64,000 bases of DNA, taken from contig CM114271.1 of assembly GCA_050084515.1 (NCBI GenBank), positions 9,114,001 through 9,178,000 of the forward strand, written 5' to 3'. Shown here in pieces: positions 1-64,000 of this stretch (positions are counted from its first letter, which is position 1; each line of letters begins with the position of its first letter). The DNA is from Blasia pusilla (taxonomy: Eukaryota). The notes beneath the pieces are model-generated. The model searched no databases, had not been told where the DNA came from, and saw only the letters and a list, made by a program, of their open reading frames with translations. The translations under genes were made by a program, and so were the position numbers.

Positions 1-573
1 TTTTTCATGAGTTGAGACGGATCATGCGACCGATAGCTCCCGGTTGGGAGTATCTCGGTAGTCACATCACCGAGTCGTATGATGTACTAGTTGGAGGAGC
101 AATATTGTACCCGATGGGTTTTCGGATGGATTCTTGGATCGAGACAAGCGTCTTCTTGAGACCATGTTGGCAGTCCGGGATGGACGTATGAGCCAAGTTC
201 TGTGAGATTTATTTCGGGGCTCGACCAGAGGGTCTTCCCCAACAAAGTGTTAGCATCTGTGGGCTGGTTTTAGTGGAGTAGTCACTTGGCCAGGAGACTT
301 TTGGAGGGTAATGTTTCTGCTATGGATTCTCCTGCGCATGAGGAGGTAGAGGAGGTCCCTATTTTTGCAGCATCCTCATCGTTGGATGTGCCACTTTGGA
401 GTTCAGGCAGTGCACTACGGCAGGAGGCTAATCGCCTAGTGCAGGAGGCTTGGTGTGAGGCTATTATACCTCACGAGGAAGAGGAGGCCCCACGGCGGAC
501 TCCTACTTCTGGTCCAGTTGGGTTATCCCCTTTGGATACTGCATCCATTGTATGGCAGTATCCGCAGGAGGGT

Positions 574-1520
574 ATTTGTGTGTTAGATCTCTTTGGTGGG
601 ATTAGCACTGGTTTGGCTGCAATGTTGCAGGCCGGTATTCCTGTGTGGAGATACGTGTATGTGGAGCGAGATGAGACGGCCCAGAGAGTCTCATCTCGAC
701 ATATTGGTCAGTTGATGCGGAGATACCCTGAGTTGTTGCCGCCATCAGGTATTCGTGGGTACCAGCGTGCTTTACCATCACACATTGCATTGTTGGGGGC
801 GCAGGACCTTGAGAGGGTTGGTCCTGTGGATTTGGTGATTCTTTGGATGGCCATGTCGTGGTCATACACGTCTTTGGTCGTGGTGAGGGATTACATGACC
901 CTAGGTCTCGATTGTTTTGGGAGATGTTACGGGTGTTACGACATCTTCAGGTTCATCGCACACGTGCTCTAGCTTACATTCCGAGAATGTTCCATTGTTG
1001 GGTGACACTCGACCCGGATGATGGCGAGTGTTCATGAGGTGCGGTCTTGGATTGGACCAGCGGTGTTGTTGAATGCAGCGAGTTGGCTCAGCGTGCACAT
1101 CGCCCACGCTTGTGGTGGACAAACTTGTTGCCTAGGGAGGTTCTACGTCGAGCATATGATGCAAAGGCGGGATCCTCGCCTTACGTGGATAGTATCTTGA
1201 TCTTTGGGCGACTTTCTCAAGTGGTGAGGGTTATTGATCGGTCACCCATGGCGGTGGTGAACCGTGTGGGCACCCTAGGATGGCACTACCCACATTGTGA
1301 GTTTTCCCGCGTCACATGCCTACAGGGAAGGTGGCCCCGGGCTTGTATGGGATTCTCATGTGCGCGGCGGTTGGTGGAGCCTAACGCGATGAGAGAGAGC
1401 GTCGATGGGATTTACTATCGGGCGTGTGGCGGTTGCTTCTATTTCGAGGCTTCATGACGTCATGTGTTGGGTCGGGCCATGGACCTGAATTGTTTGACTT
1501 GGATTTTGAGTCTTGGTATG
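574..1520 (+). pseudogene. DNMT3-like C5-cytosine DNA methyltransferase domain within the gypsy polyprotein (frameshifted)
   Basis: Ordered motifs across frames: I VLDLFGGISTG; II YVYVERD; IV VDLVI/GWPCRG (GWPC 845-856); GLHDPRSRLFWEMLRVL; VI ENV (983-991); VIII HRPRLWWTNLLP; X RHVLGRAMDLNCLTWI (~1458-1505). Confidence 0.9.
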
Positions 1521-1869
1521 GCCGAGCGGCGTCGACTTGGACTATGTCTGTGGGTCTTCCACCCTTGTAATGAGCTCGATGGCTACCGGGGACGGTAGAG
1601 GCATCGGTGGGGCAAGGAGAGTAGTATTTTGCATCCTTGGAGTAAATGGGATGTAATGGTGGGCATGTGGAGTTGGTTGCTCATCTTTGGTGGTGGAGGA
1701 GTTATTTGCTCAGATGATGGTGTAGCTAAGGGTGTACGATCTTGTGAGGGGGTTGCGTAGCGACCAATGGCATCGCCCTCTCCTCTAGTGTGCCGGTGGA
1801 GGAGACTTGGGAGCCATTACTTGGGCCCAAGCTTACGGGAGGTGAGAAACGACGCTGACACAGTTCCTA

Positions 1870-4862
1870 CGTGCTTATAGGAGTTGTTTTGCCTTTAGCA
1901 TGAAGGAGTTGGGTTCTCTGGTTGGACCCGGTATACGGATTGATTTGGCTAGTGATACGCCAATCTTCCGTCGTCCCTACCGATATAGTGATATGGAGAG
2001 GGACTTGATTGAGTAGGACGTTGGACCTTTTGGAGGCTGGATTAGTGGAGTTGTCGAATGGAGAGTATGCATCCCACTTTGTCATGCTGCTAAAAAGGAT
2101 ATGCATGGCAACTACACGGATAGGCGGATGTGTGGAGATTACCGTCCTATCAATCGGCAAACCAAGGCCAATAGGTATGCCATGCCTACACCTGAGGAGA
2201 TCTTTGATGTGGTGGGACAAGCAAAGATTTTCAAGATTTTGATCTTGAGGCAGATACCATCAATTGCCGATTCGGGAGAGTGACAAGGCCAAGACAACAT
2301 TTTGGGGTGTCAACTCATGGCAAGGATTGTTTGTACCCGGTGGAAATTCTTACCCTTTGGGTTGAAGAATGCACTGCCGAGTTTCAAAGAGTGATGGGCG
2401 GGATCCTAGCAGGTTGGATTTTGTTCGGTGTTACATTGATGATATCTTGGTATTCAATAACACGGTGGAGGAGCATCAGATACATTTGCAGATGGTGTTT
2501 GAGAGGTTGAAAGCTCATGGTCTACGTTTGCATCCAGGAAAGTGTAAGTTCTTCCATGAGGATGTTGAGTACTTGGGTCATGTGATCTATCCAGGTGGTT
2601 TGGGAGTTCAGCAAGCAAAGGTGGAGGCTATTGCACTTATTCCACGTCCGGTAGATGTGAGTAGAGTTCGAGCATTCATGGGATTGGCGAACTACTATCG
2701 GAGGTATGTGAAGGGATTTAGTGCTATGGCAAAGCCTTTGAACCAATTGCTGAAATCACATCAAGAGTGACACTGGGGAGATGATCAGGAGAGAGCTTTT
2801 GTGGAGCTTAAGGCCTAGTTGGTGGCGGCGCCTATCTTGAGGAGACCTATCAAAGGGCGCCCATTTCAGTTACACACTGATTGGAGTAGGTTGGGACTTG
2901 GAGCGGTGTTGACACAACATGATGATGAGCACATGGAGTTTGTGGTGGCCTATGCAAGTCGTTCGAATAATGCAAATGAGTCGCGCTATATTTCATATGA
3001 GGGAGAGTGCTTGGCAAGAGAGTGTGGGTGGCACACTTTAGGTGTTACTTGTTTGGCACCCAGTTTACCCTTGTTGCGATCACCAACCGCTCAAGTGGTT
3101 GATGGAGTCGGACAAGCTTACAGGGAAGCTTGCACGGTGGGCTCTTATCTTACAAGAGTATGACTTCCAGGTGGTACATAGACCTGGAGTTGCCAACCTT
3201 GATGCTGATGGGTTGAGTAGGAACCTATGTACTAGCCAAGAGGATACAACAGGGGCTAGATGGCATGGCGAGGTTGATGAGGAGATGGTGCCAGGTTGGC
3301 ATGCATCCGCCTTTTTATGTTGGTTAGGGGTGGACTCTAGTATGGAGGACCACGTGATATCTTACTCTAGTCAGAGGGTAGATGGCCAGCCTTCAGATCC
3401 TAAGGTTGGAGATAATGGTACGGATCAGCGTGATATTCATGATGATGCGTTGGTGTTGGAGTTCCTACGGACCGGTAGGGTGCCAGGCATAGTGAGTGCC
3501 AAGGAGCGAGACCGTGTTCTTCAACGTGCTAAGAGGTATCGATTGAGGGAACACATATTCTCAGCGTGTGGGAGGATGGTAGAGTACGTAGTAGTGCCAC
3601 ATTTGGCTCAGAGAGCGCGACAGCGACATGCCCATGAGGAGTTGGGACATTTTGGGGTAAAGCGTACGTATAGCTTACTCCTTGGCCAATATTGGTGGCG
3701 TGGCATGCATACTCAGGTGCAGCAGTTGGTGTCACGTTGTATGGTTTGTGACCGGGTGAGGGCATCATTTAATGCCCCTACACCACAATTACACCCCTTG
3801 CCTATTATGGGGTTGGGTTACCGTTGGAGTGTGGACTTTGCGGGACCGTTACCGTTGACTGTACGACATCATCGATATGTGTTGGTGATGGTGGAGCACT
3901 TCTCCAAGTGGATTGAGTTGGTGGCATTACCGGACAAGGCGAGTGAGGGAACGACGTATGCATTTCTGGATAGAGTGCTTAGTCATTTTGGTGCACCAGC
4001 TGAAGTGCTGACCGACCAGGTCTGAGTTTCAGTGGTGAGTTTCAGGTCTTGTGTGACAAGGCGTTGATTGATCATCGGACCACGTCTCGAGAACATCCGA
4101 GGCGGATGGTTTGGCTGAGCGTGTGGTTCAGACGGTGAAGAGGGCATTGCGCAAGTATGGCCTCTGAAGGGCCATCTTGAGCCAGGATATTTAGTTGCCA
4201 TGGTTAGCCATGGGGTATAGGTTCAGTCGCCAAGCATCCTTGGCTTCCTTCTCACCTTATTTTATGTTATACGGCCGAGATCCACACTTGCCAGCAGCAA
4301 TTCGTCGGGAGTCTAGTGAGGTGGTGAACCTTGATGACCCGAGAGATGTGGATGAGGGTGTGTTCTCAACGAGCGGAGCTCTTTCGGAGAGTTATGCCCA
4401 TGACCTTTGAGAATCTTGCCATTGCTCAACACAGGGATACGTTGCGGTATGCAACCATTCGAGGTGGAGGTTATCGACCATCAATTCGTAGGTTCCATGT
4501 GGGGGACTATGTCTATTTGCAGCAGATTGCCCCAACAACATTGGATGTGACGGCAGGCCGCACTATTTTGAGTCTTGCGAGGTGTTAGCTTCGGAGTTCT
4601 CATGTTGGAGGGTCGTGATGGAGTTGTTTGGAAGGACCATGTGCGTAATTGTGCGCCATGTCATCTTCCAAATGTGGATGGTATCATTGACCCAAGCTTA
4701 GCCATGATATGTGCTAGCTTGAGGTGCATGTTGTGTGGGTCTGTGCGGTAACGGCCCGTATGTTGGTGTGTGATCGGTGTTCTAGGGGTTGGCACATGAT
4801 GTGTTTGACTCCACGTTTGGATGTTGTTCCTCTTTGGAAGGTGGGTTTGTCCTCGATGTACT
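1870..4862 (+). pseudogene. pol: Gypsy pol remnant: RT, RNase H, integrase, C-terminal PHD finger
   Basis: ORF fragments 2009-2242, 2101-2283 (RMCGDYRPIN), 2369-2770 (YIDD), 2819-3163, 3042-4025, 4331-4588; colinear with and similar to 5689-8166. Confidence 0.92.
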
Positions 4863-5036
4863 TAGGAGAGGTAGATGACTTGATCTTTGCATGATATGGA
4901 TTACGGATGTGCGACTAACAATGGGGCAACCTAGCACCCGGCCTTTCGATTCGGGCACCCAAGAAGGTGTATAGCATGTAGTAGATGTATAGGGCTACCC
5001 GGGAGTTAGAGGACCTAACCGCTTGATTAGGGGGCG

Positions 5037-5617
5037 AGTTGTGGTACACTTGCGTTTGTGGATACTCGTCTATGTTATGTACGTATGTGAGTATGGTATG
5101 TCGGCGATGTATGTTGTATGACGATGTGGATTCGCACGACAGCTGTCATGACCATACGGATTATGTTGTAGAGTATAGTGTGCTAGTAGAGGTCATTCCT
5201 TATGTAGGACCGTAGTGGATTGGTAGAGATGCGGTTCCATACATAGGGTTGGGGTTACTCGGTTGGGGTGAGTTTCCCAAAGAGGGGCCCGCTCTTAGGT
5301 TGGAGGATATAAGGTGGAGTGCACTCAAAGAACAGTCACTTCTTTGAGTTGAGCCTGTTGCATTGGGAGTTAGCCTTGGTAGTGAGTAGAGCTCTTGGCT
5401 ATGGTGTTTCCCGCAAGCTTCGACCTAGATTCTCCCATCGTGGAGTGGGTTTGGCTCGATTGTATGTGATTGTAAACGTGTTTTATGACAGTAGGTCTTT
5501 CACGGATTTCAGTTGTGGTACACTTGCGTTTGTGGATACTCTCGTCTATGTTATGTACGTATGTGAGTATGGTATGTCAGCGATGTATGTTGTATGACGA
5601 TGTGGATTCGCACGACA
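5037..5617 (+). repeat. 3' terminal structure of gypsy copy 1: ~106 bp block (5037-5142) repeated at 5511-5618 around a TGTCATG-initiated segment (starts 5144)
   Basis: Near-identical direct repeats AGTTGTGGTACAC...TCGCACGACAG; internal junction GACAGCTGTC; preceded by AGGGGGCGAG. Confidence 0.88.
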
Positions 5618-5619
5618 GG

Positions 5620-8166
5620 AGAGATTGCTTGTATCAGTGGCGGTTCTTACCATTTGGGTTGAAGAACGCGCCTGTAGAGTTTTAGAGAGTGATGGATAGG
5701 ATTCGGGCTCACTTAGATTTTGTACGATGTTACATAGATGATATTCTTATCTTCAGTTCCACGGTTGAGGAGCATGAGCGACACTTGGAGGAGGTATTTC
5801 GGCAATTGCAGTTACATGGATTGAAGTTACATCCAGGCAAGTGCAGATTCTTTCAGGAGCAGATTGAGTACTTGGGACACATCATATATCCGAGTGGGTT
5901 AGGCGTTCAGCAGACGAAGGTAGAGGCTACTGTGCAGATTCCACGCCCTACAGATGTGAGTCGAGTCCAAGCATTTCTTGGACTGGCAAACTTCTATCGA
6001 CGGTATGTCAAGGGTTTTAGTGCGATCGCAAAGTCTTTGACATTGTTGAGGAGACTTGATCAAGTGTGGTTGTGGGGAGATGATCAGGAGCGAGCATTTC
6101 AGGAGCTCAAGGACAGGTTGACGTCCTCACCCATTTTACAGAGACCGGTTAGGGGTCGCCCATTCCAGTTACATACGGATTGGAGCATGTTGGTTCTAGG
6201 AGCAATGCTTACTCAGAGGAATGACAAGGAGAGGGAGTTCGTTGTGGCTTACGCGAGCCGATCGAACAACATTGCAGAGGCGAAGTACAGCTCCTACGAG
6301 GGAGAGTGCTTGGCTGTAGTGTGGGCCGTGGCACATTTTAGGTGCTATTTATTCGGCAACCCTTTCACACTTATCACTGATCATCAGCCGCTGAGGTGGT
6401 TGATGGAGTCCGACAAGCTTACGGGAAAGCTTGCCAGGTGGGCTCTATTACTACATGAGTATGAGTTTGAGGTGGTTCATAGGCCAGGTCGGCTGAACCA
6501 GGATGCGGATGGGTTGAGTCGTAACCCATGTCCGAGTCAGAGAGACGACACAGGAGCTCAATGGCACGGAGAGAGTGATGAGGAGATGGTGCCCGGTTGG
6601 CATGCATCTGCCTATCTTTGTTGGTTGACTACGGCAGGTCATCCACAGGTGATGACTCCAGTGGTGGGGTTGGATGATGAGTCTTTGGATCCGGAGGTTA
6701 GTGAGGAGGCGATAGGTGGTCGTGATATCCATGACGAAGTGGAGGTTGTGGAGTTCTTGCGCACTGGCGTCATTGCGAGTACAGTGAGTGCTAGGGAGCG
6801 GGATCGGATCCTACAGAGAGCCAAGAGGTTCAGGTGGGAGGGGACTCACATTTTTCGGGTATGGGGAGATGGTAGGATACGAGTGGTACCTCATCCTTCC
6901 CAGCAAGCACATGTAGTGCGACATGCCCATGAGGAGTTGGGACATTTCGGAGTAAAGCGTACTTACAGCTTACTCCAGGTTCAATATTGGTGGCACGGCA
7001 TGCATACTGGGCTACTGCAGTTTGTGGCCAGATGTATGGTATGTGACAGAGTGCGAGCATCCTTCAATGATCCCACTCCGTAGTTACATCCTTTGCAGAT
7101 TATCGGTTTAGGTTATCGGTGGAGTTTAGACTTTGCGGGACCTTTGCCATTGACAGGGCGTCATCATAGGTACGTGTTGGTCATGGTGGAGCATTTCTCC
7201 AAGTGGATAGAGTTGGTGGCACTACTAGACAAGGCGAGCGAGGGAACAACTTATGCATTTCTAGATTGTGTGCTTAGTCACTTTGGTGCACCGGCGGAGG
7301 TGTTGACTGACCAGGGTACCGAGTTCAAGGGAGAGTTTCAGGCCTTGTGTGATCAGGCGTTGATAGATCACCGCACCACGTCCAGAGATCATCCTGAGGC
7401 GGATGGGTTGGCGGAGAGAGTGGTACAGACGGTGAAGAGAGGATTGCGCAAATATGGCTTGCAGCGGGGACAGTTGAGGGAGTGGGACCTACAGTTGCCA
7501 TGGTTAGCTATGGGTTATCGCTTTAGTCAGCAGGCATCCTTGGCGTCATTTTCACCGTACTTTTTGCTCTTTGGGAGAGAGCCAGATTTACCTGCAGCGA
7601 CTCGACGTGACATGGCGGAGGTGTTAGATCTTGATGATCCAGATGTGTGGATACAAGCATGTTCTCAGAGGGCAGAAGTTTTTCGTAGAGTTATGCCTAT
7701 GGCCTTTGAGAACTTACCTATTTCCCAGCATAGAGATACATTGAGGTACGCAACCATTCGTGGAGGAGGTTATCGTCTAGGGATTAGGAGGTTTCATCAT
7801 GGAGATGACGTGTATTTACAGCAGGCGGCACCCATGATGCTAGATGTCACTACAGGGCGCACGATCCTACGCGTGCGCGAGGTATTATCGTCCGGAGTCC
7901 TCATATTGGAGGGACGGGATGGTATGGTTTGGAAGGATCATGTGCGTAATTGTGCGCCATGTCATCTTCCGAACATAGATGGGACGGTGGATTCGAGCTT
8001 GGCAGTGGTGCCTGCAGGCTTGAGGTGTATGTTGTGCGGATCTGCGAGGGGTGCAGCCACCATGTTGGTATGTGATGGTTGTTCTCGAGGGTGGCATATG
8101 TCATGTCTGACCCCCCCTCTTGATGTGGTTCCCACGGGACGATGGATGTGTCCGAGATGTGTATAG
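5620..8166 (+). pseudogene. pol: Gypsy pol 3' half (RT-RNase H-integrase-PHD) in a single frame with two in-frame TAG stops
   Basis: ORFs 5485-5685, 5689-7083 and 7093-8166 share one frame; YIDD 5731-5742; integrase SLDFAG/TDQG/AERVVQT; PHD CMLC..CDGC..HMSC..WMCPRC 8026-8160. Confidence 0.93.
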
Positions 8167-8259
8167 GGTGTGTGCGCCCCTTCATGAGTGACTCCCATGT
8201 GTGTTAGATACTTTTGGGACTCTAGTTAGGTGAGTAGAAGGAGCTAGAACAACAATCTG

Positions 8260-8710
8260 CAATTTAAATGGGATCATTGGTGCCATTCGGACCAAGATAG
8301 TGGCAGCTCACATATCGAGTTGGGACAGAAATTAGCTTCATTTGTCCATGCTTACAACTCGGTGAGAAGAGCACCACAGGGAAAAGTCCCTACTTCTTGG
8401 TGTATGGGCGAGAACCCTCTCCCGGTAGTAGAGTTGGAGTTGAAGACTGATCATACTCTAGAAGGGCACTTCCAACCTGAAGGTGGCAAAGATAGCAAGT
8501 GGATATGATTGATGCCCTAGAGGAGGAGAGAAAGGCGACATTAGAGAAGACCAAGGCCGTTCAAAGACCAAAGGAAGATGAGGTTTGATAACCGAATACA
8601 ACATGATCAAAGTGAAGGAGGGGACATGGTCTTTGATGTATGATAGTCGACCCCAAAAGTTTCCAAGAAAGCTACACATTCGATTGTTTAGGCCTTATCG
8701 GGTGAGGAGC
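8260..8710 (+). pseudogene. Integrase C-terminal fragment of a different, non-chromoviral gypsy element
   Basis: WDRKLASFVHAYN...YFLVYG...LMYDSRPQKFPRKLHIRLFRPYRV resembles the C-terminus of ORF 60182-61060. Confidence 0.7.
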
Positions 8711-9020
8711 GGTGAGGAGATCAGTGAGATCAGTGAGGAGCAAAGAGGAAGTAATTATCACCGAGGAGATCAGGTGAGATCGTAAGGAGCGGTGAGGAGA
8801 TCAGGTGAGGAGCGGTGAGGAGATCAGGTGAGATCTGTGAGTGAGAACAGGAAGTAATGATCAGGTGAGAGCAGCAGGAAGTAATTAGCGGTGAGGAGAT
8901 CAGGTGAGATCAGGTGAGGAGCAGCAGGGAAGTAATTATCAGCTGAGGAGCAGCAGGGAGATCAGGTGAGATCAGGTGAGGAGCAGTTGAGGAGATCAGG
9001 TGAGATCAGGTGAGGAGCAC
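8700..9020 (+). repeat. Degenerate short tandem repeat (GGTGAGATCA / GGTGAGGAGATCA / GGAAGTAAT units)
   Basis: Directly visible reiterated 10-13 bp units. Confidence 0.85.
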
Positions 9021-10338
9021 CCAAGGGAATCTCGAACCAGCTTGAGAAGAAGCAAGCTTGGGAAATGCTAGTGAGAACAGGTTGAAGTAGATGAGGTCGA
9101 AATTTCAGGCAGTAGATGCCTTGGAGTAGATGCTTAGGGGGAGGTAGATTTTTAGGAAGGTAGGAACCCAGAATACCAGAGAAGCTCAAGGAAGAAGAGG
9201 GCTCTCAACTTCACTTATAAATACTCTGGTGGGTTTGCTTGAAGGGGCATAGACATCTTTGTTGGCTAGTAGACACTCGATCTCTTGAGCCAAGCTAACC
9301 AAAGACAGTTTTGTGCTCCCAGTCTAGGTAGTGTGTAGTGTGCTTGAAGGGGGCTGAGACTAAGAAGGTCTCTCATGTACTCTATGATTTTGTGATACAC
9401 AGGAGGTAGCCCTGTGAAATGAGTTCACACCATTGCCTTGTATCCGAGTATGTGCATGATTGAGTGATGAGTTGGGGAAGGGCTTGATGTGAAGGAGATT
9501 CTTGGAGATGATTCAACTAATCATTCAAAAGTGCAGGGAGAGGACAAGAGGATCTACCAAGAGAGGGGAGGCAAGCTTGGGTTCCAAGATTGTGCTCCAC
9601 CAAGGTGTGCTTGGAAAGCTTTCATTCGCCCCACCTAAGCTTGGCCTTTGACACCAATCACATGATTACTTCGAGGTGTGACAACTTGGACTTCGGGTCT
9701 GGTAAGTGATAAGAGTTAGTGAGTGGAGAGAGAGAGAGGGTCATGCTTGAGCTCCTGCAGGTAGAAGACCATGGGCTCGGCTGTTAAGTCTCCTACTACC
9801 GAACAAGAAGGGAGAACAGCAGATCAGCAAGGTACGAGGAGAAGAAGAAGGTGATTGCACTACCGATCGGTTAGGAGTCGGGTGTACTTTAGAGGATGCC
9901 TTGGTACATTCAACTAGTCCAAGGCAAAGACATTGGAGGACCTTATCTTTGCCGTGGTCATCCTTGATTTGTGAATTCTAAGTAGAGTGTGCTTGTTGGG
10001 TTCCACTGGCCACTCCACTCAAAGCACTCAAGAGAAAGGAAGGAGTTTTGGTTAGTAGGGTGAGGATAGGATTGTGATCTTGAAGTGGAGAGAGTTCCCC
10101 AGCCTCTTAAGGTAAAGAGGTGGGGTTCTGATGAGTTAAGGAGTATATCTTGCAGATCTGACTTCTGATCTGGCCCTAAGCTCTTACATGGGACCGAACT
10201 GGTGGAACTAGCAACAGTTTCACCTGGGTTATGTGCTGGCCATGTATTACCTGGTGAGACAGGGTGGTAGGTCATATCAGAGAGATGTGATATTTTCTAT
10301 CTAGAGTTGGGGGGATCCAATTGCCAGCTAGGGGGGCG

Positions 10339-11098
10339 GTTGTGTGATCTCCATGTATATGTATGAGTTGATTTTATGTACATATGTGGATCGACCCGTA
10401 TGTGGGAAATATCGATATTGTGTGGTGTAGATGTGACCAACCATGTATGTTGTGTAGCGATATGTATGCGCACGACAGCTGTCACATCTGAGTAGCCGAT
10501 AGGCCGAGATCTATCGTGGATAGGGCGTAGAAGCCAGCGGACTATCTTGAGTGTAACTTTGTCCCACGGTGTCAGATGAGGTTGAGGATAGATCCATTGT
10601 GTCAATAACGTCGTTTCTGACAACTTTCATGTTGAGGTCTTTTACAGCCGGGTGACTTGTTAACCAGGTCACCCGTCCCTGGTAACCTCTGCGCGTAGGT
10701 TACCAAGGGGAGGGATATTTTTAGGGGAAGAGCCTTTTGGCTCTTCCCAACCCTATATAAGAGAGGAAGATGGATTTCCTAAGCCATCTTTCTCATGTTG
10801 GGCCGTTGGAGCACCTCCCTTGTATGTGTGTGAGCTAGGACTAGGGTGCTAGCGTCCGGATTCCTTTATAGCACAGGGTGGACCAGGCTCGATATGCCGA
10901 TGTAGATTGAGGAGTGGAGTTTTAGGCCGGGTGTGCCATTTTTACTACTCTTTACTTTTGTTGTGTGATCTCCATGTATATGTATGAGTTGATTTTATAT
11001 ACATGTGTGGATCGACCCGTGTGTGGGGAAGATCGGTGTTGTGTGGTGTAGATGTGACCAGCGATGTATGTTGTGTAGCGATATGTATGCGCACGACA
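10339..11098 (+). repeat. 3' terminal structure of gypsy copy 2: 139 bp block (10339-10477) repeated at 10960-11098 around a TGTCAC-initiated segment (starts 10480)
   Basis: Direct repeats GTTGTGTGATCTCC...GCGCACGACA; junction GACAGCTGTC; preceded by AGGGGGGCGG; TATATAA at ~10754. Confidence 0.88.
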
Positions 11099-12999
11099 TG
11101 GGTCAGCAAGAAGCAACCTACATGGTTTGCTGTCGTTGTAGCGTTGGAGTAGAGTGACATGCTCTGTCCTCTTATTCTCCTTGATGCAAGATTTGGTGTA
11201 CCGGGTCATAGACTGTTGCCAATGGAAAGCATCCGACCTTTCCCTCTCTGGTTGAACCTTTCCACCCCAGAACACTTCCCTGATAGCAATCCACCCAGGT
11301 TGTGCATTGTCCGCCATGAATCCATAAATTTCCGAAGATGGCCTTTTGTTTTCCTTCACCACCTCCAGTAAGAGTAACCAACACATCTTCAAACTGCCAA
11401 CGTTATCTGCTTTTATCTCACAGACAAATATAGTTTTGAGTCCCTTCTCCACATGGTCATAAATGTGAGCACCCATGGTCAACCATCCATTCAACACTCT
11501 ATAGCAAATATCAAAGCTTACCCAGCTACCGTAAAGATCTTCCCCTTCCTTCATTCGATCTATAAGATCGAGGCCACTCAACGGCCCTGTCGTTGATATT
11601 TTGAAGACATAAGCCCTCGATCCTTTCCCTCTCTGGCCCATGAATTGACATCTCTAAATAAATGGAAATTTGGAGTTGGCCTTGATTCTGGAAATGGCAT
11701 CTATTTCAGCCGTCTTTCCATCCAGTACCCGCATTTAATGGAGCAAATTCCGGAAGCATTCAGGATTAGCGAGAAATGCGAGATTTTCCCATAGTTGTTT
11801 CTCCTCAGAAGCCGTGATCTCGCCCTACCCAGGGATTCCAAGCAATTGTTCACAAATTTGTGATATTGTTGTAAACTTGATCAGTCTGGGCTTTGATCTC
11901 GGAGAGTTTCTATATACCTCGGCCACTTTCTTTGCCACATCCTCTTGATGTGTCTCTGAATTGCACCGGTAACAAGATGAATGTGGAAGCCAACATGAAC
12001 TGCGAGCTTGGTGTACTCGGACGTAGAACTGAAGTCGTGCACAATGAAAAATATCTATGCAGGACACGCTCCAATGTAGAAAGGGGATGCCTGACAATGA
12101 GGACATCGATGGCCTCACGACGGTATGGTCGCACTGACCTCATATGGAGTTTTTGCATTCTTAGGAGGGAATTGCAACGTATTGACTCGCCCATTGCGCT
12201 CTAGAAACGGGCAGCCTGGACTTCTACACTCCATAGCTCCAATACATTGGTGGCGAGAAACAATCCAAGGACCATTTGGAATTGAAGCACTAGTTCGTTG
12301 AAGCCTGCACCATCGATGACAATCAGACTTTCTATCCATACCCTTCAAGCATTCTCCATCTTTCTTTTGAGCAGGACCAGCAAGTGGAGGCAACTCAAAA
12401 ATGCAATTACCATCGTACGTGGGTAGCATCTCGTCCACAAAAATATGCTTGAACATTTTAAAGGGAAGAGACGACATCAAAATATTTCCTGATACTCGCA
12501 AGAGGAACGAGTAGGCAGACACAAGGCCCGGTTGGAGTCCGACAGATCCACGTAGGTTGACGACATCCGGAATGTCTTCAGGAAGTACAACATTGTTACA
12601 AACGTGTGAAGTTGGAGTTGATGCCAAATCTACTAAGCAGGGAGTGGAAAACGTAGAGCTCGGTGCACTAAGAAATTTCGGACCGTCTACTTGGGAAACA
12701 GAGGAATTCAGAGGCAAGCCATAAACTCTGTATTCACCATTTTTTAGAGGTAGGAGATTCCATACTTTACAGTCTGCTATCATTGGCTGGAGTGTCTCAC
12801 CTACAACGTCCTCCGTATCGTCCATCCTAACATCCTTGGAAACAAAGATGGTTCCAATTTGGGGAAGAAATTGCACTGAGAGGAAATTTTCATCCACTGG
12901 TATGTAAGACTCACGAGCTTGCGGTCGAATTATTTTTGATTGAGGAAGGGTCGCTAGATGATTGCCACAAGTGAGTGTCACATAATTATCCATTCCCAA
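11099..12999 (-). pseudogene. MULE-type DDE transposase, N-terminal Cys/His-rich region and catalytic core (frameshifted, cut by the gypsy insertion)
   Basis: WVSFD...FMADNA...ERSDAFHWQQSM (D, D and C/DxxH signature) in ORF 10952-11641; CIGAMECRSPGCPF in ORF 12115-12999. Confidence 0.78.
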
Positions 13000-13017
13000 A
13001 TTATTCCATCAGGTGGA

Positions 13018-13080
13018 GAATGAGAATGAGAATAAGAAAGAATAAGAATAAGAATAAGAATGAGAATGAGAATGAGAATG
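13018..13080 (+). repeat. (GAATGA/GAATAA)n hexanucleotide microsatellite
   Basis: Directly visible. Confidence 0.9.
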
Positions 13081-15084
13081 TTTAATTTATAGTGAATAGT
13101 GACCGTTATTCTCCTGACAGAATTTGACTGACAAGATGCTGTTTGGTAGATAAGATTGTCTAACGCAATGGATTCAATCCTATTGCAACCTGTCGGAGTC
13201 CGACGGTTTGCAAATTTTGGGACTCAAACACGTGGGTTGCAAAGCCACGGAGTACCATCTTCTGTTAGAGTCCGAGTGTAACTTGCAACCCGTCGGAGTC
13301 CGTTGGGTTGGTACCCCCTTCCTGTCTGACCTGTCTGATTGGAGTCGGCATCCATGAGACCTTGCATCCATGAGTCCGTTGGGGACTGCGATGGGTTGGA
13401 AAGGCACCTAACCTCGCTTTCTCTTCTGGAGGTAACCGAGTTGCGGGAGGGATCTCGCATCGATTTCTCTTGTCCAATGAACCGTGCAAACCATGAGACC
13501 TTGTAACTCGTCGGAGGTAAAGGGGTTGCCTTGGGACTATGCATTGTCACCTTGTTACCGGAGGACGAGGGAAGCGTGCATCCCGTTGGTTTCTGAGGGG
13601 TTTCCCGGGTTCCTCACCTTGTTACCCCAAGATGAGGGAATCGTGCAACCCGTCAATCTCCGACGGGTTGCGAGGGTACCTCGCCTTGCATCCCCAAGAT
13701 AAGGGAAGCATGCAACCCGTCGAAGACGGACGGGTTGCCTGAGTTCCCACATGCAAATTTCCATAATGGCCGACACGTGGCCGTCTGTACGACCCAACGA
13801 CCCAACGGTCAGCTCAACGGCTCAAAAAGTATAAAAGGCTGAGATTTCGCTCATTTCCGTTTTTCATTTCGCGATTTCATGTGCTCTTCCTCGCAGCAGC
13901 TGACGTTACCTTTCCGCTACCAAACTCAGTTACATTCACACCTTCGCTGGAAGGTTACGAAAATCCAGCACCGACGCTTCCAAGGTTTGATTTCGGCGAG
14001 CCCATCCGCTGGAGGGTCACGACGCTTCATCACGAAACGCTTGGAGGGATCTATCATGCACAGGAGCAAATTAGACTGTCAAGGAGGAAGAACTGACCCA
14101 ACGTGCACCATGACGAGAAAGAAAACACAAGCAACCAAGGTAGGGAGCATCACTCCCAAGTCCATCGGGACTCCTACGTCACCATCTCCAGATCCTCATT
14201 TGGCGAATGAGATAAGGCAACAAGAAACAGAGGTGCGGGAAGGGGAAGCAGATATGCACAGAGAGGAGGTTCTAGCAAAACGTGTTCTTAAGACCCTTGC
14301 TAAGCAAAATTCCGAGGCTGAGGCATCAAAGGCCTTGAAGAAAAGAGCCGTGGACGAGAAACGCGAGACAAAGTGTCTTGACGCCTCCGTCAGGAGAGCA
14401 AAATTGGCGAAAGCTCGAAGGGAAAAAGAAATCGTCATTGAAGAAAGCTTTGCCCGTCCAACAGAGAGTGTTGAGATGCAGGAAATGTCTCCGATGAGGT
14501 CAGGGGACGCCATGAATCTAAAATCGGCTGAGGAAACGGCCGAAGTTCAAGTGACAGACGATGAGGTCATGAGGACAACAAGTGTGGAGATGGTGGACAT
14601 CTCTGAAGAAGCAAGAGAAGAGTCTTCCTCATCTTTGAGTCCGATGGAAGAAATCAACCTTTATTGGATCAATGAGTTTCCTTTGGACTTGCCAAGCTGC
14701 TATCCCAGAGCAATTGGCGGGCCTGGACTTCGACCCAATCTTTGAGCGGGTAAGAAAAATTTGGGTTATGTGAAGGCTCATTATGCAATTCATTGGCGAA
14801 ACACTGTATTTTATTGACTTGGTGCCCATTGAGGCAGGTTGTTAAGCAGATGGCACTGATGGAGGGCCAGAAGGCCCCAAGAATTACACTTTGTTTATTG
14901 CGGACAATGGAGTACGTCCACGAAATTCAGTCGGAGGAGGACATTGCAAAGCTCAAACAATCGGCAACGACTGCATCCTACGTTGACAACTTCCCTCCGT
15001 TCTATGTTCAGCCTTACGATGAACATGGAACCCAAGCTCTGGTGACGGAAGAGGACTTGGAGGCGTTGGGTTATGTGAAGGCTC

Positions 15085-17338
15085 CCGGAGGGTCTCCTTC
15101 TTTCTTCGCTTCAGGTCGCGAAGCTTTGTAAGAAGCCTGTCCTCGAACTCCAAGTCGCGGAACTCATGTAGGAAGGATTCCAAGACCCTTTTCCAGGTTT
15201 CCGTGACTTCTGCTCCGAGACCTTCGTACCACTGGCTTGCTCGCTTCTTGAGCAGGCCCGGAAAGACTCGTAACAAATCCTCCTCTGCCCCTTCCCCGTT
15301 GGCTTTTGCGACATGGGTGAATTCAAGAACAAAGTTATCCACATCGTCTCGTCGACCTCCAACAAAGGTGGGGTACCTTAGCAGAGTTTTTCTAGTGTTG
15401 GCCATGGGCACTGCTCTCCTGCTGGCTCCCGGGCTTGATGCTTGAGAGGGAGGAGGTAAGGGTGCCGCCCGAGGTGCTCTGATCGGCTCCTCGCTCCCTG
15501 ACTCTCCAAAGGGGTCCCAGGACGACTCTTTGTCCGACTGCGAACTGGCAGGGGACGTGGTGGGAAATTTGTCCCTTTCTTTCTTCTTGGTCTTCGCCTT
15601 CGGACGAGGACGAAGACTCGGAGACGAACCAGGGGGTCTCCAAGCCGGTTCTTTATTCTGCTGCCTGCCCCTCTGCGCCGATCGGCCGGCTCTGGCGAAG
15701 AGGGCTGAGAGCCTTCCATAAGTCTCTTGGGGGTTTTGGCAACTCGTGATCACCCCCACGGTGGCAATAGGATAAGGGTCCATGGATGGAGGTTAACTAC
15801 TGATTCTTTTTACATCTACAGGAGGGTGCCTGGTGCTCCTATGCTTCCTGCCAGGTTTTCCTCCCATAGACAGAAGTACCGGGTTTTCACCAAGTACAAC
15901 TATAGTCCATGGGCGAAGCACCGTTCGGCGACCGGTTCTTTGACCATTTTAATTAGTTGGCCTATCTTCTCTAGCATCAATGCAGCAACTGTATTGTTAT
16001 CTTCAAGCATACATTGTCTTACGGGGGTTGCTAGAGCTAGCCGATGGTCTTTAGTAAGAATTAGAATGTGGGTTGTCTAGGAGCGAAGCTTCTTTCTCCG
16101 TTCCCTACTTCCCCATGGATCTTTCTCTCCCTTCTCAACCAAGGATATGATCCCCGGCAGCGGCGCCAAAAAGTCTTCGACTATATGTAATGTCTAAGTG
16201 TTTCTTATTTACAGTCAATTGTAGAGTTTGATCCCCAAGAGGATCATTGTTGGATGAAAAGAGAGTATGAAGTGATGATTATGTTGTAAAAGTGTAATTG
16301 ATTATGTAATTCAAATGTAATATTCCATTAACATCTTCCGATCCTTCTTAATACCTATGTTTTCTTCTTCAATTCTCTCGAGTGGAGTTTAAAGGACGCT
16401 CAGGAAATTTGTTCTCTCGACATCTCGGAACCTCATAGAGACCTCAAGAATAAAGTTGGATTCTCCTACTTTCGGAACTCAATCCGTCGGGGCAGGTTAC
16501 TCTCTGTCAAACAGATTTCATACAACTTTATATTGATTATTCCATTGATGAGAAAGGTTCCCCTGATTCACTCTTCACTCGGCAGACCCAAAAAGAATAT
16601 TCAGACATAAGTACCGCACATCAGAATGAATGAATGAATGCTTTACTACTCCATCAAGAATTGGAAGACTTCAAAGTATCTACAAGCTCGAGAGGGTACA
16701 ACTCTCTTGCTCGGACCATTCCTACAGCATAAGGACTTCATGAGCGAATGATGATAATAGCTTCTGTCCTATTTCTTAAATATTCTCGAGAGTAGGATCG
16801 TTTCTATGATCCGAAGCGTTCTTGATGAAGTTGGTGTCTTTTCAATATGTGTAACTACCTAGATCTATGGTTCTCTTAGCTTTTCCTACGATCCCTATGA
16901 ATTCGCGGTACAACTCTTCTAACTACCAATTTGATACAAAGGGTCGCACCCTTTCCTAGTCTAATTGTTTAAACTATGTGTCGTTTCGAATCTCAATTAT
17001 GCTGAGCTTCGCTGCGCTAAATTTCCGGAGGACGAAGTTCTTCCTTCTTCTTCGTGCTTCGTGCTTCGTTCAAGAGCGAAGTACTTCGTACATAGAGCTT
17101 CGTTGAGCTTCACTGAGCTTCACTGAACTTCGCGCTGATCTTTTATACTTCTTTACAGCTTTTGATTCTCCTCTAAGGCCAATCCTTGAGCTTCATCTCT
17201 TTGCCTTGTCTTCGGAGCTTGGTGATTCACTTATTCTTCTTCATAATAATAAATAATCATAATCAAATCATAATATACAAGAGTCTTCGTTGAATAAAAA
17301 GATATATTCTTCAACATTACAAAATTGTGGATATCACA
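15085..17338 (-). mobile_element. Athila-like gypsy remnant: 5' LTR (17338-16186), PBS and partial gag
   Basis: LTR TGTGATAT...ACATTACA on the minus strand, homologous to 58052-58508; PBS at 16168-16151; gag-like ORF 14953-15783 (PTFVGG..DVDNFV..LLKKRASQWY..TWKRVLESFLHEF). Confidence 0.85.
16151..16168 (-). promoter_or_regulatory. Primer binding site TGGCGCCGCTGCCGGGGA (tRNA-Asp type)
   Basis: One mismatch to the TGGCGCCGTTGCCGGGGA PBS known from Athila-lineage elements; lies between the LTR and gag. Confidence 0.85.
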
Positions 17339-18987
17339 ACTTTCTAGAGGATGAGAGATCAGGAGTTCAGAAGAGCGATTGAAGGAACCCAATTTAGCTG
17401 GATGCGGAACCTTTACTTCTTTATCTAGGATGGGAACCACAGGTACATGGGGCGGACGTTGTTTGTAGAGGAGCGCCCAAATTCATTGGAGGCGCATTTT
17501 TGCGTGAAGGCAGTTGTTCTCCATCCATTTCCTCATCACATGGCAACGGTGGAAGTGGCAATGCATGCGATGAATACGCAAGTTTCCTCTTCCTTAAGTT
17601 TGATTGCTTCAACCCGTCAGAGTCTGACACGTTGCATAATTGGAAACCTTGAAGATGGGCAGGAATGATTTGAGTCTCTTGCCACCATCTTGTTTGTGGT
17701 CAATGTCATAGTCAAGCAAACCGTTGGAGTCTGACGGGTTTCGTGGTGGCCAAGCACACCAGATTAATCCGGGATAGTGAAACCAGTCGAACATCAACGG
17801 GTGGAAAAATGACTGCATGATTTATTTTTTCTTCAATCCGTCAAACTCCAACAAGTTGCACAATGAGAGGTAACAAATCATCGGACGCCTAAAAGCAACT
17901 CGTCGAAGTCCGACGAGTTGCTGGACTGTCCGCTATTTTTTGGATACTTTTGGCCAAAAACAATTCGTCGAACCCTGATGGATTGCATTTCCCCCCGAGG
18001 GTAGGTGGTCGGAGTTTGAGAGCTTGCTTTTAGGCGTCCAATTCAAGCTTTACAAGGCTATTGTGCAACCCATCGGACTCCGACGGGTTGATATGTGCAG
18101 TTTTCATCCAGAAACCTGTCTCCGAATGGAAGTCATTCTACAACCCATCGGACTCCGACAGGTTAGAACCAAGGAATAAGAGGAACCGATCGGTTGGACC
18201 AAAGATTCATGAAAAGAGAGTGCAACCCGTCGGACTCCAATGGGTTGCAATTCTCTCTAAAAATTTCAAGAGTGTTGCAATAAGTGTAACATAAAGATAA
18301 GTATTGCAACACGTTGGACTCCGACGGGTTGCAACATTTATCGTTGTGTTACACTTATTGCACCCCGATGGGTTGACAGAATTGCGACCCGTTGGAGTCC
18401 GACGGGTTGTAACACTTATATTTGTGCTACCATTTCGACCGCCATGGGTTGACAGAATTACGACTCGTCGGAGTCCGACGGGTTGCAGTATTCTTACCTT
18501 GTGTTTGGATGTGCAGGATTGTATTTGAGGGAAACGTCATCCACCACTGGATCCAAGATGGCAACAGGATGAAGAAGGTGCTTACGACGCACCCGACAGA
18601 GTACAAGGGATTCTTGGGCGACGATCTAGCAAATGACATGCTGGCGAAGGGAGCTCAAATAAAAAAGAAGACTTGGGCAAATACCTTCATCTCCCAAAAT
18701 ATAGCCGTCACAATCCTATGTTGGTCCAAGATCCAGGCCGCCAAGAAGAGTGCTTTGTTGGAATTGGAGCGAAGGAACAACGTGTCTGTGCCGGAACATG
18801 CAGAGTTTATTCAAGTTGTCGTATCTGCAGCTACAAAGTACAATGCAAGCAAGATGCAACGTTACATTGCGATTCTCAACCTCGAACTTGGCTCGGAGTT
18901 TTACAAGGAGCTTAAGGCAATAATCAAGTGCTAGCGGAAGAGAGACGAAGATCCACAGGGTCGGATTGGAGAGAAAGTGTCTCTAGA

Positions 18988-19728
18988 AGCTTGGCGGTCC
19001 CAACTATCCAATGGACCTCTGATGAGTCCCTAACCAAGACTCACTAAAATGAGTTGCAGGCTGGAATGCAAGAGTGGCTTCCGAAATCCACTCCCTTGGA
19101 TTAGGTTTAGGTTTCGAGTCCTAATGCTGAACTCCCATGTCATCCTATGCCCTTGAGCCGCCCTTTGGTGCCCAAAATGGGGTTTGGGTCCCATGAATCC
19201 TTGGAGACACTCCCCCTTACTAGTACTTTTGGGGATCTCTATCCTCCCCCAAACTTTGGGGAAAAGACATTCAGGCCCCTAATTTTGGCCCTTAACCCAA
19301 CTCCCAAGATAATTTTTTTTGGCAAATATCTCAGCCTCTACTCGTGCCTTTGCTAAGATCTTCAGTGTGTTGGAATTTGCTTTGCATAAGCTTTCCAATG
19401 CCATCTTACTTGTCCTGAATGCATCTTGGAACTTAACATTATGGTCAGAAACATAATCAAAACCCCAAATGATAGTCGCGTTCCAAATCTGGTTCTCACC
19501 TCTTTGGCAACCAACCTTCCTAGACTCAACTCTTCTCGAGTTTTGGTTCACATTTGGTCCAAGTTTCTTGCTCGCAATCATTAACGCATGAAATGCACAA
19601 ACTCCATTGGCGTGTTTTGTCTCTTGGACTTTTCCAAGAGACTTCTCCAAAGCGCAACCATCCTAGCATGAGCCAGCTAAAGTTTTGATGTTCCGCTTGG
19701 TGTTCATCTGGTTATGAGGGTCGCAACA
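18988..19728 (-). repeat. Partial LTR, inverted homolog of 34276-~35000
   Basis: Minus strand starts TGTTGCGACCCTCATAACC (cf. TGTCGCAACCCTCATAACC at 34276); long internal similarity. Confidence 0.8.
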
Positions 19729-22700
19729 TGGGGGAGTTTAAGATGTTGATTGGTGACCATTTCACTATGGAGTATCAAGAGTTCTGAAATGGTGTAGAGT
19801 TTGTGCATCTACGGCAGAGCGGGTCTATAAGCTCTTTTGTTACTGAACTCACTTCCTAAGATGTATGAGTTTGCAAAGAGTTTGAGCTTCTTTAGTGGAC
19901 TAAAGCCAAGTCCAGAAAAGGCCCTCTTTCAAATTTCGGAGTTACCAAATACGTGCGCGGAACTCTTGAAGCCGACAGAGTGGATTGGGGAAAATGAGGT
20001 CCAAGTACCAAGGCCCAAAACAAAGGTATATCCAAGAGGGTTTTGAGTGGGGGTGAGCATGACCAAGGAGAGTCTCTTACTCTAGTAGCAAAACAAGTGA
20101 AACTCCATGCGAAGCCAAAGGGAGGGCAATATCCAAAGTCGGGAAACGGCAAGGTGATATATATGCTACAATTGTGTCGAACGTGGGCACATGGCAAACG
20201 GATGCTCAAAGCCAAAGGTTAGTAATGGGAGTATGATTTTGTTTGATACTAAGTACTTGTCGGCAAGAGGTCTAGAGACATCCCTTCAAGTCACCATGAG
20301 GACGCCCAATTTGGTATATAGTACCTAAGATCCAAGATTACTAATCGCGATGCGATGTTGCTCATTGATATAGGTACTTCGCACTCCTTCTTGACTCCAA
20401 GAATCATGAAGGAGTTGGGATTGTGAACCAGTAAGGCGGACGAGCCCATTCGGATAGGTTTTGTTGGAGGCAAATCTCACCAAACTTTAGAGTTGGTTTT
20501 GGGACTAACATTTGGATGTGGAGTACCTGAGTTGAAGAAGAATTTCACTATGTGCGAGATGGAAAAAATCGATGGAATATTGGAGAACACATTCCTGGCT
20601 CCGTATTAGGTTTACCTATGACAAAGACCATTAAGGCTTAGCATCTTAGTGAAAGGCAAACGGTTGCAAGTCAGGCTGGTTCATGAGGTTCCTGTGAAAA
20701 AAGAGTTGGTGAACGCCATTGTAAGATCGAGCTAGAAGATGGACTTCTCTGCTTGATGAGACAAGTGGAGGAGACTACAAGCGAGAGACACAAAGATCAT
20801 GACTAATCTTTGAGGGGAATCCCAAAAGTGCTCTAAAGAGTAGTAAAGGAATTTGGTGATGTCTTGACGAATGAGCTTCTTAATGAGTTGCCACCACATA
20901 GGGCAGTCGATGATAAGATAGAGGTCATCCCAGGATCTCAACCACCTTCAAAGGCCCCATATAGATTGAATCAGGAGGAACTTGTTGAGTTGAAAAAGCA
21001 GTTAAGTGATCTCTTAGAGAAGGGCTGCATCAGAACTAGCAAGTCACCGTATGGAGCGCCAATTCTCTTTGTGAAGAAGAAGGATGGGAAGATGAGACTC
21101 TATGTTGATTACGGTGAGCTAAATAAAGTGACGGTGAGGAACAATTAACCTCCTATGAAGATCAATGATCTCTCCGATAGATTATTAAGGGCGAAGTACT
21201 TCAGTAGGATTGACTTGAAGTTAGGATATTACCAGATTGAGATTTCCGAAGCGGATGTGGAGAAGACTACGTGTAGGACGAGATATGGCTCGTTCAAGTT
21301 TGTAGTGATGCCCTTCGGTCTACGTAATGTGCCTCCAATGTTCACCATGTTGATGAACTCCATTTTTAATGAGGAGACGGATCAGTATGTGATCATCTAC
21401 ATTGATGACATGCTGATGTATTCAAAGTTTTTATAGGAGCACGCTCGACATCTAAGAGCGGTGTTGTTAAAACTAGGGGCAAACAAGTTTTATGAAATTG
21501 TAGAAACAAATGAGTTTGGGTTGCGCAAGATCAAGTTCTTCGATCATGTCGTTAGTGCTGATAGAGTAAGTCTAGATATGGATAAGGTGAATGTGATCGT
21601 CAAATGGAAACGGCCTTCTACTGTGAAGGGAATAAGGAAGTTCATCGGAGCAGTGCAGTTTTACCAGACTTATGTAAGGAAAATTTTGGGAATAGAGAGA
21701 CCTCTCATTGATTGGACCGCAAAGTTTGCTAACACGACCAAGACCCAAGAAGTGACTTAGGTGTTTAACCGAGTCAAGGAGATCCTATTGCAAGAGCTAG
21801 TGTTGAAGCTGCTAGAGCTCGACAAACCGTTCGAAGTGCATAATAATGCTAGTGATTTTGCATTTGCAGGAATGTTGGTGCAGGAAGGAAGATCTATAGC
21901 GTATAAGAGCAAGAATCTTAGCAATACCAAACAGAGGTGGCCCACTCATAAGAAAGAGTTGTTCGTAGTGGTTCACTGCTAGAGGAAGTGGCGTTACTAT
22001 TTGGGACTTCACAAGACTCGAGTGTTCACCGATAACATATCACTCAAGTATTTTGAGACCTAGGATTGAGTCACATCAAAACAAGTGCGATGGCATGATA
22101 CCTTGGCATTGATGAATGCGAAACTAGTTCATAAGCCAGGGAAGGATAATGTCATTCTAGATATGTTGAGTCGCAAGAATGAGCACATGCCATCAACGAC
22201 GCAAGTCTTAAGAGCAATATTCCCTAAGAAAAAGACCCGGAGAGAAGGATCCATGAAAGACACCCAAGCGAGCGAGTACCTAAGGAAGTTGAAGCACAAT
22301 GAGAAGGTGGCGAACATAACTTTGAGTCATAATTTGCTAAGGTTTAAGTAGAGTAGGATCTATGCGGGCAAAGGCAGGCTGCGGACCAAGGTGTAAGTAG
22401 AATGTCATGAAGGATCCTTGGTAGGATATAAAGGGGAGAAATCCATGTTGGCTGTTCTGACTAAGAGGCTCTTTTAGCCCAACATGAAAGAGGATGTTGC
22501 TCAATTTACGAAGACCTGTGTGACCTGCCAAGCGAAGTGAGTTTCTTATGAAAAGAAACAAGGCTTGCTTCACCCTTTGTCGATTCCAAAAGGACCCTTG
22601 CAGAGTGTGAGTATGGAATTTATTACGAGTCTTCCAAAGTTTGAGGGATACAAGGCTATACTTATGATAGTTAATCAATTCAACAAGTTGGGGAGATTAG

Positions 22701-24950
22701 TGCTAATAGTGGACTCCGCAACGACATGTATAGGTTCTTGACTATTCTCGGATAGTTGGTGGCAAGCTTATGGGTTGCCTAGGAGTATTGTTTCAAATTG
22801 GGATCCAAAGTTTATCAGTGCTTTTTGGAAGCACTTATTCAAAAGGTTTAGGACCAATCTGAGTTTCAGTACTACCTTCCATCCCCAAATAGATGGACAA
22901 ATGGAAAAAGTAAAACTCGATCATGATTCAATACTTAAGGAATTATGTGAGTGTGGATGAGCGAGATTGGGCGAAGTGGCTAAGTATGGTTGATTATTGC
23001 TACAACTTGACCAAGCATTGTGCAATTGGAGAATCTTTGTTTCTTTTGGCATATGGACATGAGCCAGAAGGGCCTCTTGACCTGACCCTTTCAGAGGGTA
23101 CTACATCAACACAGGCTCAAAAAGCAATAGCGGTGTCGTATAGTAAAATCACCCACTATGTAAACTCCTCTATCACTAAGTGTTAGAGAGAGTTTTATTA
23201 GTATTAAGTAAATTAGCCTTGGAAAATGAAATTCCCATGTTTAAACCTCTTTAGGATGACTCATTTGCGCAGGCCCAACTTTAGGAAAAGAGATAATAAA
23301 TAAAAGATGGGATTAGAAAAGTAAAGTAGTGGGGTTGGTGCTTTCATAAAACAAAAGCAAAAGTAGTTTTGGTTGGTGGCTAGGGTTGGTGGGGTAGTTT
23401 GGAAGATATGAAGAGAGTAAAAAAAGATATTTTGGAAGAGATAAGAGGTAATATGCTTGTGTCAAAATGTGATTAGCTAAGCCTTGAGAGGAAGCCATGT
23501 GGCACAAGATAAGATTAGCCCTATTTCGTACTCTTGTGGATCCCTTGTGAATATATAAAGAGGAGGGACCTTCAAGGGTTCATCACCTTCTACTTCACAT
23601 CTTGAGTTTCTCATGTCACTCTTGAGTGTATGGCTTTGGGATTGCTTGCTCTTCCAATGACAGTGAATTATCCTTCTTGGGAGAGTAACTTGACCTTAGT
23701 CTATTCTTTAAGAGTTTTCTTGAGTGTGGTATGTGTGGAGATAAGAGACTTGTTACCCTAGATGAGTTTAGTCATACTAGAAATAGAGGATGGTTTGGCT
23801 TGTTATTTTCCCAATGAGAATGGATTACCCCTCTTGGGAGAGCAACTCCGCCAAATCCCATTATAGAGAAGAGTAGAGGATGTTTGTCAAGTATGGATAG
23901 GGGTGGAGTACGAATTGTGCCAAATTTTCCTTTTCTTAACCCGTACCATGTCAAGATTCTCTTTGTAGATAGGCATTGTTCACTTGCTAACCAGTTTATC
24001 ACTTTGGGGACGCGTTCATGAACCAAGTCATGCAATCTCCAACTCCGGTGATTCTTCCTATAGTCACGTACGGAAGGACATGGGATTGCACTTTGTATGT
24101 CATTACATAGTTATCCATGGACGTCAATAGGCTTGCTTAAGTAGGGTTTAACACTAGTTGTGTTATTTTCCTTGTGTAAAAATGTAAAGTAGTTTACAGA
24201 GATTTCATAGTTAGGAATTTTGGGATTCCATGTTATGAAGAAATGATCGCCTCGGCACTACCATTCGTGATTCCTATCGTGAGAGAATGGAGAGTTCACA
24301 TAATAATTATGTACTGAAAAGAGAGAAATTCTTATAGAGTTTGACTTGCATCAATCATGTCTGTTGCAGCTAGAAGATCCGCCCTTACTTAAAGAAAGGC
24401 TCTTGACACGACAACGGAAGGTTTGGTGCTAGGGATGTGAGAACGGGAAGTGTGGGCAAGAAGAATTCTTGCAAAGGCTCAACCAAGGTATGTTAAGCAT
24501 GCTAAGAAGAGTCGGCGCCAAGTGAGATTCCAAGTAGGGGAGCAAGTGTGGTTGAGTGTGAAGAATCTCACTCTTATGAAGGTTGTCCGCGAAGCTATGT
24601 GCCAATTATGTTGGATTGTATGTGATCAAGGAAAACCGGTTTGAGGATGTGTACACATTGGAGTTGCCAGAAGAGTTCAAGATTCATCAGACTTTCCATG
24701 TGTTATTATTCAAGAAGTGTCTTCAAGATAATGTGTATCTCGAGTGGAGATAGGTGTTAAGACCACAAGAGGTAATCATGAATGAAGAATCGGAGTGTAA
24801 GGTGGAGACCATCTTGCGTTTGAGATATAGGGCCAACAAGTAAGAGTACTTGGTCAAGTGGAAGGGCTACCATGTGAAAGAGGCAACTTGGATTGCATAG
24901 GCAAATCTAAAATACGCGTAAGAGGTGTTGCAATACTTTAAACGGATGTA
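19729..24950 (+). mobile_element. Degenerate chromovirus (Ty3/gypsy): gag zinc knuckle, PR, RT, RNase H, integrase, chromodomain
   Basis: CYNCVERGHMANGC ~20164; LIDIGTSHSF ~20360; YIDD ~21398; integrase ~22400-23130 continuing after 24413; chromodomain VETIL...EYLVKWKGY..EATW ~24800-24930. Confidence 0.9.
23134..24413. mobile_element. Solo LTR (1280 bp) inserted in the chromovirus integrase
   Basis: TGTCGT...ACGACA perfect 6 bp terminal inverted repeat; flanks GCGG/ACGG (4 bp TSD, one mismatch); removing it restores the frame KAIAEGLVLG. Confidence 0.85.
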
Positions 24951-25461
24951 AGAAAATCACATGCGTTAGTACATGTTCTTTGAACACGAACTCAAGAGGG
25001 TCACTATATGGAGGGCTCTACATCACCTGCGACGTTTTAGGGTCTAGACCCCCTAACTTATAAATGAAAATTAATTTTTTCTCACCCTTATGTATTTTAA
25101 AGGAATCATTTTTCATTTTTGGTACCCCTCAAATTCTTTAAGTAAAGCAATCACTTGAAATAAATAAGACCTTCAAAGAAAAGAAAAGTACCAAGTTAAG
25201 TTAACATCCAACATGTTATCCTTACACTATGACAGAGGGGAATTGAACCCCTAATTAAGCAAGAGGTTCAATCAGCCAATGTGTCATCCCCCTAGCCTAC
25301 TCCCTCCCATTATCCTACTCAAAATTCAAGAGTGTCAAGTACACTCTAAGCACACTTCATAAAAATATTTAATTTAACATATCTCAAACAGAAAAAAACT
25401 CACCAAGATCAACTCACACTCTAAATATATGTAGTCAAAGCATGTAAGTCAACTGAATCAA

Positions 25462-25462
<1 letters not shown>

Positions 25463-25508
<46 letters not shown>
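25463..25508 (+). repeat. (TA)n microsatellite
   Basis: Directly visible. Confidence 0.95.
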
Positions 25509-25510
<2 letters not shown>

Positions 25511-25638
25511 CTTGTACCCTTGATTTCATTGTCAAATTCACATTAGAGATCACCATTTCAATATCAATCCATTGCACATCTATTGCATCATAACTAAACA
25601 AGGTTTTGGTGTTACCATGGCCGAAAGACTTGTACCAA

Positions 25639-28600
25639 TTACACAATACGACAAATACTTCCTTTTTGTCCAAGAGGAGGTACAAGCCTGTTTAACAAGT
25701 CCAAGGTCCTGCGACGTCTTGACCAATGTGAACCATTCTTTTGAATCATAAACATAGTACACCCCAACCAATACTCTTTTTTTGCAACTCTTGCCTCCAC
25801 TGCAAGTTGTGTCTCTTTTCCCTTCCTTTTCTTTGACTTTGTTGATATTGTGGAAGGGCCAACATTTGCTGTAGATTCAAACAAAATTGCAATATCACTA
25901 CCAACATCAACCAAACAAGTTGGGCAATTAGGATAACGTTTCTTTCCCTTACCAGTAGTGTAATAAGTCTTTTGGGCTATTCGAGTTAGTCTATCCTTTG
26001 ACATGAAAGGATTGCAAGACAACTGACTTACAAGGATGGATTTATAGATAATCTTGCCCTCATAAATTACAATAGGCACTATTGCATGGGGAATTGCCAT
26101 ATTAGTGAGTTCTGCTTGAACAGATGCAAACACATGCCTTAGTTCATGTCCTAATACCTCCATTTCAATAGATTTGGGATCAATGTCAATATCTATCTCT
26201 TCGTTATCTATTATGAAAGGTACATTGATATCACAACTTTCCTCTACAACCCAAGAATCAATATGGTTCAAATCTTCCTCAAGGTCCTCAAACTCTAAAA
26301 ACTCCCCAATTGGGTGCTCATATATTGGAGACACTATTGTGGATCGGTTATCTTCATGTTCTTCAACATCATCACATGACAGTACTTCCCTTATTGAAGC
26401 TGAATGAGGCCATGTCTCGGCCTCCACATCCCATGGATGCATCCACCACCTTCTCTTTGCAATTGGCAAGGAACTCTTTGGAGACATGTTCAACAACCTC
26501 AAAAGCTCTTTTGCTGCATCCAACCCTTCTTTAAGAGCATCAACAACCAACTCATTAGTCCCAACCAATGAATGATCAAATAGATTCGGAGCTTGGTCTC
26601 CTTCACCAAGAGGATGCAGTTTTGCCCAAATATGATCTTGCTTATGATGTGAACAACGTATCTTTAATCCTTCTGGTCCATACTCTAGGACAGCCAATCG
26701 ATTCACTCCTACTGCACTATCCAGTAGAGATCCAAAGTCATAGTTTCTTTCATGACCACTCATGCCAACTACCTTGCTGAAAAAAATCTCACAACAATCA
26801 GATCCTAGCAAGTGAAATGGAACTTGAAGATATGGAAACTCGTCTCGAAATGCACAAACTAAGAGTATAATGAAATGGCAAGACATGTTGATATCATGGA
26901 AAGCTTGAATAGAGATCATATTTTTTTTGGTGACACATCCTGTATTCCCTGTCACATAATGGTCACCGTACTTCAACCATAGCCTCCACAAACGGAGAAA
27001 CCAAGATACCTTAGATGCCAATACTATACGAGTTCTCAAGTCATGCTTCACAGAGAAGAAAATGTCGATGTAATCTGCACAAATCTCAAGGTACAACTTA
27101 GTCCCAAAACTTCTATCATGTCGAACATCTTGCCGCTCAAACATGTGGTGTAGGCAGGCTTGCACTCTCCTAGATGCTATCCGTTGTGGGCCAGCCCAGT
27201 TTTGTCTGTCTGTCCAATTCACATCATCCTAGTTCAAGCCATGCTCCTCAATTTTATAGTGGTTATAAATTGACGTCACATAGGACAACGATGCATGTTG
27301 GTCACCAAGCACTAGCATGGCAGCACATCTGTCAAATGGGTTAAAAGCCTTTTTCCCATTGTGGGATGGATCTTGGTCTCCAAAGCCATACAAGTCTCCA
27401 TTTGGAAGAATGGACACAAAATACTGCCACCCTTCCCACCCTACTTTATACCTTGGAAAAGAACCATTCATACCAATATAATCTTCCATCATTAATTTCC
27501 TACGACGAGCATCACCATCACTAGCATGCCCCAATAAAGGGCCAACATTGGCTCTACAATATTCATCCCACATGGATTTCGGCTGCACCCAATGTTCCCT
27601 CACCCAATCTGCTTTGAATCGATTACAAGTTGCGGTGGCACAAAGCGCCAATTTTGGCATTTTCTCATGCAAAGGATTCACAATTACTACTCTAGCATAC
27701 ATACCTTTCGCATATTTCTTAAAAGTACTCACAATTTTATCATACCCTTCAGTACCTTCCCCAACAAGTACTTCCAAGCCAAAAGAGCATGTATGTTCTT
27801 CCGAGGGACCACAAAAACCAATAAGCGTGTCATATTTAGCCTCCCATCTATCACAACAGTTGTATCAAATTAGAACATAAACCCAATATAAAACAATAAA
27901 CATGACATATAAATGTGCAAAGTAATATAATCATTATGTTAGTGCATATCCATACATATATCAAGGCCAACTTTCTCCAGAGATTCAAACACACCTTGGC
28001 CTTTCTTTTATCCTTGTTTCATCCTCAACGAACATTACAGGCACATCTCCCTCGATTCTAAGTAGTTATTTTGATGCAAATAGTACTTGGGAGACCTCTT
28101 GAAATATCTCTTTTTGTAGCCCAACTCTAAAGGGTGGTAGTTTTGCTCTGTCACGTTTCAAGGTCTTCAGACTTGGCCCTCCCAAGTTTTCCGAAAGTAG
28201 TGGGCAACTTGTCGGCCACCAAACTGGAACATGGCTTGGGAAAAGGCTTTGGTTCTCTTACTGTAACGATAACCATTGGCCACTCTCTGCAAATTCTTAG
28301 CCACATATTTCAAGAAATCCCACAACCCCTCCTTACCAACAAATGCCCCATCCCTATGTCCATTTACTATGTTCTAGAGAAATGGTCTCAAATCTTTCCT
28401 ATCTGCAACTACTCCTAACATGTCTTCTAGCTTCTTTCGCCTAGTACTCAAGGCACAAATCCTTTGTGATTGTTGTGCCAAAAGCCAAAGTTTTCTCCTA
28501 AATAGAGTGTTCAATTTTCCCACATGCTCCCTCAACTTTGTCTTGGTCAAGTACTTCATGGCCATCCCTCTTTGAGTTGTCCTGCCTCCTCTATGCACTA

Positions 28601-30038
28601 AAGCTTCCGCTTCCCTGTGCACCCGACCACGAAAATCATCCTCCCGCTTAATGGAGTCACAATGACTACAAGTGAGGTTCTCAAACCCTCCCCCATTACT
28701 TGACAATCTAGAGCAAAGCTTGTGCCTAAAACAACCTTGTATACATACAATTGACCTACTACTTGGATTGAACACTTGCGCTGAAGTGGTAAGCTCACAA
28801 TCCCAAATAGTTCCTCCTGTCTGATCATCTAGTATGGCCTTCACATCCATCAACTCTCCTCTCCATTGTACGTTTGACTCCCATAAGCCCCAACAAAGCA
28901 AACTTAGTCCAAAATCAATGGAGGAAGCAAACCCACCTTTTCCTAAACTGCTTCCTTCCTTGAAGGCATCAGGGTTAAGGAATTTGGTAATGGAATTTTG
29001 AGACGGAAATAAGTCCCTAGGATCTGCCTTCTTTGGTCTTTCCTTCTTCCCAGACCTCAAGGCAAGTTGGGCAGTGATCTCTCTAGTGTCAAGAGCATCC
29101 AAGTGATATCGACTAACCAACTATTGTCGTAGATTATGCTCCAAATTGGCCTTTCTTGGGCACATGTCTGTGTGCAACTTGCCACAGATTATACATCGTA
29201 CCTTGAACAGGTATGACTTGTGTGCAAACTGCATATCAGCAATAGATGGCATCATAGAGAACACTATTGTCTCACCCCCAACCTCTACATTCATTTTCTC
29301 AACTATTCCTAAACCTACGGTGATATGATGTTCATGATCCCATTGAGGTTGTTGTATAATGTCACTGGGAGAAATCAATGTACTAGGCAGACCCCGTCTC
29401 TTACAAAAATTCTCCTTGTGCTTAGGGTTGTTGAGATGCTTAGTCTTATAATTGTTGAAGCAATTTGCAATTGATTTTAAAAATTGGGAATTAGTTGCAT
29501 TCCCATAAGTCTCCCGACACTCTAAGCACTCTAGGTGCCCTCGGACATCTTGCCCCTCATCCCAAGTTCGCACTCTCCACTTATGCTCATCATATCCTTG
29601 TCGCTTTACCCAATCTTTAAGCTTGCTCCACTCCTCATTCCAACTCTTTCCTGCCACCTCAAACATAAGCAGTGACTCAAATGAACCTGTGACAGGCAAT
29701 GTATCGACTACTTGCTCTTGGGTTGTGGCTTCTGTATGTGATTGAGACCCAACATTTGTGTCCTCCATGGTAGACACAATAGCAGCAGATGAATGCGAGG
29801 ACACAATTGCAACCCCCCCAATACATCTAGAGGCTTGTTGTGCAATCACAAAAACACTCCCTTCAAGTTCACTAATCTCAATGAGGTTCTCAATAGGATG
29901 TCTAACTCTACCAGGTAGCCTATCATCCCAAAAATCAAATTTAAAGTCAACTGCCCTAGCACATCGAGTGCGGAAGTCGGCCAGTGTTTGTCCTTCTTTG
30001 AAGGACAAACACAAAAATTGGTACATCATCCTTCCCAT
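25639..30038 (-). pseudogene. P-element/THAP9-like DDE transposase with N-terminal zinc-finger-like regions (in-frame stops, probable intron ~27870-27960)
   Basis: VPVMFVEDETRIK (~28050-28010), DTLIGFCG, GHASDGDARRRK, DQDPSHNGKK (DxxH), DRQN, GSDCCEIFFS; ORFs 29121-30038, 28374-29120, 27229-27777, 25639-27222. Confidence 0.75.
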
Positions 30039-30433
30039 CCTTTTCTACTAGTCTCACTGAGTTGGAACTGGGGTTTGCCATTTGTACAAGGTATCAAAGG
30101 CATTCAAACTATCATATACGTAGTTCAACCTGTCATGTACCACAACAATAAACAAAAGAGGTCACAAATCAAGGTTTGTTATGCTTCTACAACAATTGAT
30201 AGCCATGCATAACATCAAATAACTATCCTCATTCAAACTTCAAGACTTAATCCATTTAATTCATTACAACCCAATCAAAACGTCCATTCAATATGAGTTA
30301 TAGTTTTGAGTCTGAAGATGCAAAACTCCTGAAAACATAAAGGTAATTTGTGCAAAATCTTACACGTGAAATATGTAATGAGACTATAGTCCCATTGTGC
30401 TTACCTACAAAATTTCTCTATCGTATTCATTAA

Positions 30434-31129
30434 TTAAACCCAAGAGATATGTTGATAATCTACAATGCCTAGTGTGGGGACAATTGGATGATCAGGGCAA
30501 TAGATCATCCATCTGATCTCATTATGTGCAACATGACGCCAAGATTCTCTGCCAGGTGCAAAACCTTCCTCCTTGCTCGCTACCAAGCAACCCAAATGCC
30601 ATGTCTTTGGACATCTCAAACATTGGACGACCTTTGCTAGATGCTCGTTGCGATGCGGCATGTTGCATGCCACACATGTATGGAGAAGGCAACACTGCAC
30701 ATCAAGTGGCAAACATCCATGATAGAAGAAACAAACACAGAAAGGTTGGGGGCACTGTCTTATATTAGTTTGAATGGAAGCCATTCTACCACACTTGAAA
30801 CATTTGTATGTCCCGGAGGTACACTCTGGATAATACCAAGGGTCGCTCACCTTGTCCTTTGGAATGACCACAACAGGGCAATGAGACACCGTCTGGCCAA
30901 CTTTATGAACATGGTGAAATTGTCGATGGCAAAGCCCATCACAAATCACTGGATCTCCATGCAAATCGCAAATAGCACACAAATGAGGACTGCATTGTCG
31001 CAACTCAATATCTGAGAATAAGGGAATTTGTGGCAACATCATGCTCATGTTCTTCCTAGAGAGTGGATTATTCTTGGCTTGCCCCTTGTATCTTGCCGTT
31101 ATGGCTACTAGACATTTAAACATGGACAC
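30434..31129 (-). CDS. Tandem PHD-type zinc fingers (NSD/EDM2-like arrangement); probably the last exon of a spliced and possibly decayed gene
   Basis: CAICDLHGDPVICDGLCHRQFH..C..WYYPEC; CFKC..CPQPFCVCFFYHGC; CLLHTCVAC..QCLRCPKTWHLGC..IYCPDH. Confidence 0.78.
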   Translation of the reverse strand: MSMFKCLVAITARYKGQAKNNPLSRKNMSMMLPQIPLFSDIELRQCSPHLCAICDLHGDPVICDGLCHRQFHHVHKVGQTVSHCPVVVIPKDKVSDPWYYPECTSGTYKCFKCGRMASIQTNIRQCPQPFCVCFFYHGCLPLDVQCCLLHTCVACNMPHRNEHLAKVVQCLRCPKTWHLGCLVASKEEGFAPGRESWRHVAHNEIRWMIYCPDHPIVPTLGIVDYQHISWV

Positions 31130-32322
31130 TGAATTAGTTATAACTTAACCAAATAGTAGATATAGGCATGCATAATTGTAGACAAACTAAAAGACTTAAA
31201 AGTCAATTGCTTAGAACTCAACTAAATACCAACTCTCAAAAAAATAAACTATGCTTGAAAAGGAAGTAGAATCCTTCCTAGCGTAGTTCTGAATGCCTGC
31301 TGCAAACGCTTTGAAATGTATGTTTGATAACACACAATGCAGCATAAGCATAGAATAACTGTTTTTGCTAGTATGAGAGAAGAAATAGGCTACAGACATA
31401 AACTCAACATCCCCACATGTTGAACACACCTGACAGGTTGGATAGTTACCTAAGACCACATAACCAATCTGTGCCCTTGTGACCGGCGTGGAAAATAGTA
31501 TCCACAAAAACTGCCAAGGCTTTGGGCAATGAATCAAGGCTATTGAATGTGTTGAACAATTCTGGTGCTACCAAAATGAGAGAAAGAAAGATTGTACCAT
31601 TAAGTAGTGCCTGTCACCTTGTGAGGAAAAAAAGGGTATCACCACGACTCAAATAGAGGATAGATAGAGCGGGATGGGTAGAAAAAGCAGCCGACCTCCT
31701 TTCTCAATGTTTGGGAACAAGAATCTACGGACAATCTGATGTGAGATTGGGAGAGGGAGAAGAAGAGTGTGAGGATGGGATAGCTAAAGCTCGCTCACCA
31801 AGCAAAAGTGGCCGGACGCGTGAGAGCTGCAACGGCAATGGCAGCAACCACAAAGGGCAGAATCTGTGAGAGAGATATGGTGATATCAATTTTTTTTCCC
31901 AAGCTTATCCTTCTTCACTTTGATCCGAATGAAGCCAAAGCGACATTCCCTTCTTGCCTAAAGAGTCTTCACCAGAACAACTCAGAGGCCGCAATTCATC
32001 TAATGGAAAAGCGTGCAACATGTAGTTGTCAAACGCATGGTAGAACATCTCCCATACCCACATCAATCCAGTTCAAATTCAGATGGATTTCACCACTCCC
32101 AGAAAAGTCCCTGAAGTGGCACAACGCACAAATAGAGGACTGGAGATCCCATCCAATAAAAAAAACAATTGGGGCTCAAAGAGCCAACCAGGTCTAGGGC
32201 CACAACCAGCATGATTGAAAAGAAAAAGGGGATGCCTCAACAAGATAACTTAACCAACAGCAGCATACACAAGGAATGATTGAGTGAACTGATGTTTTGT
32301 CCTCAAGAACCAAGATGGCCAT

Positions 32323-32324
<2 letters not shown>

Positions 32325-32397
<73 letters not shown>
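32325..32397 (+). repeat. (GA)n microsatellite
   Basis: Directly visible. Confidence 0.95.
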
Positions 32398-32399
<2 letters not shown>

Positions 32400-33169
32400 G
32401 CTTTGCTAATCCAGATCTCGAGATACCAAAAGCATGCCGTGACACCACTTCCAATTGCGTATGCGCTCCTACATTCAATAAGCTCCCGTGTTGAATCAAA
32501 GAAGGAAGGCATGCAAATGTAGAAATGAAGGAAAGGAAACCGCTCAAGAGAATAGAGGCACGATACGTATACTCTCATATAAGAAAGCAAGAAAATAAAG
32601 GAGCATACCAACTTCCGAGCCACTCCCGATCACACTCTCCTACTACGCCACCACTCCTTGAGCGACAAAACCCAAAGAAATCAGGAAGTAGACTCGAGCC
32701 TCTTCCGATCACTCTCTCTAGCTGCACTGCCACTCCTTGAGCAACAGAACCCAAAGTTGTGCACTCTGCTGGGAAGGGACTTCAAGTGGCGGCTCAATTT
32801 GCCGCTCAAAGCTTGTCTTTGAAGGTCAAAACCCTAGACCCAACAAACCCAACTCAAATTGAGAGGGAAACTTGAAAGTGAGGACTCCCTTCTTCCCTCT
32901 AAAGCTTTTCCAAAAAAATGTTTTTTTGAGCTAGGGAAGCTAATTTTTGTAAAAAAATAATTTAATATATGTAGAAGTGACATGTATAAACCCCATCTTA
33001 TCTTAACATCTTTTGTGGAAGGAAGACTACTTTAAAAATACCCTATTGTTCTTATAAGAGTTTGATGGAAAAAATTATGCCCTATTGTTCTTCCACAAAA
33101 CTTAATAAGTCTTCTGAGGGACGCAATTTAAAAACCCCTAACTTTTTTGCACGTGATGGGGCATTTGTG

Positions 33170-33643
33170 TGGAAGTGAGACCCCCGAGAACACGAACCTC
33201 ACTTTGAGCGCCAAACGGCGTCTCAAGGGTAGAGGATGGAATGGGAGTTTGGCGTTGGAACTCGAAACCCAAACCTGATCCAAGGGAGTGGATTTCGTAA
33301 GCCACACTTGGATACCAACTCGCGATTCATTTCGTGACTCGCGGTTGGTGCAATTGACAGTTGGAACCGCCGGGCATGCAAATGCCATTGGAGGTTCCTC
33401 AACCAACCAGAAAGTCTATCCCAAGTCTTGAAAGACTTGCTTGTGTTGTAAACCATGAAACTAGGAAGGTTGAGCTTGATGAGAGGTCGAGTCGAGAACT
33501 CAGAAAGTTAGAACGCTAATTGACCCAGACCCGACTAAGGGGAATTCGTGTTTGGATGCGGATCAAGATTGAGAGCGTGTCCTACTGAATGGATGCTTCT
33601 AAAAAATAAAACATTTATGTTTAAGGAGAGTAGGCACATGACA
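33170..33643 (+). repeat. Partial LTR homologous to the 3' half of 34276-35291
   Basis: Shared blocks AAAGTCTATC.CAAGT, GAGCTTGATGAG and GAGTAGGCACA..ACA. Confidence 0.65.
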
Positions 33644-34275
33644 ATAGAAACCTTGGGCCAAAGGCCGTTGTAACTAGATCAGGCTAATGTTCCAATAAAA
33701 GAATACATGGATTTGGAGATTTAATGCTTATGTTGATTAAAATTTGTATGTGGTAGTGCATGGCAATGAGTAGTTCTTCATAGGCTTAGGATATAAGTCA
33801 AGAGGATAGAAAAGGAGTATTTGAGGTGAAAACTTGGATTTAGATAAGCACCTAGAACAGGACCAAGTGTTGTGCGACTAACACTTGGGCTTGGGGTATC
33901 CTTATTCATGATAGAATGAGTGAACTTAGTGATGCGCCTAAGTCGAGTATGAGAGCAACCCAAAAGTAGTATGACTTGTATACCGTGTAAACAAGTGAGT
34001 TGTTTACGAGTTATGAGCCAGAGAAGTCTTAGGTAGCAAACTTAGCTATCTTATTTCATAGGTTAGATGAGTTCCAAAAAATTGATCTAGGCTAATCAAA
34101 GAGGAGATGCTAAATGATGCTGAGTGTTGTAGGCGAAAGCTTAAGAATTAAGCCAAACGAGGAATTTCCTGTTAGTTACTATAACACAATTTGATATCAA
34201 GGGCTCGGCTTCCCAAAAGACTTGACATTAGAACGTTGGCGTTGATGAGGGCATCGATCTCTACAGAGGAATGAG

Positions 34276-35291
34276 TGTCGCAACCCTCATAACCAAACGA
34301 GCGGCAAGTGGAACATTCAAACTCTAGCGGGCTCATGCTAGGATGGTTTATGCTTTGGAATGATCTCTTGGAAGAGATGCAAGAGACACAAGAGATGAGA
34401 CGCAAACAAGGTTGAGTGTGTCATGCATTTATGGTTGCGACTAGGAAACCTGGACAAAAAATGAACCAATAATTGAGAGAAGTGGAGTGTAGGAAGGTTG
34501 GTTGCCAAAGAGGGAGAACTGGATTTGGAACATGACTAGCGTTTGGGGTTTCTACTATATTTTAGACCATAACTTCTAGTTCCAAGATGCATTTGGGACA
34601 AATAAGATGGCGTTGGAAAGAATATGCAAGGCCGGTTCCAGCGCACTAAAGATCTTAGCAAATGCATAAGCACAAGCTGAGATATTGGCTGAAAACGAGT
34701 GTATGGGGAATCAGGTTGAGGGCCAAAAAGAGGGGCCCGAGTGTCTCTTCCCCAAAGGTGGGGGGAGGGCGGGGATTCCCAAAAGTACTAGTAAGGGGGA
34801 GGATGTCCAAGAGTGCTCGGGACTCGAAACCCATTTTGGGACGCCGCGGGGTTACCCAAGGGCACGGAATGGATTGGGAGTTTTGGCATTGGGATTTGAA
34901 ACCCGAACCAAGTCTAATAGAGTGGATTTTGGAGGACCCTATTGGATTCCGAGTCGTGACTCATTTAGTTGTTCTTAGTTTGGAGACTCATATAAGCTCC
35001 ATTGGAAAGTTGAGACCGCTTAGCGCGCAAAGGCCATTATAAGTGTCTAGACTAACCACAAAGTCTATCACAAGTGTCGGAAGACTTGCCCGTGTTGGGG
35101 ACCTAGGAACTAGGGAGGGTGGAGCTTGATGAGGTGCCGAGTTGAGAACTTGGTGGGTTGGAAGGTCGATTGATCCAAACTAGACTAACATGAGTGTGTT
35201 TGGGTGTAGATTGGTGACGAGAGTATGTCGTACTGAACGTACACTTCCACAACATTAAAGATTGACATTCAAGAGGAGTAGGCACACAACA
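34276..35291 (+). repeat. Putative LTR (~1.0 kb), TGTCGC...CAACA
   Basis: The same start occurs at 45488 and, inverted, at 19728; the end is defined by loss of similarity to 33410-33643; followed by TTGGCACCC (PBS-like). Confidence 0.65.
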
Positions 35292-35949
35292 TTGGCACCC
35301 AACCTCTTGTGGGACTTAAGCTCCTCTCAAGTCTTGCTTGGCATTTGGTCTTGTTCTAGTAAGTTACGACCATCATCACTTAAGAGGACCAACAAGGCTC
35401 GCGTCTTGCTTCTAACTCATGTCTCATTCTAGAGACTCTAATGCGCTTCCATCCTAGTGTGAGCCCACTAAAATTATGATGTTCTGCATTGTCGCACGTT
35501 TGGCTTCGAGGGTCACCACAATTTGGGAGATTTCCTAGAGGTTCTTGATATGTTATGAACTCGTTGAGCAAGTTGAGATGACATCTATACATATATCACC
35601 CTCTTGGAGCCTAGAGAGGAGTATACCCCAGAGGAAGGCTCATTTTTTCACAGTTGAGCCTTCCAAGCATAGCCCAAGACAGGGTGTTGCCAACGTGCGT
35701 TAGAGTTGGATTTCCTCACATTAAGGGTGAGTTTGGCTCAATTTTTATTTTATGTAATAAGGGCGCGTTGTGTTTCCCATTTATTTTCATGGTGTGACCT
35801 TCTTATGATTGTGTATATGTAGATGTGTTCTGTTATATATATTGTACTTGTTGTGTTAATGCACGTTTGTGTATGGAAATAATCTATAACTATATTATTA
35901 TTGGAGAGTGCCCATTCAATTTGCAAACTTATCTCCCACATCTTGAGGC

Positions 35950-37080
35950 CACTACAAAAGCCCATTGGTTTAGGCATGCTCCGAAGCTACGGAGATCTAT
36001 TGCATACAATAGAGAATCGCAATAGCTAATGATAACCCATTTCTCGATTGAAGATGATGGGCGCAATATGTAAGGAATGAGTCAAGCCGCTCCCCCATAG
36101 CCCCATACATCTCTATGGCTAGGGGGACAAATCAATGTCCATCGTGAAGTTGAGTGTAGAGATGGGTCTTCTTCACCGCCGCCCCCTTTGCCTCCGCCGT
36201 TTCTCCTTGTAGCACTCTCCCTTGTGCTACCACTTAGGCTTACACAACCTCCCGCATAGGATCTGTCACGACAACGTTCGCCATCACCACTTCAACCTCT
36301 CGTGCCATATAAAGCTCAACACGGATAAGGGAATCCCGCGTGGATTAGTGCCTCTCTCTCTACATGTGGAAGCAACTCTTACGAGCAATACTGAACATCA
36401 TATGAGGCACAAAATCATGAGTGGAAATCCTCTCACCCCCAATTGGACAGCGTGTTAAATGCATACGAAGTGGATCGAGACTGTAGCGACACTCACAATG
36501 CGTCGTACCAACCACTCATGGTTGGGGGAGCCCAATCGGAACCGCATCGCTATGGTGTAGGTAAGGGGTGCGATATAGAAAGTCGGGATGAGGGGACAAG
36601 CCCCCACCCATGAGCCTTCCCTCTTTATGGAGCAAGAGTGAATACACGCCCGAACCTCCATGGGAATATCCCGGTCTAACACAGTAACTCTAAAAACTGC
36701 CTCAAAGTGGGCTTCCATTAGAGAAGATTGGAGCCCAGCCTAACCGAAGGTAACTAAGGAGGAGAAAGTAGAGAGAAAAGCTCTAGCCTCACCTAGAAGT
36801 GAATCTCTACATGCTCCAAGGGAAGACTACAGTGAGAACATGCCATCCTCAATGTGGGATACATATTGTCGAAGAAGTGGTCTATCCCTAACCATAAATC
36901 TAAAGCAAAGAAGGGGTGCTACTATGGCCCAACTCCCCAAAAAGCCGAGGGCGCCACTAATTCCGTCGAGAGAAGAACTACTCCACCAAAGGCAATCTAC
37001 CACTGGAGAGTCCTCGGGAGGAAAGCAATCACGAAGGTGTTTGTATATCATACCTGACTACCCTCCCGCCGCAATCCTAG
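35950..37080 (-). mobile_element. Decayed non-LTR retrotransposon 3' end (RLE type, CRE-like): zinc knuckle plus restriction-like endonuclease
   Basis: IAMRFRLG..; CECRYSLDPLRMHLTRCPIGGERISTHD; VVVTDP; FVPLAIEMYGAMG, read across frameshifts on the minus strand. Confidence 0.75.
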
Positions 37081-38181
37081 GAGAACATCTAAATGCCCGT
37101 GCAAAGAGGGACGCGTCAAAGCATAGAACTGTGTCAAGATGGAAGTTATGTGCAAAAGCTCGAATGTCAACCATTGGGCGAGAATGTAGCCTTTGGAGGG
37201 CATCCAAATCCCTAAACCTGGTAAGCCTTAGAACGCTTACGGGACATTTGTGTCGCATCTCTATCTCTTTGTCCTAGACACTTGTAACCAACATGTCACC
37301 ACCACATGCCCTTCAAGAGAACCTCTTCATAATCGACGTGTTGGGAGGAGCTCTTAAAAGTTACCACATGGGCTATTAGAAAGGGCCGTAAAAAGCAACT
37401 GACCCTAATCGCCACGTGTCGATGGTGCATGATGTACATCGTGGAGCGGCCACATCTGGGGCTCAGTCGATTAAAGATGAAACATGAAAAGACAGAGAAT
37501 TTCTTTTCTCTCGTCTCACGGAAACGAGGGAAGTTTGAAGAATGGAGTAGACCCGATCGAAGATCAGGCAATCAGCTTCTCACAGTAGTATTCAGAAAAG
37601 GCAAAATCAATTCATGAGAGGCGTGGGTGGTGGGGCGTTCCTGCTGTGAACGTGACATTTGTTGTTAGTTCCTGCCCATTTCGTCGCTTTGTGGAACCGT
37701 GCAAGGGCCGGCTGCCAAATCGGGAGGTTGCTGTCTTCGTGCTTGCGGCTATTGTGTAAAGAACGCTCAGCCGCTGGCATTTTTTCGTATGAGTTCACTC
37801 TATGGAGTAGAGGGTGTATTTTCCAAGTGCCACTGACGAATTACCATAGGTTTCTGTCGGTAGATCTGGGTCTCTAGGGTTTTGCACGCACATTTCCCCG
37901 GCAAGCTCCAAAAGGCTCTCTCTAACGAAAGATCTTTCGAAATTGTTGAAGGGCAAAGCCAGACAATTCAGGTATAGTACATGAATTAGGTTTAGTGTCT
38001 AGGCGGAGAGAAAGCAAGCGAGTGAACAAATGGTTGTGGTTAGTTGCTGCTTACTTTCTTTTCGCTTGGTCTGGAAGGTATTTGGGGAGGATGTTGTCGT
38101 CAACAGCATCTGGAGAAGAGTAAGATAACTACGCAAATTTCTAGAGGTCTTGAAAGGTGACGATCCTCGAGCGTCGCTTAC

Positions 38182-38183
<2 letters not shown>

Positions 38184-38230
<47 letters not shown>
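38184..38230 (+). repeat. (GA)n microsatellite upstream of the host ORF
   Basis: Directly visible. Confidence 0.95.
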
Positions 38231-38234
<4 letters not shown>

Positions 38235-38322
38235 GCGCTGGAGGCGGCACTTTCGTCCTTGCAAGGGGAGTCAGGGAAGACTTAGAAGTTTCGTGTCCTT
38301 TTGAGGGGAAGGTTGAGGAAGA

Positions 38323-41300
38323 GTGATGTACCGGTCGGCTTCTCGCTACGAATCACGAATTCAGGAGAAGCCTCCGAGATCTTCAAGACCTTCATGGGGC
38401 GACGGTCGCTCTTACTCAGGTTCCATCGAGGAGGATGGTGGCCGTTCAGCTGCGTACCTGGTTGACGACACGCAGTTGCTGGATAGGGACTTTCAGGGTC
38501 TACGAGGAAGTAACGATCTGAGAGAGGCACAGAGATTAGCTGCTAGCTTTTTCAGTGCGCAAGTTTTGTCTTCAACTCCTCCGGATGTTTACAGAGATGT
38601 CAGACCTAGCAGAGCTTTGAGTCCCGAAGCACCGATGGAAAGATATGCGTCTCAATCCAGCCGGCATTACAGAGAGCGTGATGTAGGAGAGGAGCGATGG
38701 GCAAATCGCTCTATTAGCCAGGAACGCTACCACTCCGCTAGGTCTCTGGAGCCTGATGTTTGGGAAGATGACAAGAGAGAGCGCATGGATGTTTATGGAG
38801 TGCCTGGGAGCAGGGGAAGGAAAAGAGACGACAATTATGGATGGGAGGAAGTCAATCCCGAGTATGGGGCACGAAAGGACGCTGACTATCCCGTGCATGC
38901 AGATGCTGATGCCATGCGGGTTACCAAGCGGGTCGATTGGACAGGGTTGTTTAGGGCGGATGGCAGAGAGGTCGCCGTCGTTGACGCGCCGTTAAGCAAG
39001 CGATCTAATTCGAGCTACGAGGGTCGTCAATTTGTTGAGCCCTATCGGAATGGACAGGACGATCTTCTGGAGGTTGAAGAGTCTGCGTATTCTGGCCGCG
39101 TTAGAGATCCTCAATACGGCTATCAAAGCCTCCGGAAAGGGGGAGTGTACATCGACGATGTGCCCGACGTGCCTGAGGATTATGGGCTCAGTGGTAGTAT
39201 GGCTTCAGGCCGGGCTGTCGGCCGAGGTGGTCTTAGGGAGAGTGATTGGGTTATGGATGCAAGTCGTTACGAGGACAGAGATTCCTACCCTAGGCGCAGT
39301 GGCGGAGTGAATGATGTCGGTGAAATCCCCACTGGTTTTTCGGGCGGAAGCTTGTCTTATCCTTCGAGTCGCGTAAGTGGCCACATGGGAAGAAGGCAAA
39401 TGAATACCAAGCCGAATTATTCAATCCGAGCCAGTTTAACAAATCGTGATATACTTGGATTCTACTATGGCAATTCCTCACACCAGCCCAGGAAGGAGTA
39501 TCCTAGAAAGTACAACGGCTCTGGTGCCCCCCATGGTAGATTTGATAGGGGTCTCCCAAGAGGAGAATCTGGATCTTGGAATGGGGTTGGAAGGTCATCG
39601 GCAGGTTCGGACAGTGTGAAGGATGATAGTGTTCTTTCACGGAAAGGCAAGAAAAGGTGGGCAAAATCACCAAAAGCAGGAGATACTCCGCATGTCTCAC
39701 ATACTTCTCATGGTAAGAGATTCAAGAGAGAAACTGAAGCTGATAAGCTGTTTCTCATGCATAACAGCAAGGCGACTACCCTCCCATCTGAGTCAAATAG
39801 GCGGGATATGCCAAGCCGATTACAGTTTTCTGAAAAGGGTAAAGAGATAGAGGAGAAAAAAGCAGTGAGCATGGATGATGCTGAAAAGACTTTGGAAATG
39901 GTGAAGGTTTCTGCAGACAACAGTTTGTGGGATCACTCAGATTCCTGGTCTGACAGCGAAGAGGAGAAGGCTGGTAATTGGGAGTCTGCCGCAAAGGAGG
40001 AGGGACCCAATTGGCCCTCACCTGGTGAGGAGCGCGATAAGTCGACTGTCCAATCCTTGCAGGCAGCTTGTGACGAGGCTAAGAACTTTCTAGGTGAGTG
40101 TTCTAAGGATGACGACGATTTTCGAGATTGGGAGTCTCTTGCATCTGATTTGGACGACCAGTTGGATGACGTTTGTGTGCAGCAGGGGGTGGAGAGTGAT
40201 GGCTCTGGATCGCCATCTAGTGAGGCGGTGGATGTCGGCCTCATTCCCAGTATGTCCAGAGTGGAGGAAGCAGGAAATGGAAAAGCTGACGGGAAGGTTG
40301 TACTGAATCAGGATTCAGAAATGGTTCAATTGGATAATGAGAAAGATGAGGAATTTGATGTGGTAACTACCAGGGAAGTCATACAACTCGACGATCTTGG
40401 CAGTGCACCAGTTGCAAAGGTGGTTTCGGTTATAGAAGAGGATCATGAAAGTGGGATGAACAGGGAGGACAAGGCATTTGACTATTACATTTCCCTCTTT
40501 GAGCAGGATGCTGAGTTGAAGAAGCTTTATGAGGCTAATATTAATGGCGGTAGCTTTGAGTGTCTGGTTTGTGCTGGTGTCGGAGCTAAGTGAGTGCTTC
40601 TCTTCCAGGCTTGAACTAGTTGTCATTACAAGTATGAGTTGAATGTGGTGTTTCTTGGTTGTGAATTAGATGAAGACAAAGAGGTGTGTTGAGGATTTGT
40701 ATCGTAAGACGGAATAGAGTTGTTTGTGAGCTACAGGGTTTCTTCTGTGGGTTTAGTGGCCACTTTCAGACATGTATGTCAGAGGTAAGCTTATTGGAGT
40801 TTGTAGGGAATAGCCACATGGCTGCCTAGTCTCTTATGTTTCACTTTAATATCACTGCAGGAAGAAAAAAAGGTTTCCAGATGTGGGAAGCTTGGTACAA
40901 CATGCCCAGAAGATTTGTAAAACAAAGAAGCGTCCGGAGCATCGTGGTTTTGCACATGCTCTATGTCATCTTCTAGGCTGGGATACAGCAGCTTGTGGTC
41001 CATCTCCTCTGTCTCGGGTCTCAAACCCTACACAGGATTCATCGGGGCCAGCAGGGCAACAAAATGATAAAATAGTGAAAACGGTAGTTGTCTTCATTAT
41101 TGCCAATGTTTACTTTTTTTGTAAATCCTAATGATTCTGACTTTTTTTTCCTTCTCTCTGAAGAGGTAAATACCCATGGTCATGAGACAAATTATTATTC
41201 AGAACGGGTGGGCTTCTGGGATGTTGTGTAGTGCCAACTGCAAGTATCTGGATAAGTTTGATCATCCTTTCTTTGGAATAGTTCTTCAAAATATAACTTC

Positions 41301-42448
41301 TCTGAGAGAGGATCACTGAAGCCACTTGATAGATGTTTTCATGATAGGCTGGTTAGTTTTAGTGTTGGATATATGTTGTACATGTGGTGGGTGAAACCAT
41401 GGACCAGAATGTTGATGTATAATACCTGTTGAAAGTGTGTAGGAGCATGGTCCAGCACACTGATGACCTTGTGGCTTTGTTCTTTCTCATAAGACCTCAT
41501 AAGTTCTTGCTTTGGGTTAACTTCAACTTCTGTCTGGAAGTCACTGAGATGGCTAGTTTGGAAATTGTGCAGGCGCTCAGTAAACCTGCTGCTGATATGG
41601 ACTGGGAATTGGAATCTGCCAGAAGATTGTTTGAGGAGCAATTGAAAGACGTAGAAAATAGTTCAAGTCTAGAGTCTAAAGTGGCCGACATGGTTGTGGG
41701 GAAGAGCAAATCCTTGGTTCAGGAACAAGGAAAGAGTGATGATATTGCTGATGTATCTACAGACAAAGTTTCAGTTATGGATTTGACTACTATGGGTGAT
41801 AATTCCAGAGCTGCAAAAGTTAGTGTGGTCTCTTCAAGTTCATGTGTTTCCGGGCAGCATAATGTTACTGTGCAAAACTCTGTGAAAGATGATGGTGGGA
41901 CTGTGGAAGTGTTGACATTGGTACCACCAGGGCTTGCAGACACTGCTGGTAGACTGAATGAAGTTACTGTGATTGTTGCACCTGAGGAGTCGGTCCACTG
42001 TCCAGGATCAGGAGTACAGAGTGATGTTGTTAAGCCTGTACAATCACCTGTTGCAGTTGAAGGTGATGGAACTCATGTGACATCTTCAGGATTTCCACTA
42101 GCACAAGATGTAGGTAAGGAAGCCAAGAAGTTTGGTGTGTCAAAAAATCAGTTAAATGCAGGAGTTGAGAGATCATCAGGTGTTGCAAGGACAGATGGTG
42201 AGTTCCTAAGGTGTGCTTTGATTCCATCAGCTACAATTCTGGGAAGAATAGAAGATAAAAGTATTTCGATTTCAACAGGAGGAAATTCAGCACCTGGGCG
42301 CAGTGGTTCTCATACTGCTGCACTGGAGTCTCTGAATGTAATTAAGCCTGATGTGGGTTTCTCAGTCTTGCTGGCCATGCAAGATGGAGGCAGAATGGGT
42401 GGTGGTCCCCCTCCAGCAGACGCTAAAGCTTCCGATGTAGGCTCTTAG
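38323..42448 (+). CDS. Probable host gene: long low-complexity R/S/G/D/E-rich protein with a plant-type C2H2-like zinc finger split by an intron; exons 38323-40589, 40861-41083 and probably ~41540-42448
   Basis: 756-codon intact ORF; GT-AG intron 40590-40860 joins in frame FECLVCAGVGAK+KKRFPDVGSLVQHAQKICKTKKRPEHRGFAHALCHLLGWD; junction to the last exon unresolved. Confidence 0.8.
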
Positions 42449-43984
42449 AGAGCATTTTACTTTTTGTGAGGACTGGAGAAATGTCAGCTGTACAGGTGGC
42501 TAAAACCTGAGGTGCGTGTTGAAACTGCGAGGTGTGAAGTTCTCTTAGTGTCTCCATGAGTTAGCCTTGCTACTGTTTTATATTTCAGGTGTACATCCAA
42601 AGTTGTCTGGACTGAATTTCACTAAGCAAAATAGTAGATCGTGGCTTGGATGATAGGCAATTAAATGTTGATCTTAAAATGTTTTTTGGTCTAGATGATG
42701 TTTTCCTGGACAGTAAAGAATTTGATTGGCTCAATGCCTTAGTTCTCACTGGTTTGTGCTCTTTTTGCGCAGCTTTGTGCAGCAAGTTTCAATCTCCACA
42801 ATGGTTTTGTTGCAACTTCACTGGTGACAGAACCTCTGATAACAAATGGTCTTTCGTCATCCAGATGTCAGTGATAGATATGCCTGAACCTGAAATGGAG
42901 TCTGAGGTATCTGTAAGGTGGAACCCCATGCCTTCAGATGTGTGTTGTTTACCAATGCACTATAAAGGCTTAGGACAAGAGTTGAATTAGAACTTCCTGG
43001 TTTCCTTTGTTGTTAGTCTTTGGTTCTGAACCGGCTGCTAAGATGTTTGCGAGGGGGGAACAAATGAGAGGGTGGTCATACATATGACTTTTTGGACCAG
43101 TATGAGGAAGGGAAGAAGAAACTTGATGGTCACATTCCTATGACTACGTGGAGTGTTCTGTACTCATGAGCTCTGCGATCTTACAGAAACTTTTATCAAT
43201 TATCTGGACCAAGCTTTTTGGCTTGAATTCTGGACTTGCTGCACAAGAATATACATAAACTAAGGGGTGATTTTTTTCCAAGTATAATTCTTTTTGTTTC
43301 TAAAGTTTTTAGTATTTTGTAGATCTTCTGATTCTCATGATTGTGTTTGTGAAAGGTATAGTGTGTTGTGGGAGTATAGAGCATTCTATAGCACTTTCTG
43401 AAATTGTAGAAGACAAACATTTGGTGTGGTTGTGTATCACGTGTGTAAATTCTGTGTGGGCAGGGACTTCTGCAACCTAAAGTTTGGTAGTCCCTTTTTT
43501 TATGGACCAGCTTGGTCACCTCTTTCTTTATGGATCATGATTTTGGTTTGTGTAATTGAAGGTTAAAAACTTTCATGTTAATCCCCTTCCTTCAGATTGC
43601 CTGCCTTTTTTCACTCTTCCTTTCTACTTTCATAGGATATCTCTTGCACATCCACTCCTTGCGGGGAAAAACTAAAGTCTCAATATCATTGGGACCATTA
43701 GACACCAAGTCAGAGTTTGAGTGGGGATATGACTGGTATAGGTGGAAGAGGCAAAACTGAAGATGGAAGTAAATAAAATCTGGGAGATTTTGGGATCTAT
43801 GTTCAAATGAGATGTTCTGGTCATCTCTTAATTTTTTGATTTCCTTACAACATGCGTTGAACCATGGCAGTTCAGGGTTTAGGGTCTAAATCTTAAATCT
43901 TAAGGAACCCTGGAAACCTTATCTTTTGCAGCTGAATTTACGTTCCTCTTGCACTCCGACAACAACTCCGGTTGAAAAATAACA

Positions 43985-44108
43985 TAGTTGGTAACATAGT
44001 TTGGAATCTTATGGAGTAGTTGGTAACATAGTTTGGAAACTTATGGAGTGCTGGAGTAAGTTGGAAACTTATGGAGTAGTTGGTAACATAGTTTGGAAAC
44101 TTATGGAG
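43985..44108 (+). repeat. ~32 bp tandem repeat (AGTTGGTAACATAGTTTGGAAACTTATGGAGT), about 4 imperfect units
   Basis: Directly visible. Confidence 0.85.
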
Positions 44109-45129
44109 CGTTTGTTGTCATTCCTAGCACTCTCAAGGCCATTGCAACTCCGAGATGCATTTGGGATGAATAATTTGGAATTGAAAAGCTTATTGGGAGA
44201 CATTTCCAATGCACCAAAGATACATATGGACACACAAGTAATAAAATGCGATTGGCCTAGAATTGTTGGAATGAGATCTTGGGTTGAGGATCACCGAAAG
44301 TGGCTCAAAAAGGAGTCTTTGAAAGAAAGTGAAATTTTCTAAAACTGTATATCTTGGGGAGGGTCTCCAAGGCCCCTTTGGAGCCTGAACTTTTTTTGGG
44401 AAGCATGGGGATTGAACTAGGAAGACAAGACGGATGGAGAGGTTAGCAGTAGGGTTTCATTACCAAGCCAAGTCCAAGTAGTCCCATTTTGGATGCTAAT
44501 ATTGGACTTTGATGAGAGGCTTAGATATCGAGTTTCAATTAAAGACTTGTTTGAGGTTGTATGGGATAGTTGGGATCAGCAAATGGACTATCATTGTTGT
44601 AGGTCCCTACACTATCAAGGAAGTTTGTCCCAAGTCTTGAATGATTATCAAGGAGAAACTTGAGGGGAGAGGCAAGAGACAAGGAAAGTATTTGAATGGA
44701 CTAAGGCTTCAAGATGGCGATAGTGGATGAATCATCATTCAAATGTTGAATCGAGTGTGACAAACCAAGAGAAGAATCATTACCTTATCAATAGCCAAAG
44801 AAAGAGAGTGTGGCCCCTAACATGCCCACAAGTTCTAAGCATGAAAATGTCCCATATTTGAATCCTTCAACATGGTGGTAAATTCCAAATCCAAATGACT
44901 TGGTACTTCATGTTCAAATAATGGATCTAATGGAGACCACATTAAGTGGATTGCAAGTTGGAGATGGATTGAGCATCCATCTGTAGCAAGAAACTTTGTA
45001 AGCCCAATTTTCCCACTCTATTCACAAGAATGGGGTGTTCATATAAGGTCAAGGAATTCCTCATTGAATTCAACCTTTATTGTGAAGCGTTACAGGCCCA
45101 AGAGGAGGACAAGATCACTATGGTAATAA

Positions 45130-45539
45130 AATTTCTAAATAATCCTGTGCTCCAATAGTGGATGGACCATCGTGAAGAAGATTCAGGCACTGCGTCCTCT
45201 TTGACTCTTTGAGTTGCGAGGAGTTCAAAATGCTTACTGGTGATCGATTTACTCTAGAGTACGAAGATTTTGGAATTGTGCGGAGTTTGTGCATTTGAGG
45301 CAAGTAGGGTCCATAAGCACTTACGTTTGTGAGATTAGCATAAAGTTGATCTCATTTCCTAGTGGGCTTAAACCAAGGGTTGGAAAGGCCCTCTTTCAAA
45401 TACCCAACCTACTAAAGACCCATCCGGAACTCTTGAAACTAGAGGAGAAGATTGGGGACGATGAGATTCAAGGCCACAGACCCTTTGTGTCGCGACCCTC
45501 ATAACCAAACGAGTGCCAAGCGGAACATGAAAACTCTAG
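45130..45539 (+). mobile_element. Chromovirus gag fragment followed by the first ~50 bp of an LTR (45488-45539)
   Basis: SGLKPRVGKALFQIPNL..ELLKLEEKIG is homologous to ORF 19837-20046; TGTCGCGACCCTCATAACC at 45488. Confidence 0.7.
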
Positions 45540-45899
45540 GAGGCGCGGTAGGAGGAGAGGAGGAGAGGAAGAGAGGAAGAGAGGAAGAGAGGAGAGAGGA
45601 GAGAAGAAACTACTTTCAACCCAAAGAGATACTTTTTTTTGAAGAGATTTTAATGTGATTTGAAGAGTGTTTCCGTTGGGTTGAAGAGAGGAAACTTTTT
45701 GTGTGGATTTTTTTGCACTTTTTTTCTCAGTGCTTAGTCATTTCCATAAATTTTTTTTTCCTCTTCCACATTTTGGCAACCCGTCTGAATCCGACAAGTT
45801 GCAACTTGCACAAAATTTTAAAAATTGAAAAAATCATTGAAATCACAAATGTGGAGCAAATCACTTTTTCCATCCAAGGTCTGGAAACAATCTATCATT

Positions 45900-48773
45900 T
45901 TCCCTTGGTTGAATAGAGTTCAAGCTCACAGTGAAGGTTGTGGCAAATGAAAGTACAATCTAAGACCTCATTTTGCATCCTCAAAGTGGTTTGTTTAAAA
46001 TACTTCGCACTTCTTTGAGGGATAGAATTGGTTGGTGGATTCCTATTCCTACCTCTGACTATCTTAAAACTACAAGCAACACATAGTACATGTGATTGCA
46101 AGGGAAATACCTTTTCCCACTTGTTTCTCTTTGGATAAAATCATCACAAGAACATGTGGGAAAGCAACAGATGTGCATCACATACACCCTTGTGACACTT
46201 GAATTTACAGTGCTGTTCTTGACCCAATACATCCTTCCTATTCCATTGCCACTCTGAACGTCTTTTGTGGCGATGATTTCCATGTTTGCCTCCCGAGCTG
46301 ATGCGATTCGCTTTGCTCTCTCCACCGTTGGCCTACACATTATGTTTCTCTTCACCCCATTTCTAGACTCAAACAGAAATAGTGAATTGAGAACATCCAC
46401 CTTCTCCGGGTACATGTTGACATCAATCTTGGGTTGAATCCAAAATGCAAAGGTCTCTGTAATGCGAAGATGCTCCAAATTGCCTCCGTCTACGAGTCTG
46501 AAACCGACACTTGTAAGATTCTCCACTTTGTCTTGAGTGCAATTAGTACTTGGAGCAATGGGCCCCATTGTGGGGGTATTCCCTGGAGCTCCAATGGCAG
46601 CGGGATAAGACTTCTGGAAAGCGCAAGATTCATTTGGGAAGAAGAAGTACTTCAAATGATCCCTGATCCTGGTGAAACGATCAAAGGTTTTGAGCCCCTA
46701 GAAGCCAGGAAGTGGTCGTCCAGTCCTTGTACAATTCTTATTCAGGAAAGTGCCGCATGCTCTCCTAATGCAATCAGATCCTGCCCTGCAAGTGGGTCCA
46801 CGTCCAGGGTTGCTTCGAGATATATGCCACCTTTTGAGGTTACAATCCACCTTAATGACCGGAATCCCATACTGTTGAACTACCCCAGAGACTGGATGTT
46901 GTGAACTTCCAGCAACGGAGGCCTTTTGAAATAAAACATTCACTGATTTTGGAGAAGTTACTTCTACTCAAATTTGGGAGCAATCTGGGGTCTCCGAATA
47001 CCTGGGCAGCGTAATTTCTTCATCCAAATCAGTCACTGGGTTCGTTCCTTGATGCTGCCTTTTCACTTGCCTGAAGTCAAGATACTTATCTGGTCTCCAC
47101 AAGTCTTGCTCGGACTGCTCTACCACCATCTATATGGGACGTCTTGAAACACGCCCATGAATATCCCCACCAATGTGGACATCTTGCTCGAGGGGAGTTC
47201 TTGCTACGCACCGATTGAAGGCTTCCACATAGAGTTTCTCATCACCAAATCTCACAACGGCCCTGACATAGAGCTCGTAAATCGCAGGTCCCTTTCCTTT
47301 GGTTATGCCTATTTTGAGGAAGATATGGGATGCTGCAGACTGTAGCATTGCCCTTGCCTGGTCTTGTTGGCATGCCTCTACAAGTGAAATTCTTTGGCAT
47401 GCTTGTGACGACCTCCAGGAGGAATAAACACTCTTTGATCCACTTGTGTTGGGGCAGAGGGCATTTTCATGAATGTTCAATCCCTGCAACGACGGAAATG
47501 TGAGTAGGGAAAAAAAATAGCTCTATAAGGGAAGAAAATAGCAACCTATCGGAACCCGACGGGTTAGAAGTCGGAGGCATCCCATGAATGACTGTGCAAC
47601 CCGTTGGTTTCCGACGTGTTGCAACACCCCATGAACCACCTACTACAACCCGTTGGATTCAGATGGATTGCAAGTAACTTTGGCCACTCCGGGTTGGAAG
47701 ATCCAAGTGCAAGTCATCAGAATCCGACGGGTTGCACATGGATTTTCCAACCTCCGACTTGAAACGGGTTGCAAGTCGGAGGCATCCCTGGAATGTCCCA
47801 AGAACCTCTTATTCCAACCCAGCACCCCGAAACCTCCTACTGCAACCCGTCGGAATCGGAAGGGTTGAAAGAAGCAAGCTGGTCCGGTCTCAAAAATCCT
47901 TGTGCAACCCGTCAAATTCCGTTGGCTTCCAAGAAGTGTCCACACACGAAGTTTTGTAACATGTCAAAATTCAACGGGTTCCAATTAACTTGCACTGATG
48001 CAACCTGTCTGAATGCGAGGAGTTGGAGACAGACGCAACCTATCAAAATGCGGGGAGTCGGAGACAAACGCAACTAGTTGGAATCCGACGAGTTCTAGAG
48101 AGACGCAACCTGTCGGAATCCGATGGGTTGTAGATTGAGTTAACTCGATGGATTGCAAGCCTTGCAGCTTGCAATCCATCGGGGTCAAGCTATTTGCAGA
48201 CCTTGTATACATGCAACTTGTAATCCGACGGGTTGCACACTCATGCAACCAGTCGGATTCCGACGGGTTGCACACTTAGGCAACCAGTCGCATCCGACGG
48301 GTTGATTGGTTTCTATGGTTTGAAATCCCTATCGTTCCCACGCTTTTCAACTTGAGTTGCAACTTTTCAAACAATTCTCAGCATGAGCTCGAAAGGACAA
48401 AATACGGAACTCACCTGCCGCATGAAGTTTCCCCATTGTCTCATTTGTATAGTCCACCAATTGAGCCAAGAGCACAACTCTTTGTACTTCCCCTCAATCG
48501 CATGCTTCCTTCACCACCCACGAAGTTCTTTTTGGCACTCCATAGCCTGTTTCAAGGTTTTGGTGTCCTTGCAGCGTTGGAGCAGAGTGACATGCTCTGT
48601 TCTCTTATTCTCCTTGATGCAAGATTTGGTGTACCGGGTCATAGACTGTTGCCAATGGAAAGCAACCGACCTTTCCCTCTCTGGTTGAACCTCTCCACCC
48701 TAGAACACTTCCTTGATAGCAATCCATCCAGGTTGTGCATTTTCCGCCATGAATCCATAAATTTTTGGAGGTG

Positions 48774-48810
<37 letters not shown>

Positions 48811-49318
48811 CCTTCACCACCTCCAATAAGAGTAACCAACACATCTTCAAACTGCCAACGTCTTCTGCTTTTACCTCACAGATAAATATAGTTTTGAGTC
48901 ACTTCTCCACATGGTCATAAACATAAGATCCCATGGTCAACCATCCATTCAACCCTCTGTAGCAAACATCAAAGCTTACCTAGCTGCCGTAGAGATCTTC
49001 CCCTTCCCTCATTCGATCTATAAGATCGAGGCCACTCGACGGCCACATAGTTGACATTTTGAAGATATAAGCTCTGGATCCTTTGCCTCCCTGGCCCATG
49101 AACTGCCATCTCTGAATAAATGGAAATCTTGAGTTAGTCTTGATTCTGGAAATGGCATCCATTTCGACCATCTTTCCATCAAGTACCCCTATTTGATGCA
49201 GCAAGTTCCGAAAGCATTCAGGATCAGCGAGAAATGCAAGATTTTCCCATAGTTGTTTCTCCTCAGCAGCCGTGATCTCACTTGGCCCAAGGATTCCAAG
49301 CTGTTGTTCACAAATTTT
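45900..49318 (-). pseudogene. MULE-type transposase, copy C: DDE core, intron 48414-47484, C-terminal SWIM zinc finger
   Basis: Homologous to 11140-11860; GT-AG intron joins WGNFMRQ|GLNIHEN in frame; SWIM YVMHICCFPTCSCDDF...PCNHMYYV in ORF 46059-46655. Confidence 0.82.
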
Positions 49319-51489
49319 GGGGGCTGGTATTCTGGCAGGAGAGAGGAAGATAGGAAGAGAGGAGAGTCTCTCTTAAAAAAAAAGGGCCAAATCCGCCTCC
49401 TCTCTTCAAAACTTTTTGACATATTTGAAATTTTTGTTTGCTTTCAAATTCATGAAATCTTTAGAAGAGAGTATGTAGTGGTCCACATTCGGGCCTAAAG
49501 AAACCTCTTTTTCCAGGGGGTGAAAAACAAGTAGACATCATAAGACCACTACAAACATTTTTCCATCACTCTCCATATGAGCCAAAGTTTCTTCACATTG
49601 CCTCTCTCAGTCTACAATAAGCTGTGCCTAGGGGTATTTTTTTTGAAGGACCATTGGCAAATAATTTGACCAGAAGTAGCAATCTTATCTCAATGAAAGG
49701 TTCAAATAAAGACTCTAACGATGGTCTCAACAGAGTGTGGTGCTTTTCAAGGTTTAACTTCTCGGAATATTTGGTTGACATTATGGATTGACATATCTTC
49801 TTGCAAAAGAAAGGCACAAGGAAATGATTGTTGACTCTTCTTGCAGAAGGCATCAATACTCATCATACATTATGGAAAACCATTGGCAACACAATACCAA
49901 AATGAGAATTGTTGAGCTTCCCCCATTCCCAAGTGTCTCTGAAGTGTTAATGTGTCATGAGACCTCACCCGGATGCGCATGGGGTACGATGCCAACCTCT
50001 CTTTTTGCAGGGATTGTTGCCTGCATCATGGCCTCCCCTGAATTGCCCCATAAGGAATGGTGTCTGCTCAAGACCAAATTTGTGAAATATGAACACACGA
50101 GACGATAATTGAACCAAAAGATTGTTAGCTGTCTAGAGTAAAGAGGAACTGATGTCCCTTCATTCAGATCCTAAATATGAGAAACCGAAAAGCTGCACTC
50201 CTCCCAATCCGTCGGAATTTTATAGGTTGCAACTCTAGCAACCGGTCGGAATCAGATGGCTTGCATCCCTTGCAAGCAAGCTCACCATAACAAAGGAAAG
50301 ATTTTGAGAAGTGATTCCATTCCACCCTGCACCTACAAAAATCCAACAGGTTGGGAATCCGAAATGGCAATCCGACAAGTAGTAGGAATCCAACACGTCT
50401 TAGAAAAGAAAAGAAGCCTACGACTCGTTTGACAATACTAGGGGAATGAGCCAAAAGTGAAGAAGCCCGCCACAATGCCTCAGAAAATGGTCTTATATAT
50501 AAAGAGTCTGATCACTCAAGCAGCCAGCCTGTCGGAATCCGACATGTTGCCTGGAAATGGTTAAAAAGTTGCACTGGTCAAAAAGTGAAAAGTTGCAACC
50601 CGTCGAAATCCGACGGGTTGCAAAATAAACATTCTGAGTAGCTAGACGAACACAATCGACAAGTCCAAAAAAAATATTCAGCAAACTTTTACAAACACCA
50701 TTATCGTTTGAAAAAATCTTGTCCTTTATTACATGCGAAGGAAGCTCGGAAATGTACATTTGATCTAGTCTATGATTTCTTCAGCCTTGTCATGTACAAA
50801 TTTACTCCTTACTCTCCTAGGTTCCTGTACAAAAGGAATGTCTTGGGATACAAGTGGCTCCTCTAGCCGATTGTAGACGGGGATCGAAAATGTTGGCGAA
50901 TTCGAGAGCCTTGGCATCCCCCTAGGTACACCATAACGGTCCCATGTAACCTGATTTGAGTCCCACCGCCTTCCTTGGCAATAAATCTTGTACGCTCTGC
51001 AAGGTGACATCCATCCAGTATCAATATGTGCTCCGTCCTTGGAGACACCATCATGGCAATCCGACATGTAGTAGGAATCTAGCACGTCTTAGAGAAGAGA
51101 GGAAGCCTAAGACTTGTTTGACGAAACTAGGGGAAGGTGCCAAAGTGAAGAAGCCCGCCAGAATGCCTGTAAAGTTGGACTAACAGGGAAAGTCCAATCA
51201 CTCACGCAGCCAACCTGTCGGAATCCAACAGGTTGCTTGGAAGTGGTTAAAAAGGTGTAGTGGTCAAAAAGTGAAAAGTTGCAACCCGTGGCAATCCAAC
51301 GGGTTGCAATATGAACTGTCGGAGTACATAGACGATCACAATCGACAAGACCAAAAAATATATTCAACAAAATTTTACAAACACCATCATCGTTCGAAAA
51401 AATCTTGTCCTTTATTACATCCGAAGGAAGCTCGGAACTGTACATTTGATCTATTCTATGAATTCTTCTGTCTCGTCATCAAATAAATC

Positions 51490-54400
51490 CCTACTCCAAA
51501 ACGCTACAGTCAAACTGGGTCCTTGAGTTCTTTGAACTCACTCGTCATCGTCCGAGAGCTCTTCCAGAATTACTGTCAGCCTTGCCCTCTTCATTTTCGG
51601 AATCGTGGTAATTGACGATGGTGTCACTACCAATGGTGGGTCTGGAACCGGAGCTCTCGGCTTCGGAGGAGAGTTGTACGCCCTAACTAGCGTGTCATAA
51701 TTTTCCTTTGCCTCTTTGCAAAGATCAAACAGTTCCTACCTTCCCTCAAGGCAGAGAATGTTCCTGCCACTATGCCAGGCGCCTCTCATACTCGCCCCTG
51801 AAAGGCCCACTAAGTCGAACACCAAGTCACCCGGCCTTGAGCAGAGTTCGATGAGCGTTTGCATCATCGCTGGCAACTTTTCCCTTCCTCCAAGTAAGGG
51901 GGTACCATTTTGCATGTAAATTCCCGGGGGATTTTATAAACTATCTAAGCTGTACCCACCGGAGCATGGATCCATTGGATTGAGGATCTGAAAACACTTG
52001 GAAGTTGTGCTCGGGCCTTACAAAATAGTAGACAAAGGAGTGGTCCATCTGTAAATAAGTAGGTTGGAAACAATGTCAGCAACAAGAAAGAGCTAATTTC
52101 AGTATGCAACAACAAGAAAGGTCTACTATCACTATGGTGACACAATGTGCAACTCGTCCCCAAAGAACTTCGCTTAATCATCGAGAACTTAGTTATAGTC
52201 CTAACATTGGAGCAACCTGTTAAAGTCCGACGGGTTGTTTTACAAGTGTTAGTAATTTTTTTGCCATGAGCAACCCGTCGGAAGGCGACAGGTTGCTGGC
52301 TTAGAGCAGCCCATGGTTGGCTAAGAGCAACCCGTCGCTTTCAGACGGGTTGCATCATCTAGAAACACAAGGAAAAGCATAAGTACTTGCAAGCCGTTGG
52401 GTTCTGACGGGTTGCATTTACCCAATGGAAACTTGCGGTAAATTTGAAACTCGTTGCTTTTAGACGGATTGCACCACCAAAGTCTCCAACTGAGACAATC
52501 CGACGGGTTGCATGCAGAGATGCAACCCGTTGGAGCAAGACAATTTGGATATGGATTTAGAGCCCTTACCCGAATTTGACTTGTCGCCGATTGGAGTGGG
52601 TACTCATTCTTGATGACCCACGATTGCGCCGTCCTCCACTTCAATGACCTCTTGACGCACTGCACGTTGAAGAGCTCGTCCTCGCTCCCTCCAGTCAAGA
52701 CCAAGAAACAGCCCCTGTCACTGAGATAAGCGTCTGCAAAGGAAAACATGAGCGTGATCTGGTCATAAGAAAGAGGGACATTCCAGTCTGGGACACTGTC
52801 AGACGGATTCTCGTCCCACAAGCGCAATCCCCAGGGCAAAGCAGCAATGAGGAGATCCACCATCACCTCCTCAACCTCCCCATGGACCATCCAGGGAGCG
52901 TGCCCGTTTTTTTGAATCTTCTGTCCCAGCTTTGTCAATTTGTCGATGGCGGGTGTCGACGCTTGGGAACTGAAACTTTTCAGCTCATCCTCAAGATTCG
53001 TGCTGTGAAGGATGACGCTTGTCCGGTCTTTGTTTCTCTATGTCTTCCCAAGGATGATGGAGTGTATTCCACATCCTGGACTGCTCCCTAGGACAAACTT
53101 GGCGCCTCTCGCTTCCGCTTCTCCCGAGTCTGCGGTTGGCTTGTTGGGGTCTCTATGACCTCAGACTCTGGTGGAGTTTTCTTTGCGGAGGACCTGGTCC
53201 GACCCTCTCTCCCCGCTCGCCCAGACGATTCCGGCTCTTGCCTTGAATCTTCAGCCTCTCTTTAGGAAGACTTGGCCTCGGAATTCTTCGATCCCCTCGC
53301 CTTGGCTTTGAGACCCGCTGTAGATTTTTCCTTGGCGGTGACGACCTTGGACACCAACTCCGCTGTCTCAAGGGCTTGCTCCTCCGCATCTCCTTCGAAG
53401 AAGTCTTCAGGCTACACAAAATTGGGGATGTCGTCCCTACCTGCGGCCACTGCATCATAGAGGAGGCGTAGATCTTTCTCCGTTGTGTCCTCAGGGTCGT
53501 TGAAGTCCAGCCAAATCGGGAAATTCTCCATCTCCCAATCGGACATGCTTTGAGCCATCTCCATTTCGTACATGAAAATGTCTCTCCATTAGGCGGAGAA
53601 GCCCACAATTTGCAGGTTGTCGGTATTTTTCGCCATGTACCTGCATTCTTACAATGGACGAGGTACCTGAACACCATGCGTTGGGGGCAGCTCTTAGTCG
53701 AGATGCATCGGCCGCCTGCTCCTGAAGATCTCGCTTCTTCTTTGCGAAATCCCTTTTTTCGCCTCTATTTCTTCGTCAAGGTCTGCTTGAGGGAGGATGC
53801 GATCCTTGAACATCGTCTTGAAACCAGGGTTTTTAATGGGCTTGTCTTGCATGTCATCAAGCCAAAGTTCAAAATCTTCAGCACTCTCCAGGTTTGCTTC
53901 CTCCGGAACTGGCTCTATTCTTTTCAGCTCCGCTTGGAGATGCACGAGCATGGACTTCTCGAGAAGCCACAACGCATCCCAGAATGACCATTCACGGAGC
54001 TAGTGGGAGATCACTGGATCAGAGACACCCGAAGGATGGTGTGTCGCCCTCTTTTGCGCCTCTGTGCCCTCGAGACTGATTTTCATCAGTCGGATTCATC
54101 TAAATTTGCTAATTCCAGACAAGGAAAATCGATGCACGCGATCGAGAGACACTTTCTCCCCAATCCGACCCTGCGGATCTTCATCCCTCTTCCGCTGGCG
54201 CTTGATGATCTCCTTCAGCTCCTTGTAGAAATTGGGGCCAAGTTCGGGGTTGAGAATGGCGATGTAGCGCTGCATCTTGCTTGCCGTGTACTTCGTAGCT
54301 GCAGATACTGCAACATTGATGAACTTTGCACGCTCAGACACAGACACGTTCTCCCTCCGCTCCAGCTCCAATGAAGCGCTCTTCTTGGTGGCCTGTATCT

Positions 54401-56279
54401 TCGACCAGCAAAGGATTGTCACGGCTGCATCTTGGGAAATAAATGTATTTGCCCAAGTCTTTTTTTTTATTTGAATTGCCGGCATCTCATTTACAAGGGC
54501 GTTGCCCAAGAACCCCTTGTACTCTGCCGAGTGCGTCGTTAGCACTTTCTTCAGCCAATCGCAATCCTGGATCCAGTGGTGGGTGACATTCCCCTCAGAT
54601 ACAATCCTACACATCCGAATTCAATATTAGAAATTTTGCTAGGTACATGGGTTCCTGCAACTGGTCGGACTCCGACAGGTCATCACAGCTCATAGTCGAA
54701 ATGGAAGCAAGGAGCTAAATTTTGCAACCCATCGGAGTCCGACGGATTGCATTCAGATTTGTGATTGCCTGGTTACAGCAGGTCGAAGTCCGATGGGTTG
54801 TCAGATAATTTGTATTCAGAGAGTGGTCTCCGCGGGAAAAGTGAACAAATCAACCCGTCAGAGTCCGACAGGTTGCGCAATTTCAGTTAAGGTGCAATTT
54901 GACCACAAAAATATAGCTTTGCTACTTCCGCTCTGCTACTCTTCGTAGATCTCTTACTTCCGAATGTAACCTGTCGGACTTCGACGAGTTGCTTTTAGCC
55001 AGAAACATCCAAAAACAGCTTCGAGTCTAGCAACCCGTCGGACTCCGACGAGTTGCTTTCTTCAAAAAACATCCAAAAATAGCGGTGAGTTGAGCAACTC
55101 GTCGGACTCCGATGAGTTGCTTTCGGCCAAAAACATCCTAAATGAGTGATTAGTCGAGCAACTCGTCGGAGTCCGACGAGTTGCTTTCGGCCAAAAAGAT
55201 CCTTAACCTGTGATCAGTCGAGCAACTCGTCGGAGTTCGACGAGTTGCTTTCGGCCAAAAATAGTGGCGACTCAAACAACATGTCGGAGTCCGACGGTTT
55301 GCAGCAAGAGGAAACTTATGTGTTCATGGCATGCATGGCCATCTCCACCGTCGCCATGTGATAAGGGTATGGATGTAGCACCACTTCCTTCACGCAAAAT
55401 GTGCCTCCAATGAGTTTGGGCGCTCCTTTGCAAACTAGGTCCACGCCATGAACCTGTGGTTTCCATCCTAGATGAAGAAATACAGGTTCAGCATCCAGCT
55501 GAATTCCGTCCCCTCTATCGCCCTTCTAAATTCCTGATCTCTCATCCTCCAGAATGTGTCGAGCGCTTCCAAGTCCTCCTCCGTAACCAGCGCTTGGGTT
55601 CCATGGTCCTCGTAAGGCTGAACATAGAACGGAGGGAAGCCGTCCACGTAGGATGCTGTCGCTGCCGATTGTTTCAGCTTCGCAATATCCTCATCAGACA
55701 GGCTGGCAAGTCCACTGGAACCTCGTCGATCCGATAGAGGTCGATTTCTTCCGCCGGGCTTAGGGACGAGGATGACCGCTCTCCTGCTTCTTCAACGATG
55801 TCCACCATCTCCACGCTGGCGGTCCTCATGACCTCATCGTCCGTCACTTGAACTTCGGCCGTTTCCGCTATATTGATTGTGTCCTCGGACTTCATCGGGG
55901 ACATTTCCTGCATCTCAACACTTTCGGTTGGACGTGCAGGGCTTTCTTCAATGGCAATTTCTTTTTCCCTCCGAGCTTTTGCCAATTCTGCTCTCCTCAC
56001 CGACGCGTCCAGATGCTTCTTTTCTCGCTTTTCGTTGGCAATCCTTTTCTTCAAGGCCTGCGACGCCTCAGCCTCTGCATTTTGTTTTTCGAGCGCCTCC
56101 TGTACACGTTTTGCAAGAAGCTCTTGCTTTTGCATCTCCTCTTCCCTTTCCCGCTCCTCGATTTCTTGCTGCCTTATCTCATTGGGCGAACGAGACCCTG
56201 GAGATGGTGAAGCAAAAGTCCTCATGGACTAGGGAGTGAAGCTCCTAGCCTTGTTTGCTTGAGATTTTTTCCTCGTCAT
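51490..56279 (-). pseudogene. Spliced accessory gene: coiled-coil - ParB-like domain - helical/basic linker - beta-class N6-adenine/N4-cytosine methyltransferase-like domain
   Basis: FFI*DGNHRFMAW (55467-55453); motif IV-like VDLLIAALPWG (52860-52828); YLSDRGCFLV; motif X-I-II REKLPAMMQTLIELCSRPGDLVFDLVGLSGASMRGAWHSGRNILCLE (~51885-51745); putative introns 55319-54607 and 52569-52049. Confidence 0.78.
54655..55300. repeat. Intronic array of the CAACYCGTC-N7-GACGRGTTG palindrome; ~64-65 bp period over 54965-55250
   Basis: For example CAACCCGTCGGACTCCGACGAGTTG at 55031. Confidence 0.9.
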
Positions 56280-56689
56280 TGTTTCCGAAAATGCCTCCTA
56301 TGGACAAGGAAATTGCTCTCTGTGCACGATGAATCGGCTCGAGGAATCGCCTTTATGAGTCGCCTTGCTGATGTCGTGATGAGTTGCCTCAATGAGTCGG
56401 CTTGCTGATGTCGCGATGAGTCACCTTGATGAGTAGCTCGAATCATCTCGCGATCGTTTGCTCAAATCGTCTCACGATGAGTCACCGTGTAAAGCGCCCC
56501 TTGGTATCTGGTCAGCTGCTGCGCGGAAGAGCAATTGAGATCGCCAAACGAAAAACCGGAAATGAGCGAGCCTTCCCCTATTTATACTTTTCGAGCCGTT
56601 GGGCTGACTGTTGGGTCGCATCGTCCTTTTGACGGCGACGGGCCAGCCGTTATGGAAGTCTGGACGTAAAAAAAAACCAACCCAAGGGC

Positions 56690-57370
56690 TTCGACAGGTT
56701 GCACGCTTCCCGAGGGTTCAAGGCATTCGTCCTCGTGGCAACCCGTCAGAGACCGACAGGTTGCGCGCCTCTGTCGTCTTTGGACAAGAACACGAGGTAC
56801 CCGCGCAACCCGTCGGAGACTGACAGGTTGCGCGCCTCCGTCGTCTTCGGACAAGAACACGAGGTTCCCACACAACCCGTCGAAGACCGACAGGTTGTCC
56901 GCCTATGCCATCTTCAGACAAGAACGCGAGGTACCCGGGAAACCCGTCGGATTCCGGTGGGTTGCACACTTCCCTTGTCTTGGGACGACAAGGCGGGCTT
57001 CCCGCGCAACTTGTTGGAGGCAGACAGGTTGCACGCTTCCTTCATGTAAGCCTTACAAGGCGAGGCACTTGCGCAACCCGTCTGAGGCCGACGGGTTGCG
57101 CGCCTCCACCATCTTTGGGCAAGAAGGTGCGGCCCGCGCAACTCGTCAGAAAGAAACGGGTTGCACGCTTCCTTAATGTAAGTAACACAAGGTGAGGAAA
57201 TTGCACGAACCGTCTGAGGCCGACGGGTTGCGCGCCTCCGCCGTCTTCGGGGAAGAAGGCGCGACACCCGCGCAACTCGTCGGAGATCGACGGGTTGCAC
57301 GCTTCCTTCAAGTTAGCGTTACAAGGTGAGGCACAAGCATGCAACCCGTCCGAAGCCAACGGGTTGCATG
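56690..57370. repeat. Intergenic array of roughly ten CAACCCGTC-N7-GACRGGTTG palindromes at ~67-70 bp period
   Basis: Units with variable 7-nt spacers (AGAGACC, GGAGACT, GAAGACC, TGAGGCC, GGAGATC, CGAAGCC). Confidence 0.9.
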
Positions 57371-57628
57371 CTTCGCTTATATTGGGTTAATAGGCGAGGT
57401 ACCAGGGGTCCCTATTGGTTATCGACATGTTGCACGCTTTTCTATCCCTCGGGTAACAATGCAACAACGCATAGTTCCGAGGCAACCCATTGCAATCAGA
57501 AGGGTCACCAAATCTACCCTGAGTTGGAAAATCCCGCAAAAGTCCCCAACGATTGGTTGCCTAAGCATATGCAAGCGATATCTTGTGTTGATGCTAGCAA
57601 AATCAACTCTCGATGGAATCTTCTAGGA

Positions 57629-58051
57629 ATGGACAATTATGTGAAGCTCACTTGTGGCAGTCATCTAGCGGCCCTTCCTCAATCAGAAATCGTTTGACCA
57701 CAAGCTCATGAGTCTTTCATAACAGTGGATGAAAATTTTCTCTCAGTTCCATTTCTTCTCCAAATTGGAACCATCTTTGTATCCAAGGATGTTAGGGTGG
57801 ACGGTACGGAGGACATTATAGGTGAGACAGTCCAGCCAGTGATTGCATACCGTAAAGTATGGAATCTCCTACGTCTAGCAAATGGTCAATACAAAGTTTA
57901 CGGCTTGCCCCTGAATTCCTATGTTTCCCAAGTAGACGGTCGAGAATTTCCTAGTGCACCGAGCTCTACGTTTGCAACTCCTAGCTCAGTAGATCCAGCT
58001 TCGACTCCAGCTTCGACTCCAACTTCACACGCTCGTAACAATGTTGTACTT
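57629..58051 (+). pseudogene. 5' end of the MULE transposase, copy B
   Basis: MDNYVKLTCG..DENFLSV..IGTIFVSKDVR matches ORF 12115-12999 (-). Confidence 0.8.
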
Positions 58052-58509
58052 TGTAATGTACAAGTGTTTCTAATTTACAGTCGTTTGTAGAGTTCGATCC
58101 CCAAGAGGACCATTGTTGGATGAAAAGAGAGGGTAAAGTGATTATTATGTTGTAAAAGTAGTGTGGTTGATTATGTAATTCAAATGTAGTATTCCAGTAA
58201 CATCTTCCGATCCTTCTTAGTACCCATGTTTTCTTCTTCAATTCTCTCTAGTGGAATTTAAATCACGCTCAGGCAAATTGTTCTCTCGACATCTAGGAAC
58301 CTCACAGAGATCTCAACAATAAGGTTGGCTTCTCCTACTTTCGGAACTCAATCCATCTTGGCAGGCTACTCTCTATCAAACATATTTCATACAACTCCAT
58401 GTTGATTATTCCATTGATGAGAAAGGTGTGTCTGATTTCACTCTTCACGCTGCAGACCCAAAAAGACTATCCAAACATAAGCATCGCACATCAGAATGAA
58501 TGAATGAGT

Positions 58510-59749
58510 GGTTTAGGGTTTCAATAATCAAAACTATAATGTACAAGAGTCTCTGATCCCGTAAGTGAAGATTCGTTTCTACTACTCGACGCTGTGCTTC
58601 GTTTTCTGACGAAGCTTGTGCCCTACAGTTGAGGTCGTCCAGGGCTTGTAAATAATCGTCCACCGACGTTGTATCCTCTAGGTGAAGAACATGTTGGAGT
58701 TGGTTCATGACTGGAACCACTAGTTGCAAGAACCACATCATATCGTTTGCCGTCTGGGACATGAGACGAAGTGCAGGTTGGTGATCACTTGCCCGCGGTG
58801 TCTCGTCGGAGTCCTCTTGATTGACGGTTCCTGGGGCTGAGGGTGTTTCAAAATTGACTCGGCCACGCTTTGGCCGTGGCATTTTGTTGGTGTCTTCATC
58901 TTTCTTTAAAGCCGAAGTATGAAGATGTTGCTTAGGTGCTTCGGAGGGCGGTGTGACTTCGTGGCTACCCATGGTACTAGTTCCTCCTTTCCGTGGTAGT
59001 CGGACGGGGGTAACTTGCAACCAATCTAGCGCCTCATCTGCTATCAATTCCTGCTTATGAATACAAAGATAGATTAAGAAAGGAGATAGGAAGGACTTTG
59101 TGCTTGGATGAAGCACTTCCACCATTGCTCGTACGTGCCCGTCCATAAAAGAAGTGAAGTCGACTCCTGGGGCTTTGGGTTCCAGGTGCTGATTCCAGAT
59201 GATGTAGCACATCTTCACGAGCTTCTTCGTCAGATAGTAAGAACGAGCGGGATAAAATAGAGTCATCAAATGTTTGCAAAACTGACCAAAAATTGGCGGG
59301 AAGAGTGAAGTAGCCTTGTAGCCATTCCTGCCCAGGCGCTCAGACGTGACACAGCCGAGTGCTAAGAGATCTTCATGCTTTACTAGCAACTCCGTGTCAT
59401 ACTCGTACGCTGGCACAGCCGGGAGCAGATAAGTTGCTCTCCAGTCATACGCCGTCCATTGTTGGGGTTGAGCTCGATAGCGAAGACCCTTCCTTCGAAA
59501 CTTGGCTACGGCAGTCGAAGAGCGAAGCTCGCCGAGGAGTTCTCCGGATGTCAAGGTCCAGTTGGCTTGAAAGAAAGTTTCCAACAATCGCTCCTCCAGC
59601 GCTTTGACCAGCTCCGGTGACAGCTTGACCATCGGCATTGCCGCGCTTCGCAGAATGGGCATGGAGTCTTTGCGAGGCATGTTGCTAGGTCGATCCCGAT
59701 GGACACCCCGCTTTGGTCTGCTACGCAACTTTGTGGTAATCTTGTCCAT
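58510..59749 (-). CDS. Additional sense ORF downstream of pol (env-like position), function unknown; 3' end fused to the LTR by a deletion
   Basis: 434-codon ORF 58445-59749 whose last ~20 codons run into LTR sequence. Confidence 0.7.
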
Positions 59750-59881
59750 GAAAATACCCGCTTGGTTGCGACGGAACGCTTTTATAGTTTGCTCCCCCTG
59801 TCAGTTCTTGGTCGTGGCGCCGGGGCTGTAACAAGAAGGTTGGCACTTCGCGTCTTTGCCCCGCTCCAACAACTTCGTGCG

Positions 59882-60004
59882 CTTCGCTGCTTCACGAAGC
59901 TCTGGGATGTCTTGATGTTCGCTGCTTCGTGAAGCTCCGGGATGTCTTGGACTTCGCTGCTTCGTGAAGCTCCGGGATGTCTTGGACTTCGCTGCTTCGC
60001 GAAG
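59882..60004 (+). repeat. 35 bp tandem repeat (CTTCGCTGCTTCGTGAAGCTCCGGGATGTCTTGGA), ~3.5 units
   Basis: Directly visible between pol and the extra ORF. Confidence 0.9.
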
Positions 60005-60079
60005 AACAAAGCGTTCGCCTACCCCCTTCCTCCTCTTTCAGTCCGCATAAGGTTCGGGCTCATAATAACCGCGCACATG

Positions 60080-63000
60080 CATGCCATTGACTCGAGTGGG
60101 CAGGGATTCTCCTTGTAAGGTTTCTAACCGTAGGGATCCATTATCATAGATGGCCAATACCCGGTAGGGTCCCATCCAATTTCATTTTAATTTTCCGGGG
60201 AACTTGAGCCGCTGGTTATCATACAATAACACTAAGTCTCCAACACTGATAGATTGTGGCCGGAGATGTCGATCGTAATGTTGTTTACGTTCTTTTTGCA
60301 CCTGGGCTGTCCGGCGTAACGCGAGCATGCGTGCCTCTTCCAACGCAACCAAGGTCTCATTCCTGTGTTCGAGAATTTCGCCCATGGCCTCCATTCTTGT
60401 TCCCTCCAATACTCGATAAGTGCGCAAAGCCCATTGAATAGGTGTTAAGGGATGCACGCCATAAGTCAAGAAGAACGGGGTGTATTTTGTAGTAACCTTC
60501 TCAACTATTCGGTACGCCCATAATGCCGCGATAATTTTTGTGTCCCAATCATAGGAATATGTTACCGTCAACCGATTCAATATTCGGCAAATAAGGCCGT
60601 TAGATTTTTCCGTCAACCCGTTGGCTTTAGGGTTGTAGCGGGTGGTTTTCCGATGCTTAATGAGAAAGTGGGAAGTGAGAGACTCAATAGTCTGGTTTAA
60701 GAAGTGCGTGCCACGGTCACTTACTAGTTCCAATGGACAGCCATACCGCGTGATAATCATCTCGTATAAAAACTTAGCCACTGCTTCAGTGTCATCTTTT
60801 CGGGTGGCTACGGCTTCGACCATCTTAGTACAATAGTCAGTGGCGATATGAATATACTTCCACCGGGTTTGGCAAGTGGCCGGGGAGATAGGTCCCACGA
60901 AGTCAATGCCCCATTTTTCAAAAGGAGCTAGGGGCATGATGGGGACCAAAGGCCACCGCGTAGTTGCCGTGGGTCGACCTGCTCTTTGACAGGCATCACA
61001 ACTCCGAATAAAATTACCTACGTCTTTGTACATAGTTGGCCACCAATAACGTGCGACCAAAATTTTCTTAACGGTATTTTTTTACCGCATAGTGTCCACC
61101 AGAATCAGCCATATGCAGGGCTCTGATGACCTAGGGGACTTCTTCTGCTTCCAAGCATCGTCGATACTCTTCATCAGCACCTAATTTGAATAGGACCCCT
61201 TGACACATCTCATATGGTCCTATCTGATGTAAGAAAACTGCGCGTTCTTCCGCTGTCATCGGGGCAGGAAGTTGCAGAGTCATTAGAAAACGCAGAATAT
61301 CCTCATAAAAAGACAGGCTCAACCGATCCTCTGTTAACTGGAACATGTCTTCATCGGGAAAGGTATCATCGACGGATTGGGTGAGGTCCGCGTTTTTCAT
61401 CCTCAACCGGGAAAGAAAATCTGCATTGGTATGCACCTTGTCGGCACAAGTAACAACATCGAATGTGAATTCTTGTAGCAACAAGATCCACCGTGCAATG
61501 CACCCTGACAGGTCTGCTTTCACCATTAAGGGTCTGAGTGCAAAATGATCAACATGGAAGACAAATTCGTACCCTAATAAATAGTGTCGGAACTTTTTAC
61601 ACGAGAAGACCATGCCTAACGCCTCTCGTTCGGTAGTTTTATATTTTTGCTCCGCTGCCGATAGTTGTCGGCCGGCGTAGTAAATCGGAAATTCATGTTT
61701 GTTCTCATCCAATTGGCTGAGCACTACTCCAATGGCAAATGAGGATGTGTCCACATATACGTGGAAGGGTTTGGTCCAATCGAGGGACCGAAGTACAGGA
61801 GATTTTTGCAATGCGTCTTTTAAGGTGTCAAATGCCGCTTGGCACGGTGGTGTCCACTCCCATTCGGTGGTCTTTTTAAGAAATGCATTAAGACCTCCCG
61901 CTTTTACCGCATAATCTTTAATAAACCGTCGATAGTACCCGACGTGTCCCAAGAATCCTCTCAATTCCTGGAGATTAGTAGGTGGTTCCAATGCAACGAT
62001 AATATCCACCTTGGCCTTGTCGACCTCAATTCCTTGAGCCGACACTCTGTGTCCCAACAGAATTCCTTGTTTCATAGCAATATACGATTTGTCCGGATGA
62101 AGGGACAACTGCACTTCGCGACAACGCGCGAGTGTTAACTCTAAATTTTTGAGATGTTCGGCCTCTGTGTTGAAGATACAAAAATCGTCCAAAAAGATTT
62201 CCACAAACTTCCTCAGATACTCCTGGAAGATGGAGATCATCCTCCGTTGGAAAGTAGCTGGGGCATTGCATAACCCAAAAGGCATTACGCGATATGCGAA
62301 AGTTCCCCAGTCCGTGGTGAACGTGGTGAGGGGACGATCCTTTTCTCGTATGGATACCTGGTTATAACCCGAGTATCCGTCCAAGAAAGTATAACGCTCG
62401 TGCCCGGCAACTTTATCCAAAATACTGTAAGTGAAAGGTAGAGGATGGTGGTCTTTTAAGGTGGCAGCATTTAATTTCCGATAATCCTGGCACACTCGGA
62501 TTTTCCCCGTTTTTTTTTTAGGTACAATTACGATGGGCGATACCCACTCGCTGCTTAACACAGGATAAATTATTCCTGCCTCAAGACGCTGGTCAATCTC
62601 GTCCTTGACTAACAATGAGTACTTTGGATTTAGTCGATACTGTCGCATTCGCACCAGGACCGCCCCTTCTTTAAGATCAATTCGGTATTCACCATACCGT
62701 GCGGGAATGCCTGTCATTTCATCCATGGAGTATGCAAAGACATCCAAATACTCAAACAGTAGTCTTTTATACTTCATAAGTGTGGTGGGAGACAAATCCG
62801 CCGAAAGGCGTAGAGACTTTTGATCTGCAATAACGACCTAGACGTAGTCCTGCTCGTGAACCATGTTCTCTGTAAACTGGAAGGTACTATGACCTAGCTT
62901 CTCTTCCTCTAGGGTCGACTTCGGCTTGGAGGGTACCGACTCCTCGTCTATTTCGTAACATTCTAAATAATACACGTGGGACGAGGACTTTGTAGCGGTT

Positions 63001-63857
63001 GTGTGGTCTTGATCTGACGTATAGCCGTTGTCAGTCGGTGGCGTCGCTCCTTGGGGTGGTTTTGATTTCCACGACAGCTTGATGAGCCGCTTCGAGACCT
63101 GATTTGGCGCTTGGAATGTGAAACGTCGCCTTTTCCAATCCGTAGTCACCCTCGCACCATACAGCCAGGGTCTTCCGATGAGCAAAGGATAGCCCGTGGT
63201 GGTCAGGGGCTACAAGACTAAGTAGTCCAACAGAAACAACACCCCCCCGAGCATGGTTGGAATTTGAGTGAGCTGTCCTAGGGGTCTCTTCCTAGATTGA
63301 TCCGCAAACCGCAGATACTTGTCTGTGGGCTCGTACACTATATACCCTAGTGCCCGAGCTGTTTGCTCCGTCATAATGTTAATTCCGCTCCTAGAATCAA
63401 TGGGGACCTTCTTAATGGTATGGCCCTCAATTTCCACCTCCACCTCTTGGGCTCCCAAGTCTTCTACTTCGATCCGGAACAGATCCACCATTGGCAGATG
63501 CTTTGCCGACTTCCTGGGTTTTTTCCGGCTTATTTTCCACTGCTGCAAAATTTTTCCGTACACAGGGTTATCCATTAGTAATTGTAGCAGGGTTATGTTG
63601 GCCGAGGTTGACGCCAAGTCCCTCAGTAAGTCGTAAGCTTCTAGGACCAGCGGTGATATCGCAATGGCTTGGACTGTCGGACTTGGTTTGGTCTTTGTCT
63701 TCTTTGGGTTCTGTTTCCCCTCTGGTTCCTGGTCCTCACGCACTTGAGCACGAACCTGGTCCTCTACATCTTGATGAAAGTACCTCGGATGACTTCGATC
63801 AAAGGCCAGGTCCACATCGCCTTTGAGGATGGCCTTCCCGGCACAGAAGGTGTTCAC
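60080..63857 (-). pseudogene. pol: pol polyprotein with a few stops and frameshifts
   Basis: ORFs 63210-63857, 62838-63185, 61131-62795 and 60182-61060. Confidence 0.92.
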
Positions 63858-64000
63858 AGCTTTGGTCTTGGGCTCCCTAGCTTCACGCGAAGACGAAGTA
63901 CCCTTCCTTGCCCTTGGGATCCCCGCGGTCTGACTCTTCGACCTCGTGGTGACAGCCAGAACGGTTTCTTGGAACTCTTTGGGCCAGTCCGATGATTCCT

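Follow-up and report, generated by a model that had tools for sequence, protein, structure and literature searches.

How a retroelement with a DDE integrase is copied and inserted when its 3′ terminus consists of a block B, a block A and a second copy of B, with a palindrome at the first joint, is the question raised by this locus. The window, that is, the whole stretch of DNA analysed, comprises 64,000 nucleotides of Blasia pusilla (GenBank assembly GCA_050084515.1, contig CM114271.1, positions 9,114,001 to 9,178,000 of the forward strand) and contains two elements of this kind, E1 and E2.

Two nested elements and their coding regions

On their sequence, E1 and E2 are nested retrotransposons of Ty3/gypsy type and plant type (Table 1). 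Both of them, as well as a related element in locus L025, show the Pfam domain order RVT_1, RT_RNaseH(_2), Integrase_H2C2 and rve, and in the window ORFs and L025 the integrase C-terminus shows a PHD finger (PF00628) in place of a chromodomain. Positions 2325-4859 of E1 align with 5623-8160 of E2, with 73% identity over 2566 nt. The insertion site of E1 in the reverse transcriptase (RT) region of E2 is the point before 5618, placed there because DNA contigs of other copies depart from the window sequence before this position. E2 contains in addition a private insertion; contigs and RNA reads of other copies pass over 8164-10268, where RNA depth is about 0. After 11098, at the 3′ end of E2, the contigs of other copies diverge from one another (agreement 0.56).

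The region of E1 upstream of the RT contains an ORF (274-972) with 58-64% identity to PF00145-bearing polyproteins of Marchantia, Calypogeia and Sphagnum (E values down to 8e-69), one of which also contains RVT_1 and RNase H. The Pfam scan of this window ORF itself gave no match, and L025 shows a weak match to PF00145, of 20.4 bits, under the cut-off of 22. By these comparisons, the polyprotein has a predicted C5 cytosine methyltransferase domain upstream of the RT. The closest named relatives belong to the liverwort Calypogeia (81% identity), and proteins of Klebsormidium nitens are found among the relatives of the integrase-PHD region (53-54% identity). The best explanation is an old lineage of bryophytes and charophytes, which would encode gag, a DNA methyltransferase, RT, RNase H and a DDE integrase with a PHD finger.

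Table 1. Features of E1 and E2 in the window (position 1 is the first letter of the window).
Feature	Position	Strand	Description
E1 body	1..5028	+	5′ side cut by window start; several frame breaks
E1 body, decayed DNA-methyltransferase region	274-1457	+	Upstream of RT, RNase H and DDE integrase
E1 body, Pfam domains	within 1..5028	+	RVT_1, RT_RNaseH, Integrase_H2C2, rve
E1 polypurine tract	5029..5038	+	AGGGGGCGAG; read directly; adjoins B1
E1 B1	5039..5141	+	GT-rich; end CACGACA
E1 palindromic joint	5138..5147	.	GACA-GC-TGTC; B end, spacer and A start
E1 spacer	5142-5143		GC, 2 bp, between B1 and A
E1 A2	5144..5511	+	LTR-like, TGTCA...TTTCA
E1 A2, TATA	5308-5312	+	
E1 A2, hairpin	5323-5348		CTCAAAGAAC...TTCTTTGAG
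E1 single G	5512	+	Same as last base of purine tract
E1 B2	5513-5617	+	End CACGACA, 3′ end of element
E2 body from mid-RT on	5618..10329	+	RT, RNase H, DDE integrase and PHD finger ending at 8166 (Pfam)
E2 private insertion	about 8167-10266		2.1 kb, inside 5618..10329
E2 polypurine tract	10330..10339	+	AGGGGGGCGG; read directly
E2 B1	10339..10477	+	
E2 palindromic joint	10474..10483	.	GACA-GC-TGTC
E2 spacer	10478-10479		GC
E2 A2	10480..10959	+	Read directly
E2 A2, motif	10754-10761		TATATAAG, then inverted repeat AAGATGG...CCATCTT
E2 B2	10960..11098	+	3′ end of element

Architecture of the 3′ termini in the window

Direct reading of 5029-5617 confirmed the order described for E1 by a sequence-only reading: a purine tract, B1 ending in CACGACA, GC, an A block starting with TGTCA, and B2. 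The same layout with the same 10-bp palindromic junction, which had been reported for 10330-11098, is found in E2, with A and B blocks that differ from those of E1. The B lengths had been given as 106 bp and 139 bp; the second holds for E2, and the B blocks of E1 are in fact of 103 and 105 nt. B1 and B2 show 97% identity in E1, with one mismatch and a 2-nt indel, and 93.5% identity over 139 nt in E2. In a comparison of the two elements, the similarity of B is confined to its last 35-40 nt (83-85%), though the bodies align as given above, and the sequences therefore indicate a layout conserved while the A and B blocks diverged.

The sequence GACAGCTGTC has exactly two occurrences in the 64 kb, both at the B1/A joint; with up to one mismatch, shuffles give 1.83 matches, so that the count alone is not significant and it is the position that matters. 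The sequence GCACGACA occurs four times in the window and closes each of the four B blocks (shuffle expectation 1.05; 3 of 100 shuffles reach four). No further copies of either A or either B were found in the 64-kb window. A motif homologous to the hairpin in A2 of E1 lies 19-20 nt past the TATA in 14 of the 19 A copies of the E1-like family.

Transcription in the host species

Raw reads of two RNA-seq runs of the host species were mapped to the window, using bins 217 nt wide. The family is transcribed in this species, and first mates on the minus strand are 10-100 times commoner than on the plus strand. RNA depth stays level (101-167) between the integrase end and the 5′ half of A, a stretch that takes in the purine tract, B1 and GC, and reads of E2-like copies span B1-GC-A; B1 and the palindrome therefore lie inside the transcript. 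Depth falls 2-3 fold from 5351 on. A pile of 25 read starts at 5305, upstream of the TATA, probably marks copy divergence. RNA joints from 4989 to 5084 and from 5461 back to 5173, without splice signals, are represented by 4-9 reads each.

Termini and target duplications of related elements

The window contains no 5′ end of these elements. Relatives of the window elements, in which such ends were sought, were loci fetched from metagenome contigs (80 loci). Downstream of the integrase-PHD ORF, 25 of them show B-NN-A-B, which corresponds to 18 independent insertion sites, and the two window elements come on top of these. The independent 3′ ends are of two forms: 18 B-A-B and 16 single-B. The spacer NN is always purine-pyrimidine, mainly GC and otherwise AC, GT or AT, which are transitions from GC. 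Some families keep only GACA-NN-TGTC of the palindrome, and in a relative of other source, with an integrase identity of only 46%, CGACAGCTGTCA is kept about 230 nt past the purine tract. The first B block, whose absence from most copies had been named as evidence against the arrangement, starts directly at the purine tract at every classified 3′ end; it is A2-B2 that is missing from many copies. Some A2|B2 joints retain 1-4 tract bases: G, AG, CGAA or CGAG.

The layout is kept in E1, E2 and their relatives while the blocks diverged, which agrees with the earlier view of a conserved architecture and not a chance duplication. The CA-NN-TG motif resembles a fossil circle junction, and the extra B-GC could be taken for the passive relic of one ancestral copy, either tandem-LTR or circle-derived, which plays no part in forming the ends. 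Such an origin is very improbable: the layout persists across families with integrases just 46-77% identical to that of E2, B1 and B2 are 82-97% alike within every element while B differs between families, and the insertion ends are located at the B1-GC-A2 joint. Moreover, B2 must be rebuilt in each cycle, because a transcript that ends in A2 could not serve as a template for it.

All the independent 5′ ends of the relatives (13/13) show A alone. A 5′-terminal B-A-B, the other outcome named as speaking for an ordinary LTR with internal repeats, was found in none of them, and neither was the mirror form A|B-GC-A-body-B (0/13). B was also sought in the 9-10 kb of upstream sequence of the five D-form loci in which A1 was found (four elements), without any match. 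Two identical long terminal repeats are absent, the 5′ end being A only and the 3′ end B-GC-A-B or B. There is thus next to no room for an ordinary LTR element, in which B-GC-A-B or A-B would be the LTR, with an internal duplication at both ends. The B of the E1-like family does start with (T)TG, end with CA and come after the purine tract, as such an LTR would. However, besides the 13 5′ ends without B, the primer-site-like sequence adjoins A and not B, the target duplications lie directly outside the A start and the B2 end, and the L052-like family has a B start ATACATG and an A end TTCAAT, which show neither TG nor CA.

Integrated copies start with TGTCA and end with CGACA. The target duplication, whose place the sequence-only reading had asked for, flanks the A start and the B2 end and is a perfect 4-bp repeat in 8 of the 11 full-length copies (AAGG, CATA, TTTA, ACTA, TACA, TCCC, CATG and ATGG); of the others, one agrees at three of the four bases, another requires an A start of TCTCA for a match, and L014 shows none. 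A 4-bp duplication is the signature of a DDE integrase and not of a tyrosine recombinase, and together with the Pfam matches to rve and Integrase_H2C2 it upholds the assignment to a DDE-integrase family. Because the duplication flanks the TGTCA...CGACA unit, the sequences of these copies establish that a DDE integrase inserts DNA beginning at the A start and ending at the B end.

B1-A2-B2 had been called typical of Ngaro/PAT elements, and correctly so: A1-body-B1-A2-B2 is the split-direct-repeat layout (passages of PMC4157794). This shared repeat order, A1...B1-A2-B2, also given in a figure legend of PMC5890265, would fit a DIRS/Ngaro-type element inserted as a closed circle by a tyrosine recombinase. 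Hardly any credence can be given to it, since the 34 window ORFs and 13 L025 ORFs (at least 80-90 aa, from decayed copies) show no tyrosine-recombinase domain, and a DDE integrase (rve), TG...CA ends and 4-bp target duplications are present.

The single-B copies come from short-read metagenome assemblies and could partly be due to assembly collapse of the B-A-B loop. The same insertion in different assemblies (0.1-6% diverged) keeps one form, in six B-A-B groups and two single-B groups, a comparison with too little power on an origin of single-B by deletion from B-A-B. The best explanation is that A1-PBS-body-PPT-B1-GC-A2|B2 would be the genomic form able to replicate.

Three sets of candidates were rejected. 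L063, from the B-pair screen, is a false positive which shows neither a purine tract nor a CA-NN-TG context. L077, where 1932-2135 is repeated at the contig end, was discarded as a head-to-tail tandem or circle: nothing else repeats, and its 1499-aa ORF without Pfam domain also counted against that reading. A scan of viral_contigs with the 16-mer CACGACAGCTGTCATG gave eight loci, all chance matches: neither block A nor block B is present in any of them, nor is a relative of the integrase, and the integrase alignment against viral_contigs gave no relative.

Putative primer site

A primer-site-like sequence adjoins A1, and the purine tract adjoins B1 and not A2. Visual inspection downstream of A1 and of B1 revealed no tRNA-type primer site and no TGG start. 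In every copy of the L052-like family (6/6), 12-13 of 13 bases at the A1/body boundary can pair with a segment 32-36 nt past the TATA, each score being reached by at most 6 of 500 shuffles. L025 shows 16 of 16 complementary bases and a duplex energy of -23.9 kcal/mol, which none of 300 shuffles reaches. Duplex energy beats shuffles in only five of 11 copies (L025, L052, L023, L014 and L073); it is weak in L058 (12 of 300 shuffles) and L049 (44 of 300), and it is not above chance in L035, L027, L007 and the second element of L016, all of them decayed. The complementarity to a segment about 27-36 nt past the TATA would allow Tf1-type self-priming of the minus strand, with a transcription start predicted from the TATA position only, and A appears to combine promoter, R and U5 in one complete unit. 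The self-priming model does not account for a further feature of the E1-like family, in which the sequence that follows A1 also repeats part of the R region in direct orientation (TGGGAGTAGTT).

Possible routes of end formation

Because the 3′ end is B-A-B while the 5′ end in relatives is A only, this integrase-bearing family does not seem to fit textbook LTR copying and insertion. The sequence-only reading had suggested a non-canonical generation of ends, which the positions of the purine tract, the primer site and the insertion ends support; the mechanism inferred here would rest on the same positions.

In the reading that we favour, at slightly less than an even chance, the cDNA ends would be joined and the integrase would then open the DNA at the palindrome. 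The plus strand would start at the purine tract, at the first base of B, and with a minus strand self-primed at the A1 boundary, ordinary reverse transcription would give a linear cDNA, (B-GC-A)-PBS-body-PPT-(B-GC-A), whose ends (B start and A end) would differ from the insertion ends. These two ends would be joined, A end to B start, either by ligation, giving a two-repeat circle, or by a plus strand which, having reached the 5′ end of the minus strand, continues on the already complete 3′ end of that strand. The A2|B2 joint would thereby be made anew in each cycle, so that B1 and B2 would evolve together, and tract bases kept at A2|B2 joints would be expected, because the joint would be made from the plus-strand 5′ end. 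The integrase would open the built-in palindrome CA^GC^TG, in the duplex with CACGACAGCTGTCAT, and cuts after each CA would give two recessed CA-3′OH ends with 5′-GC overhangs, that is, already processed ends, to be inserted 4 bp apart. The RNA would carry along the intact B1-GC-A2 joint, on which the following cycle would be templated. A-body-B copies, with a single A and a single B, would be dead ends, derived from cuts at both junctions of unjoined cDNA or from a later B1 x B2 deletion.

Besides the uneven support for self-priming, the missing mirror form counts against the favoured reading: random opening of a two-repeat circle predicts the mirror form as often as A-body-B-GC-A|B. Its absence from the 13 5′ ends would therefore require that the choice of junction is biased, that the joint is directional, or that the mirror form collapses faster. 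The further claim, that insertion from end-joined (circular) cDNA, opened by the DDE integrase at a genome-encoded palindromic junction, would be obligatory, is put forward tentatively, at clearly less than an even chance.

The missing mirror form is predicted if no ligated circle is made and the plus strand, at the A end, switches to the finished minus-strand 3′ end, the B start. B would be copied up to an integrase nick at CA^GC, giving A-body-B-GC-A|B, and a failed switch with two junction cuts would give A-body-B, which are precisely the two forms observed (at 18 and 16 independent 3′ ends); the mirror form would not arise because the minus strand would be finished long before a plus-strand 3′ end exists. 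This switch rests on the same purine-tract and primer-site evidence as the favoured reading. However, it still requires an integrase nick internally, 100-200 bp from the DNA end, and the mirror form, with its longer A repeats, may collapse faster, while short-read assembly could hide such copies. It is unlikely.

A smaller chance, low in itself, is given to reverse transcriptase alone making the ends, with both DNA primers at the palindrome. An RNA 3′ end ...GACAGC, from an RNase H cut of a self-complementary GACAGCUGUC duplex, would act as primer for both strands, with minus-strand synthesis starting on the B side and plus-strand synthesis on the A side; the cDNA would be born as A...B and the integrase would only trim GC. 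Tf1 RNase H is reported to cut an RNA-RNA duplex during self-priming, and if this lineage self-primes, its RNase H must be capable of the same. Both insertion termini map to one RNA point, the B1-GC-A2 joint; its palindrome comprises 10 nt, and in the E1-like family GTCATGAC lengthens it. However, priming at the palindrome gives no account of B starting exactly at the conserved purine tract, nor of A ending just as exactly at the complement of the predicted RNA 5′ end, and it leaves the regeneration of A2|B2 and the tract bases at some joints unexplained; the B end is not purine-rich, and the palindrome is reduced to GACA-NN-TGTC in some families.

Comparison with known systems

The core observation is not wholly new. 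KnitGypsy-Dnmt3 of K. nitens (de Mendoza et al., 2018; PMC5890265) has a Gypsy polyprotein that includes a cytosine DNA methyltransferase, and a figure legend of that paper ascribes to it the repeat structure of DIRS elements, which is given elsewhere in the paper as A-coding region-B-A-B. The elements described here resemble it in the DNMT-bearing Gypsy polyprotein and in the A-coding-B-A-B layout, and differ in their bryophyte-type host. In section 9 and the related passages of that paper, KnitGypsy-Dnmt3 is presented without termini, target duplication, junction sequence, primer sites or mechanism, so that the layout is noted there without analysis, and among the literature covered by the search this 2018 legend is the only mention found of the architecture.

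PAT and Ngaro show split direct repeats with the B1-A2 joint internal and downstream of the enzymes (passages of PMC4157794), and general texts place split repeats with tyrosine recombinases and direct LTRs with DDE integrases (passages of PMC8557442). The window lineage shares with PAT, Ngaro and VIPER the repeat order A1-B1-A2-B2 and an internal copy of the joined ends; however, they have a tyrosine recombinase and no target duplication, whereas the window lineage has a DDE integrase, TG...CA ends and a 4-bp duplication. In mosses and club-mosses, elements of the Tcn1 clade are predicted to self-prime (passages of PMC6317226). As in Tf1/sushi and Tcn1, the putative primer site lies by the 5′ repeat and would be complementary to the element's own transcript start and not to a tRNA, whereas those elements have ordinary identical LTRs and a chromodomain, and the window lineage has split repeats and a PHD finger.

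The integrase of foamy virus cleaves the palindromic LTR-LTR junction of 2-LTR circles to give 3′-processed ends (passages of PMC1180852), and HIV-1 integrase shows the same junction cleavage in vitro (passages of PMC1905944). The window lineage has a similar CA-spacer-TG palindrome of abutted ends. The retroviral junction is formed by ligation and belongs to a debated side path, whereas that of the window lineage is element-encoded, with a spacer of 2 bp, and would have to be used. Bacterial IS3/IS30-type elements transpose through a circle with abutted ends, a few bp apart, by means of a DDE enzyme; they are DNA transposons without reverse transcription, and the likeness is by analogy only.

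Significance

A DDE-integrase lineage with split repeats, present in liverworts, mosses and Klebsormidium, breaks the textbook pairing of repeat type and enzyme. The DNA ends expected from reverse transcription differ from the inserted ends, and therefore the use of an internal junction of abutted ends as the normal substrate of a retroviral-type integrase, the question debated for retroviral 2-LTR circles, becomes directly testable. If insertion from end-joined cDNA is indeed obligatory, this would be a eukaryotic retroelement operating like the circle junction of bacterial IS elements, cleavage of an LTR-LTR-type junction could be a productive route, here the sole one, and split direct repeats would have been reached independently by DDE-integrase and tyrosine-recombinase retroelements. 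For the annotation of bryophyte genomes, LTR finders which need two identical terminal repeats will miss such elements or set their bounds wrongly, and the single-B copies have no terminal repeat whatever. Many 'DNMT' and 'PHD' gene models of Marchantia are parts of such elements, which affects their interpretation.

3' ends of the two nested elements

E1 and E2, two nested Ty3/gypsy-type retrotransposons with E1 inserted in the reverse transcriptase (RT) of E2, both show a 3' end composed of a purine tract, a block B (B1), a dinucleotide, a block A (A2) and a second block B (B2). The sequence-only reading had described this as a B-A-B terminus with a palindromic junction, and both its blocks and its coordinates are confirmed. 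The sequence GACAGCTGTC is found twice in the window, each time at a B1/A joint, and GCACGACA four times, once as the close of each B block; for the latter, shuffled sequences give an expected count of 1.05 and reached four in 3 of 100 cases. The bodies of E1 and E2 are 73% identical and their B blocks are alike only in the last 35-40 nt; therefore, the layout is conserved while the sequence drifts, as the sequence-only reading had proposed. The likeness of B1 and B2 is kept within each element, and no further copies of A or B blocks are present in the 64-kb window.

Features of the window, with positions on the forward strand
Element	Feature	Positions	Remarks
E1	Decayed cytosine DNA-methyltransferase region	274-1457	upstream of RT
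E1	Purine tract	5029-5038	AGGGGGCGAG
E1	Block B1	5039-5141	CACGACA at its end
E1	Spacer	5142-5143	GC
E1	Block A	5144-5511	TGTCA at its start; single G after
E1	Block B2	5513-5617	97% identity to E1 B1
E2	Stretch between PHD finger and purine tract	8167-10266	2.1 kb, private to the E2 copy
E2	Fragment within the private stretch	8248-8420	resembles C-terminal part of another gypsy integrase
E2	Purine tract	10330-10339	AGGGGGGCGG
E2	Block B1	10339-10477	GC after
E2	Block A	10480-10959
E2	Inverted repeat AAGATGG...CCATCTT in block A	10765-10795	just 3' of TATA box
E2	Block B2	10960-11098	93.5% identity to E2 B1
	Sequence directly after E2	11126-11859	repeated at 48559-49317 (87%)
	Large ORFs without Pfam match	25639-31144 (minus strand), 38317-42448	one with weak PHD match
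	Further gypsy-type element	58445-64000 (minus strand)	RT, RNase H, rve

Both elements encode RT, RNase H, an H2C2 zinc domain and an rve integrase core, and E2 shows a PHD finger at the end of its coding region (Pfam). The 3' end of E1, at 5617, lies within the RT of E2, and contigs of other E2-like copies differ before 5618. Region 274-972 of E1 has no Pfam match of its own and shares 58-64% identity with PF00145-bearing (cytosine DNA methylase) polyproteins from Marchantia, Calypogeia and Sphagnum, one of which also carries RVT_1 and RNase H. Many relatives of the methyltransferase region are annotated as "hypothetical" or "DNA (cytosine-5)-methyltransferase" host proteins. The integrase-PHD part has relatives with 81-83% identity, including a named one in Calypogeia fissa, and shows 53-54% identity to relatives of Klebsormidium nitens. 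In other copies, both the DNA contigs and the RNA reads pass over 8164-10268, where the RNA depth is about 0. The inverted repeat in the E2 A block parallels a hairpin in the E1 A block. Between 1 and 10000 the element sense strand is T-rich, with a GC skew of +0.23 to +0.30. Among the differences between copies in the read data, C>T and G>A prevail (about 150-180 places each versus about 30 for most transversions), as expected from decay of methylated cytosines. The window as a whole is a nest of retroelements.

Transcripts across the 3' end

Two raw-read RNA-seq runs labelled with the host species gave 2142 and 2555 reads placed at a likeness of at least 85%; most of these show 90-99% likeness and hence stem from other copies. 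First mates are far commoner on the minus strand, which corresponds to sense RNA in most stranded libraries. Depth in the two runs is 134 and 150 at 4700-4916, 101 and 167 at 4917-5133 (purine tract and B1), 116 and 167 at 5134-5350 (GC and the 5' half of A), and 50 and 62 at 5351-5567. In E2-like copies, reads cross B1-GC into A, and loose read ends are found behind 10485 and 10489 (58 and 88 reads). The level depth and the crossing reads indicate, therefore, that B1 and the palindrome are transcribed in the 3' region and that the RNA has no major end in B1; a transcript end within A2 would be consistent with the fall in depth beyond the hairpin. Two rare RNA joints, a 94-nt skip over the purine tract and the first part of B1 (4989-5084; 6 and 5 reads) and a 289-nt jump back inside A (5173-5461; 4 and 9 reads), occur in no DNA contig and may stem from variant copies or from template switching.

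3' ends of related loci

For the scan of metagenome contigs, 15 aligned integrase-PHD proteins served as query; 80 loci (L-numbers) were kept from 556 confirmed relatives, and blocks were mapped with A and B sequences from 25 termini (E <= 1e-8). Directly after the integrase-PHD ORF, 25 of the 80 loci show B-NN-A-B, NN being the 2-nt spacer. A single B is found in 18 loci, and 37 are unclassified: the contig stops short, blocks are not recognisable, or the case is odd (L020, L024, L054, L072 and L077). Grouping by shared 3' flank gives 18 independent B-NN-A-B insertion sites and 16 single-B sites; in two of the latter (L056 and L062), B is followed by GC, and the end may be a B-A-B terminus that was disrupted. 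Loss of the first B block from most copies, which would have spoken against the sequence-only reading, was not found: B1 follows a G-rich purine tract in every classified copy. The spacer is GC, AC, GT or AT, purine-pyrimidine throughout, consistent with GC plus transitions in decayed copies. L077 (3-2720 and 3500-3760), a distant relative from another source with 46% integrase identity, has a 905-aa ORF end that is intact, and its purine tract is followed by a B of about 230 nt and then the exact 12-mer CGACAGCTGTCA; no B2 was found in the following 5.8 kb. The ORF end contains a PHD finger followed by a weak Tudor-like match, and 204 nt of the integrase region are repeated at the contig end.

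5' ends and target duplications

Eleven full-length copies, four B-A-B and seven single-B, and two extra 5' ends (the second element of L016, and L031 on the minus strand) provide 13 independent 5' ends, and all 13, when checked for B-A-B, consist of A alone. No match to B is present in the 9-10 kb upstream in five B-NN-A-B loci (four elements) with the 5' A block (A1) found, and one contig from a host-species run shows the A start preceded by unrelated sequence. Therefore, the element is A1-body-B1-NN-A2-B2, not B-A-B at both ends.

Four-bp flanks of the full-length copies
Copy	3' end	Left	Right	Remarks
L025	B-A-B	AAGG	AAGG
L035	B-A-B	CATA	CATA
L052 (= L066)	B-A-B	TTTA	TTTA
L023	B-A-B	GCAT	ACAT
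L007	single B	ACTA	ACTA
L027	single B	TACA	TACA
L049	single B	TCCC	TCCC
L058	single B	CATG	CATG
L073	single B	ATGG	ATGG
L069	single B	TGTG	TGTG	only with A start read as TCTCA
L014	single B			without match

The inserted unit starts with TGTCA and ends with CGACA, and a perfect 4-bp target duplication flanks 8 of the 11 full-length copies (chance match, 1 in 256); neither a tyrosine recombinase, among the ORFs scanned, nor duplication-free insertion was seen. Together with the rve domain, the duplications and termini speak for a DDE integrase, as had been assigned, acting on DNA tipped by the A start and the B end.

Predicted boundaries of reverse transcription

The A block contains a TATA box. 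In the L052-like family, a 13-nt stretch at the A1/body boundary shows complementarity to a segment located 32-36 nt 3' of this box in 6/6 copies (12-13 of 13 bases; each score reached by at most 6 of 500 shuffles), and the match is a genuine inversion outside the palindromic core TTCTAGAA (AGTTTTT versus AAAAACT). In the E1-like family, A shows CTCAAAGAAC-ATAG-TTCTTTGAG from 19-20 nt after the TATA box (14 of 19 copies), and the body after A1 starts with CTCAAAGAACT. In L025, 16/16 bases pair with a duplex energy of -23.9 kcal/mol, reached by 0/300 shuffles; the energy beats shuffles in only 5 of 11 copies and is not above them in four decayed E1-like copies. We read this as putative Tf1-type self-priming at a predicted transcription start. 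Tf1/sushi elements are known to self-prime, and the same is predicted of the plant Tcn1 clade of mosses (PMC6317226). In the E1-like family (L025 2018-2050 and 10509-10570; same in L027 and L028), the segment after A1 also repeats the R-region pieces CTCAAAGAAC and TGGGAGTAGTT in direct order, with about 20 nt missing between them, which simple self-priming does not account for. The predicted minus-strand start would be the A end and the predicted plus-strand start the B start. At some A2/B2 joints, 1-4 purine-tract bases are retained (G, AG, CGAA or CGAG), and the L052-like joint retains the initial 3 bases of the complementary segment.

Proposed formation of the ends

Standard reverse transcription of a transcript that extends from A1 into A2 would yield [B-GC-A]-PBS-body-PPT-[B-GC-A], where PBS is the predicted minus-strand primer site after A1 and PPT the purine tract before B1. 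The inserted form would be a permutation of this product: the A2/B2 joint would correspond to the two cDNA ends joined, and the insertion ends would lie at the internal CA-GC-TG. If GACA^GC^TGTC were cut after the CA of each strand, the two resulting ends would each have a recessed CA-3'OH and a 5'-GC overhang, the products of normal 3' processing made at both ends at once. Joining of cDNA ends followed by integrase cleavage is proposed tentatively, at slightly short of an even chance, from the arrangement of the blocks; a variant of it without ligation is judged unlikely. The difference between predicted reverse-transcription ends and insertion ends supports the earlier suggestion of non-canonical end formation. 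B2 lies outside an RNA ending in A2, so it would be rebuilt each cycle, which would explain the likeness of B1 to B2 inside an element (82-97%) and their divergence from family to family; A1/A2 identity is 88-92%, similar to the B1/B2 identity of the same elements.

The mirror form, A/B-GC-A-body-B, is found at 0 of 13 5' ends, and the full-length single-B copies show a plain A 5' end in 7/7. Random opening of a two-repeat circle predicts the mirror form as often as the standard one, so its absence favours directional making of the joint, in which the plus strand, on reaching the 5' end of the minus strand, could continue onto the latter's 3' end, completed by then. A biased choice of junction would also fit, and it is possible that mirror forms were lost by faster collapse, their A repeats being longer. 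Single-B copies may reflect cutting of both junctions of unjoined cDNA, later B1 x B2 deletion or, in part, assembly collapse; the form of the same insertion is identical across different assemblies in 8/8 groups, a test of low power.

Relation to known elements

Bacterial IS circle junctions are an analogy to the joined-ends junction. The foamy-virus integrase cuts the palindromic LTR-LTR junction of 2-LTR circles to give processed ends (PMC1180852), and HIV-1 integrase is reported to act similarly in vitro (PMC1905944). The split-repeat Gypsy architecture is already noted in one legend: that of Fig. 4c in de Mendoza et al. (2018; PMC5890265) gives KnitGypsy-Dnmt3 of K. nitens a DIRS repeat structure with Gypsy domains. 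The DIRS layout is written elsewhere in that paper as A-coding region-B-A-B, and its available text adds nothing on this architecture beyond the legend. In the literature searched, the name KnitGypsy-Dnmt3 was not found in other papers, nor were, for this lineage, its termini and target duplications, the CA-GC-TG joint that it conserves, the discrepancy of the predicted reverse-transcription ends with the integrase-set ends, the predicted self-priming site, or its two genomic forms and bryophyte spread. General accounts link split repeats to tyrosine recombinases and direct LTRs to DDE integrases (PMC8557442). The repeat order of these elements is, as had been proposed, the one described for PAT/Ngaro (PMC4157794), and their enzyme and insertion footprint are those of Ty3/gypsy.

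Follow-up and report, generated by a model that had tools for sequence, protein, structure and literature searches.

A C-terminal PHD finger on the integrase of a green-lineage Gypsy-Dnmt3 retrotransposon family: a candidate histone H3 tail reader

INTRODUCTION

What does a PHD finger do at the end of a Ty3/gypsy integrase, at the position where chromoviruses carry a chromodomain? The question is raised by a stretch of 64,000 nucleotides from the liverwort Blasia pusilla (contig CM114271.1, positions 9,114,001 to 9,178,000 of the forward strand), referred to here as the window, in which the integrases of two gypsy copies end in such a finger. A sequence-only reading of the window had taken the finger as an alternative chromatin-targeting module and had suggested that, together with a DNA methyltransferase (DNMT) domain, it would supply one polyprotein with both a reader and a writer of chromatin. 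Chromodomains steer integration to heterochromatin according to Gao et al. (2008), and an earlier proposal likens retrotransposon PHD fingers to chromodomains as modules for chromatin targeting (PMC6673714); the targeting idea itself thus has a precedent. Here, we describe the two copies and their relatives, and consider what the finger may read. The interpretation that we favor, at a probability of roughly 0.55, is that the finger recognizes the N-terminal tail of histone H3 and thereby holds the integrase-cDNA complex at nucleosomes bearing such tails, which biases insertion. It rests on sequence comparison and a predicted structure.

RESULTS

Two dead copies of a Gypsy-Dnmt3 element lie in the window

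In both copies, designated A and B, Pfam matches to reverse transcriptase (RT), RNase H (RH), the H2C2 zinc domain and the integrase (IN) core (rve) occur in Ty3/gypsy order. Copy A consists of the following parts.

565..1523, + strand: Dnmt3-like cytosine methyltransferase domain, decayed by frameshifts and stops; motif I (LDLFGGISTG) is visible and motif IV reads GWPCRG
1852..3284, + strand: decayed RT and RNase H (tblastn with relatives; Pfam RVT_1 and RT_RNaseH on ORF pieces)
3414..4724, + strand: decayed integrase with H2C2 zinc domain, core and C-terminal domain (Pfam Integrase_H2C2 and rve in ORF 3042-4025; tblastn 3414-4831)
4725..4859, + strand: broken PHD finger (DNA alignment with copy B, translation)
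5037..5618, + strand: 3' terminal split direct repeats, B1 (5037-5142), A2 (5143-5510) and B2 (5511-5618), forming the end of copy A

The methyltransferase region (565-1523) is colinear with the N termini of the relatives P0133 and P0225 in tblastn, and a DNMT profile HMM specific to the family matches 568-1274 (best E=7.7e-24); the DNMT-like ORFs of copy A gave no Pfam match at E<=0.01. Of the two window copies only copy A has this domain, in badly decayed form. Its finger, described as decayed by the sequence-only reading, has indeed lost 1 nt, contains an in-frame TAG and is frameshifted so that the last Cys pair is missing; the surrounding region (4560-5000) has a mean column identity of 78% with copy B. 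B1 and B2 share 97% identity over 108 nt, and the whole of 4860-5618 has homology to the 3' ends of 13 related loci, all of which end in B-A-B. The 5' A repeat of copy A lies outside the window.

Copy B adjoins the end of copy A and consists of the following parts.

5623..6640, + strand: RT from shortly upstream of the YIDD box onward (3' part), and RNase H; 5'-truncated
6895..7059, + strand: integrase H2C2 zinc-binding domain (Pfam PF17921, E=1.8e-14, residues 404-458 of ORF 5686-7083)
7081..7083, + strand: in-frame TAG interrupting the integrase between zinc domain and core; at this site the intact relative L029 carries a sense codon
7114..7395, + strand: integrase catalytic core, rve (Pfam PF00665, E=3.4e-14, residues 11-104 of ORF 7084-8166)
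7396..7962, + strand: integrase C-terminal region, with a putative GPY/F-like stretch FSPYFLLFGREPDLP and a putative SH3-like end …GVLILEGRDGMVWKDHVRNCAPCH, read from the translation
7963..8025, + strand: linker from the integrase C-terminal domain to the finger, mostly predicted to be disordered
8026..8166, + strand: complete C4HC3 PHD finger (8026-8160), followed by one residue and the stop TAG (8164-8166)

The RT of copy B comprises only RVT_1 positions 147-205, and its RT_RNaseH match is complete. Homology to copy A begins at 5623, and the copy is colinear with ORF2 of L029 from residue 220 onward. The frame 7084-8166 on the + strand provides 360 open codons that hold the integrase core and the PHD finger. 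The C-terminal block 7396-7962 is conserved across the family, and the names GPY/F-like and SH3-like are assigned by analogy with typical Gypsy integrases. Because the stretch homologous to relatives runs from 5623, inside the RT, to about 8160, copy B is an internal fragment, dead and not an intact gene. No match to the 3' end of copy A or to any related locus was found for the 3' flank of copy B (8167-9600), so that the copy is cut off just past its stop. Both copies sit among other transposon remains, and a single window is uninformative on insertion preference. A Gypsy family without the finger is represented at 58445-63998. A strong G>C skew of the two copies was considered as a sign of decay and rejected, since intact relatives share the skew (+0.11 to +0.24).

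The family does not have two identical long terminal repeats but split direct repeats in the order A-coding-B-A-B, which is DIRS-like. A repeat search that covered 8 of the 80 loci found the full A/B pattern in L019 (A at 2622-2958 and 11375-11711; B at 11256-11370 and 11711-11825), L058 and L006, and the B pair only in L060; the pattern was not found in L012, L047, L005 and L067. Self-comparison revealed no terminal repeats in the intact contigs L029 and L038, from which the ends of these elements are probably absent.

The same A-coding-B-A-B repeats are reported for KnitGypsy-Dnmt3 of Klebsormidium, of the streptophyte Gypsy-DNMT3 elements (de Mendoza et al. 2018, PMC5890265), which, as described there, also shares a Gypsy domain set and a non-rearranged Dnmt3-like methyltransferase within the coding region. 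Our results demonstrate that both copies in the window, now dead, belong to a green-lineage Ty3/gypsy retrotransposon of this Gypsy-Dnmt3 kind. The present family differs from KnitGypsy-Dnmt3 in occurring also in liverworts, mosses and chlorophytes, and in carrying the DNMT in two positions. Two Klebsormidium nitens proteins with integrase and finger (KFL_015960010 and KFL_005000010) are 53-54% identical and may or may not be the published copies; among the matches listed in our search for DNMT-domain proteins, there was none from K. nitens. The main text of PMC5890265 makes no mention of a PHD finger (0 occurrences), and its supplementary text file contains none of the terms "PHD," "KnitGypsy" and "PF00628"; Fig. 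4c and the PDF supplements of that study may show one.

The integrase of copy B ends in a canonical PHD finger

The complete C4HC3 finger that had been noted in frame with the integrase is confirmed by Pfam: residues 315-359, in the same open frame as rve, match PF00628 with E=4.1e-11 and 43.1 bits, against a curated cutoff of 24. The ligand spacing is C-x2-C-x11-C-x2-C-x4-H-x2-C-x14-C-x2-C. The finger follows the C-terminal domain of the integrase and closes the protein; this is the chromodomain position, as had been stated, and no chromodomain family matched 7084-8163 at E<=0.01 in Pfam.

In an alignment of 43 sequences, the eight zinc ligands and M37, P60 and W64 are invariant. Two peptide-binding features, the M-L-x-C-D beta strand and the P-x-G-x-W loop, are invariant or nearly so throughout the family. 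A 70-residue AlphaFold2 model gives the finger pLDDT values of 84-91, with predicted strands at residues 37-39 and 46-48, and the preceding linker values below 50 over 15 residues (residues 4-18 of the model, nt 7963-8007). When compared by Foldseek, the predicted finger superimposes on solved PHD fingers with an rmsd of 0.6-1.1 A over 45-48 columns at 35-50% identity. The finger is thus predicted to adopt the cross-brace zinc fold with a short two-stranded sheet.

The finger is kept across the family and appears constrained

The sequence-only reading would have been contradicted by the absence of the PHD from most family members. We found instead that the full C4HC3 pattern is kept in 183 of the 213 fetched relatives that reach the finger. 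Among the matches listed, PF00628 was present in 119 of 120 long relatives and in 87 of 120 relatives of near length, many of the other 33 ending before the finger. Finger-bearing relatives range from liverworts to volvocine algae, and the finger is present in every branch of this Gypsy clade that was fetched and on both sides of the deepest split of a 73-row integrase tree (a quick IQ-TREE tree with SH-aLRT support and a midpoint root, for which we claim no direction of change).

Between L029 and L044, which are two open copies, the dN/dS ratio was 0.05 for the finger (7 nonsynonymous and 18 synonymous changes) and 0.03 for integrase residues 1-290. Copy B compared with L019, L047 and L060 gave 0.07-0.11 for the finger and 0.09-0.10 for the integrase. 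Pairs of decayed copies within one subfamily had ratios of 0.3-1.3, as neutral decay would give. Fifteen sequences were prepared and 8 were compared; most between-subfamily dS values were saturated or undefined, and several ratios are rough. As judged from these ratios, the finger is under purifying selection, like the integrase core.

A Dnmt3-like methyltransferase accompanies the finger in two layouts

The co-occurrence of DNMT and finger, for which the sequence-only reading had proposed a survey, holds for 25 of the 28 related loci whose upstream DNA was long enough and for 32 of the 33 proteins that have a long gap between RH and IN. There are exceptions: at least two relatives, P0209 and P0138, bear the finger and have space for a DNMT but show none. 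The intact relative L029 encodes gag, protease, the Dnmt3-like methyltransferase, an in-frame UAG, RT, RNase H and integrase-PHD. Its ORF1 matches PF00145 (E=1.8e-13), its DNMT has DNMT3A/3B/3C as nearest PDB chains (E about 9e-8), and the PCQ and ENV motifs are kept. The DNMT occupies two positions in the family, either before RT or between RNase H and integrase. In the second layout (RT-RH-DNMT-IN-PHD), found in volvocine and other algae, it lies directly N-terminal to the integrase. In the window subfamily, a conserved in-frame UAG as well as RT, RH and IN separate it from the finger, which in relatives follows the DNMT about 3.2-4.2 kb downstream.

These arrangements bear on the possibility that finger and DNMT form one reader-writer module, in which the finger would bring the Dnmt3-like domain to H3K4-unmethylated chromatin and the element's own insertion site or cDNA would become methylated, in the manner of ADD-DNMT3. 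The frequent co-occurrence, the resemblance of the L029 domain to DNMT3A/3B/3C and the retention of its motifs speak for such a module, and where the DNMT directly precedes the integrase, a DNMT-IN-PHD product is conceivable. The ADD domain reads unmodified H3, as do the nearest solved relatives of the finger (see below). In the window subfamily, however, a UAG and three further domains lie between DNMT and finger, and protease would probably separate them further; P0209 and P0138 show the finger but no DNMT; and the finger is always found after the integrase, whereas the DNMT sits in two places. The constant position of the finger against the varying position of the DNMT indicates that the finger is tied to the integrase. 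We therefore regard a reader-writer module as unlikely. As for the single polyprotein with both activities, it holds that the two domains belong to the same element, but in the window subfamily they could share at most a read-through precursor prior to protease cleavage. The proposed echo of the ADD domain is not borne out: ADD families gave no Pfam match, and only one canonical PHD module is present.

The nearest solved fingers read the unmodified H3 tail

The best sequence matches in the PDB were CHD4 PHD2, PHF12, DPF2/DPF3 PHD2, KDM5A/B PHD1, PHF21A (BHC80), ATXR5, AIRE, BAZ2A/B and UHRF1. The top structural matches were DPF3b, DPF2, ATXR5 with H3, UHRF1 with unmodified H3, BAZ2A with unmodified H3K4, BHC80, KDM5B PHD1, ORC1b with unmodified H3 and CHD4/5 PHD2. 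The structural matches listed also include UHRF1 entry 3sow, solved with an H3K4me3 peptide, and UHRF1 with PAF15 and with Stella peptides; PHD fingers of this class also bind such non-histone N termini. Among the matches listed, the nearest solved fingers are readers of the unmodified H3 tail, and none is an aromatic-cage H3K4me3 reader.

Acidic residues of the first loop contact K4 in H3K4me0 readers. The first loop of the window lineage reads GSARGAATM, compared with PDDE..M in many others, and the acidic residues of most family members are absent from it, given which the specificity of the window subfamily may differ. This loss, together with the PAF15 and Stella complexes among the structural neighbors, speaks for a reading in which the finger would bind a non-histone partner, such as a host protein or an H3-like N terminus, and serve nuclear import, intasome assembly or escape from silencing and not site choice. 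But the closest solved fingers are all primarily H3 tail binders, and the finger shares with H3 binders the M-L-x-C-D strand and the P-x-G-x-W loop, both invariant or nearly so in the family; we consider a non-histone partner improbable, to much the same degree as a reader-writer module.

Many PHD fingers read H3K4me3, and one neighbor (3sow) contains that mark, so that integration directed to promoters or other active chromatin by an H3K4me3 reader has to be weighed. Among the 60 sequence and 50 structural matches listed, however, there were no fingers of the ING, BPTF or TAF3 type, and the sole Trp near the His ligand directly precedes it, at a position where the listed relatives have F or Y. 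We hold this reading to be distinctly less probable than either of the two preceding ones.

A chance motif, a host exon captured in a single copy or a functionless relic, for which the dead state of both window copies might speak, is refuted by the Pfam match (E=4e-11), by the retention of the finger in 183 of 213 relatives and by the dN/dS of 0.05 between open copies.

DISCUSSION

The evidence presented here is most consistent with H3 tail binding by the integrase finger. In a mechanism of this kind, the finger would bind the histone H3 N-terminal tail, most likely in its unmodified, H3K4me0-type form; the integrase-cDNA complex would then be tethered to nucleosomes of that H3 state; and the landing sites of new copies would be biased accordingly, a task that falls to the chromodomain in chromoviruses, where the mark differs. 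Subsequently, the methyltransferase may act on the cDNA or on the new insertion, which does not imply joint action of the two domains.

The likeness to chromoviruses lies in a small histone-tail reader placed after the integrase C-terminal domain and presumed to be an integration tether. The two differ in fold, a chromo fold as opposed to the zinc cross-brace of the PHD finger, and probably also in target, H3K9me in chromoviruses as against the unmodified H3 tail here. The ADD domain of animal DNMT3, DNMT3L and ATRX likewise reads the H3 tail by means of a zinc finger and accompanies a Dnmt3-type methyltransferase, but it is a composite of GATA-like and PHD-like parts fused directly to the methyltransferase, whereas here a single PHD resides on the integrase, far from the DNMT. 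The resemblance is one of analogy, not of homologous architecture.

Both Gypsy-Dnmt3 elements and green-algal Gypsy elements with a PHD finger have been published before. The Gypsy polyprotein of REM1/Gypsy-7a_cRei from Chlamydomonas reinhardtii includes a PHD finger (PMC9940879); the order given in the legend of that study places PHD before INT and names no DNMT, a comparison made by description only. PHD has been termed "a common accessory domain" of C. reinhardtii transposons (PMC8557442), and PHD-transposon fusions have been surveyed in 172 genomes (preprint 10.1101/2021.11.30.470311). The named relatives in our listed matches included no C. reinhardtii protein. EpiLTRs, described as LTR retrotransposons of Cymbomonas and Euglena with DAM, a DNMT4-like domain and a chromodomain (10.64898/2026.05.21.726589), similarly unite DNA methyltransferase domains and a histone reader within one element; the present family differs in pairing a Dnmt3-like domain with a PHD finger.

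A more far-reaching scenario, which we offer as speculation and consider doubtful, is that of an old green-lineage Gypsy clade with a kit for reading and writing. An H3K4me0-type PHD on the integrase would pick silent chromatin that lacks H3K4 methylation, and the Dnmt3-like writer would mark the new copy or the cDNA; the RT-RH-DNMT-IN-PHD layout may keep writer, integrase and reader on one mature protein. Such elements would be a convergent counterpart of animal ADD-DNMT3, in which the finger stayed constant and the DNMT was moved or gained twice.

These results also affect the annotation of plant genomes. Gene models named "PHD-type domain" or "DNA methylase" that match the family in liverworts and mosses are transposon remains and not host chromatin regulators. 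In Marchantia, a tractable host with chromatin maps, many copies of the family are annotated as ordinary genes. Given the steady pairing of the finger with a Dnmt3-like domain, the family lends itself to the question of whether transposons first select and afterwards mark the chromatin they occupy. If the finger does tether integration, the family would have arrived independently at another solution to the problem for which chromoviruses use a chromodomain, and it would read a different histone state.

Two Gypsy copies in the window

Copy B contains a frame of 360 open codons (7084-8166, + strand) that encodes the integrase core (rve; Pfam E=3.4e-14, residues 11-104) and, at residues 315-359 (nt 8026-8160), a PHD finger (PF00628; 43.1 bits, above the curated cutoff of 24 bits; E=4.1e-11). 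The finger is followed by a single residue and the stop codon (TAG 8164-8166), its ligand spacing is C-x2-C-x11-C-x2-C-x4-H-x2-C-x14-C-x2-C, and no chromodomain family matched frame 7084-8166 in Pfam at E<=0.01. The sequence-only reading had described a complete C4HC3 finger in frame with integrase, and both Pfam and translation agree with its coordinates and description. It had also reported a decayed second finger, which is the same finger in copy A, located ~3300 nt upstream and roughly 73-78% identical to copy B; a 1-nt deletion and an in-frame TAG interrupt this second finger, and a frameshift costs it the last Cys pair.

Features of copy A (all + strand)
565-1523, +, decayed Dnmt3-like methyltransferase (DNMT), colinear with the N termini of relative proteins P0133 and P0225 (family HMM E=7.7e-24)
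1852-3284, +, reverse transcriptase (RT) and RNase H (RH)
3414-4724, +, integrase (IN)
4725-4859, +, broken PHD finger
5037-5142 (B1), 5143-5510 (A2), 5511-5618 (B2), +, split direct repeats of the 3' end

Copy A continues past the left end of the window, and its methyltransferase region gave nothing by Pfam alone. Homology between its 3' part (4860-5618) and the 3' ends of 13 related loci, which share the terminal arrangement, spans the entire stretch. Copy B follows immediately on copy A: its first position, 5623, lies within RT, shortly ahead of the YIDD box. It runs colinear with the second ORF of the intact related locus L029 from residue 220 to the end (64% identity) and carries one in-frame TAG (7081-7083). 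As copy B starts inside RT and its homology to relatives vanishes just past its stop, it is an internal fragment. Both copies are dead.

Only a few bases separate the 3' end of copy A from the start of the 5'-truncated copy B (5618-5623), and both have the same orientation. Insertion of copy A into the RT of copy B would explain the abutting ends; copy A, however, is more decayed than copy B. The missing 5' portion of copy B would be located outside the window.

On the coding strand, G exceeds C in both copies (GC skew +0.25; 565-8166, +) and in four relatives (+0.11 to +0.24; L019, L029, L038 and L050). The skew is a family trait; decay as its source is ruled out, as intact L029 is skewed too. 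CpG is depleted in the family (observed/expected 0.55-0.72).

The finger in the family

PF00628 is present in 119 of the 120 listed longer relatives and, by hand count, in 87 of the 120 listed near-length relatives; many of the other 33 cover just 56-93% of the query and end before the finger. Far from being absent from most family members, the finger retains all eight ligands in 183 of the 213 fetched proteins (240 in total) that align as far as it, the other 30 being cut inside the finger or mutated in a ligand. The eight ligands, together with M37, P60 and W64, are invariant in an alignment of 43 sequences hand-picked from the fetched proteins and loci. Judged from these sequences, the finger is a family trait. 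Among the listed relatives, the named sources all belong to the green lineage (Calypogeia fissa, 81%; Marchantia polymorpha, 76-79%; Klebsormidium nitens, 53-54%; Sphagnum fallax, Chromochloris, Haematococcus, Tetrabaena, Pleodorina and Volvox), and liverwort sequences are the closest to the window element. One listed row carries a bacterial MAG label; we take it for misbinned DNA.

Selection was estimated by the Nei-Gojobori method on codon alignments (15 sequences prepared, 8 compared). Between two open copies, L029 and L044, dN/dS was 0.05 in the finger (7 non-synonymous and 18 synonymous) and 0.03 in integrase 1-290. For copy B against L019, L047 and L060, it was 0.07-0.11 in the finger and 0.09-0.10 in integrase 1-290, values that are rough because dS is about 1.7-3; dS was undefined for many other between-subfamily pairs. 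Decayed copies within one subfamily gave 0.3-1.3, matching the prediction for neutral decay. By these estimates, selection on the finger is about as strong as on integrase.

Intact relatives, repeats and the stop between ORFs

Metagenome contigs scanned with the integrase-finger protein yielded 80 related loci, of which most are decayed and two, L029 and L038, stand out as open. The two ORFs of L029 share a frame, with a single in-frame TAG between them.

ORFs of L029
976-5085, ORF1, 1369 aa: aspartyl protease (weak Pfam matches) and C5 methyltransferase (PF00145, E=1.8e-13)
5086-8229, ORF2, 1047 aa: RT, RNase H, integrase zinc domain, integrase core and PHD finger

The methyltransferase keeps the FxGxG, PCQ and ENV motifs, and its nearest solved structures are the catalytic domains of DNMT3A, 3B and 3C (E about 9e-8). 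Among the 8 of 80 loci searched for repeats, L019 (A, 2622-2958 and 11375-11711; B, 11256-11370 and 11711-11825), L058 and L006 showed the full A-coding-B-A-B pattern, L060 only the B pair, and L012, L047, L005 and L067 no A/B pattern. The searchable text of de Mendoza et al. 2018 (PMC5890265) describes KnitGypsy-Dnmt3 of Klebsormidium nitens as having "DIRS-like repeats, Gypsy-like domains"; relatives of the window element share this odd combination, and the element in the window belongs to the same kind.

An in-frame UAG parts the protease-DNMT ORF from the RT-RH-IN-PHD ORF in L029 (5083-5091, UAG CAG UUA) and L038 (4661-4669, UAG CAA UCA), both matching the tobamovirus-type leaky-stop motif UAG CAR YYA (PMC3542737). 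The boundary was locatable in 42 loci, 34 of which have an in-frame stop (TAG 30, TAA 4) <=10 codons from the aligned position, followed by CAA-CCN or CAR-YYA; only 3 of these fit CAR-YYA strictly. Many ORF1-only proteins are 1228-1451 aa long, in agreement with a conserved stop. The sequence context suggests programmed read-through at the in-frame UAG, as in some retroviruses.

Co-occurrence of finger and methyltransferase

The sequence-only reading had proposed a survey of finger and DNMT co-occurrence. In 25 of 28 loci (those of the 80 with >4.6 kb upstream of integrase), DNMT lies 3.2-4.2 kb upstream of integrase on the same strand; the family HMM found none in L009, L012 and L016. That HMM detected DNMT in 55 of the 240 proteins; the precomputed Pfam column reports it in 9 of the 120 listed long relatives, and the Pfam DNA_methylase model misses most DNMT domains of this family. 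In 76 proteins, positions could be assigned to both RNase H and the integrase zinc domain. The gap between them is long in 33, all with the finger and 32 with DNMT in the gap, and short in 43, of which 4 have an N-terminal DNMT and most others begin immediately past the conserved stop. P0209 and P0138, each with enough room for DNMT, gave none with the family HMM.

Two domain layouts
DNMT-RT-RH-IN-PHD: window, P0133, P0225, P0135
RT-RH-DNMT-IN-PHD: P0163, P0189, P0199 and others

DNMT directly adjoins integrase in the second layout, which is seen, among others, in Haematococcus and the volvocine algae Tetrabaena, Pleodorina and Volvox. A quick integrase tree with 73 rows contains a branch with SH-aLRT 100; the group to one side of it holds P0138 and 37 of the 40 short-gap rows and includes the window copy, and three short-gap rows fall among long-gap rows. 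As the tree is effectively unrooted, our sole claim from it is that the finger occurs on both sides of the split and the position of DNMT differs.

The kind of finger

The best solved sequence relatives listed from PDB are CHD4 PHD2, PHF12, DPF2/DPF3 PHD2 and KDM5A/B PHD1, as well as PHF21A (BHC80), ATXR5, AIRE, BAZ2A/B and UHRF1. When the 70 C-terminal residues are modelled with AlphaFold2, pLDDT is 84-91 across the finger and under 50 at residues 4-18, a flexible linker. The top Foldseek matches listed from PDB (rmsd 0.6-1.1 A, 35-50% identity) are DPF3b, DPF2, ATXR5 with H3, UHRF1 with unmodified H3, BAZ2A with unmodified H3K4, BHC80, KDM5B PHD1, ORC1b with unmodified H3 and CHD4/5 PHD2; no cage-type H3K4me3 reader is among the listed sequence or structural matches. 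The M-L-x-C-D strand and the P-x-G-x-W loop, which the finger has in common with these readers, are invariant or nearly so in the 43-sequence alignment. In H3K4me0 readers, acidic residues of the first loop contact K4. Most family members have acidic residues there; the window lineage has GSARGAATM, and with no acidic residue in this loop the specificity of the window subfamily may differ.

Other features of the window

A third, unrelated Gypsy copy (58445-63998, -; RT, RNase H, H2C2, rve) lacks GC skew; an SH3-like stretch closes its integrase, with neither PHD finger nor chromodomain, and another long open frame lies downstream of it. A Cys/His-rich open frame (30434-31144, -), matched weakly by PHDvar_NSD (E=1e-4) and PHD (E=2e-3), resembles an exon from a multi-PHD host protein and not a piece of either Gypsy copy; downstream of it, long frames (25639-30044, -) contain many stops as read here and have no Pfam match. 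An RT/RNase H-like stretch (20915-22723, +), 23-28% identical to the family RT by tblastn, is by this similarity another retroelement remnant. A 67-nt unit occurs in three tandem copies (13547-13747, +; 69-76% identical to the first), and a 758-codon open frame (38317-40593, +) has no Pfam match at E<=0.01.

Discussion

A canonical PHD finger under selection is flexibly linked after the integrase C-terminal domain, and the element that bears it also encodes a Dnmt3-like enzyme. The finger is predicted from its sequence and model to bind the H3 tail, probably unmodified at K4, and could tether the intasome much as a chromodomain does. Chromodomains tether the intasome of chromoviruses (Gao et al. 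2008, as described in papers citing it); here, the finger would take the same role. The sequence-only reading had proposed an alternative chromatin-targeting module that, with DNMT, would give one polyprotein both a reader and a writer. This interpretation is supported in part: the finger is conserved and selected, and DNMT is present in the same element. A polyprotein joining reader and writer would at most be a read-through precursor in the window subfamily, where an in-frame UAG and RT, RH and IN lie between DNMT and finger. Histone reading and targeting by the finger are plausible.

A PHD finger is reported, in the text available for PMC9940879 and PMC8557442, for the Chlamydomonas Gypsy element REM1 (Gypsy-7a_cRei), and a preprint, in its available text, surveys PHD and chromo fusions with transposons (10.1101/2021.11.30.470311). 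A full-text literature search returned Gypsy-DNMT3 or KnitGypsy naming only in PMC5890265 and in one sentence of preprint 10.64898/2026.05.21.726589. "PHD" has 0 mentions in the body text of the former and is confined to the acknowledgement in the latter, and our literature search found nothing on a PHD finger on a Gypsy integrase with DNMT3 in liverworts or mosses. The finger-Dnmt3 pairing, the bryophyte and chlorophyte spread of the family and the two DNMT positions are thus absent from the searchable text, outside which lie Fig. 4c and the PDF supplements of PMC5890265 and the REM1 paper. The window element adds some new descriptive detail to a known kind of element, Gypsy-Dnmt3.

Follow-up and report, generated by a model that had tools for sequence, protein, structure and literature searches.

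The 64-kb window (the whole stretch of DNA analysed) contains 59 copies, at up to 4 mismatches, of a 27-nt palindrome with the consensus GCAACCCGTCGGA-N-TCCGACGGGTTGC, in which a single central base is free. One MULE-like DNA transposon, present as three partial copies, carries all 59 of them in its non-coding DNA, and the view that the palindrome is family-specific and restricted to non-coding DNA of the element is supported within this window. On balance, we lean towards the palindromes being putative clustered cis-acting sites recognised by a DNA-binding protein of the element itself, one that is sequence-specific and probably acts as a dimer. We infer from sequence that such a protein binds the palindromes, which protein it may be and what the binding may do. 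Candidate binders are the transposase, a small charged protein encoded between the arrays and a third, methyltransferase-like protein. With sites packed densely into promoters, introns and flanks of its own genes, the element would concentrate the binder on copies of its own family, where this protein may activate these copies or counteract their silencing (as VANC and TnpA do), assemble a transposition complex, or both. According to excerpts of the sources, element-encoded binders of clustered motifs include TnpA of Spm1 and the AtMu1c transposase (bioRxiv 10.64898/2026.08.24.746577) as well as the transposase of the MULE Muta1, which binds subterminal repeats (PMC5499845).

In its half-site form the palindrome reads CAACCCGTC-N7-GACGGGTTG. 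At two or fewer mismatches this word has 35 copies in the 64-kb window against an expectation of zero, as none of 100 dinucleotide shuffles returned a hit. The numbers of palindrome copies with 0, 1, 2, 3 and 4 mismatches are 5, 11, 19, 12 and 12 (n = 59), whereas block shuffling yielded a mean of 0 copies at up to 3 mismatches and of 0.25 at 4. Seven further hits have exactly 5 mismatches, and six of these seven lie inside known arrays. The sequence-only reading of this DNA, which had described the motif as an inverted repeat with a fixed spacer, placed it exclusively in non-coding DNA of the element and reported none in the other transposable elements or the host gene. This holds throughout the 64-kb window for 59 of 59 palindromes and for 76 of 76 ten-base half-sites at no more than one mismatch, which occupy the kilobase bins 13, 17-18, 45, 47-48, 50-52 and 54-57 within the non-coding parts of the three element copies; none of the 76 falls in the retrotransposons, the element at 25.6-31.1 kb or the long ORF at 38.3-42.4 kb. 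The palindrome is missing from the remaining 43 kb of the window, other transposons included.

The spacing between half-sites is nearly invariant, as had been claimed: it amounts to 7 nt in 25 of 26 stringent pairs, 34 of 39 right halves have a partner (at up to 3 mismatches) at exactly 7 nt, and three of the other five have one at 4 or 6 nt. The five spacers quoted earlier (GGACTCC, AATCTCC, GCTTTCA, GGAAGGC and TGAGGCC) were all recovered. The spacer does not vary freely in sequence, contrary to what these examples had been taken to indicate. Although its positions played no part in picking the 59 copies, it has the consensus GGA-N-TCC, itself palindromic (G45 G45 A53 N T43 C48 C42 over the 59 copies), and only its central base is free (G24, A15, C11, T9). 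Diverged spacers were confined to the promoter arrays and the array in the third-gene intron. The palindrome is CpG-rich, with four consensus CpGs, and carries GANTC at its centre in 26 of the 59 copies.

The three element copies are all truncated or interrupted. Copy A, which is inverted, comprises a transposase (10952..12993, minus strand, core ORF 10952-11653) and a homologue of the small ORF (13843..15065, plus strand), which is followed by an insertion of 2.3 kb (15065-17342) with a retrotransposon gag. Copy B comprises a third gene of several exons with a weak likeness to methyltransferases (51739..54614, minus strand; exon 52567-53037 is homologous to the proteins P0001 and P0002), a small ORF for an acidic, Lys/Glu-rich protein (55468..56225, minus strand) and an N-terminal transposase ORF (57629..58051, plus strand) with an in-frame stop at 57695-57697. 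Its homology to copy A stops at 58051, from where unrelated, retrotransposon-like sequence follows. Copy C is represented by transposase remnants (46059..49372, minus strand), whose core is 77-89% identical to that of copy A (11126-11859) and whose C-terminal CxC...CxH pattern has, judged by eye, the look of a SWIM zinc finger. The affiliation of the core ORF 10952-11653 with MULE and ZSWIM1-3 RNaseH-like clusters comes from language-model features only (score 0.94; 157 shared features), and the same ORF had no Pfam hit at E<=5. Pfam likewise returned nothing for the small ORF (copy B included), the transposase N-terminus and the R-repeat ORFs, and for the third-gene exons only the weak methyltransferase match. 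An atlas search with the transposase N-terminus gave meaningless scores of 0.76, and a comparison of a 238-aa ORF with the PDB gave chance hits only. No DNA-binding domain was recognised by Pfam or the atlas search in the transposase, the small protein or the third protein. No element end or terminal inverted repeat was located, all long inverted matches running from palindrome to palindrome; the arrays in introns and between genes clearly lie in the interior of the element.

The palindromes sit in tandem arrays with periods of 35, 64, 67, 76 and 132-134 bp. They occupy the divergent promoter, the DNA in front of the third gene and a 3' flank, as well as two inferred introns. The clusters of the sequence-only reading all exist and, taken in order from 13186 to 57366, hold 6, 12, 1, 9, 6, 6, 9 and 10 copies. 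In copy B, array B1 (56693..57507) consists of ten palindromes, spanning 56739-57366, and two degenerate ones at a 67-bp period with a super-period of 132-134 bp; it fills the space from which the small ORF (ATG 56225, minus) and the N-terminal transposase ORF (ATG 57629, plus) diverge. Array B2 (54658..55301), on the other side of the small ORF, has nine palindromes (54725-55301) and one degenerate copy, includes five 64-bp repeat units and ends about 40 bp upstream of the third-gene ATG (54614, minus). Six further palindromes (52213..52547) lie in an inferred intron of the third gene, which has a canonical GTAAGG donor near 52566 and is followed by an exon starting near 51933. Between the 3' end of the third gene and the copy-C transposase, two blocks with six palindromes (50205..51306) are carried by a tandem duplication of about 690 bp (50364-50793 / 51053-51479). 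The copy-C array (47542..48305), with a 35-bp period in part, contains nine palindromes (47542-48270) besides degenerate and indel copies and is placed between pieces of the transposase ORF, in what we read as an intron; a lone palindrome (45777..45801) is found about 260 bp past the 3' end of that ORF. The homologue of B1 in copy A is array A1 (13186..13737), which separates the transposase (ATG 12993, minus) from the small ORF (plus) and has six palindromes, four with the 67-bp period. That of B2 is array A2 (17610..18485), with 12 palindromes and three 76-bp repeat units, which ends immediately upstream of the third-gene ATG (18509, plus). The 64-65-bp unit is present in 2 copies in A versus 5-6 in B and the 67-bp unit in 4 versus 10; the arrays of copies A and B expanded independently. 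Where different arrays match each other, the similarity covers 30-46 nt with the palindrome at its centre; the linkers are unrelated. By hand arithmetic, the array periods form no consistent multiples of 10.5 bp, the measure of helical phasing.

Within the promoter arrays, 14 contiguous 67-bp units of B1 and A1, whose arms, spacers and linkers are of the same age, have a mean pairwise identity of 0.83 in the arms, 0.57 in the linkers and 0.49 in the spacer. The arm value is partly inflated by the use of arm positions in finding the copies, although B1 is contiguous and no unit was dropped. Synonymous sites of the flanking genes have diverged (pS 0.46, dS about 0.7), with dN/dS between 0.16 and 0.24, and hence copies A and B diverged as living lineages; the small ORF of copy B and its copy-A homologue, for example, have a dN/dS of 0.24 at a dS of 0.72. 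The arm sequence is conserved above the neutral level. In a hand count, A/T positions of the arms were changed in 10 of 354 cells versus 123 of 708 at C/G positions, and 92 of these 123 changes are C>T or G>A.

Conserved palindromes might also act as structures, either as DNA cruciforms or as RNA hairpins in transcripts of the promoters and introns; small RNAs might be processed from such structures, or they might signal pausing or termination or promote array expansion as hot spots. We regard this alternative as doubtful. Perfect copies fold strongly as single-stranded DNA (-12 to -17 kcal/mol, z -5.5 to -8.9), loops are of constant length, and many of the one-sided changes, being C>T or G>A, would turn the pair into G:U in RNA. 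On the other hand, compensated double changes in the arms numbered 10 versus 11.2 expected under independence, one-sided changes amounted to 3-27 per pair, and the RNAalifold covariation term was +0.12 with a double change in one of eight pairs. The lack of excess compensation together with this low covariation favours recognition by a protein, since it is the sequence and not the structure that is conserved. Furthermore, the same stem sequence recurs in all arrays, which a purely structural role does not need, the linkers have no conserved fold, Rfam had no match for the palindrome, and degraded copies (-6.6 kcal/mol, z -1.6) fold no better than shuffles. The earlier preference for a dimeric protein over a hairpin stands as far as the sequence is retained without covariation, whereas its argument from constant spacing and free sequence is weak, because the spacer follows a palindromic consensus of its own and the pattern would be no different for a stem that closes a variable 7-nt loop. 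The perfect stem of 12-13 bp fits the needs of a hairpin or cruciform equally well and, as such, counts against a binding site. From centre to centre, the arm half-sites are separated by about 16 bp, or roughly 1.5 helical turns, an arrangement unusual for a simple symmetric dimer.

Rather unlikely, in our view, is that the motif has no function at all and is a by-product of slippage and concerted evolution, its palindromic form being kept by chance or mutational bias. Every copy belongs to a tandem array prone to growth and shrinkage, the copies are decaying, chiefly through the C>T or G>A changes counted above, and each of the four consensus CpGs is retained in just 31-41 of the 59 copies. 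However, slippage duplicates whole units, and the arms are nevertheless far better conserved than the linkers and the spacer of the same units. The same palindrome also occurs in arrays with unrelated linkers and different periods, and it persists across the synonymous divergence between copies A and B.

That the palindromes serve a host protein, either a recruited transcription factor or a host silencing factor, is an improbable alternative to a binder encoded by the element. Direct support there is none; in its favour stands that the element's own proteins have no recognised DNA-binding domain. The palindrome core holds two inverted CCGAC words, which are similar to the core of a plant stress-response element. 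A palindrome of 27 nt is far longer than typical host factor sites, however, and the motif is missing from the rest of the window (43 kb), the other transposons located there included.

The third gene has given rise to two further proposals. The 65-aa exon 51739-51933 weakly resembles the region of AdoMet-binding motif I in beta-class amino-methyltransferases, with E 0.0046 against PF01555 (17.4 bits, below the Pfam cut-off of 26.7) and E 0.006 against M.RsrI. The canonical motif IV of beta-class methyltransferases is (D/N/S)PP(Y/F/W); the catalytic motif IV position reads ALPW in copy B and DLPT or DLPK in the homologues, DPPY occurring in none. The third protein is only weakly like a beta-class DNA methyltransferase. 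A protein of this kind may recognise the CpG-rich palindrome and deposit or read 4mC or 6mA, i.e. a mark other than 5mC, which on the promoters and introns of the element would shield the family from 5mC-based silencing. The arrays would then be the address label of a self-marking epigenetic system run by the methyltransferase-like protein. We hold this to be very unlikely, the evidence for it being the co-occurrence of a methyltransferase-like gene and the palindrome. CcrM and HinfI, which are enzymes of the same beta class, have GANTC as their site. In liverworts, according to a preprint, a beta-class enzyme (Marchantia DN4MT1) places 4mC at CG sites genome-wide in sperm. Given this precedent and the GANTC at the centre of the palindrome, a self-marking system is worth stating.

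The second proposal was that of the sequence-only reading, in which the third protein has a ParB domain that binds the palindromes as parS-like sites. The site is indeed palindromic and the N-terminus of the third gene had been read as ParB-like, yet the label finds no footing in domain searches and we consider it most improbable. Pfam detected no ParB family in the third-gene ORFs at E<=0.01, nor even at E<=5 in exons 54099-54620, 53697-53999 and 53415-53588, and none in the homologues P0001 and P0002, and the third-gene family profile had no hits in the PDB. A homologue search with P0001 returned P0001 itself only, and the AlphaFold model of P0001 from a 7-row alignment (pLDDT 47.4, pTM 0.27) is too poor for a fold search. 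Of the proposed ParB-methyltransferase protein, the ParB part finds no support in these searches, and the methyltransferase part is reduced to the weak beta-class match in one exon. Bacterial parS sites are few 16-bp palindromes near a partition operon that encodes a ParA partner. The sites compared here share with them the palindromic form and a dimer as the bound (parS) or proposed (here) protein, but differ in length, sequence, copy number and genomic setting: at least 59 sites of 27 nt are spread over promoters and introns, no ParB domain was detected, and no ParA-like Pfam hit was found among the ORFs scanned. Dozens of dispersed sites in the introns and promoters of a nuclear transposon are unlike a partition site.

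That each palindrome is a tiny mobile insertion (micro-MITE), as its occurrence with unrelated flanks might suggest, is the least credible alternative and is refuted within the 64-kb window by the lack of target-site duplications around individual copies: for k=2-9 and four assumed boundaries, direct repeats flanked at most 1 of 59 copies at k=3 and 0 of 59 at k=8 and 9, not above permuted controls, those at k=4 (at most 2 of 59) and k=5 (at most 1 of 59), with control means of 0.58 and 0.06, were not numerous enough to point to duplications, and the copies are periodic inside arrays.

Searches beyond the window provided a background for the motif. A metagenome scan for the half-sites with a gap of 0-14 nt yielded at least 119 loci with one exact site each; among the matches listed, a second site at up to 3 mismatches was present only in loci L008 and L068. 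Their spacers were broadly distributed, with 7 nt in 12 of the 119 matches listed and 4 nt as the commonest length (21 of 119). None of the matches listed was a member of the element family, and the loci serve as a background control only. A scan of viral contigs gave five contigs with a single site each and no family member. In the literature, the motif words matched primers or unrelated sequences among the matches listed, and nothing related was found that combines ParB, a methyltransferase and a Mutator-like element.

Family-specific arrays with element-encoded regulators have, as far as the excerpted sources go, been documented experimentally in Arabidopsis, namely VANDAL/VANC, Spm/TnpA and AtMu1. 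Such arrays account for the ability of transposons to evade silencing while leaving the host undisturbed, and a comparable architecture of liverwort type would show that the strategy is old and widespread in land plants. The version described here combines a long, palindromic, CpG-rich word with a methyltransferase-like gene on the element; if the methyltransferase-like protein is the partner of the word, transposons would be linked to the unusual 4mC biology of liverworts. With three candidate proteins and one 27-nt probe, the system is easily testable.

Inverted motif pairs are a feature of maize En/Spm. The transposase of our element has the look of a MULE and not of a CACTA transposase as in Spm. 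Clustered, short, CpG-containing motifs are nevertheless shared with the TnpA clusters of En/Spm (CACTA), where, in the excerpts of Sasaki et al. (2026, 10.64898/2026.08.24.746577), TnpA is an element-encoded regulator and targeting is determined by the density of the motifs. For Spm1 of Arabidopsis, the motif CCVTCGCAAA given there shares CCGTCG with our half-site, a 6-nt overlap that may be due to chance, and the Spm clusters are terminal, whereas the arrays described here are internal, between genes and in introns. The foldback-type MULE Muta1 belongs to the same superfamily as our MULE-like element and also has short motifs in tandem (Liu and Wessler 2017, PMC5499845); the excerpted text describes transposase binding that rises with repeat number and depends on the palindromic pattern. 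Its 12-bp repeats with 3-4-bp linkers are part of a 145-bp terminal inverted repeat (PMC5499845, excerpt). Unlike these, the units of our arrays are 35-134 bp long and extend over kilobases of internal DNA, and a terminal inverted repeat was not found. A further parallel in anatomy concerns the VANC targets of Arabidopsis VANDAL21 (Hiun), an analogy drawn in the sequence-only reading that fits the placement in introns and intergenic DNA and the tandem repeats of varying copy number. The VANC21 motif YAGTATTAY is, in the excerpts of the same source on which this paragraph draws for VANDAL21 (Hosaka et al. 2017, PMC5735166), a 9-bp, AT-rich word in one orientation, whereas the present word is a 27-nt, CpG-rich palindrome without orientation. 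VANDAL21 has VANC and a flowering-plant host, while no VANC homologue was identified here and the host is liverwort-like. Common to both are the enrichment in one family and the dense non-coding placement, which in VANDAL21 covers introns, intergenic and terminal non-coding DNA. As in VANDAL21, the tandem repeats differ in copy number between related copies (2 versus 5-6 and 4 versus 10 in our element), and both are multi-gene elements of the Mutator superfamily, an assignment that in our case follows from the MULE-like look.

The inverted repeat CAACCCGTC-N7-GACGGGTTG, two half-sites (arms) around a 7-nt spacer, occurs in the window far above chance expectation. At up to 2 mismatches 35 matches were found, against 0 in 100 dinucleotide shuffles; up to 4 mismatches yielded 59 (block-shuffle mean 0 at up to 3 and 0.25 at exactly 4), and exactly 5 mismatches added 7 more, 6 of them within the same arrays. 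All nine clusters named by the sequence-only reading were recovered in a motif scan of the window. The claimed constancy of spacing also held: 25/26 stringent half-site pairs stand 7 nt apart, as do 34/39 right halves and their partners, and 3 of the remaining 5 resemble small-indel derivatives with a spacing of 4 or 6. All 76 ten-base half-sites fall into kb bins 13, 17-18, 45, 47-48, 50-52 and 54-57. As proposed, the two Ty3/gypsy elements, the 25.6-31.1 kb element and the long ORF at 38.3-42.4 kb contain no half-site, family specificity being judged here within the 64 kb window. Among the matches listed by a metagenome scan and a viral scan there were isolated sites alone, with a broad spacer distribution.

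The palindromes belong to a transposon present in three partial copies. Copy A (12583-18987) is the inverted homologue of copy B (58051-54142) at 76-88% identity (self-comparison of the window) and is interrupted by a 2.3-kb insertion bearing a retrotransposon gag; the homology stops at 58051, giving way to retrotransposon-like sequence. Copy C (46059-49372, minus strand) has a transposase core in common with copy A (11126-11859). This core resembles MULE and ZSWIM1-3 RNaseH-like clusters with a high score, by language-model features only, and has no Pfam match; a C-terminal CxC...CxH pattern resembles a SWIM finger by eye. On this basis the element is considered MULE-like with moderate confidence. 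A search for inverted matches in the window identified no element ends. The gene order common to each copy is transposase, divergent promoter region with array A1 or B1 (13186..13737; 56693..57507), small Lys/Glu-rich ORF, array A2 or B2 (17610..18485; 54658..55301) and a third gene (51739-54614 (-) in copy B; 18509-18934 (+) in copy A). Array A2/B2 extends to ~40 bp from the ATG of the third gene, which in copy B has a canonical GTAAGG donor near 52566 and six palindromes within its intron. Further palindromes occur both downstream of the third gene and within the copy-C transposase.

A diverged repeat (58-82% identity; 18991-20016, 33195-35150 and 44149-45553) adjoins the breakpoint of copy A (18990) and recurs immediately left of copy C. 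Its inverted pair of ~750 bp (18994-19728 / 34276-35019) brackets the 19-35 kb region; the repeat may represent either the termini of a further large element that inserted into copy A or a piece of the MULE-like family. Within this region, 25639-31144 (-) contains several long ORFs in succession (529, 211, 248, 307 and 236 aa); apart from weak PHD-finger matches in the last one (30434-31144), Pfam recognised no family in them. This stretch, in which the window scan found no palindromes, is probably an unclassified large transposon. At its end, the Ty3/gypsy integrase ORF at 7084-8166 (+) carries a PHD finger (PF00628, E 4e-11), a chromatin-reader fusion.

The palindromes are organized as imperfect tandem repeats, the array periods being 35, 64, 67, 76 and 132-134 bp. 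Linkers are unrelated from array to array, and the long inverted matches between arrays are all 30-46 nt and palindrome-centred. The 64-65-bp unit occurs in 2 copies in A versus 5-6 in B, the 67-bp unit in 4 versus 10. In B1 (56739-57408) the 132-134-bp super-period arises from the alternation of two linker types; both appear to be partly self-complementary by eye, but RNAalifold predicted no conserved linker fold. A tandem duplication of ~690 bp (50364-50793 / 51053-51479, 86% identity), with two palindromes per copy, lies in the interval separating the third gene from the copy-C transposase.

The spacer had been described as free in sequence, which proved incorrect: its positions, unused in finding the copies, read G45 G45 A53 N T43 C48 C42 of 59 copies, the central base being the sole variable one (G24 A15 C11 T9). 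Because one further base on each side is conserved as well (G 45/59, C 46/59), the repeat unit is a 27-nt palindrome, GCAACCCGTCGGA-N-TCCGACGGGTTGC. Spacer conservation is softer than that of the arms and differs between arrays: GGA[G/C]TCC in A2/B2, GGA[A/T]TCC in the copy-C arrays, and diverged forms (GGAGACC, TGAGGCC, others) in A1/B1 and the third-gene intron. Across all arrays the central five bases read GANTC in 26/59 and AANTC in 6/59 copies; by chance a GANTC centre is expected in ~1/16 of odd palindromes. The CcrM and HinfI methyltransferases, enzymes of the class to which the weak methyltransferase match of the third gene belongs, recognise GANTC.

With slightly better than even probability, the palindromes form arrays of candidate sites that an element-encoded protein would bind. 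A structural hairpin role is unlikely. Perfect copies do fold strongly as single strands (-12 to -17 kcal/mol), but compensated double changes numbered 10 against 11.2 expected under independence (12 arm and spacer pairs), with 3-27 one-sided changes per pair. For 13 units RNAalifold predicted the palindrome stem alone, with a covariation term of +0.12; Rfam had no match, and a single stem sequence is common to all arrays. Pairing as such is thus not the conserved property, and since neither compensated doubles nor covariation are in excess, no surplus of symmetric variants from arm-to-arm conversion is visible. The earlier argument that constant spacing with free sequence favours a dimeric protein over a hairpin does not discriminate, as a stem with a variable loop would appear identical.

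Functionless repeat dynamics are marginally less likely still. Among 14 contiguous 67-bp units of B1 and A1, mean pairwise identity is 0.83 for arms but 0.57 for linkers and 0.49 for spacers; each unit duplicates whole, so that these parts are of equal age, and the gap therefore indicates constraint on arm sequence. The neutral yardstick for arm conservation is pS 0.46. Overall, the palindrome arrays are a genuine, non-random feature under constraint. By hand count over 59 copies, arm A/T positions changed in 10/354 cells and C/G positions in 123/708, 92/123 of the latter being C>T or G>A. The four consensus CpGs are each retained in 31-41/59 copies, with TG and CA as main derivatives, as would be anticipated if the transposon DNA had been methylated and were now in decay. 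Copies A and B have diverged with their proteins under purifying selection (small ORF, dS 0.72, dN/dS 0.24; third-gene exon 1, dS 0.72, dN/dS 0.16; transposase N-terminus, dS 0.18, dN/dS 0.65), these dS comparisons resting on small codon counts (114-182). The transposase N-terminus (12115-13008 vs 57698-58090) is far less diverged than the small ORF (13843-14745 vs 55674-56228) or third-gene exon 1, which hints at a mosaic origin or recombination between lineages.

That the constrained palindrome is a site for a host factor, rather than for a protein of the element, is improbable. Pfam and atlas searches recognised no DNA-binding domain in the transposase N-terminus, small ORF or third protein. 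The third gene represents an orphan family, with two homologues (P0001, P0002) at E<1e-9 among 1.8 billion representative proteins; neither has a Pfam family, and the source record of P0001 lists it as a hypothetical protein from the liverwort Riccia sorocarpa. The structure model of a homologue was too poor for use. The last visible exon (51739-51933, 65 aa) bears a weak similarity to the AdoMet-binding region of beta-class amino-methyltransferases (PF01555, E 0.0046, under the curated cut-off; M.RsrI, E 0.006); at the catalytic motif IV position the window gene has ALPW, the homologues DLPT and DLPK. Pfam and a PDB profile search detected no ParB domain in the third-gene family. The label "ParB-MTase" thus holds at most in its second half, through the weak likeness of one exon; the "parS-like" reading is left without support, and a parS/ParB system is very improbable. 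Liverworts use beta-class enzymes for 4mC, according to a preprint, which makes a transposon-borne relative notable. Least credible is a micro-MITE, as target-site duplications were looked for around the copies and none was found. Given their absence, the single stem sequence, and the lack of compensation excess and of an Rfam match, the hairpin and micro-MITE readings are weakened and sequence recognition by a putative protein is favoured.

In architecture, the VANC target arrays of VANDAL21 are the closest analogue. PMC5735166 places VANC motifs densely, in tandem repeats, in introns and in intergenic and terminal non-coding DNA, their number varying between related copies. The proposed analogy fits the array placement in introns and between genes and the unit counts in A and B (2 vs 5-6 and 4 vs 10). 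Likewise, Spm1 TnpA and the AtMu1c transposase each bind clusters of their cognate motifs and render their own family active or hypomethylated (10.64898/2026.08.24.746577), and the transposase of the MULE Muta1 binds tandem subterminal repeats, the palindromic pattern being important for binding (PMC5499845). No published account of the palindrome motif or of such an element was found in open-access text. Whereas the known systems use a short oriented word, the window motif is a long, orientation-free, CpG-rich palindrome; its arrays are internal, as far as visible in an element without identified ends. Unlike the compared systems, this element resides in a different host lineage and carries a methyltransferase-like passenger gene.
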